Origin: Rhynchopus sp. YZ270_cl-10
Taxonomy: Eukaryota
Length of the DNA stretch: 43,000 nucleotides
Assembly: GCA_964035575.1 (NCBI GenBank)
Contig: OZ037836.1
Location: 2,108,001-2,151,000, forward strand
Direction: 5' to 3'
A program made the position numbers and the translations under genes. The notes beneath the pieces were generated by a model. It saw nothing but the letters and a program-made list of their open reading frames with translations, was not told the origin of the DNA and ran no database searches. Below, piece by piece: positions 1 through 43,000 of this stretch (positions within the stretch are counted from its first letter, which is position 1; each line of letters begins with the position of its first letter).

Positions 1-354
1 ACTGTGTATACTGTACGCGAGATACCACAGCACAGGACTTCATAAGCTCTCACGGCTCCCACTAGTTCTCACTAAGCTCTCACAGCTCTCAGTAAGCTCA
101 CAGACTGTGTTACGTGTCTCACGGCCGTTCGGTTGTGCACCCAGGTACCCAGACCCATGCAGTGAAGAAGTCTAAATGGGAGCTGTCTAAGTATAAGTCT
201 GATCCTGAGCCCAAATCTGCCCGGACTTATAGGGTCATCGGACTTATGCACGGGGGGGGAGTAGGTAAATAAATAAAAGCCCGCTCCCCCGCAAAATACA
301 GAGAGAACGACCATTTTTTTTACCTGATTTTCATTAACCCGTCATTGACCCCTC

Positions 355-561
355 ATGGTGAGAGCACCAAACAGACGACGAATTAGATGTAGTCGGAGAG
401 GAGGAGTGTGTGGGGTAATGGTAAAAAACGGAACGACACAGCACATGCAACACCACCCCAGTTTCTTTAAAGAGAAGCACCGTTGCAAACTTTGCTGGGA
501 AGTTTTTGAAACCGAAGACACATGGCGAAACCATGTCGCAACATGTCCAGACAGGAAATAA
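355..561 (+). CDS. Small ORF with zinc-finger-like motifs
   Basis: CKLC-x12-H-x3-C (CKLCWEVFETEDTWRNHVATC) has C2HC spacing; a looser C..C..H..H motif lies upstream; 68 aa, may be a fragment. Confidence 0.35.
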   Translation: MVRAPNRRRIRCSRRGGVCGVMVKNGTTQHMQHHPSFFKEKHRCKLCWEVFETEDTWRNHVATCPDRK

Positions 562-1734
562 TAAAGCCAAAATCGGGCTGGGGAGGTCATCAACTATGCC
601 AAGAATTCAAGGAAAATATCAGATATTTTGGGTTCTACCTGTCATGCAGTACGCAGTGTACTTTCGCTACAAAAACTATTTTACGAGTTTTGCTTGCCAA
701 AACGAGTTGGTAATTAATGTTGTTTCACGAGCGCAGTGAGTGTGACATACATAGAATAACCCATTTACTTCGCGCGATTTTGCGGTCATGTAACCGACAA
801 AGTATTTCACGCGTGAAATGAACACGTCGTAGCGGAAACACGTCGTTTGCGGACAACAACGGGGGGTTAAAGTCAGTCACTACTATAGCCATTAACTCAG
901 GGAGCATAGCTAGTGCAAGAAATTCGAAGCCAGTGCACAATTTGTTTGTGTAGCGCGAGGCACTCTTTTTTAATAAAGTTCCTGCAGTTGCTATGCACTG
1001 TTATTTCTTAGGATTTATCATGATACAGCGTAACATAGTGGATTCGCCTGGTCGACACAACCTTTGATAGATATGGGATAACCAACCCCCTTCAGCCCCT
1101 CGTGGGTTCACTGAACAAGCCCTAGTGGTAGTTAAACGCGATTGAACATTTAAATTCCTAGAGATGAAAGAACAAGACTGTACCCGCGCATCAAAATTGT
1201 GGAAAACTTTGCACCCCAAACACCCTCAACAACGCCCGCCAAAAGGCGCCCCCTGTTGCTGGGAGTTGGTTCTCATGTTTGATACCTGCACAGCGGGCAT
1301 TCCTGAGTCCAACGCGTGTTTGCCCTGCAGCGCTGCCTCCAATCTTTTTATAATTGACAACAAGTTATTTTATCAAAAAGTACCACCAGGCCCTGTCTTC
1401 GTGCACCTTAGGTGCAACGCCGCAGAGAAACAAAACGGATTGAAAAAGCCTTAGTTTAAAGATAGAAGCTTGATTGTTTTCTTTGAGTACTCAATTAACC
1501 AGAACAACCGTACTTCAGTTTAACACATTTTTTCACCTTTTTGTTTTCCGGCTTGGAGCGCACAAACAACATGGATAACCAACTTTTTGCAGGTTCAAAA
1601 ACGATGGCAGTAGGCATCTTCTCGCTTCAGAGCACTATGCGCTTGTTGCAGCTTGACGTTGGGAGAAGTCTCACCACTACAAGCTGAGGGTTTGTTGAAG
1701 GCCTTCACGGCAACCTCGTTGAGAGGAGGTGGCG

Positions 1735-1852
1735 TGTCCAAACTTAGTGAATTGTTGTAACGCTCAGTGACTTGTCCAAACTTAGTTACTTGTTGTAACG
1801 CTTAGTGACTTGTCCACGTGGGTGGCATGTCCACTCTTAGTTACTTGTTGTA
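1735..1852. repeat. Minisatellite, 38-bp unit, about 3 imperfect copies
   Basis: TGTCCAAACTTAGT(T/G)A.TTGTTGTAACGCT.AGTGACT at 1735 and 1773, with partial copies after 1811. Confidence 0.8.
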
Positions 1853-1990
1853 AATACGGCCCGGCTTTGAGCGCACAAACAAAAGACCCGATATTTTTGC
1901 GTGTCACATTCCCTCAATTCAAGTGTGAGTCACTCACACTTGAAGTCATGTGCCACTGCGTGGGTACCTGTGTACCTGTGTACCTGTGTT

Positions 1991-2149
1991 CACAGTACAC
2001 AGTATACACAGTATACACAGTATACACAGTATACACAGTATACACAGTATACACAGTATACACAGTATACACAGTATACACAGTATACACAGTATACACA
2101 GTATACACATACACAGTATACACAGTATACACAGTATACACAGTATACA
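1991..2149. repeat. (CAGTATACA)n microsatellite
   Basis: About 17 near-perfect 9-mers. Confidence 0.97.
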
Positions 2150-2214
2150 TGCTTTGTGCTCTTATTTTGTTTTTTTTGCAGGGTTTTCAAACCCCCCACC
2201 GTGCATTTTTACCC

Positions 2215-3350
<1,136 letters not shown>

Positions 3351-3943
3351 CTAAAAGCCTGGTCAGTCACCTGACCAAGCCACCGTGTGACGTACAAGGA
3401 GGCAGGAGCACATAGTAGCGGTATCCGAACTCCGAAATAGGAAGGTGACAGCTGCGTGGAGATCACACGACTACACGTCTTCAATTAATTTATGTATAAT
3501 GGGTTTTTGCCGCTGTGCACTGTAGTATATGTAGTATATACGTACCTCCCCCCGTGTATTTGTCCTGTGCATATGTCCGTGTTGGTCGAGGCTCGGACAT
3601 ATCCGCAAACCCGCAAAAGGAATATACACATGCCTTCTGACATTACACATGCCGGACCTATGCACAGTTCGGCTACAGTGCGCAGCGGCAAAAACCCATT
3701 CCGAGCTTTCCGTCCGGTACGTTGGCGGGGCATCTCCGGTCATATGTGTGTAGATGTATATAAAATGGGACACTCGTCTGTACTCGTCTGACGAGGATAG
3801 ACGAGTATCGAGATGAGGATCGCCACTCGTCTCACTCGTTCCGACTCGTCCGCACGGTATGCCTGGGGGGGGGTAGGGGGCACAGCCCTTAAGGAAATCC
3901 TTAAGGACCCTCTGTAACGCTCGTGTTTTTTCAAGAATTTTTT

Positions 3944-4547
3944 CACTATTTATTTTGAATGTGTGTTTTCGGGTTTAAATAGCTGTTTAGTGGGGTTCTA
4001 CTCCACTAAATAAATCGAGCAAAAATATGGTGAACTCAGAGGAGGGGGTCATTCGGTTCGAAAAACGCTATTTCGGGCAATTAGAGCAAAAACAACGCCC
4101 TCAAATACAAGAATCAGTTTTGGAAAATCCCACTTTTTGGCTGAGTGGGTAAAGTAACCAGACCAGGTTGTGAAAAATAGCTGTTGGTTTTTTTTTGTTT
4201 GGGAAGATCGAGCGCGAAAACGTCCAAATACGTCATTTTTTTTGGAAAAAAATTACCCAGCAATTTTTCTAAATACAAGGTCCCCGACCCCCATTTTCAC
4301 AAAAAAATTGGCCTATTTCTACAGCCATATTTGTACGGCAAATCTCTAACACTATTTATTTTGAATGTGTGTTTTCGGGTTTAAATAGCTGTTTAGTGGG
4401 GTTCTACTCCACTAAATAAATCGAGCAAAAATATGGTGAACTCAGAGGAGGGGGTCATTCGGTTCGAAAAACGCTATTTCGGGCAATTAGAGCAAAAACA
4501 ACGCCCTCAAATACAAGAATCAGTTTTGGAAAATCCCACTTTTTGGC
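3944..4547. repeat. Direct duplication of about 198 bp (3944-4141 and 4350-4547); partial third copy at 8031-8070
   Basis: Identical CACTATTTATTTTGAATGTG...CCCACTTTTTGGC blocks. Confidence 0.92.
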
Positions 4548-5511
4548 CCTCAACTTTCTTCTGCATGATTCGAGGTCGGTTGCACCCCCCGTTGACAAGG
4601 TCACATTACCTGCGGCCCACCTGATCATCGATCAGGAGACGACGAAGAAGATTCGGGAGTTCGACTTCTGGGATGCGGATGGGTATGATGAACGAGAGCG
4701 CCTATTTTCCTTGAAGATATTGGTGCAGGTGCTGGAGCTTCTTGCTGGAAAGACGGATATGGAGAAATTCCGCAGCGACCTCCCCCTCCTTAGATCGTCC
4801 AATCGTGAACCTCTCGAGATGCAGCACGATGCCTGCGAGTACTGGGTGAGGTTCTCGGACGGATTGTTGACGGGTGTGCAGAAGCGTCATCCCGTTCTCC
4901 CGCACCTCTCTTATATGGAACGAGTCTCCGCATCGTGGCTATGTATGGAACCGTGTCCTGAGTGCCATGATGAGCCACCAGGCCACCGCGTACAGGATAA
5001 CACTGCAGTGTCCAGCATCGGCAGTGAGCACACATCGGTGCAGCAGTTTATCGACGAGACGTGGAACAAGGAACATATTGAGTATATTCAGTACATGTGT
5101 GAGCGGTGCAAACACAAAAGAAACTTTGCCAAGAAGCGGAAGCGATACCTTGCTCCTTTCCCCTGTGTTCTGTTTTTTTCTTACAACCGGTTTCACTTCT
5201 CACACTCCGAAGGAAGGGGTATAAAAGTATCTTCTCCGTTTACGGCGGAGAGTACCCTGAAAGTTTCAGCTCCGCGCAGCATACACGAAGAGGACGTACC
5301 ATCGGAATACGCCCTTGTGTGTGAGACACATCACGTGAACGGGGTGACGGTAAACGAAGGGCACTACATCACGTACACGCATAACTCCGACAATTCGGTG
5401 ACGTGTATCGATGACTTGCGCCCCAATAGCAATGTCACAATTGCCAAGGCGGAAGTCCCGAAAAGTACTGGGTACACGTTTCACTACGTGAAGCAGAAAA
5501 TTGCAGCTTGA
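4546..5511 (+). pseudogene. 5'-truncated ubiquitin-specific protease (peptidase C19) catalytic domain
   Basis: QHDACEY (QxDA motif), CPEC and CERC zinc-finger cysteines, PCVLFFSYNRF, His box YALVCETHH...EGHYITY, CIDD. The catalytic Cys box is absent: the frame starts at the repeat junction with ALNFLLH. Confidence 0.8.
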
Positions 5512-5519
5512 TAGGGTTG

Positions 5520-5840
5520 TTGGGTATTGGGTATTGGGTATTGGGTATTGGGTATTGGGTATTGGGTATTGGGTATTGGGTATTGGGTATTGGGTATTGG
5601 GTATTGGGTATTGGGTATTGGGTATTGGGTATTGGGTATTGGGTATTGGGTATTGGGTATTGGGTATTGGGTATTGGGTATTGGGTATTGGGTATTGGGT
5701 ATTGGGTATTGGGTATTGGGTATTGGGTATTGGGTATTGGGTATTGGGTATTGGGTATTGGGTATTGGGTATTGGGTATTGGGTATTGGGTATTGGGTAT
5801 TGGGTATTGGGTATTGGGTATTGGGTATTGGGTATTGGGT
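5520..5840. repeat. (GGGTATT)n G-rich array, about 46 units
   Basis: Perfect 7-mer array starting a few bases after the USP stop codon. Confidence 0.98.
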
Positions 5841-5928
5841 TTGTGGGGAAAGTTTCAGCTAAAGTACCGGGGGGGGGGTTTTTTTTTGAACAAGATAAAC
5901 AATAAGCTCGCTTATTCTCCGCCCCGGG

Positions 5929-6742
5929 ACTGTGTACTGTGTACTGTGTACTGTGTACTGTGTACTGTGTACTGTGTACTGTGTACTGTGTACTGTGTAC
6001 TGTGTACTGTGTACTGTGTACTGTGTACTGTGTACTGTGTACTGTGTACTGTGTACTGTGTACTGTGTACTGTGTACTGTGTACTGTGTACTGTGTACTG
6101 TGTACTGTGTACTGTGTACTGTGTACTGTGTACTGTGTACTGTGTACTGTGTACTGTGTACTGTGTACTGTGTACTGTGTACTGTGTACTGTGTACTGTG
6201 TACTGTGTACTGTGTACTGTGTACTGTGTACTGTGTACTGTGTACTGTGTACTGTGTACTGTGTACTGTGTACTGTGTACTGTGTACTGTGTACTGTGTA
6301 CTGTGTACTGTGTACTGTGTACTGTGTACTGTGTACTGTGTACTGTGTACTGTGTACTGTGTACTGTGTACTGTGTACTGTGTACTGTGTACTGTGTACT
6401 GTGTACTGTGTACTGTGTACTGTGTACTGTGTACTGTGTACTGTGTACTGTGTACTGTGTACTGTGTACTGTGTACTGTGTACTGTGTACTGTGTACTGT
6501 GTACTGTGTACTGTGTACTGTGTACTGTGTACTGTGTACTGTGTACTGTGTACTGTGTCTGTGTACTGTGTACTGTGTACTGTGTACTGTGTACTGTGTA
6601 CTGTGTACTGTGTACTGTGTACTGTGTACTGTGTACTGTGTACTGTGTACTGTGTACTGTGTACTGTGTACTGTGTACTGTGTACTGTGTACTGTGTACT
6701 GTGTACTGTGTACTGTGTACTGTGTACTGGGTACTGTGTACT
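5929..6742. repeat. (TGTGTAC)n array, about 116 units
   Basis: Near-perfect 7-mer array with two variant units. Confidence 0.98.
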
Positions 6743-8525
6743 ATTCTCTACAAATCTTTCAAATGAAGCACGAATCGAAAACTTTTGTGCATCTGATTGC
6801 CCCTCCGAGGTTGGAAGTTTGAGGCTGTGGAGGGAGGGGGTGGGTACCACCCACTACCTATAGGATTTGTACAGTAAAACCATAGGGGGGCCCTTCTGAT
6901 TTTTTGGATTTTTGACCAACTTTTTTGAATCACGAATTTGCTCGATTTTTTTTTGATTATATAGTTTACCCACCCTAGCGATCCATTAAAGCAAGAATTT
7001 TTCACTTTTGAGCAAACGTTGCATGTTCTAAATACAGCCCAAAATACACACATTCAGAATAAATAGTGTTTGAAAAAAAGTCATAAAACCCGCCAAGGTG
7101 GGTCTACCTGGTCCCAAAGTGGCCTAAAATTCGTCGATTCTGCCCAATGAAACACCAAACCAAAACTGAGCGTTTATTTTCGAAAAAAAATCACTTTTTT
7201 TTCGAAAAAACGGCTTCGAAAATAGTAAGATTTTAGTAAGATTTCCTTCAGGAATGTAACGCTTTCAAAAAAATGGATCCGGGAGCACAGTTTTTCTTCT
7301 AAGGTGCCGAAAACCACCCCACGTCCCCTCCGGTGAGGTCCGGCAGTGGAAATATGTGGGTTTCGAAGCTTTTGGGCGTCCAGATTGGGGCCCGAGCGTG
7401 TATTTGAGTGGATGAGACAGAAAAGGGGGCAGTTTTTACCTCGTTTTTTAGGCCTTTTCGTCACTCCAAAACCCAAAAATCGCCCACAAAACGTCCATAG
7501 AAGGCACCAATACCCCCGGGGTTGATCTTAGATACCTTATGGGGGTTGAAAAATCGCATTTACAACCATTTTCTGGTCGATTTTGGTGCCCGGAGGTCCA
7601 AATAGAAGGTGTGTAACGGTTGTGTAACGGTTGGCCCCTCCCGGCTAAAATGTAGTTTTTGTGTATAAAAAAAATTCAATATTTTCAGCGAAGACATTGA
7701 AAAAACTGGACTTTTGGCCCCAAAACCCCCCAGAAATCACTCTGTGCACACATCTGACTGGAAAACCCCACTTTTCCTCTTGTTTTGGACTATTTTAAAT
7801 TTTTGAATTTCTTTATAAATCGCCCTGCTATCAAATACCCTCAGATAAGGGGGAAATTGGGTGAAAACGTGTCAAAAAGTGTCAAAAAATCGGGGGGGAA
7901 AGTGCCAAAAGGCATCAAAAAGTAAGAAATAGTGCCACAAATGTGTTTTCTGGGGTGGTTTTGTGTTTTCGGATATTTTTTTTACGCTCCGTCCCAAATT
8001 TTTGTCCACACATACGATAAAGTAATAGTTACTCCACTAAATAAATCGAGCAAAAATATGGTGAACTCAGCGGAGCCCGGTTTTAAAAGTGCCAAAAACG
8101 ACCTTTTCGTTTTGACGCATTGTGACTTCCTCAAATGCACTTTTCAAGGGTAAAAAATTCGGGTTTTCTAAGCACAACCAGTGTTAAGTCAAAAATTTTC
8201 GCGAAAAAAAAATAGATTTTTTTTGACTCTAGATGCCGGAACCCAGAAACGTCCATTCGAGCAATTTTTTTTTGGTTTTGACACCCCCTGTGCCCGCCAG
8301 GCATAGTCTGTACAAAGTGATTTTTACCTGGATTTTTGCCTGTATTTTCCTTAAGGAAAATACATAGGGAATTATCTTAAGTAAACACTTTTTCATGATT
8401 TTTTGTTGAGTGTTACAGAAAAAAGGGCCTCGCTGTGCTCCCTATAGGGGGGGGGGGGGGGTAAGGGGTCTAATTTTAATTTTGTCGATTTTGAGGAAAA
8501 TTTTGGCCAAAAATGGGCCCCACGT

Positions 8526-8807
8526 ATGTGCAAGACCTGTTGGGATGCCTGCCTGTCGCAGAGGGTCCCCGGGAGTCGTCATGTGTGCCCTATTGACAAC
8601 AGAACACATGTGAACAGATCCCACCTGGTCCCTAACAGAAGCCTGGCATCGCTCATTGAGTCGTACGTCAAGAAGCAGGGGAGGGGGGCAGAGCACTCCT
8701 CTGCTGATGCCACGCAGCAGGCAGCACCTGATCGCTCTGGACTCGGAGGCCGTGGTGGAGGCAAGGGCAGGGGCGGAAGACGTGGGAGCCGCTCCATTGC
8801 CGAATAG
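8526..8807 (+). pseudogene. C-terminal half of a RING-finger domain with an RG-rich tail
   Basis: CKTCW...VCPIDN...LVPNRSLASLIE matches the second half of a RING plus the common post-RING PNxxL helix; the N-terminal half is replaced by AT-rich repeat DNA. Confidence 0.6.
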
Positions 8808-8989
8808 TGGGAGGCAATGGTCACAAGCCATAGCAGTGCAGTCTGCAATTGAGAGAGGCCCGTCTGTTGTGATCCGATAACTTCAAAAAATATCCCAATA
8901 TTGTCTCTGGTGTCCTCAAAACACCTTCCTGGCACCCTATAGCTAGAAAATATCGTGTAGTTTGGCTTCTCCGCGGGGGGGGGGGGGGG

Positions 8990-10181
8990 TAGGGGGTACG
9001 ACTCCAGCCATTTTTTGCGCACGGAAAATTCATTTGGCATTATCTGGTCATCTCCAAGGCAACTGCGGGTGAAAAACACCCTCAGAGTGGGTCACAGGGG
9101 GCCTGTGGGTCGAAAAACGACCCAGAAGCCACCCCAGAATACAAAAAAATGGAAAAAAATAGTGAAAAAACGGCTTTTTTCACGTTTTGGCCACTTTGGG
9201 CAAAATAGCGATTTTTCGAGAAAAAAATCAAAAACCGGGATATTTTTTGACATCACAAAGCCTCCTTTGGCACAAATATACCCCAAAAGTGGCCTGTGAG
9301 TCCATTCCAACCTGTTTTGGACATATTTGACACTTTTGGAAGTGTTTTTTTGGTGTTTTTAGGTCAAAAAAATGCCCAAGACGTCCCCAAGACATCCCCA
9401 AGACACTTTGCACACCCCCTGTTACGGTCATATTTTTTTCGTTTTTTTGCCTGAAACCCCCAAAATACCCCTCCCGGACCCCACATAGTCCCGAATATCC
9501 ATCACACACCCACTCAGAGTGAGTAGAAGCACCCCAAAAAAAATATTTTTTAAAGCCCTAAAATTGTGCTTCAGTTTCGGCAGCATCCATGTTGAAGTTG
9601 AAGGGCTTTAAAAAATATTTTTTTTGGGGTGCTTCTACTCACTCTGAGTGGGTGTGTGATGGATATTCGGGACTATGTGGGGTCCGGGAGGGGTATTTTG
9701 GGGGTTTCAGGCAAAAAAACGAAAAAAATATGACCGTAACAGGGGGTGTGCAAAGTGTCTTGGGGATGTCTTGGGGACGTCTTGGGCATTTTTTTGACCT
9801 AAAAACACCAAAAAAACACTTCCAAAAGTGTCAAATATGTCCAAAACAGGTTGGAATGGACTCACAGGCCACTTTTGGGGTATATTTGTGCCAAAGGAGG
9901 CTTTGTGATGTCAAAAAATATCCCGGTTTTTGATTTTTTTCTCGAAAAATCGCTATTTTGCCCAAAGTGGCCAAAACGTGAAAAAAGCCGTTTTTTCACT
10001 ATTTTTTTCCATTTTTTTGTATTCTGGGGTGGCTTCTGGGTCGTTTTTCGACCCACAGGCCCCCTGTGACCCACTCTGAGGGTGTTTTTCACCCGCAGTT
10101 GCCTTGGAGATGGCCAGATAATGCCAAATGAATTTTCCGTGCGTTTGGTCCCAGCCAAAATGGCTGGAGTCGTATCCCCTA
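8990..10181. mobile_element. Foldback element: about 570-bp near-perfect inverted arms with a 42-bp spacer
   Basis: Arms 8990-9559 and 9602-10181; mirrored ORFs appear on opposite strands in the track; ends TAGGGGGTACGACTCCAGCC and GGCTGGAGTCGTATCCCCTA. Confidence 0.85.
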
Positions 10182-10603
10182 GGGGGGGGGATAACCGATT
10201 TTTCTGGGTGAGAATGTAAGGGGGGGAGGTAAATCTCACGCCATACGTTGTTTTTGCATCCTGCCTGTCCCCACATACAACCACACCACAACAGAGGTGA
10301 CGTGGGACTGGGAGATCACTTACACCTTCACCACCCACATATGTACAGTTCCCCAAGCAGGGCAAGCGTGTGGGTTCCGTCGGCACGCTCCTCACTGCGG
10401 AGCGGATAGTCAAGGCAGTGCGTGCCCAGCTGCTCCCGAAGGACGCGTCTCTGTACCTGGTACAGTGGGAGCGTGCATCGGGCTCAGTGGGCTCACTTGT
10501 CGCGTACATGTCTGCCTTCTTCTTGTCTCCTTCCCGTTCTGCGAGTTGTGTTTCTCCTTGCCCCACCCAAAACACCTTGCACAAAACAGAGAGACACGAA
10601 ACC

Positions 10604-11668
10604 ATGGAAATATGTGTGACGAGCTTTGACGGAGAGAACACAGTCGAGGTGGGTGTGGATGATACAACTGCGGACATACGGCGGAAGGTGGCGACTGCAG
10701 CAGAGTTGTGCGAAGACGGCTTTGACATGAGCTTCGGAGAGAAGCTGCTGGCCGAAGGAGACGACACGACGCAGCTGAGTGCTGGGGACACAGTTGTGCT
10801 GACGAAGACGAAGTCGCAGAAGGACGACGCCATTGCAGCTCTTCGTGACTTGGGTGAGACAAGGCTGACGTCAGACAGGTTCAACGGTCTGGAAGATCCC
10901 AAGCTGGTTCATTTGTTTCTGCAGGCGGAGGTTGTTACTGAGATCCCCTATAGCTTCTTGAGAGATGAGACATTCGAAGAACTTGATCTCAGTGGTGTGC
11001 CAGGTGTGACTCAAATAGAAAGAGGTTTCCTCCAAAGCTGCACCTCATTGCACACTCTTGATTTATCTGGGTGGAGCAATGTGACGCGGGTTGATACTTT
11101 CTTTCTCTTCAACTGCACCTCATTGACCACACTGGATATGTCAGGGTGGAACAATGTAAGGCAAATAGGAGACGACTTTCTCTCCTACTGCAGCGCATTG
11201 CGAACCCTTGACTTGTCTGGGTGGAACAATGTGACGCGGGTTTATGAGCGCTTTCTCTTCAGCTGCACCTCATTGACCACACTGGATATTTCTGGGTGGA
11301 ACAATGTGACGCAGCTTGGGCGCTCTTTTCTCGCCGGCTGCAGCGCATTGCAAATCCTTGACTTGTCTGGGTGGAAGAATGTAACGCGGGTTGATGATTC
11401 CTTTCTCTTCCACTGCACCTCGTTGACCACACTGGATATTTCTGGGTGGCACAATGTAAGGCAAATAGGGAGGCACTTCCTCAAGAACTGCAGCGCATTG
11501 CAAACACTTGACCTATCTGGGTGGACGACTGTTCAGCACATTGAGGCAGACTTCCTAAAAGGATGCAAAATACCCACAAGCAGTATCAACGTCACCGGAT
11601 CGAGCAGTGTTGTGTCAGAATATGTGCATGGCTATAGCGGTAGCCTCCGCAAATGTGTGTGCATGTGA
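10604..11668 (+). CDS. Ubiquitin-like domain + 25-aa LRR protein with C-terminal CaaX motif (354 aa)
   Basis: MEICVTSFDGENTVEVGVDDTTADIRRKV...FGEKLL resembles the ubiquitin fold; two alternating LRR types (LxTLDxSGWxNVxx...FLxxC); ends RKCVCM*; ATG chosen by alignment to the paralogs. Confidence 0.85.
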   Translation: MEICVTSFDGENTVEVGVDDTTADIRRKVATAAELCEDGFDMSFGEKLLAEGDDTTQLSAGDTVVLTKTKSQKDDAIAALRDLGETRLTSDRFNGLEDPKLVHLFLQAEVVTEIPYSFLRDETFEELDLSGVPGVTQIERGFLQSCTSLHTLDLSGWSNVTRVDTFFLFNCTSLTTLDMSGWNNVRQIGDDFLSYCSALRTLDLSGWNNVTRVYERFLFSCTSLTTLDISGWNNVTQLGRSFLAGCSALQILDLSGWKNVTRVDDSFLFHCTSLTTLDISGWHNVRQIGRHFLKNCSALQTLDLSGWTTVQHIEADFLKGCKIPTSSINVTGSSSVVSEYVHGYSGSLRKCVCM

Positions 11669-12247
11669 GGCATGTGCATCTTTCGAGAGGCTAGGCGCTC
11701 ATTGCGATGTTCAGGGAACGAATTTTACATTGCACGTTGCACTTTGCCCAAATATGAAACTGGAGATATGTTTTTTTATGCACAGTTCTTTGCATCCTTG
11801 CGTGCGTACACTGATACAACCAAGCATGTTGTTTTATACTAAGTTAAGACAAATGCTTTGTCACAACACAGTTTTGTGGTGGGAAATGACTCTTTAATGA
11901 GCCAATTGTCTTTTTCTATGCAACATGTTAGACCGTTTGGTCTGGGAGGGTTTGGGGTTCTTATCTGTCTCAGTGACATGTTGAGCAATTACGAGAGGTG
12001 TTTGCTGTATTTTATGAGGACAAATACTTTGTGGTGGGAAATGATTAAAACATCTGAGACTTGTAGTTTATTCCTTTCCCCTATTATTGTGCACTCACCT
12101 CATTTCTGTTGAAGTTCAAGGGGACAACCTCGTGATTTTCCTCGCAACCGCGTGTGGTGACGTTTCTGCGTTCGTACGACCTCCACCAATGCTTTCCTAT
12201 TCCCACAACCCCACCACACAACAGAGCAACACAAAAAAGAAGGCAAA

Positions 12248-13285
12248 ATGGACGTAACCATCAAGAGGTACGACGACAACTTGTTCATGATCGAGGTGGG
12301 TGTGGATGACACAACGGAGACGATGCGGCAGAAGGTGGCGTCTGCAGTGGGGTTGGCTGAGGACAGCTTCCACATGGGCTTCGGAGGGAAGGACGAAGGA
12401 GAGGACATCACGCAGCTGAGTGCTGGAGACACAATCATCCTCACGAAAGTGAAGAAGTACGCAGCCCGAGCAGAGCTTCACGCGTTGGGTGAGACGGACA
12501 TCACTGCAGAGCGGTTGGGGGAGGTGGAGGATCCTGAGGTGGCGTGTTTGCTTCTGCAGGCGGAGGTTGCGACTGTCATTCCTGATGACTTCTTGTCCGG
12601 TTCATCATTAACGAGACTTGATCTGAGTGCTGTGTCGTGTGTGACGGAGGTTGGTGATAAGTTTCTGTCCAGTTGTACAACGTTGACAAGCATCGACCTG
12701 TCAGGGTTGAGCAATGTGACGCGCATCGGTGGCTACTTTCTCGACGGTTGCGAAGGCTTAACCACTCTGGATCTTTCGCCACTCAGCAACTTGACAGAAA
12801 TCGGTAGCTGCTTTCTCAGCGGCTGCGAAGGTTTAACCACTCTGGATCTTTTACCACTCAGCAACTTGACAGAACTCGGTGGCTGCTTTCTCAACCGCTG
12901 CAAAGGTTTTACCACTTTGGATCTTTTACCACTCAGCAACTTGACGCACATCAGTTACTCCTTTCTCCACAGCTGCTCAGGCTTATCCACTCTGGATCTT
13001 TCACCACTCCGTAACGTGGTAGAAATCGGTGGCTGCTTTCTCCACGGCTGCGAAGGCTTCACCACTCTGGATCTCTCGCAACTCAGCAGGGTTACGTTTG
13101 TTGATTACCTATTTCTTACGAACTGCACTTCGTTGAAGAGTATTCACCTTACCGGCTGCAGCAGTGCTGTGTCCGACGCAGTAGTGAAGTGCAAGCTGCA
13201 GGAGCTTGTGGTTGAAGCACGTCCGAAACGCAGCAGAGACGAATCCCCCCAGCAAGCACACAAACGGCAGAGACACGCACAATGA
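12248..13285 (+). CDS. Ubiquitin-like domain + LRR protein, copy A (345 aa)
   Basis: UBL-like N-terminus; seven 25-aa repeats LTTLDLSPLSNLTxIGxxFLxxCxG; tail RPKRSR...HKRQRHAQ. Confidence 0.9.
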   Translation: MDVTIKRYDDNLFMIEVGVDDTTETMRQKVASAVGLAEDSFHMGFGGKDEGEDITQLSAGDTIILTKVKKYAARAELHALGETDITAERLGEVEDPEVACLLLQAEVATVIPDDFLSGSSLTRLDLSAVSCVTEVGDKFLSSCTTLTSIDLSGLSNVTRIGGYFLDGCEGLTTLDLSPLSNLTEIGSCFLSGCEGLTTLDLLPLSNLTELGGCFLNRCKGFTTLDLLPLSNLTHISYSFLHSCSGLSTLDLSPLRNVVEIGGCFLHGCEGFTTLDLSQLSRVTFVDYLFLTNCTSLKSIHLTGCSSAVSDAVVKCKLQELVVEARPKRSRDESPQQAHKRQRHAQ

Positions 13286-13999
13286 CGATGAGGTGTGCTG
13301 CATAACGGGCTTCCTGAAGTCGCTCTTCCAGCGAAAGCAGACATGGTGGCAGTTTAGTGAGGACACATCAGTTGGCAAATGTTTGTTTAATGTTGATGAG
13401 GGTAGCATCGGTTTGTAATGTGGTCCACGTTTTTGTGGCAATTGTCAAGATCTTGATCACAAAGATGAAGATTTGGGCTGTGTGAAATGTTTGTCTTGTT
13501 TGCCTTGTCGGGTGTGTGCACTGTAAGTGAAACAACTGTGGATCTGCAGGCACGTGCTCTGATGTTTATTCAGTGTGGTGTGTTGTGGTTTTGTAATGTT
13601 TTTACGCTTTTTACGTTAGTAGAAGAAGGGACCTTGCGAACATTCTTTCGCAGGTGGGTACAAGCTGTCACCGTGGCACTCAGCTACGGTGCAGAAGAGG
13701 CAGTAGGGCAGACCAACTACCAAAGGTGGGGTCTGTGCTAGAGGGAAGGGGTTACGTTTTCAGGGTGTGTGCACTGTACGTGAGACAACTGACGTGCGCT
13801 GTTGTTTATCCAGGATCACGAACCTAGGTCATTTGAAAGCATATTCGGGGATGGTACATGGGGACAGGAAGGGTAACAAACAAGGTGGTCGCCCTTCTTT
13901 ATTAGCACGCCATATGTTCGGGTTTTGTGCATTGCTTCTTTCATTTGTTTTATGATTTCATGCAATGCTAAAAGGAAATTGAACACCGACCCCTCGAAA
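13286..13999. repeat. About 700-bp 3' flank duplicated with each UBL-LRR copy (also about 19156-19864, 21536-22202, 25939-26605)
   Basis: Near-identical sequence follows all four stop codons. Confidence 0.92.
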
Positions 14000-14261
14000 G
14001 CTCATTTGTAACTGTTCGAAGAGACACAATAGCTTCGTTCTTTCCCATCCCTCCACCTTTTCACGCCTACCGCTTCTGTTTGTGTACAAAACAATTTCAG
14101 GCACATTTCGCGCTTCAAGTGTCCGAACGTATTGGGGGATCAAGGTGGTGTTGGGTCTCTTCTGCGCTGTCTTGCGTGGCACCTTTTCTCAAATAAACTC
14201 CCTGCCCCTCTGCACAAAAAGCTCTACTAACACCACACATCAGAAAACCACAAACATCACG

Positions 14262-15130
14262 ATGCACACCAAAACGGCACTGCTGCTCTTCGCGTCCTTC
14301 TCTGCTGCCGCATCACAAGGGCTCTCTTTTGAAGGGTACGGGAACAACGTGTTTTGCTGGGGAGCCCACCTCACGCCGAACAGTATCCACGCTTGAGGGG
14401 GTTGACGTGGGGAGTGGGGTCTCCAGTTCGATTATGACTGGGTCCATGACTTTTCTTGGCTCTGGATGGCACGGGTGTTCAACTGCTCTTTTGCAGGCAC
14501 TTCCCTTGCTTTTGTATGGGTTGACGGCCACCTTGTGTGCACAGACTCGAAGTTCAGAAAGGACCCCACCCTCCCCAACATCACCTACAGCTATGTGGAC
14601 AGCCCCTTCCTCGTCTCCAACTCAAGACGCACCTTGCCTGTGAGGGCCCACTTCTACCGGAACGCATCCGTGTCTGGGGTGCAAAGCTCCTTCACAATGC
14701 GCTGGGGAGACAACAACACATTGTGCAGCCCCATCCCAAGCGATGTGCTCTCTGCCTCTATGGGCGAAGCGGAAGAGACGAGTGAAAAGATGCAGCGCTC
14801 CCTGGTGAAAGGGTGGGGGAATTGGAACAACTTTAACCTGCTTGATGTGGTCCGTATGCCAGACTCCGCCGTTATTACCACGATCCTGTGCAAAGACACG
14901 CAATGTATCAACGGAACATGCATCGAACCCTTCCGCGCAGGTGGGGTCGAGGTTCGTGTGGGTGCACGCGCAGCAGACCTGTCCTACTCTCAGCTCTTCG
15001 TTGGAAATCACAGCGGCGCCTTGAACGTGAACGTCTCGATTGAGTTCGCAACATCACCAGACGGAAGGACATGACACTACTGGTCACTCCAGGTTGCGTG
15101 TCAGGATCGACCTGCCCACTGCCAACAACA
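14262..15130 (+). pseudogene. Frameshifted N-terminal part of a secreted glycoside hydrolase (PA14-like region plus GH63/MGH1-like N-terminal region)
   Basis: Signal peptide MHTKTALLLFASFSAAASQ; FVWVDGHLV; LVKGWGNW...VRMP; VRVGARAADLSYSQL; frameshifts near 14355, 14460 and 15070; family recognised from memory. Confidence 0.55.
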
Positions 15131-15321
15131 CAGCGTAGTCGTACACGTGACGCACTACACCCCACTTTGGCCTTTATCGGGGGTCACAACTGCGACAAAG
15201 GAAGGAGTGTAAAGCACAAAGGCACACAACCAACCTGTCTCGCGTCTGTTCAAAACGCGTAGTATTTCTCTGCTCACCTCCCCCATCATGTCTTGTTGTC
15301 TCAACTCCCCAGTAGCTTCAC

Positions 15322-15582
15322 TCACAACCCCGCCTCCACAAGGTTAATATATCCGGTGAGTGCACCCCAGTGGTAGAACTGGTCCCCTGTGCAATCTGAC
15401 GTGTTCTGGAGAGTCATGGTGCTGGTGGAAGACGTCTTCACCGTCCCTTCTCTGTACCACGCAAATCGTCCCTTCAGGATGAGAGTGTGTCCAGGGCCGG
15501 TTGTGGCCTTCTGGATGGTGGCATACTTGAGCTGTATGTCAAGCGGTTCTTGTTTCTTCTTCTCTTTGTTGCATGGGTCTGT
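15322..15582 (-). pseudogene. Inverted, internally deleted remainder of the glycoside hydrolase
   Basis: Open frame absent from the ORF track: ...HTLILKGRFAWYREGTV...NTSDCTGDQFYHWGALTGYINLVEAGL*; FYHWGAL resembles the C-terminus of MGH1/trehalase-like hydrolases. Confidence 0.55.
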
Positions 15583-15604
15583 TTAGTCCACTAAACATTT
15601 TTAA

Positions 15605-17203
15605 CCCTATACGCCCCAAGAGCCACTTTAATGGCTTTCGAAATGACGCCATGCTGTTAGACAGGTTCAACTCATTTTTGTAAAAACATTTTTTTTATGT
15701 GAAAAGAATTTGCACCGATCTTTCAAAAGAAGCAAGAGTCGAAAACTTTTATGCATCTGGTATTACTTTCGGTGCTGGGGGCTGGGGTGCTACTTTCACC
15801 AAAAGTGACGTTTTTTCACCCACACCCCTAATATGTACCTTTCGCGATACCCAATGCCGCCAAGCCCTTAGTCGGGTTCTACCCATTTTCGTGAACACAA
15901 TTTTTTATATATTTCGAAAGATTTTTCGCCGATCGTTCAAAAGAAGCAATAATCGAAAACTTTTGTGCATCGGATATTACTTTCGATGCTGGGGGGAGGC
16001 GGGGTGGGGGTGTGAGCACCCTGTGACCCCCCCATATTCTAAAATCTGTAAGACAACGTGCACTGACATAGGTTCTACTCATTTTCGTAAAAACACTTTT
16101 TTTATGTTGAAAGAATTTGCACCGATCTTTCAAAAGAAGCAAAAATCGAAAACTTTTATGCATCTGATATTACTTTCGATGCTGGGGGGAGTAGTACCAC
16201 TTTTCACGGCCCTTTGGACGGGCACCCCCTATTCTGGTTCCTCCATGACATCCCATACTCTGTATGAGGTTCTACTCGTTTTCGTTAAAATATTTTTATA
16301 TATTTCAAAGATTTTGACACGAATCTTTCAAAAGAAACAAAAATCGAAAACTTTTACGCATCTGATTGCACTTTGGATCTGTGGACTGCTACCCACCCAA
16401 GAGGCACCCTTTCGACCCGAAGGACGTGGTTATGACTAGGGGTCATCATGATCTGATAATGGTTCTGCTTGTTTTCGTAAAAATCCTTTGGTTTATAGGG
16501 AAACTATTTGACTCAAATCTTTTAAAATAAGCAAAAATCGAAAACCTTTGTGCATCTGTTTGCCATTTGGATGCTGGGGCGAGTTGCCACCAAAACCACA
16601 AAAACACCCCACACACACGACCTATGCAGAGCACACAGTAAGCCGAATTTTCACTGTTTTTTCGTATTTCGGGGTGCTTTTTTCATGGATTTTCGGGTCA
16701 CAGGGTTGTTCCGACCCATTCTGGGGGCTTTCGACCTCAGGAGATGCCCAAATTGTGAAAAATCGCCCATTTTTTACGTTTTTAGACATGTTTCAGTGTA
16801 AATCGTTAAGGAAATCAGTTTTAGACATGGCTGCTAACAGAGCTGCACTCATATAAGTTGGGTTCTACTTGGACTTTTTGCTCGATTTTTTTTTCTTTGA
16901 AAAGATTTTGTGATCAATCTTTCAAATAACGCCATTTTCGGACGAAAATAATTTACGGGGTTTTCCTCGGCCGGCCGAATTAGTCAAAAACCAAAAAGTG
17001 GATTTTATGCTTCCCTCATTTTGGGGATAACATTTTTTTTCGAAAAAAAACTTAAAAAAATGGAATTGAAAGCCGTGTTCAAAATCTTTCAATTGCGGCC
17101 AGGTACGATCACAAATTTGCATCTGGGGTCCCCTTACCGGTTGGAGAGCCCCAAAAACCAAAACTCAAAAGTGGCTTGAAAAAACGGCTTGGGAGGTATA
17201 GGG
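15605..17203. mobile_element. piggyBac-like non-autonomous transposon, 1.6 kb
   Basis: TTAA|CCCTATACGCCCCAAG ... CTTGGGAGGTATAGGG|TTAA, i.e. TTAA duplication with CCC/GGG termini; five internal repeats of about 200 bp; no transposase. Confidence 0.8.
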
Positions 17204-18120
17204 TTAAAGAGATTTTCAAAAAGGTGCAACGGGAGCAGTGCGGCTCGGGTCGACTCATATCATCCAATGTTTACCTATGTAACCCCTGTGTGTTTTTTTA
17301 ACTCGCGTGATATGTTTTCATAAAAATGTTTCATCGGGGCAGTGCGACTTCAGGTCGACTGCGAGAGGTTTGCTGATAGTGCGCAGGTACAACCCGACAC
17401 GCAACCTCTGTTAGGACCGGTGTGCATGGTTTTTCTTATGGTTGTAGTGGGAGCAAAGGTTTGCAGCTTGTTGGTAGTGTGCAGACACGCAACATGTTAT
17501 GTTGTTTTCAACCATGCAGATGATACCTTCTAGTTCCTTTTTTCCGTGGGGATGTTTCGCTACCCCGGATAATGTTGAACTATTATTGACTTAGCGTTAT
17601 TTGTCTTTATTGTTGTTTTAAAGAAGGTCCCAAATCCTGGTCGCGATAGCTCGCGAACTTTCCCGCAGTCAACGCAGGGAAAGAAATAATCAACGAAATT
17701 ATTGGTCATGAAGCTTCTTTTGACCTTTTCGTTGATTCAGTCATCTGCCTGCATCCGGAATAATAATCCCTCCCGATTTCAGACTCCGTCTCCCACCTTT
17801 GTTTCAGCCCCTTGCTCACGACTCCCACAAGAGAATGATCCATTGTCCCCTGCGCTGCTGTCTCGCGTCTCCCCTAGCCTGGTAGTGCGAGGTCAGCTTT
17901 GCCATGTCCCTCAGCACTTCCCCTGCTTGCCTGAAAGCAGAGCATTGCAGGTTCGTGTACGTCCCCCAACATGTCACACATCATGTCAGCACCTCCGGCT
18001 TCAGGTCTCCACGCACTCCGTGCCTTCTTCCCACCATGATTGCCTCCTTCAGTGTTCTGATGTCCTCTCCTACTCCCACAACCCCACCACACAACAGAGC
18101 AACACAAATAAGAAGACAAA

Positions 18121-19155
18121 ATGGACGTAACCATCAAGGGGTACGACGACAACTTGTTCATGATCGAGGTGGGTGTGGATGACACAACGGAGACGATGCG
18201 GCAGAAGGTGGCGTCTGCAGTGGGGTTGGCTGAGGACAGCTTCCACATGGGCTTCGGAGGGAACGACGAAGGAGACGACATCACGCAGCTGAGTGCTGGA
18301 GACACAATCATCCTCACGAAAGCTAAGAAGTACGCATCCCGAGCAGAGCTTCATGTGTTGGGTGAGACGGACATCACTGCAGAGCGGTTGGAGGAGGTGG
18401 AGGATCCTGAGGTGGCGTGTTTGCTTCTGCAGGCGGAGGTTGCGACGGTCATTCCGGATGACTTCTTGTCGGGTTCATCGTTAACGAGACTTGATCTGAG
18501 TGCTGTGTCGTGTGTGACGGAGGTTGGTGATAGGTTTCTGTACGATTGCACAACGTTGACAAGCATCGACCTGTCAGGGTTGAGCAATGTGATGCGCATC
18601 GGTGGCTACTTTCTCTCCGACTGCGAAGGCTTAACCACTCTGGATCTTTCGCCACTCAGCAACTTGACAGAAATCGGCGATAGCTTTCTCGACGGCTGCG
18701 ACTGTTTAGCCACTCTGGATCTTTCGCCACTCAGCAACGTGACAGAAGTCGGTGACCACTTTCTCCACGGCTGCGAAGGTTTAACCACTCTGGATCTTTC
18801 ACCACTCAGCAACTTGACGCGCATCGGTATCTACTTTCTCTCCGACTGCGACGGCTTAACCACTCTGGATCTTTCGCCACTCAGCAACTTGACGCGCATC
18901 GGTAGCGACTTTCTCAGGAACTGCGAATGTTTAACCACTCTGGATCTTACACCACTCAGCAGGGTTAAGGTTGTTGGTTCGTACTTTCTTAGGAACTGCA
19001 CTTCGTTGAAGAGTATTCACCTTACCAAGAGTGCTGTGTCCAAAGCAGTGAGGAATAACAAGAAGCTGAGCAAATTTGTCGTTGAAGCACGTCCGAAACG
19101 CAGCAGAGACGAATCCCCCCAGCAAGCACACAAACGGCAGAGACACGCACAATGA
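18121..19155 (+). CDS. Ubiquitin-like domain + LRR protein, copy B (344 aa)
   Basis: Near-identical N-terminus and tail to copy A; different residues at the LRR variable positions. Confidence 0.9.
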   Translation: MDVTIKGYDDNLFMIEVGVDDTTETMRQKVASAVGLAEDSFHMGFGGNDEGDDITQLSAGDTIILTKAKKYASRAELHVLGETDITAERLEEVEDPEVACLLLQAEVATVIPDDFLSGSSLTRLDLSAVSCVTEVGDRFLYDCTTLTSIDLSGLSNVMRIGGYFLSDCEGLTTLDLSPLSNLTEIGDSFLDGCDCLATLDLSPLSNVTEVGDHFLHGCEGLTTLDLSPLSNLTRIGIYFLSDCDGLTTLDLSPLSNLTRIGSDFLRNCECLTTLDLTPLSRVKVVGSYFLRNCTSLKSIHLTKSAVSKAVRNNKKLSKFVVEARPKRSRDESPQQAHKRQRHAQ

Positions 19156-20497
19156 CGATGAGGTGTGCTGCTTAGAACGGGCTCCTCAAGTCTCTCTTCT
19201 TGCGAAAGCAGACATGGTGGCAGTTTAGTGAGGACACATCAGTTGGCAAATGTTTGTTTAATGTTGATGAGGGTAGCATCGGTTTGTAATGTGGTCCACG
19301 TTTTTGTGGGAATTGTCAAGATCTTGATCACAAAGATGAAGATTTGGGCTGTGTGAAATGTTTGTCTTTTTTGCCTTGTCGGGTGTGTGCACTGTATGTG
19401 AAACAACTGTGGATCTGCAGGTACGTGCTCTGATGTTTATTCATTTGTTGTGGTTTTGTTATGTTTTTACGCTTTTTACGTTTGTAGAAGAAGGGACCTT
19501 GCGAACATTCTTTCGCAGGTGGGTACAAGCTGTCACCGTGGCACTCAGCTACGGTGCAGAAGAGGCAGTAGGGCAGACCAACTACCAAAGGTGGGGTCTG
19601 TGCTAGAGGGAAGGGGTTACGTTTTCAGGGTGTGTGCACTGTACGTGAGACAACTGACGTGCGCTGTTGTTTATCCAGTATCACGAACCTATGTCATTTG
19701 AAAGCATATTCGGGGATGGTACATGGGGACAGGAAGGGTAACAAACAAGGTGGTCGCCCTTCTTTATTAGCACGCCATATGTTCGGGTTTTGTGCATTGC
19801 TTCTTTCATTTGTTTTATGATTTCATGCAATGCTAAAAGGAAATTGAACACCGACCCCTCGAAAACAGAGGATAGAGAAACTGAAAAGTCATGAAAATAC
19901 AGAACTGACGTTTAAAACAGCAAAATACAACTGAAGCTTTTCTGCAGTGCATTTGCCACACTTACTACTGCTGCTTCCGGCATGCTTCGGGATACCTACG
20001 CCTGCACTTCTTCCTTCGGAACCCCTGCTTCAGCAGATCTTGGTGGTCTCCAGCTGGTCGAGTTTGACAGCACCGCGTGTCCGAGCGGTCCCACATCGAG
20101 ACCACACGTCTTCACTTCGTTGTCGATCGCTTAACCCGAACGTCGAACCTCTTCAGTGCTTCGGCGGGGGATTGCTCCTTCACAGAAGAATCCTCATCCT
20201 CCTTGACGCCTTTCAAGAGTTGATTAGTCCGTGAACCTCACACCTCAGCAGACAGTTCAGAACACTACCTTCACACATCTCCCCTTTCTCATCACCTGTA
20301 AAGGACGTGGTGGCGGCTTTCCACTGATTTTCTTCTCAATGCGTGTGGTCACGTTGTTGCGTTCGTACGACCTCCACCAATGCTTTCCACGCACTCCGTG
20401 CCTTCTTCCCACCATGATTGCCTCCTTCAGTGTTCTGATGTCCTCTCCTACTCCCACAACCCCACCACACAACAGAGCAACACAAAAGGACGACAAA

Positions 20498-21535
20498 ATG
20501 GACGTAACCATCAAGGGGTACGACGACAACTTGTTCATGATCGAGGTGGGTGTGGATGACACAACGGAGACGATGCGGCAGAAGGTGGCGTCTGCAGTGG
20601 GGTTGGCTGAGGACAGCTTCCACATGGGCTTCGGAGGGAAGGATGAAGGAGAGGACATCACGCAGCTGAGTGCTGGAGACACAATCATCCTCACGAAAAA
20701 TAAGAAGTACGCAGCCCGAGCAGAGCTTCATGCGTTGGGTGAGACGGACATCACTGCAGAGCGGTTGGAGGAGGTGGAGGATCCTGAGGTGGCGTGTTTG
20801 CTTCTGCAGGCGGAGGTTGTGACTGTCATTCCTGATGACTTCTTGTCGGGTTCATCATTAACGAGACTTGATCTGAGTGCTGTGTCGTGTGTGACGGAGG
20901 TTGGTGATAGCTTTCTGTACGATTGCACAACGTTGACAAGCATCAACCTGTCTGGGTTGAGCAATGTGACGCGCATCGGTAGCTGCTTTCTCTCCGACTG
21001 CGAAGGTTTAGCCACTCTGGATCTTTCGCCACTCAGCAACGTGACAGAAGTCGGTAACCACTTTCTCAGCAGCTGCAAAGGTTTAACCACTCTGGATCTT
21101 TCGCCACTCAGCAACTTGACGTGCATCGGTACTTACTTTCTCTACTACTGCGAAGGCTTAACCACTCTGGATCTTTCGCCACTCAGCAACTTGACGCGCA
21201 TCGGTAGCTGCTTTCTCTGCGGCTGCGAAGGTTTAGCCACTCTGGATCTTTCGCCACTCAGCAACTTGACAGAAGTCGGTGACCACTTTCTCAACAGCTG
21301 CAAAGGTTTAACCACTCTGGATCTTTCACCGCTTAGCAGGGTTAAGGTTATTGGTGCGCGCTTTCTTAGGAACTGCACTTCGTTTAAGAGTATTCACCTT
21401 ACCGGCTGCAGCAGTGCTGTGTCCAAAGCAGTAGTGAAGTGCGAGCTGAGCAAGCTTGTGGTTGAAGCACGTCCGAAACGCAGCAGAGACGAATCCCCCC
21501 AGCAAGCACACAAACGGCAGAGACACGCACAATAA
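20498..21535 (+). CDS. Ubiquitin-like domain + LRR protein, copy C (345 aa)
   Basis: Same architecture; ATG placed at MDVTIKGYDD by alignment with the paralogs. Confidence 0.9.
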   Translation: MDVTIKGYDDNLFMIEVGVDDTTETMRQKVASAVGLAEDSFHMGFGGKDEGEDITQLSAGDTIILTKNKKYAARAELHALGETDITAERLEEVEDPEVACLLLQAEVVTVIPDDFLSGSSLTRLDLSAVSCVTEVGDSFLYDCTTLTSINLSGLSNVTRIGSCFLSDCEGLATLDLSPLSNVTEVGNHFLSSCKGLTTLDLSPLSNLTCIGTYFLYYCEGLTTLDLSPLSNLTRIGSCFLCGCEGLATLDLSPLSNLTEVGDHFLNSCKGLTTLDLSPLSRVKVIGARFLRNCTSFKSIHLTGCSSAVSKAVVKCELSKLVVEARPKRSRDESPQQAHKRQRHAQ

Positions 21536-22331
21536 CGATGAGGTGTGCTGCATAACGGGCTTCCTCAAGTCTCTCTTCCAGCGAATGCAGACATGGTGGC
21601 AGTTTAGTGAGGACACATCAGTTGGCAAATGTTTGTTTAATGTTGATGAGGGTAGCATCGGTTTGTAATGTGGTCCACGTTTTTGTGGGAATTGTCAAGA
21701 TCTTGATCACAAAGATGAAGATTTGGGCTGTGTGAAATGTTTGTCTTGTTTGCCTTGTCGGGTGTGTGCACTGTATGTGAAACAACTGTGGATCTGCAGG
21801 TACGTGCTCTGATGTTTATTCAGTGTGGTGTGTTGTGGTTTTGTTATGTTTTTACGCTTTTTTACGTTAGTAGAAGAAGGGACCTTGCGAACATTCTTTC
21901 GCATGTGGGTACAAGCTGTCACCGTGGCACTCAGCTACGGTGCAGAAGAGGCAGTAGGGCAGACCAACTACCAAAGGTGGGGCCTGTGCTAGAGGGAAGG
22001 GGTTACGTTTTCAGGGTGTGTGCACTGTACATGAGACAACTGACGTGCGCTGTTGTTTATCCAGGATCACGAACCTAGGTCATTTGAAAGCATATTCGGG
22101 GATGGTACATGGGGACAGGAAGGGTAACAAACAAGGTGGTCGCCCTTCTTTATTAGCACGCCATATGTTAGGGTTTTGTGCATTGCTTCTTTCATTTGTT
22201 TTGCAGTCAGAGGAAGAGAAGGGTGCCGTGCCTCCGTCTCTTCCTCTCACATGAAATACAAATGTAGTGTTTCTTTTGTTTCTGTTTTCACTTCTAAATA
22301 CTGTTTTCGCAGGTATTCGGGCAAATGTAAC

Positions 22332-22936
22332 ATATGGGTCGATTTCAAAAACCCCCCCCCCCCAAAAGTTCTTTTTTGTCTTTTTCATGATATAGGCAGT
22401 TTTTTTGCAGTCTGAGGTCCGGAACCGCCCCAAAAACGATTTTCTGGGAGGTTTTGGGAGGTTTTGGGGCGAAATGGACCTTTTTTGACCATTTTTATGG
22501 TATTTTTAGGCTGTTTTTGGCCCTTCTTCTTACACAGCCTATTGGGGGTCAAAATAGCTATTTTTGACCAAAAAACACAATTTATTTGACGCCAGGAGGC
22601 CTCCGTTGGCCCAAATATATCCCAAAAATGGGCTGTGAGCCCAATCCGACCTGTTTTGGGCACATTTGGCACTTTTCTTGGTGCTTATTTGATGTTTTTT
22701 GGTCAAAAATAGCTATTTTGACCCCCAATAGGCTGTGTAAGAAGAAGGGCCAAAAACAGCCTAAAAATACCATAAAAATGGTCAAAAAAGGTCCATTTCG
22801 CCCCAAAACCTCCCAAAACCTCCCAGAAAATCGTTTTTGGGGCGGTTCCGGACCTCAGACTGCAAAAAAACTGCCTATATCATGAAAAAGACAAAAAAGA
22901 ACTTTTGGGGGGGGGGGTTTTGAAATCGACCCATAT
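22332..22936. mobile_element. Foldback/MITE-like element with arms of about 245 bp
   Basis: Arms 22332-22577 and 22693-22936 are inverted (ATATGGGTCGATTTCA ... TGAAATCGACCCATAT); the spacer resembles 9245-9350 of the first foldback. Confidence 0.85.
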
Positions 22937-23554
22937 CAAAAGACCTCTCCCCTTGTAACTGTTTGTTGTCTCTTGCGTACTCTCACCCCCAATTGAAAAC
23001 ACCTGCACAAAACAAACTATTATTGACTTAGCATTATTTGTCTTTATTGTTGTCAAATAAGTACCAAATTTCTGGTCGCGATAGCTCGCGAACTTTCCTT
23101 GCAGTCAACGCAGGGAAAGAAATAATCAACGATGTGATTGGTCATGAAGCTTCTTTTGACCTTTTCGTTGATTCAGTCATCTGCTGGCATCCGGAATAAT
23201 AATCCTCCCGATTTCAGACTCCGTCTCCCACCTTTGTTTCAGCCCCTTGCTCACGACTCCCACAAGAGAATGATCCATTGTCCCCTGCGCTGCTGTCTCG
23301 CGTCTCCCCTAGCCGATAGTGCGAGGTCAGCTTTGCCATGTCCCTCAGCACTTCCCCTTCTTTCCTGAAAGCGGAGCATTGCAGGTTCGGGTACTTCCCC
23401 CAACACGTCACACATCATGTCAGCACCTCCGGCTTCAGGTCTCCACGCACTCCGTGCCTTCTTCCCACCATGATTGCCTCCTTCAGTGTTCTGATATCCT
23501 CTCCTACTCCCACAACCCCACCACACAACAGAGCAACACAAAAAGGAAGACAAA

Positions 23555-25906
23555 ATGGACGTAACCATCAAGGGGTACGACGACAACTTGTTCATGATCG
23601 AGGTGGGTGTGGATGACACAACGGAGACGATGCGGCAGAAGGTGGCGTCTGCAGTGGGGTTGGCTGAGGACAGCTTCCACATGGGCTTCGGAGGGAAGGA
23701 CGAAGGAGAGGACATCACGCAGCTGAGTGCTGGAGACACAATCATCCTCACGAAAGTGAAGAAGTACGAGGCGAGAGCAGAGCTTCACGCGTTGGGTGAG
23801 ACGGACATCACTGCAGAGCGGTTGGGGGAGGTGGAGGATCCTGAGGAGGCGTGTTTGCTTCTGCAGGCGGAGGTTGCGACTGTCATTCCGGACTACTTCT
23901 TGTCCGGTTCATCGTTAACGAGACTTGATCTGAGTGCTGTGTCGTGTGTGACGGAGGTTGGTGATAGGTTTCTGTACAGTTGTACAACGTTGACAAGCAT
24001 CGACCTGTCAGGGTTGAGCAATGTGACGCGCATCGGTGGCTACTTTCTCTTCAACTGCAAAGGCTTAACCACTGTGGATCTTTCGCCACTCAGCAACTTG
24101 ACAGAATTCGGTAACCACTTTCTCAGCAGCTGCAAAGGCTTAACCACTCTGGATCTTTCGCCACTCAGCAACGTGACAGAAGTCGGTGGCTTCTTTCTCA
24201 GCGGCTGCAAAGGCTTAACCACTCTGGATCTTTCGCCACTCAGCAACTTGACGCGCATCGGTACTTACTTTCTCAAGAACTGCGAAGGCTTAACCACTCT
24301 GGATCTTTCGCCACTTAGCAACGTGACAGAAGTCGGTGACTACTTTCTCAAGAACTGCAAAGGTTTAACCATTCTGGATCTTTCGCCACTCAGCAACTTG
24401 ACGCGCATCGGTACTTACTTTCTCAAGAACTGCAAAGGTTTAACCACTCTGGATCTTTCGCCACTCAGCAACTTGACGCGCATCGGTACTTACTTTCTCA
24501 AGAACTGCGAAGGCGTAACCACTCTGGATCTTTCGCCACTTAGCAACTTGACAGAATTCGGTAACCACTTTCTCAGCGGCTGCACAGGATTAACCACTCT
24601 GGATCTTTCGCCACTCAGCAACTTGACGCGCATCGGTACTTACTTTCTCAAGAACTGCGAAGGCTTAACCACTCTGGATCTTTCGCCACTTAGCAACGTG
24701 ACAGAAGTCGGTGACTACTTTCTCATTAACTGCAAAGGCTTAACCACTCTGGATCTTTCGCCACTTAGCAACGTGACAGAAGTCGGTGACTACTTTCTCA
24801 TTAACTGCAAAGGTTTAACCACTCTGGATCTTTCGCCACTCAGCAACTTGACAGAATTCGGTAACCACTTTCTCAGCGGCTGCAAAGGCTTAACCCCTCT
24901 GGATCTTTCGCCACTCAGCAACTTGACGCGCATCGGTAGCGACTTTCTCATTAACTGCAAAGGCTTAACCACTCTGGATCTTTCGCCACTCAGCAACTTG
25001 ACAGAATTCGGTAACCACTTTCTCAGCGGCTGCAAAGGCTTAACCACTCTGGATCTTTCGCCACTCAGCAACTTGACGCGCATCGGTAGCGACTTTCTCA
25101 TTAACTGCAAAGGTTTAACCACTCTGGATCTTTCGCCACTCAGCAACTTGACAGAATTCGGTAACCACTTTCTCAGCGGCTGCGAAGGTTTAACCACTGT
25201 GGATCTTTCGCCACTCAGCAACTTGACGCGCATCGGTAGCGACTTTCTCATTAACTGCAAAGGCTTAACCACTCTGGATCTTTCGCCACTCAGCAACTTG
25301 ACAGAATTCGGTAACCACTTTCTCAGCGGCTGCAAAGGCTTAACCCTGGATCTTTCGCCACTCAGCAACTTGACGCGCATCGGTAGCGACTTTCTCATTA
25401 ACTGCAAAGGCTTAACCACTCTGGATCTTTCGCCACTCAGCAACTTGACAGAATTCGGTAACCACTTTCTCAGCGGCTGCAAAGGCTTAACCCCTCTGGA
25501 TCTTTCGCCACTCAGCAACTTGACGCGCATCGGTAGCGACTTTCTCATTAACTGCAAAGGTTTAACCACTCTGGATCTTTCGCCACTCAGCAACTTGACA
25601 GAATTCGGTAACCACTTTCTCAGCGGCTGCGAAGGTTTAACCACTGTGGATCTTTCGCCACTCAGCAACGTGACAGAATTCGGTAACCACTTTCTCAGCA
25701 GCTGCAAAGGCTTAACCACTCTGGATCTTTCGCCACTCAGAAGAGTTAAGGTTGTTGATTCGGACTTTCTTACGAACTGCACTTCGTTGAAGAGTATTCA
25801 CCTTACCGGCTGCAGCAGTGCTGTGTCCGACGCAGTAGTGAAGTGCGAGCTGAGCAAGCTTGTGGTTGAAGCACGTCCGAAACGCAGCAGAGACGAATCC
25901 CCTTAG
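23555..25906 (+). CDS. Ubiquitin-like domain + LRR protein, copy D, expanded to about 25 repeats (783 aa)
   Basis: 18 more 75-bp repeats than copies A-C, one with a 3-bp deletion; CAG>TAG stop removes the last 11 aa. Confidence 0.88.
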   Translation: MDVTIKGYDDNLFMIEVGVDDTTETMRQKVASAVGLAEDSFHMGFGGKDEGEDITQLSAGDTIILTKVKKYEARAELHALGETDITAERLGEVEDPEEACLLLQAEVATVIPDYFLSGSSLTRLDLSAVSCVTEVGDRFLYSCTTLTSIDLSGLSNVTRIGGYFLFNCKGLTTVDLSPLSNLTEFGNHFLSSCKGLTTLDLSPLSNVTEVGGFFLSGCKGLTTLDLSPLSNLTRIGTYFLKNCEGLTTLDLSPLSNVTEVGDYFLKNCKGLTILDLSPLSNLTRIGTYFLKNCKGLTTLDLSPLSNLTRIGTYFLKNCEGVTTLDLSPLSNLTEFGNHFLSGCTGLTTLDLSPLSNLTRIGTYFLKNCEGLTTLDLSPLSNVTEVGDYFLINCKGLTTLDLSPLSNVTEVGDYFLINCKGLTTLDLSPLSNLTEFGNHFLSGCKGLTPLDLSPLSNLTRIGSDFLINCKGLTTLDLSPLSNLTEFGNHFLSGCKGLTTLDLSPLSNLTRIGSDFLINCKGLTTLDLSPLSNLTEFGNHFLSGCEGLTTVDLSPLSNLTRIGSDFLINCKGLTTLDLSPLSNLTEFGNHFLSGCKGLTLDLSPLSNLTRIGSDFLINCKGLTTLDLSPLSNLTEFGNHFLSGCKGLTPLDLSPLSNLTRIGSDFLINCKGLTTLDLSPLSNLTEFGNHFLSGCEGLTTVDLSPLSNVTEFGNHFLSSCKGLTTLDLSPLRRVKVVDSDFLTNCTSLKSIHLTGCSSAVSDAVVKCELSKLVVEARPKRSRDESP

Positions 25907-27258
25907 CAAGCACACAAACGGCAGAGACACGCACAATGACGATGAGGTGTGCTGCATAACGGGCTTCCTCAAGTCGCTCTTCCAGCGAAAGCAGACATGG
26001 TGGCAGTTTAGTGAGGACACATCAGTTGGAAAATGTTTGTTTAATGTTGATGAGGGTAGCATCGGTTTGTAATGTGGTCCACGTTTTTGTGGGAATTGTC
26101 AAGATCTTGATCACAAAGATGAAGATTTGGGCTGTGTGAAATGTTTGTCTTCTTTGCCTTGTCGGGTGTGCACTGTATGTGAAACAACTGTGGATCTGCA
26201 GGTACGTGCTCTGATGTTTATTCAGTGTGGTGTGTTGTGGTTTTGTTATGTTTTTACGCTTTTTTACGTTTGTAGAAGAAGGGACCTTGCAAACATTCTT
26301 TCGCAGGTGGGTACAAGCTGTCACCGTGGCACTCAGCTACGGTGCAGAAGAGGCAGTAGGGCAGACCAACTACCAAAGGTGGGGCCTGTGCTAGAGGGAA
26401 GGGGTTACGTTTTCAGGGTGTGTGCACTGTACGTGAGACAACTGACGTGCGCTGTTGTTTATCCAGTATCACGAACCTAGGGCATTTGAAAGCATATTCG
26501 GGGATGGTACATGGGGACAGGAAGGGTAACAAACAAGGTGGTCGCCCTTCTTTATTAGCACGCCATATGTTAGGGTTTTGTGCATTGCTTCTTTCATTTG
26601 TTTTAATATTAGAAACAATAACTGCGTTCCTTCCCACCACCCACCCCTCCACCTTTTCACGCATACCGCGCTCTGTTTGTGTACAAAACAATTTCAGGCA
26701 CATTTCGTGCTTCAAGTTTCCGTCCGTATTGGGGGTTTGCGGGTTTGCGGAAAAGAGACAATCATTGAATGAATATTAACAAGACACACAAAGAGAGAGA
26801 CAGTGGTATTTTATTCAATTACACACGACACCATCATTCATACCGCAAAGGCCGATCCTTTCGTGTATGTCTGCACATTCTTTCTGCAAAGAAGCCGTCC
26901 ACTGAATACCGTATCAACAACCCATCGCTATCACTCTGCACCTGCGGAATCTCCCAAAAGCAACAGACACAACAACACTGTTGATATTGACACAATTTTT
27001 GATGCAAATTCTTTCCGTTATTTACGTTGCTGCAACACAGCGTGTGAAAAAATGATAGTGCGGTGGGGAGGAGTGTTCAACTGTTCAATCTCCCTCCCCC
27101 ATTTTTCCGTTCGCGATTTTTTTACCCCTCCCGTTTGTAGACTCAACAGAGCGTGCATGTTAACAGTTCACAAACTGCAACAATACACACTCGATTGAAG
27201 GTCCCTTACATCCACTCTATTCCCACACCCCAACAGTTCTCACCCCGTTTCCCACACG

Positions 27259-29886
27259 ATGGCGACATGCAGCATCCAGTTGCTGACAGTGCTGCTGTGT
27301 GTGGCGCTGATTCTGTCAACAGGTGCGATCATCGGTGGCTTCACGTTGACAACATGGGACGACCTTCTGGAGAAGGCACGTGACACAGGTGACGAAGGCT
27401 TTGGGATGTGTCTCGAAAGTGGTACGGCGGACATCGAAACGGTCTCGGCACGCTACCTGCGCTCCGTCCTTGGCAGTGTGGACGCTGCGGTGAAGGAGTA
27501 CTTGAAGGTGCCTGAGCAGCTTCTCACGACACTTGCAAACCTTGCGCAAGCCCACCACCCAGATGTCAGCACCTCTCCTGCCTTTAGCGCCACAACCATG
27601 CGCCCCGCCATCGCGTCAGCTTTCAGAGCTGTGAACTCTTCTGGAGTGGACCAAATGAAACACGAGACGTACCCTTGGTGTAATGCGCACCCGATTCCAT
27701 GGACTCACGACGTGAATAGCACGTTCTCAGGATGGGGGTCATTGATAGCTGTATGGCAGGCGGACCACGTCTCAGGTGTGCTCGACCCAAACGCCCCAGC
27801 ACCTCTATTGATGTTTGATTCCAGAGACCCGTTCACGTCTCAGGGGGGCTTGGGACATTACAGTCTAGTGACTGAAGTGAACAACCGAGGTGCGCCCAGA
27901 GACCTGACGCTTCCGTGCAACTACTTCCCAAACTATATCAAAGGCGAAGCCAGGGGCATGTGTTTCTATCCTGTGTCCCTACTTATGCCACCACCAGTAA
28001 TGGCAAAACGAGGAAGACAACTGCACAACCTGCATGACGGTGATCCACCGCTCAATCCTGCCGACGAGCTTGTGTACTCACACATGAGTAGTAATTGGAA
28101 TTATATATCCTGGGAGCTGAGCTACACCTACACCCACCCAGAGATGTACACGATGTACCCCAAGCAGGGCAAGCGTGTAGGTGTCGTCAGTGCAACTGTG
28201 ACGGCAGATGGAGTCACAGAGGCAGTCAATAACCAGCTGCTTCCCACTGGCACATCACTCTATCTCGTTGAGGAAGACGTGAGGACACAGTCAGTTGGGT
28301 TGGTCGTGGCGTACAACAGAGGACGTCATGTCAAACAGGTGCCCACGTACTACCCTCCTCCGCTTGGGATCACAGTTGATATTGCTTTGACCATCAATAT
28401 CACTAACCACTCGATGGAAGACGCAACATCACACATCCCCTCAGTGATTGCAGAGCACGGGCGGTTTGTGTTCACACATCCGCGGAACTACGAAGACCTT
28501 GTGGAGAAGACAGAGGACTCCTTCATGAAGTGGTCTGACTCGAACGGCACGGAGTTCTGGACAATGACGTCAGAAATCAAGCACAGAACGATCTTGTGGT
28601 ACGCCAACCTTCTTGTGCCGAGAGAGTCTGTGATGGAGACAATTGATGCGTCGACGAATACAATCCGCGCGAAGGTGGCATCAGATCTGTCCTCTGCAGA
28701 CGCACAGAAGGAGGATGCCGTGATTGTGATGGTGATTGTCACAGTCATTGCGATCACGGCACTCCTGGCCATTGCTGTTGTGTTCACACGCTACATCACA
28801 TCACCTCTGCTGAAGCTTGGGAGTGAGATGGCAAGTGTGGCTGTGATGGACCTGGAGGCTGTGGACACGGGCCGTGCAGTGTCGCAGCTGAGTGAAGTGG
28901 GGATGATGCAGCGCAGCTTTGTTACCATGGTGGCGAACCTGGTGGAGTACCGGAACTACATGCCGCAGAGTGTGCTTGTCAACGACAGTGAGCAGAGCGA
29001 AGAAGTCTCTGGCACAGAGTCGGCCACACGGGATACCAAGTCTCAGTCTGCCTTGTCGCAGCGCTCGCACACGCAAAGCTCCGCAGAGGTGACGCAGACA
29101 CAGAAGACACTGCTGCGTGTGGAGGGTCTGAAGAAGAAGAGGGTGTCGCTGGCACACATGAACGTCGTGTCGTGGCATGACTTCTGCAAGAACCGCAAAG
29201 ATGCAGAAGTTCTCGCTGCACACGGTGGTGTGATGGAGAGGATCCTGGTGGCAGTGCAGCACAACAAAGGTGTGTGCGACACGTTTTCTGGGGACAAGAT
29301 GCTTGCCACCTTCAACGCCTTTGTTCCCAGCGCGTCACATCGTGTTGCCTGTGTGAAGGCTGCACACGAAGCAGCAACAGCACTTGGGGATACGCACAAG
29401 ATTTCGTACGGGTGCACGACAGGCGAGGCACGTGTCGGGAACATGGGTTGCAACGGGATGAAGAAGGTGTCAATTCTTGCACAGTGCATGTCGTGGGTGG
29501 TTGTGCTTGAGCGTTGGAACAAGAAGCACAACCTGCCTGGTGTGGTTGACCGTATTCTGTCGCGTGAGCTGGAGGGACAGGTGGCACTGCGTTGTGCAGG
29601 TGCGGTGCTGTTCGCAAAGCTGAGTGACAAGGCACAGGTTGTGTACGCTGTGAAGGGTTTGTGCAGTGTGGCGAACGAGGAGTGGATGTACCAGCTGGAG
29701 TCGGCAGAAACAAACAACCCTCATGCGTTGTGGAACGAAGCTTTTGAGCACATCATCAAACAGGACTTTGGGCAGGCTTCTGCTCTGCTTGAGGGTGTGG
29801 CTGCTGACCAACGTGGGCAGTACGAAGAGCTCATCACGTACGTGCAGGAGAAGGCCTACGTACCAGAGGTTGTCGACATGCACTAG
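27259..29886 (+). CDS. Receptor-type class III adenylate/guanylate cyclase-like protein (TM, sensor region, TM, HAMP, degenerate cyclase), 875 aa
   Basis: Two hydrophobic helices; HAMP-like ITSPLLKL...SEVGMMQRSF..M; YMPQSV; GVCDTFSGDKMLATFN; GCTTGEARVGNMG. Confidence 0.85.
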   Translation: MATCSIQLLTVLLCVALILSTGAIIGGFTLTTWDDLLEKARDTGDEGFGMCLESGTADIETVSARYLRSVLGSVDAAVKEYLKVPEQLLTTLANLAQAHHPDVSTSPAFSATTMRPAIASAFRAVNSSGVDQMKHETYPWCNAHPIPWTHDVNSTFSGWGSLIAVWQADHVSGVLDPNAPAPLLMFDSRDPFTSQGGLGHYSLVTEVNNRGAPRDLTLPCNYFPNYIKGEARGMCFYPVSLLMPPPVMAKRGRQLHNLHDGDPPLNPADELVYSHMSSNWNYISWELSYTYTHPEMYTMYPKQGKRVGVVSATVTADGVTEAVNNQLLPTGTSLYLVEEDVRTQSVGLVVAYNRGRHVKQVPTYYPPPLGITVDIALTINITNHSMEDATSHIPSVIAEHGRFVFTHPRNYEDLVEKTEDSFMKWSDSNGTEFWTMTSEIKHRTILWYANLLVPRESVMETIDASTNTIRAKVASDLSSADAQKEDAVIVMVIVTVIAITALLAIAVVFTRYITSPLLKLGSEMASVAVMDLEAVDTGRAVSQLSEVGMMQRSFVTMVANLVEYRNYMPQSVLVNDSEQSEEVSGTESATRDTKSQSALSQRSHTQSSAEVTQTQKTLLRVEGLKKKRVSLAHMNVVSWHDFCKNRKDAEVLAAHGGVMERILVAVQHNKGVCDTFSGDKMLATFNAFVPSASHRVACVKAAHEAATALGDTHKISYGCTTGEARVGNMGCNGMKKVSILAQCMSWVVVLERWNKKHNLPGVVDRILSRELEGQVALRCAGAVLFAKLSDKAQVVYAVKGLCSVANEEWMYQLESAETNNPHALWNEAFEHIIKQDFGQASALLEGVAADQRGQYEELITYVQEKAYVPEVVDMH

Positions 29887-31617
29887 CCGGGTGCGTCAGC
29901 ACCGTGCGTAGTAAGTAGCACGACAAATTCTTAAACCTTTACGACTCTGTTGATTCGCAAAACAGACGATAAAAAATAGCGAAACAGGGAGGCAAAATGG
30001 GGCTTTTTTTGGGCGTTCGCTGAAGTAACGAATCTGAGGGGATTTTGTTTAGGGATATACAAATCTCAATGTACAAAACCGTGTGAATCGCGATCGAATT
30101 TGAGAATGATGTTGTGGTGTCCTTTTGTACCCCCTTTTCCCCTCTCTCCCGCATAGACAGCCCCTCTCCGTCCATGTCTGTGCTCTACACCAGCTTCATG
30201 CCTCACAACAAGTTTCTTCTCTCTGCATGTATCAATGCAAAACAAGAACGATCAAAGTGAAAGGGACACAAACAATGCTGCATACTTTTAGTCTGTCGAT
30301 GTTTACCACCCAAAAATCAAGTAAGGGTAGTGTAACTTTTTCAGCCTCCGACCGCCAGATTTTTTGAAAACCAAAAAAAAAAAAAGTAATTGCTATCAGA
30401 AAAAAAACGGGGTGCGCTGTGGGGACTCACGCTCGTCCTTAGGGTGTCTAAATTTCGGCTTTTTCGGTTTTTTCGGTTTACCTTTGCCATTTTTTTGGTA
30501 AACACGTAGTATTTGACAAAATGCTCGAGACCCTCGTGAAAAGTCGCGCGTCTGCGTATCCCGCTCCCCGCTTGTTTTCCCCCTCTTTTCCCCCCTGTGC
30601 TCCACGACACTTTCTGTACTTCAGGCAAACACAACCATATCGTAAATCAAGTCGAAGAAGAAGAAAAAAAAGTGGAAGCGAACAACACACAACCTTTATT
30701 TTTCCCCCCCGTTTAATAACTTTATAGTCTTTTGAGCAACAAGCAAAGAGGAACGAGTCTCTCGAGCATTTTTTTTTTTTCAGAATTTTTTTGACAAGGC
30801 AGCAAATTTGTTTTTTGTTATTAGTAAATCTCTACGAGTGTTGGGGTGCATTGAGCTTTAGAAGAAGTTTCGAGGAAACTTACCACTGCTCCTTTGGGGA
30901 AGGGGAAGAAGAGGGAAGGGGAATGGGGAAGGAATCTACAAAGGCAAATAAAAATATTTTTGTGATAAATTGTTGGAGTAAGTGTAGTTTACCTCGGTTG
31001 TGTTTCCACAGTTGTGCAAATCTCTACTTTCCTTTTTTGAAAAAAGATGACTTGGTCCCCCCCAATGGAACGAACGCGTCATCTTAAATAACAAATAAAA
31101 AGTTTATGTTGTACAATCTCTACTGTTTTTTCTTTCTCTTTTTGTTTCGCTAAGAAAAGAATGTATATGAATTAATTTCTCTCTCTTTCTTTTGAAACAA
31201 TCTAACAGCAGATATTTTTACTTTGATTTTCACCTTTTTTATTTTTTTCCTCTTTTGCACCATACCCACCTGATTTATACCCCGCGGAGAGACGCGGAGA
31301 GGACCGTATAGGACCAAACGCGTTAAAAACGCGGGGTAAAAAATCTGGTGGTGTACTTTAGCCGCTATCAAAAAGAGGAAGATTTTCAGATTTTTTGTGT
31401 GTGATCTGGGGTGAGGAAGCGTTCCAACTTTTCAACCTCTTCCCCAATTTATGGTGTGGCGGTTACTGGGGGGTAAACCGGTAGAAACACGGGTCAAAGC
31501 CTTAGTTTCTCAGCCTTTTGCTTCACACTCACCTTTCGCAGCCTTGCTTTCACAGCTTACTTTTACAACTTTAGCAGCCTTGCATCCACAGCCACGTACC
31601 GCCCAGGGAAGACGTTT

Positions 31618-32458
31618 TTGAGTGGGTTAAACCGCAAGAAGCGTCCTGAAGGGGATCACACTGCAGAAGGCATGCGAAGAACACACGGCGACGAACTCGC
31701 ACACATCCCTGACGTTGAACTCGCGAAGGATTGGGAGAAGGACATGGATGTGAACGATGTGGTCACTGTTTCGGGAGCATCCATCCAGGCCTACCACGAC
31801 AAGCACACAGACGAAGACGCGTACTTCAAGACGACAGTCAAGGACACGTGCGACACACCTGGGCAGTGCCCCCCGCCTGTGAGTGATGTGTACGGAGGGA
31901 AGGAGTTCCGCATCACTGTCGCACATCGTTCTGGAGCGGGACGTTCCCGTTCTGTGCTGCGTTTCGTATTCCGGAGGCATGGAGGAAGAAGGCGCTCTCC
32001 AGCTTAAAGGTCTTGCGATAGAGAGGAGGCGACGGTGCTGTTGTGGTGGCGATGTTTGGAATCCTCTTCCGGGTTACGTACGTTGCGCAGCTGAAGCTAT
32101 GTCATTTCTGCGACTCCAAGACAGAGCTGTGGGCAGCAGAGAAGGCGTTACAGTATGCCTGCAGGAGAGGGTGGCCGTCCGTGCTCCTGTGGGTCGACAA
32201 CGATGCGGTGCGACTCGTCCTCCGAAAGGGACACACCAAGACTCGTCTGGGCAACGGCATCTGAGCAGAATCTTCTCAGGACTGCAGGCGGCGAAGATGA
32301 CGCTGCACGTGGAATGGATATCGACGGAAGTGATGCCGGCGGACTCTTGGTCGCGGAAGAGATCCTCGGGGTACGCACGCTTGACGCTGTGTGCAGAGAA
32401 CGTGGCGTTCTGTGTCGGGGGGTGCGCAGCACCGACGCGAAGGTACTTTTCGCACTAA
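31618..32458 (+). mobile_element. Degenerate DIRS/VIPER-like retrotransposon relic (RT C-terminal region + RNase H)
   Basis: ELWAAEKAL...VLLWVDNDAV...RKG, then across a frameshift LSRIF...LHVEWISTEVMPADSWSR, giving the RNase H E/DN/AD.xSR motifs; upstream FRIPEAWRKKA...WWRC.GILF; stops and frameshifts present. Confidence 0.7.
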
Positions 32459-32643
32459 CGGTGCCAATTGCAAACAGATTCTCCCTCATTTTCTCCTCCT
32501 ATTTTTATTTGATTACCCGCAAACCCGCAAACCCTTTTTATCTTTTTCCTACTATTTTGATCTTTTGACCACTCAGAGTACGATCATAACCCCACAACTA
32601 CAACAACACAACAACAGATATTCTGTGGACACAACAAAAGACA

Positions 32644-32810
32644 ATGCTGCGCGCATGCTTGGCAGCGCTGTGTGTAAGCACGGCTGCGACCGCTCAAGCG
32701 CCACCCACAGATGTGCCGAACACACGTGCACCTGGTGTGAACTACGTCTGTGATGAGCACAACGACCTGACAGGCACTGGGACCGTTAGCTTTCAGAACT
32801 ACCGAGAGCA
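32644..32810 (+). pseudogene. 5' end of a signal-peptide-bearing gene, cut off by a satellite
   Basis: MLRACLAALCVSTAATAQAPP... follows a CA-rich CAG acceptor-like tract and runs directly into (CCACAGCT)n. Confidence 0.5.
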
Positions 32811-33050
32811 CCACAGCTCCACAGCTCCACAGCTCCACAGCTCCACAGCTCCACAGCTCCACAGCTCCACAGCTCCACAGCTCCACAGCTCCACAGCTCC
32901 ACAGCTCCACAGCTCCACAGCTCCACAGCTCCACAGCTCCACAGCTCGGGGTTCATTTTTTTTTACAAAGGGGTTCATTTTTTTTTACTGGGGTTCATTT
33001 TTTTTTACAGGGGTTCATTTTTTTTTACAGGGGTTCATTTTTTTTTACAC
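32811..33050. repeat. (CCACAGCT)n, about 17 units, followed by five GGGGTTCATTTTTTTTAC units
   Basis: Direct reading. Confidence 0.95.
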
Positions 33051-33769
33051 AAAAAACTATGTTAAGACGAAATCCTACCGATGTGCCTACATGGGGATCA
33101 GATGGGTGGAGGGTGTTTACTTTGTGTTTAGCTCGGAGAAGTGGCTTACCCGCCCACTCTCTGTTATTTATTCAGTGTCATTTTTTCATTCATCCCCAAA
33201 GTTTGTAGACAGAGTCAAGACCACCTTGGCCAAAAGGGTTTTTTCACCACACTTTTCTTTTGCTTCCATTCGTGGAAGCGTTTGCTTTTCTTCTGTTCCT
33301 GGCCTGACGTGTGTTCAACAGGTGTGCTATTTTTACTGAGTGGAATCCATTTTTCTTTTTCCAGGTGAGGCACTAAAACAAGACATCCTGCAGACAACGA
33401 AACAATGGGCACGTGTGTTTTTTATTCTCCCTTCCCTTCTTTTAAGTAAGGAGGATTAGGTCTTCTTTTTTTCCTTTTTTTGCCCCATAAGTGTGACGCC
33501 TGTGTATTCAAATTGATTAAAAAGAATAAAAAACAAACACACGATGCAGTTTCTTGTTTTGTTTAGGAGGAAGTGGCCACTTACTTTACTTTACCGCCCA
33601 CCTTTTATACTAAAACTTGAAACACCGACCTTTTTTGGTCATCATTTTTTCATTTCCTTTTTCCTTTTCCATTTTCCTGTTCATTTTATTGTCTTTATTG
33701 TTTACTCCATTCTTCCTTTTTCCTTTCTTCTATTCTCACATACAAAAAAAGACCAAGTACATAAAAGAG

Positions 33770-33808
<39 letters not shown>
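33770..33808 (+). repeat. Poly(A) tract, 39 nt
   Basis: Ends a T-rich UTR-like segment and abuts a module of the downstream tandem repeat. Confidence 0.9.
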
Positions 33809-33810
<2 letters not shown>

Positions 33811-33934
33811 CACCCACACACCCACCCACACACCCCCTCACCATCCAGAGGGGATTTGACCAAAAAATCGATTTTTTTAAATAAATAGTTGCTCATCCAA
33901 AAGTGAATTTTTTGGGCTTAACGTGTTGTCTTTC

Positions 33935-34180
33935 ACAGCTCCACAGCTCCACAGCTCCACAGCTCCACAGCTCCACAGCTCCACAGCTCCACAGCTCCAC
34001 AGCTCCACAGCTCCACAGCTCCACAGCTCCACAGCTCCACAGCTCCACAGCTCCACAGCTCCACAGCTCCACAGCTCCACAGCTCCACAGCTCCACAGCT
34101 CCACAGCTCCACAGCTCCACAGCTCCACAGCTCCACAGCTCCACAGCTCCACAGCTCCACAGCTCCACAGCTCCACAGCT
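33935..34180. repeat. (CCACAGCT)n, about 31 units, at the 5' end of the insertion
   Basis: Perfect octamer array ending 3 nt before the ATG. Confidence 0.97.
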
Positions 34181-34183
34181 CAC

Positions 34184-36022
34184 ATGCCAATGGCGGGCGA
34201 AGAGGGGCAGCAGGCAGAACAGAAGCAGCAGAAGCACGAGAAGCAACGGAAACAGCAGAAGCAGCAACAACAAAAGGCGGACCAGGAGAAGAAGGAAGCA
34301 TTGCAGCGTGCGTCGGACGCGTGGCAGCAAGCCCTGGAGGTACGGCGGGAGCATCGTCGGTCGTGGGGACCGGATTTGGCCGCGCTTCGGGGCACTTTTG
34401 GCGACCGCCAGCAGGAGTTGAGTCGTTTCCTGGAGGAACAGAATGTGCGTCTGGACCAGGCGAAGGCGGCGGACAGGCATCGTGTGGAGGAGCTGACCGC
34501 CAGGCACAAGCGGGAACTCGCAGAGGACGCGAAGAAGATGCATGCGCAGTACTTGGAAGACTGCGATCGGCACCCCGAAGCAGGAGAGTCGCTCCGGGCG
34601 GAGTACGACAGGCAACGCTGCGAGAGGCATTACGCCATCGCAGCTAAGCATGAGTCGGAGCAGAAGGCGACCACTCTGTTGTTGACGGCGGTGAACCTCT
34701 CCCGACAGCTGGAGGCAGAACGCATGGTGGCATACGGGCGGTGCTTTGGGGTGGTGTGCGAAGGGCGGCTATTCCTCCCCTGCCATGCGGTGCGGAGAGC
34801 GGTGGGCGACGACCCTGAAGGACTCGAACCTGACTGCGTCGGCGACTGGATGGCTCTCTTTGGTCCTCAAGGTGCTTCTCCGTGCCCGGGCGAGTTCCTG
34901 TACTGCTGGGCGACACAGCAGCCGTGGAGTGGGAACGGGGAGGGGGACGGTGATTGCCCGGAGTCGGTGGTCGCCCGTCAGGCGGTTAGGAAGATAGCAG
35001 GGGAGGCCGGATACTGCGACACCTGGGGCAAGACCAGCGCGGTCATCGTCGTTCGGGAAGGCAGGGTCAGCTGGGGAACCCCTTCTCGGGATCAGCTGGA
35101 GGAGGAGGTGGGGCGACAGGCCGAGGCGGCAGACACCGAGGTGCGTGTGAAGGTGGAGGAGATGGATGATGATGAGCAGGAGCAGGAGGAGGACCTCGAC
35201 ACCGCGATGGAGGGGGCGGATCGCTCGCATTCTCTGTCAGTGGAAGGCATCCCTGACCAGAAGAAGCAAGCGAGGGTGAGGGAATTGCTGAGGGCGCAGA
35301 GCGAGGCTTGGATGTGGACGGAGGAGGAGCGGACGGAGAGGGGGGGTCTTTTCCCGTGCCTCACCATGGGGTCGCCGGTGCCTTCTTCTGTGACGAAGTG
35401 GATCTCCCTGTTCCACTACCGTCAGGGAGAGAAACAGGATGGCAGACCCTTGTTGTCACTCCCCCTCTCTACCGCTACTTTCACTCAGTGGTATGAGGTG
35501 ATGAAGGTGGTGGGTTTGCATGAGTGGTCGGTTAAGGAAAAGTGCAAGGCAAAGTCGACGTTGCATGCCCTGACGGACAACCGGAGCAGTAGGGGGCAGG
35601 CCTTTGCAGCGGAGAGTACAAGGAGGGAGAATGAGGCACGAGCGGCTCGAGAGGGAATAGGCCGACAACCTCAAGCCTCCTCTTCTTCTTCTTCTTCTTC
35701 CTCCACCTCTGCAGGCCGTGGCACTACAACCTCCATCGCCCAACCTGCAGTCTCCACTTCTTCCTCCTCCTCATCGGCAGGCCGTGGCAATGCAACCTCC
35801 TCCGCCCAACCTGCTCCTTCCCCAGCTCCCAAAGGACCCCAGCGCCATGCAGCTCAGGGTAGGTCCAACACGTCGAACGTGTTCACCGACGCAGTGGCAC
35901 AAGCGACGCAGCATGTGCTCTCGCCCCAGGAGGTGCAGAGAGGGCGCAATGGTCGCGGTGGTGGACAGAAGGGGAGACAGAGCGGAGGAAGGAAGGGGAA
36001 AAAGGGGAATAAAAAGAATTAG
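34184..36022 (+). CDS. Orphan 612-aa protein (coiled-coil-like N-terminus, Cys/Trp-containing middle, Ser-rich linker, basic G/R/K tail), possibly ORF1/gag-like
   Basis: Long intact GC-rich ORF inside the insertion; no RT, endonuclease or CCHC knuckle recognised. Confidence 0.75.
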   Translation: MPMAGEEGQQAEQKQQKHEKQRKQQKQQQQKADQEKKEALQRASDAWQQALEVRREHRRSWGPDLAALRGTFGDRQQELSRFLEEQNVRLDQAKAADRHRVEELTARHKRELAEDAKKMHAQYLEDCDRHPEAGESLRAEYDRQRCERHYAIAAKHESEQKATTLLLTAVNLSRQLEAERMVAYGRCFGVVCEGRLFLPCHAVRRAVGDDPEGLEPDCVGDWMALFGPQGASPCPGEFLYCWATQQPWSGNGEGDGDCPESVVARQAVRKIAGEAGYCDTWGKTSAVIVVREGRVSWGTPSRDQLEEEVGRQAEAADTEVRVKVEEMDDDEQEQEEDLDTAMEGADRSHSLSVEGIPDQKKQARVRELLRAQSEAWMWTEEERTERGGLFPCLTMGSPVPSSVTKWISLFHYRQGEKQDGRPLLSLPLSTATFTQWYEVMKVVGLHEWSVKEKCKAKSTLHALTDNRSSRGQAFAAESTRRENEARAAREGIGRQPQASSSSSSSSSTSAGRGTTTSIAQPAVSTSSSSSSAGRGNATSSAQPAPSPAPKGPQRHAAQGRSNTSNVFTDAVAQATQHVLSPQEVQRGRNGRGGGQKGRQSGGRKGKKGNKKN

Positions 36023-36200
36023 AGAGTTAGAGAGTTAGAGGGTGAGAGTGTGTGTGTAGAAGCGTGTAGAGAATGACAGTTTGCCCCATGTTTATTTTTA
36101 ACCCTTTTTATTTTGTGTTTTTTGTTCTTTTCATCCTTTGGGGTTTGCCCCCCCTTTCCCCCCTTTCCGCCCCCCTTCCTATTTGTTAATATTTTTGGTT

Positions 36201-36328
36201 GGCTGCTGGCTAGGACGGGTCTACCCCAGCGACGGCCCTTACCCCTTGGACGAGGCTCTGAGGGTAGAGGGCAGTCTCGGAGTAAGACCTGTCTAAGAGC
36301 CAGGCCAGTGGCATCAGGAGCCATTGGG
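36201..36328 (+). other. Predicted long RNA hairpin plus a short second hairpin
   Basis: Nested pairs CTGGCT/AGCCAG, GACGGGTCT/AGACCTGTC, GCCCT/AGGGC, TACCC/GGGTA, TTGGA/TCTGA with G-U pairs; then CCAGTGGC/GCCATTGG. Confidence 0.5.
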
Positions 36329-37009
36329 CCACTTTTATAGATTGTGCAGTAGAGTAGAGTTTGTACAGAACTCTTGTCCTTTGAGTTCCTTTTTTCACTC
36401 CTTTAGTTTTTCATTTTTACCTTGTGAAGGTCAATTTAAATTTTTCATTTTTCAAAACCACCACAGGTAAGCACGAGACCCACCATTGTTGTTGTTGATT
36501 TTGTTGTGCGTTATTGTTGTTTTCCCCTTTGGGTGTCAGTCAGTCGGGTCAGGTCACACTTACAGAAGTTCTCAAAAATTTTCACCAAAAAGAAAACTAC
36601 TAAAAAGATTATGGAACTTCCTTTTTATTTGTTTGTGTGTTACAGAGGAAACGGCTCACTCAATCCCCTCCTTCTCCTCCCCTCCCCTCCCCAAGACAAA
36701 GCAAAATAAAACTACACCGGTAGACAGAGCAACCCTCCCGTCCCATCCCCTCCCCTTTTCCTTTTGGGAAAAATTGCACTCACATACGACCCTTTTGCTT
36801 ATTTGCAGGGAAGTGTTGGTTGTAGTTGTCCCAGATGCTTTCTATTTTAGTGCCACTAACTGTGTTTTCAGGCACTGTCTTGCCAGTACAATAGTAAAGT
36901 GCCCTTGTCTGGACATCTAGCTGTTTACATACTCGCTTGACTAGTAAGTACCCCCTCTGTCACTGGATGTAGATAAAAAAAGCGAGCCTAGGGCTAAGTT
37001 GAACAACAC

Positions 37010-37055
<46 letters not shown>

Positions 37056-37721
37056 CCAAAAGTGAATTTTTTGGGCTTAACGTGTTGTTTGGGGGTATTG
37101 AGGCCCAAAAAAAAATTTTTTTTCAGTCGTGTTCAGAAATTGGACTGCCAAATGACATGTGGCATTCGGCCAAAAATCAGCTTTTTTGGTCATTTTTACC
37201 TTGTAAAACATGACACTTGTGGCATGCTTCCCAGTACAGGAAAGTGCATTGAAAAACCTGAAAAAACACATGTAATATGTGATGGTCAAAAGTGCAAGAT
37301 TCCTTCGTTAATGAACTTTTTGAGTACCAGTTATACCTGGGGAATATGGTCAGATCACTCTTTTGACCATCTGTCATGTACCACAAAAACACCACTTTTT
37401 AACAGGGCACTTTTCACCTGAAAAGCCAGTTCATGAAGGCATGAGTGAGGTTTTTTTGTGATGCGTTACCGTGAGCGGGCGCGCGAAGCGCGCACGCGAA
37501 CGCCCCGCGGGAAGCGAATAGCTGACCGCCTGCCCAGTGCGTGAGGTGCTTACAAAAAAAACCACCTGTAAAAAAAGTGTGGTCCTCATCACGTTTCCAT
37601 GGAAGTGTCACACAAGAACGACAGGTTTTTTAGCCCGTCACCAAATGGGTTGCAGCAAGCACTTGTATGTGATGGGAATCATGTGTGTTTTTTTGGGGTT
37701 TGCAGAAGGTGATGCTAACGT

Positions 37722-37727
37722 AAAAAA
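37722..37727 (-). terminator. T6 tract after the SL RNA 3' hairpin
   Basis: T tracts terminate kinetoplastid SL RNA genes; this one directly follows the last stem-loop. Confidence 0.65.
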
Positions 37728-37841
37728 GGCCAGTCTCTTTCGAAACTGGCCATGTTTTGACAAAGTTGTGTGAGAAGAATATAATCTTCATGCTTCCATA
37801 CCAATGAAGTACAGAAACTGTAGCTTTAGAAATCGTTGGTT
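37728..37841 (-). ncRNA. SL: Spliced-leader (SL) RNA gene, about 114 nt
   Basis: 40-nt exon AACCAACGATTTCTAAAGCTACAGTTTCTGTACTTCATTG (37841-37802), GTATG donor, Sm-like AACTTTG, terminal hairpin GGCCAGTTTC-GAAA-GAGACTGGCC, then a T tract. Confidence 0.93.
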
Positions 37842-37879
37842 GCCTTTTTTCTCTACAACGTTCTGAGTACAGACGTGTC

Positions 37880-37894
37880 CTGGGAAGCATGCCA
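37880..37894 (-). promoter_or_regulatory. Candidate SL upstream promoter element TGGCATGCTTCCCAG (-53 to -39)
   Basis: Position is compatible with SL upstream elements; the same 15-mer recurs in opposite orientation in the repeat modules. Confidence 0.35.
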
Positions 37895-40800
37895 GTAGTG
37901 TAAAAAATATGATGGTTTTTTTGTACCTAACATCTTGTACACTGAGAAGGTTCTGCACAAGTGGAAGCCTATATAAGGATATTCATAAGAGTCAAAAGGG
38001 GCTTCTGAAGGGGTATATGGGTAGTATGAGCTCATATGAATCGATTTTTTTAAATAAATAGTTGCTCATCCAAAAGTGAATTTTTTGGGCTTAACGTGTT
38101 GTTTGGGGGTATTGAGGCCCAAAAAAAAAATTTAAGACAGTCCTGTTCAAAAAATGGACTGCCAAATGACATGTGGCATTCGGCCAAAAATCAGCTTCTT
38201 CGGTCATTTTTACCTTGTAAAACATGACACTTGTGGCATGCTTCCCAGCACACAATAGTGCAAAAAAGTGACCATAGAGTTTTTTTGTACACGTTACCGC
38301 GAGCGGGCGCGCGAAGCGCGCACGCGAGCGCCCCGTGGGAAGCGAATAGCGGACCACCTGCCCAGTGCGTGAGGTGCATACAAAAAAAAACCACCTGTAA
38401 AAAAAGTGTGGTCCTCATCACGTTTCCATGGAAGTGTCACACAAGAACGACAGGTTTTTTAGCCCGTCACCAAATACTCTTACTCTGAACGATGAGATTC
38501 CTCTGGTTTTAGTAAGGAACCCCCTGTTTGCAAAAAGTGCGTAAATCCTAAAAAACCTTAGTTTTTTAGTCTTTACTATAGAGATGTGCGCCACCCACAC
38601 CACACACCCGCAAACCCACACCCACACCACCCACCCACACACCCACCCACACACCCCCTCACCATCCAGAGGGGATTTGACCAAAAAATCGATTTTTTTA
38701 AATAAATAGTTGCTCATCCAAAAGTGAATTTTTTGGGCTTAACGTGTTGTTTGGGGGTATTGAGGCCCAAAAAAAAAATTTAAGACAGTCCTGTTCAAAA
38801 AATGGACTGCCAAATGACATGTGGCATTCGGCCAAAAATCCTAAAAAACCTTAGTTTTTTAGTCTTTACTATAGAGATGTGCGCCACCCACACCACACAC
38901 ACTACACACCCACACACAGCACACCCACACACACCCACACACACACCCCCTCACCATCCAGAGGGGATTTGACCAAAAAATCGATTTTTTTAAATAAATA
39001 GTTGCTCATCCAAAAGTGAATTTTTTGGGCTTAACGTGTTGTTTGGGGGTATTGAGGCCCAAAAAAAATTTTTTTTTCAGTCGTGTTCAGAAATTGGACT
39101 GCCAAATGACATGTGGCATTAGGCCAAAAATCCTAAAAAACCTTAGTTTTTTAGTCTTTACTATAGAGATGTGCGCCACCCACACCACACACACTACACA
39201 CCCACACACAGCACACCCACACACACACACACACACACCCCCTCACCACCAGGGGGATTTGACCAAAAAATCGATTTTTTTAAATAAATAGTTGCTCATC
39301 CAAAAGTGAATTTTTTGGGCTTAACGTGTTGTTTGGGGGTATTGAGGCCCAAAAAAAATTTTTTTTTCAGTCGTGTTCAGAAATTGGACTGCCAAATGAC
39401 ATGTGGCATTAGGCCAAAAATCCTAAAAAACCTTAGTTTTTTAGTCTTTACTATAGAGATGTGCGCCACCCACACCACACACACTACACACCCACACACA
39501 GCACACCCACACACACACACACACACACCCCCTCACCACCAGGGGGATTTGACCAAAAAATCGATTTTTTTAAATAAATAGTTGCTCATCCAAAAGTGAA
39601 TTTTTTGGGCTTAACGTGTTGTTTGGGGGTATTGAGGCCCAAAAAAAAATTTTTTTTCAGTCGTGTTCAGAAATTGGACTGCCAAATGACATGTGGCATT
39701 CGGCCAAAAATCAGCTTTTTCGGTCATTTTTACCTTGTAAAACATGACACTTGTGGCATGCTTCCCAGCACACAATAGTGCAAAAAAGTGACCATAGAGT
39801 TTTTTTGTACACGTTACCGCGAGCGGGCGCGCGAAGCGCGCACGCGAGCGCCCCGTGGGAAGCGAATAGCGGACCACCTGCCCAGTGCGTGAGGTGCATA
39901 CAAAAAAAAACCACCTGTAAAAAAAGTGTGGTCCTCATCACGTTTCCATGGAAGTGTCACACAAGAACGACAGGTTTTTTAGCCCGTCACCAAATCCTAA
40001 AAAACCTTAGTTTTTTAGTCTTTACTATAGAGATGTGCGCCACCCACACCACACACACTACACACCCACACACACACACACCCACACACACACACACACA
40101 CCCCCTCACCACCAGAGGGGATTTGACCAAAAAATCGATTTTTTTAAATAAATAGTTGCTCATCCAAAAGTGAATTTTTTGGGCTTAACGTGTTGTTTGG
40201 GGGTATTGAGGCCCAAAAAAAATTTTTTTTTCAGTCGTGTTCAGAAATTGGACTGCCAAATGACATGTGGCATTCGGCCAAAAATCAGCTTTTTTGGTCA
40301 TTTTTACCTTGTAAAACATGACACTTGTGGCATGCTTCCCAGTACAGGAAAGTGCATTGAAAAACCTGAAAAAACACATGTAATATGTGATGGTCAAAAG
40401 TGCAAGATTCCTTCGTTAATGAACTTTTTGAGTACCAGTTATACCTGGGGAATATGCTCAGATCACTCTTTTGACCATCTGGCGTTTACCACAAAAACAC
40501 CACTTTTTACAGGCCACTTTACAGGCCAGTTCATGAAGGCACGAGTGAGGTTTTTTTGTACACGTTACCGTGAGCGGGCGCGCGAAGCGCGCACGCGAAC
40601 GCCCCGCGGGAAGCGAATAGCTGACCGCCTGCCCAGTGTGTGAGGTCCTTACAAAAAAAACCACCTGTAAAAAAAGGTGAGGTCCTCATCACGTTTCCAT
40701 GGAAGTGTCACACAAGAACGACAGGTTTTTTAGCCCGTCACCAAATCCTAAAAAACCTTAGTTTTTTAGTCTTTACTATAGAGATGTGCGCCACCCACAC

Positions 40801-41817
40801 CACACACACTACACACCCACACACAGCACACCCACACACACCCACACACACACACACACACACCCCCTCACCACCAGGGGGATTTGACCAAAAAATCGAT
40901 TTTTTTAAATAAATAGTTGCTCATCCAAAAGTGAATTTTTTGGGCTTAACGTGTTGTTTGGGGGTATTGAGGCCCAAAAAAAATTTTTTTTTCAGTCGTG
41001 TTCAGAAATTGGACTGCCAAATGACATGTGGCATTCGGCCAAAAATCAGCTTTTTTGGTCATTTTTACCTTGTAAAACATGACACTTGTGGCATGCTTCC
41101 CAGTACAGGAAAGTGCATTGAAAAACCTGAAAAAACACATGTAATATGTGATGGTCAAAAGTGCAAGATTCCGTCGTTAATGAACTTTTTGAGTACCAGT
41201 TATACCTGGGGAATATGGTCAGATCACTCTTTTGACCATCTGGCGTTTACCACAAAAACACCACTTTTTACAGGCCACTTTACAGGCCAGTTCGTGAAGG
41301 CACGAGTGAGGTTTTTTTGTACCGTTACCGTGAGCGGGCGCGCGAAGCGCGCACGCGAACGCCCCGCGGGAAGCGAATAGCTGACCGCCTGCCCAGTGTG
41401 TGAGGTCCTTACAAAAAAAACCACCTGTAAAAAATGGTGAGGTCCTCATCACGTTTCCATGGAAGTGTCACACAAGAACGACAGGTTTTTTAGCCCGTCA
41501 CCAAATTTCCTGTGGCTTTTTCCCGCCAAGAGGTCGTTTTGTTGCATTTCCGAACCAATCCCGGATTGTGGTGGGGGATGTACGGAAAAACACAGAGAAG
41601 AGTGAGAAAACCCAGGACGGTTATGGCCTCGGAGGGGGTGTGCCCCATGGCGTCCTAATCAATCTTTATCCGTGAGGGAGGGGGGATCATCCTCAGGGGG
41701 GATGTGGTGCCGTACTCAAAATAAAATGAACTGTACATAAGTACATTTTTTTTTTTTTTTTTTTTTTTCTTTTTTTTTTTTTGGGAAATAGTCAGATTTA
41801 CCCTACCCTATTTTGAA

Positions 41818-42004
41818 AAAGTTCAGACTTGCCCGAAATAAGTTCAGACTTGCCCTAAAAGTGTTTTTAGGGCAAGTCTGAACTTATTTCGGGCAAGTCT
41901 GAACTTATTTCGGGCAAGTCTGAACTTATTTTTAGGGCAAACACTTTTTTTAGGGCAAGTCTGAACTTTTTTAGGGCAACCCTGCACTTATTTATTGGGC
42001 AAGC
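41818..42004. repeat. Short direct and inverted repeats of AAGTTCAGACTTGCCC beside a T tract (41746-41782)
   Basis: Two forward copies, then four exact and a few degenerate copies of GGGCAAGTCTGAACTT. Confidence 0.85.
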
Positions 42005-42496
42005 TGGGGGCTCTTGGGTTACAGAGCCCGGCGGTCGTCGTTTTTGCGTTTCTGTTTAGGGCACGTATGGGCTATTCGCGACGAGTCCTGGTAGTGAAAT
42101 GAGCAACCTATGGTATGGAGCTTTTTTTCCATGCAACTGAATTTCCTCGTGTCCAGGACACCCCACTTTCCGAGCAAAATTAAATAATGACACAAATGGG
42201 AGGGGAAAACCCTCTGACCTTTATCATCACTCTAAAAAACTCTCAGGTACCGCACCGCAGTACCGCACCACGATCCGAGACCCGTACAGAACAGAGACCA
42301 GAAAAAAGACTTCCGCACCCAAACGCGACTCCTCATAGAACACGACGTAGTAGTAACAAAAAAAAAAAATACCGATTACTGCAGTAAGTACAAAGCCTTT
42401 GGGCGACATTGTACAGGTCCTACATCATGTACGTAAAATTGTCGATACAACCAAAGAAAAGCATAGTGGTGCACCCTCGGGTGTCTGCACTACTGC

Positions 42497-42523
42497 AACA
42501 ACTATTTCTATAGCTACAGTTTC
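42497..42523 (+). pseudogene. Degenerate SL exon fragment
   Basis: AACAACTATTTCTATAGCTACAGTTTC vs SL AACCAACGATTTCTAAAGCTACAGTTTC (2 substitutions, 1 gap); the 3' end of the exon is missing. Confidence 0.55.
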
Positions 42524-43000
42524 CCCACCTCTACCTTTAACTTTTTATACGAGGATGTAATTCTCCGGGATTACTCCGCGATTGTCGTCACAACAAAAAA
42601 GTCCAGAGGACTTGTTGGTCGCCTTACTCATTTGGATCAACGGTATGTATATGCTACTCATTACAATGTTAGCCACTTCTATTGCCAGACACCGGGGCAA
42701 ATAGTAAGTGCAAGAAAACTGCTTTTTGGAAACCAGGAAAACATGATGGACACTCCACTCCACGTGCGGACATGTTTGGCACTTCTGCATGCGTGCAGTA
42801 TCCAAATGTGTCCCCGTGGGAACAAAGTGATAAAGATGTGTCCACTGTGTACAGGGAAAAAACTTTGCGCTCCCCCGGACAGTGCACAATTCAACCCCTT
42901 GTTGTGGGTGGTCTTGTTGCCTTTTGGAACAACAACAATTTTTCCACGTTGTTGCATTTTGGCCAGGCATGCTCTTGAAAGCATGACAATTTGATTGCGT

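Follow-up and report, generated by a model that had tools for sequence, protein, structure and literature searches.

The 43,000-nt window that we analysed (Rhynchopus sp. YZ270_cl-10, assembly GCA_964035575.1, contig OZ037836.1, positions 2,108,001-2,151,000 of the forward strand) carries on its plus strand the five open reading frames that an initial annotation had reported there. Each of these genes, A to E, is a single open reading frame with one plan: a ubiquitin-fold head (UBL), a helical linker, 25-aa LRR modules of the BspA/TpLRR type and a short tail. Self-BLAST placed A to D within duplicated units. In window coordinates the features are:

10604-11668, + strand: gene E, a divergent paralog; UBL, helical linker, 7 LRR modules (10982-11506) and a partial eighth
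12192-13999, + strand: duplicated unit around gene A, made up of the gene and ~0.7 kb of 3' flank
12248-13285, + strand: gene A; UBL (aa 1-68), helical linker (aa 69-104), 7 modules (12617-13141), cap and bipartite-NLS-like tail
17578-19864, + strand: duplicated unit around gene B
18121-19155, + strand: gene B; plan as gene A, 7 modules (18490-19014), NLS-like tail
20386-22202, + strand: duplicated unit around gene C
20498-21535, + strand: gene C; plan as gene A, 7 modules (20867-21391), NLS-like tail
23015-26605, + strand: duplicated unit around gene D
23555-25906, + strand: gene D; 25 modules (23924-25795), mainly 2- and 6-module block duplications, and a premature TAG

Gene E has a CaaX-like C-terminus (CVCM) and an upstream in-frame ATG at 10508. 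The ends of the genes had been described as constant; this holds for the near-identical 3' flanks of A to D, which differ by 1.7-2.4% over ~600 bp, but not for the tail of D, where the premature TAG removes the last 11 residues and with them the second basic cluster. An unrelated ORF fragment and a foldback element break up the array, and Rfam gave no match. The surroundings are rich in repeats and in elements. In short-contig runs X1-X4, which look genomic, intergenic DNA is covered in 30 of 30 bins; a 158-bp piece of A's repeats is present in X2 and X4 with 0-1 differences, and X2 also has 61 bp from the inner array of D without any change.

Repeat turnover and the residues that vary

All five genes match the Pfam LRR_5 profile (BspA/TpLRR class, PF13306) at 60.8-298 bits, against a gathering score of 27.7, and E and D also score above the cut-off of TIGR02167. 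The best matches of the LRR model were PcpA (Z 12.3, rmsd 1.7, 89 aa) and TpLRR 6mlx (Z 10.5). The modules depart from the BspA/TpLRR pattern in that LxL is followed by five residues rather than three and FL stands where that pattern has AF; by sequence comparison, the repeats are a divergent variant of this class.

TRF detected the 75-bp period, and module counts of 7, 7, 7 and 25 in A to D agree with the 7, 7, 7 and about 25 first proposed, the figure for D being that of the assembly, since no piece in the short-contig runs spans this gene. Because D grew mostly by block duplication, its 25 modules add length more than diversity; one of them, D19, is 24 aa long through an in-frame 3-bp loss.

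Shuffling or gene conversion among modules had also been proposed, and we see signs of both duplication and recombination. The four half-module motifs named as shared were all located: GNHFLSSC in modules C3, D3 and D24, RIGSDFL in B6 and in five modules of D, IGTYFL in C4 and in four modules of D, and GDHFL in B4 and C6. Modules of different genes, at different positions, that agree exactly in codons 11, 12, 14 and 15 number 4 pairs, where shuffling gives 1.6 on average; with 161 of 2000 shuffles reaching 4 pairs, this excess is not significant by itself. Of 325 column pairs, 184 show four-gamete conflicts, 19 of these being between third positions, and within D the left and right halves of modules have recombined. 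The repeats are thus duplicated and have likely also recombined; no sign of somatic assembly, no cassette pool and no diversifying enzyme was seen within the window.

Six codons per repeat vary, at positions 11, 14, 15, 18, 19 and 21. Among A, B and C these have pN 0.42 and pS 0.16 (dN 0.62, dS 0.18), against pN 0.064 and pS 0.114 at framework codons; the whole LRR region of the three genes, taken without any choice of sites, gives dN 0.173 and dS 0.135. In a tree-free minimum-step count on 28 unique modules, five variable codons took 30 non-synonymous steps, set against a small baseline of 12 synonymous steps in the whole module, a ratio of 3.7 (p 4e-5) that became 4.5 (p 2e-5) when D was left out; restricted to the variable codons, the count gives a ratio of 2.2 on 3 synonymous steps. 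By these counts, amino-acid change at the variable sites, for which a site-wise rate check had been suggested, runs at 3.7-4.5 times the silent rate.

The same five positions are highest in entropy across 748 unique modules of 158 other genes, in which the core residues are near-invariant. Across 492 close paralog pairs, mismatch is 72-83% at positions 14, 15, 18 and 19 and 0-24% at the core, and the detected module count differs in 396 of them. Tyrosine, tryptophan, phenylalanine and histidine make up 19% of residues at the variable sites against 1% at the exposed sites of the strand, exposure of the variable residues being assigned from the TpLRR pattern and DSSP.

The location of this variation separates the family from lamprey VLRs, to which it had been likened. 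Constant ends do flank a variable number of variable LRR modules in both. VLRs, however, are secreted or GPI-anchored, arise by somatic assembly of cassettes and have their variation on the concave LxxLxL sheet; the genes here are complete in the genome, encode no signal peptide and keep the LxxLxL strand as their conserved part, so that the comparison fails in detail. The variation lies in the xIGxxFLxxC segment, and the exposed strand positions 2, 4 and 24 mismatch in 12-16% of close paralog pairs (45% at position 25). The variable residues thus avoid the strand used by VLRs and NLRs.

Could such a pattern arise as a largely neutral or selfish expansion, through tandem-repeat turnover and local mutational bias, with no selected function? 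The repeat- and element-rich surroundings, the redundant expansion of D and the many truncated members (of 216 profile matches 46 are partial, and insertions appear to have broken several of them) would all fit. So would the N-termini of A to C, whose pN/pS of 0.026/0.032, on few changes, indicates weak constraint on recent copies. Turnover and bias alone, however, do not readily account for variation that falls on codon positions 1 and 2 with the third fixed (at codons 12, 15 and 19 it is C in every one of the 28 modules), for a near-invariant core in 748 modules, or for the retention of several distinct CaaX ends. Third-position fixity and the invariant core already weaken this reading, and we give it little credence.

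The variable codons are mostly NNC, codon 15 centring on TAC, which raised the question of mutagenesis like that of a diversity-generating retroelement (DGR), where variation would be limited to adenines and copied from a template repeat. This seems unlikely: CCA5 and AAC8 stay unchanged throughout the 28 modules, and non-NNC codons are needed for 10% of the family's residues at variable sites. No reverse transcriptase was found among the 10 window ORFs scanned.

The ubiquitin-like head, the tails and the wider family

The proposal that the N-terminus is a UBL was borne out at the level of fold. PF00240 (ubiquitin) was matched by 12 of 12 N-termini at E up to 1, with a best value of 1.2e-6 and just 0.038 for gene C, and the model of the head (pLDDT 74-89) superposes on ubiquitin with Z 9.0 and an rmsd of 1.9 A over 68 residues. 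Coupling to the ubiquitin-proteasome system, also proposed, is a candidate role suggested by the fold of the head. In proteasome shuttles of the Rad23/Dsk2 type the hydrophobic patch equivalent to Ile44 is important; among 170 members the Ile44-equivalent position is Gly in 54% and Ser in 34%, which argues against a classical proteasome shuttle. Gly-Gly is absent, the head ending in ILTK before the linker, and the five genes have no E3 domain.

A family search matched 422 clusters; the 120 of these that were listed apparently all come from one diplonemid assembly. On this sequence evidence the five genes belong to a large family, likely of hundreds of genes and likely from one diplonemid genome; together with the concordance of the variable sites in the 158 other genes, this agrees with the diversifying family first suggested. 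When 20 divergent representatives were looked up, 19 were ENA-only and one was a Rhynchopus euleeides UBL protein without LRR. No relatives were found in metagenome or viral contigs, nor, as weak evidence, with the distant homologue P0223 as a query among longer proteins. The family appears restricted to one lineage.

As had been predicted, no signal peptide was found in the five genes; they also have no membrane segment, and no hydrophobic segment rises above KD 1.53, features of an intracellular type. NLS-like tails occur in 53 of 170 members, including A to C, and CaaX ends in 30 of 170, where ~3 would be expected and a control family has 2 of 87. Several distinct CaaX ends are retained, and in a quick tree the tail subfamilies cluster by compartment type. 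Elsewhere in the family the same head is found on non-LRR C-termini (P-loop-like in P0194, a repeat protein in P0186), and a B-box/coiled-coil is fused in front of the UBL in P0182, P0193 and P0198.

Some diplonemids are predators or parasites, and a head that also sits on non-LRR C-termini could be a delivery header: the proteins would then be Crinkler/CR-like effectors sent into prey or host cells, with tails that act in the target cell and repeats that chase target proteins. Crinkler N-termini are indeed described as Ubl headers that lack a true signal peptide and precede modular, variable C-termini, and the Crinkler proteins target nuclei (PMC5289972). We nevertheless consider this unlikely, as none of the 12 N-termini matched a Pfam Crinkler-type profile at E up to 1, the same 12 that match PF00240; the five genes lack any toxin or nuclease domain, the C-terminus here being a predicted binding solenoid and not an enzyme; and a B-box/coiled-coil ahead of the UBL suits an internal role better than a leader.

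The repeat class itself invites comparison with the BspA-like families of Entamoeba and Trichomonas vaginalis, the latter with 911 genes, which share with ours the fold, a huge lineage-specific family, variable repeat number, diversifying selection and CaaX ends in some members (PMC2843621; PMC6414313). By this analogy the proteins would be adhesins, at the surface or anchored in a membrane, that recognise prey and substrate, and CaaX is no proof of an intracellular site, since a CaaX-bearing Entamoeba BspA protein is reported to be expressed at the cell surface (PMC2843621). This we regard as improbable: the five genes have neither signal peptide nor membrane segment, and a ubiquitin-like head with NLS-like tails points inside the cell. 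The present family also differs from the BspA families in its N-terminal UBL and helical linker, its NLS-like tails, its 25-aa repeat with FL for AF and two extra residues after LxL, and its likely diplonemid host; the main text of the T. vaginalis BspA paper does not use the word 'ubiquitin'.

UBL-plus-binder designs are common in proteostasis, and the clustering of compartment-type tails on the tree would suit adaptors for the cell's own proteins, such as substrate receptors for degradation, diversified for housekeeping and not for conflict. Such a role is quite improbable in our view, for it leaves unexplained the 72-83% mismatch at four sites in paralogs that average 93% N-terminal identity, and likewise the apparent restriction to one lineage.

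A candidate recognition repertoire

The reading that we prefer, at roughly even confidence, is a repertoire of genome-encoded, diversifying intracellular binders, probably for non-self recognition; it is from the evolutionary pattern that we infer an immune role. Whole genes would duplicate in tandem, unequal crossover or gene conversion would add, remove and swap repeats, and selection would retain new residues at positions 11, 14, 15, 18, 19 and 21. These positions are predicted to stack in register on one side of the solenoid, off the usual LxxLxL sheet, where they may form a binding surface. The tails would direct subfamilies, NLS-like ones to the nucleus and CaaX to membranes. The repeats would catch foreign proteins, which the constant head, acting as an adaptor that cannot be conjugated and bears a conserved acidic surface, would pass to a common partner, most likely degradation or extraction machinery reached otherwise than through the Ile44 patch. 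The selecting agents would probably be viruses, intracellular bacteria or mobile elements.

The fungal het-d/het-e receptors have a NACHT domain; neither this nor an NB-ARC or ROC-COR domain was found in the five genes or in 19 further proteins scanned, and the five genes hold no known immune-receptor signalling or catalytic domain. As in these NWD/HNWD receptors, near-identical repeats are exchanged within and between genes, vary in number and carry few diversifying codons each (PMC1805685), but theirs are WD40 repeats, here there are an LRR and a UBL with no NTPase, and non-self function is proven there and proposed here. Shuffled modules in large immune-candidate families outside animals and plants are likewise described for the LRR-ROCO and also the NB-ARC-TPR genes of Ectocarpus, proposed immune receptors (PMC3341825), and for the Tetrahymena LRR genes with 90-bp exons, which are associated with retrotransposons and mostly reported to be under purifying selection (PMC6564038). 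Those genes have one repeat per exon, in contrast to the single uninterrupted ORF here, and different partner domains. ESM Atlas clusters that join ubiquitin to DUF285/PARCEL repeats resemble the present plan in pairing a ubiquitin-like domain with a 25-26-aa BspA-related repeat, although at scores of 0.80-0.83 they are leads only; giant-virus DUF285 families were also compared (PMC10720644), the viral contigs searched here being those that held no relative. We found no description of a UBL joined to BspA-type LRRs in the open-access papers searched, diplonemid and Rhynchopus LRR topics included, and the genome paper on D. papillatum uses neither 'LRR' nor 'ubiquitin' in its main text.

A bolder version of the preferred reading, which we think fairly unlikely, is an intracellular immune repertoire that a diplonemid has evolved for itself: hundreds of LRR binders that vary on a face spared by VLRs, TLRs and NLRs, with swappable tails that sort them to nucleus or membranes and in some cases a TRIM-like B-box/coiled-coil, would deliver viral or bacterial proteins to degradation by a non-conjugated ubiquitin-like handle without an E3 domain of their own, and their repeats may still be reshuffled in clonal populations.

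The candidate is concrete and testable: the proteins are small, each is encoded by a single ORF, and a constant handle is paired with repeats that hold five or six variable sites apiece. If the reading is right, a euglenozoan case would join the shuffled-repeat repertoires of fungi, brown algae and ciliates, and the variable LRR surface, lying off the classical strand, would be of interest as a natural binder scaffold.

Layout of the UBL-LRR array and its surroundings

The initial annotation had described four near-identical genes and a divergent fifth, each joining a ubiquitin-like (UBL) head to 25-residue (75-bp) leucine-rich repeat (LRR) modules; all five open reading frames (ORFs) were found on the plus strand. 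When the proteins were cut at the LxL strand into 25-residue units, the 7, 7, 7 and about 25 modules claimed for A–D came to 7, 7, 7 and 25.

Gene E, 10604–11668, plus strand: ORF, 7 modules and a partial one
Gene A, 12248–13285, plus strand: ORF, 7 modules
Gene B, 18121–19155, plus strand: ORF, 7 modules
Gene C, 20498–21535, plus strand: ORF, 7 modules
Gene D, 23555–25906, plus strand: ORF, 25 modules

B and C are 82–83% identical to A, and E, the divergent copy, only 43%. The duplicated units extend beyond the gene, by about 0.05–0.5 kb on the 5′ side and 0.7 kb on the 3′ side, and the 3′ flanks of A–D diverge by just 1.7–2.4%. Sequence rich in pyrimidines and in C/A leads up to each ATG, with an AG some 15–25 nt before the start codon, a putative trans-splice acceptor. 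The window also holds the following:

1996–3138, 5520–6742, 32807–34181, 36989–41805: long microsatellites (6–9 bp units) and 290-bp and ~760-bp repeats
4420–5511, plus strand: UCH (ubiquitin-protease) domain ORF, upstream of the array
8526–8807, plus strand: RING/U-box-like finger, second half only, upstream of the array
9018–10143 and 22349–22921: two related foldback elements whose inverted arms (542 and 229 bp) are perfect
14263–15074, plus strand: unrelated gene fragment between A and B, signal-peptide-like start, interrupted frames
27259–29886, plus strand: receptor-type adenylate-cyclase-like gene of a large family, weak dCache and HAMP matches
34184–36022: 612-aa ORF matching no known family

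The UCH ORF and the half finger look partial or element-borne. The foldback elements, likely MITE-like, are 76% alike across about 170 bp, and their region has very deep coverage in sequencing runs; the 290-bp and ~760-bp repeats have poly-A/T arms at their boundaries. The cyclase-like gene has named relatives, one annotated as an adenylate cyclase, under the EukProt tags Rhum, Sspe, Hpha and PhF_6; we take these to denote Rhynchopus, Sulcionema and Hemistasia, plus another, related euglenozoan.

Heads, repeats and tails

A structure model of residues 1–195 of gene C, built with a 59-row alignment, had a mean pLDDT of 90. Its residues 1–70 match ubiquitin with a Z of 9.0 and an rmsd of 1.9 Å over 68 residues, and a profile built from 12 N-termini retrieved ubiquitin chains in the PDB, bearing out the proposed fold. 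By profile and predicted model, the UBL is genuine though atypical. Where ubiquitin has Ile44, 54% of the 170 full-length members have Gly and 34% have Ser; Gly-Gly is absent from the UBL, and E16, D21, R27, K29, E38, D39 and E50 are conserved in at least 90%. A family-specific three-helix linker follows at about residues 69–104 of the gene C model, whose predicted repeats resemble PcpA (Z 12.3) and T. pallidum TpLRR (Z 10.5). All five proteins passed Pfam LRR_5 (BspA type); among A, C, D and E, which were scanned with the PARCEL repeat model TIGR02167, E and D passed, with A and C narrowly below cut-off.

C-terminal tails of the 170 members, scored by our own regular expressions after consensus motifs, were NLS-like in 53, CaaX in 30 and neither in 87. 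About 3 CaaX ends were expected from internal 4-mers, a control family had 2/87, and distinct CaaX sequences fall in distinct clades of a quick tree. Genes A–C have an NLS-like tail and E ends in CVCM; in D a TAG removes the second half of the NLS-like motif, and the family protein P0002 stops at the same residue. A search for hydrophobic segments gave a maximum KD of 1.53 for any 19-residue window, in agreement with the claimed absence of a signal peptide. It is decidedly improbable that these proteins are surface adhesins like those of Entamoeba and Trichomonas. Crinkler-like effectors delivered into prey (PMC5289972, in excerpt) are an unlikely identity, and no Crinkler profile matched in 12 N-termini.

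Selection on and probable exchange among modules

In comparisons among A, B and C, the six variable codons per module (11, 14, 15, 18, 19 and 21) gave pN 0.42 and pS 0.16, against 0.064 and 0.114 in the module framework and 0.026 and 0.032 in the N-terminus; the entire LRR region, without site selection, gave dN 0.173 versus dS 0.135. To limit circularity, we tested positions 11, 14, 15, 18 and 19, the five of highest entropy in other paralogs; the 119 rows used included A and B (2 rows), and a second set without them returned the identical five. Among 28 unique internal modules, 30 non-synonymous steps at these codons stood against 12 synonymous steps module-wide, an excess of amino-acid change (ratio 3.7, p 4e-5), and the 12 modules of A–C alone gave 4.5, both by tree-free minimum-step counts. 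The five codons by themselves gave 2.2, resting on 3 silent steps only, and the framework 0.8, so that the synonymous baseline is thin. Among 492 close pairs family-wide, which are non-independent, mismatch was 72–83% at positions 14, 15, 18 and 19 versus 0–24% at core positions, and detected module counts, by a pattern that overlooks degenerate modules, were unequal in 396. We give neutral expansion very little credence.

Every variable position is an ‘x’ in the TpLRR pattern as published (PMC2843621, in excerpt). Spaced 25 residues apart, the variable positions would stack in register; DSSP on the model places module positions 11–12 within a second short strand ladder and 17–18 in bridges in some repeats. 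Y/W/F/H, in which binding surfaces are frequently rich, make up 19% of residues at variable positions versus 1% on the LxxLxL strand. It is this strand that carries the variation in VLRs and NLRs, whereas the UBL-LRR family keeps it comparatively conserved.

The module shuffling proposed earlier stands in part. Internal modules frequently resemble most closely a module of a different index in one of the other genes (C3–D24, 3 differences; B4–C6, 4; B6–D16, 4), and all four gametes occur in 184/325 column pairs, part of which recurrent mutation could account for. Within D, left halves RIGTY, EVGDY and RIGSD are joined to right halves KNC and INC, which differ in one codon by two bases, and modules D14–17 recur as D20–23 with 0–1 differences. 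The half-modules GNHFLSSC, RIGSDFL, IGTYFL and GDHFL were all recovered, each in two genes; exact cross-gene half-module sharing was not significant (4 versus 1.6 by shuffling, reached in 161/2000 shuffles), and there was no sign of programmed somatic assembly in the window. Unequal crossover and conversion suffice to explain the shuffling.

A diversity-generating retroelement, considered for the mostly NNC variable codons, is unlikely given the invariant framework adenines, the TAC-centred codon 15 and the 10% K/E/Q/M/W residues. The third base of variable codons in A–E modules, which are non-independent copies, is C in 160/208 and T in 26/208; comparable codons of the cyclase-like gene have C 143 and T 70.

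The wider family and its possible role

The family appears undescribed in the literature. An N-terminal search (clusters at 90% identity, proteins of 189–604 aa only) matched 422 clusters among 557 candidates; the best 120 of the 422 comprise 118 ENA records and 2 of the window's own genes, apparently from a single assembly, with PF00240 annotated on 16. An exhaustive profile search gave 387 matches, the weaker among the best 150 often being polyubiquitins. Among named UBL relatives the closest comes from Rhynchopus euleeides, and with the relatives of the cyclase-like gene this makes a diplonemid the likely host. Divergent representatives are known from ENA alone in 19/20 cases; one of these, P0223, whose contig measures 976 bp and whose branch in the quick tree is very long, may come from another species.

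A B-box match, weak at E 3e-5 to 0.01, lies N-terminal to the UBL-LRR in three scanned proteins (P0182, P0193 and P0198), together with a coiled coil judged likely by eye. In these three and in P0212 the UBL is preceded by a B-box and likely coiled coil, a TRIM-like plan without RING; P0212 is without BspA repeats.

The family is evolving by birth-and-death. Matches to its profile are partial in 46/216, and in two partial members the UBL continues into a reverse transcriptase ORF or an OTU-bearing ORF. Eleven truncated members (P0137, P0147, P0148, P0150, P0153 and P0157; P0175, P0176, P0180, P0184 and P0192) break recurrently at two sites, profile positions ~70–72 and 92, beyond which lies foreign sequence common to truncated members, reverse transcriptase in one case; mobile elements or introns with a preference for these sites may therefore be at work in the family.

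The evolutionary pattern is closely like that of fungal het-e repeats (PMC1805685) and reminiscent of Ectocarpus (PMC3341825) and Tetrahymena LRR (PMC6564038) families, as far as excerpts of these papers describe them. Atlas clusters uniting ubiquitin with DUF285 repeats (scores 0.80–0.83) suggest, as leads rather than support, that the pairing arose elsewhere too. Judged by its sequence pattern, the family has about an even chance of serving inside the cell as a repertoire that recognises non-self, with the constant UBL as its handle. Adaptors for the cell's self proteins seem as improbable as neutral expansion. The weakest link of the proposed mechanism is the step from UBL to proteasome. 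As a shuffled, positively selected repeat repertoire, the UBL-LRR family would represent a known principle in a new architecture and a new lineage.
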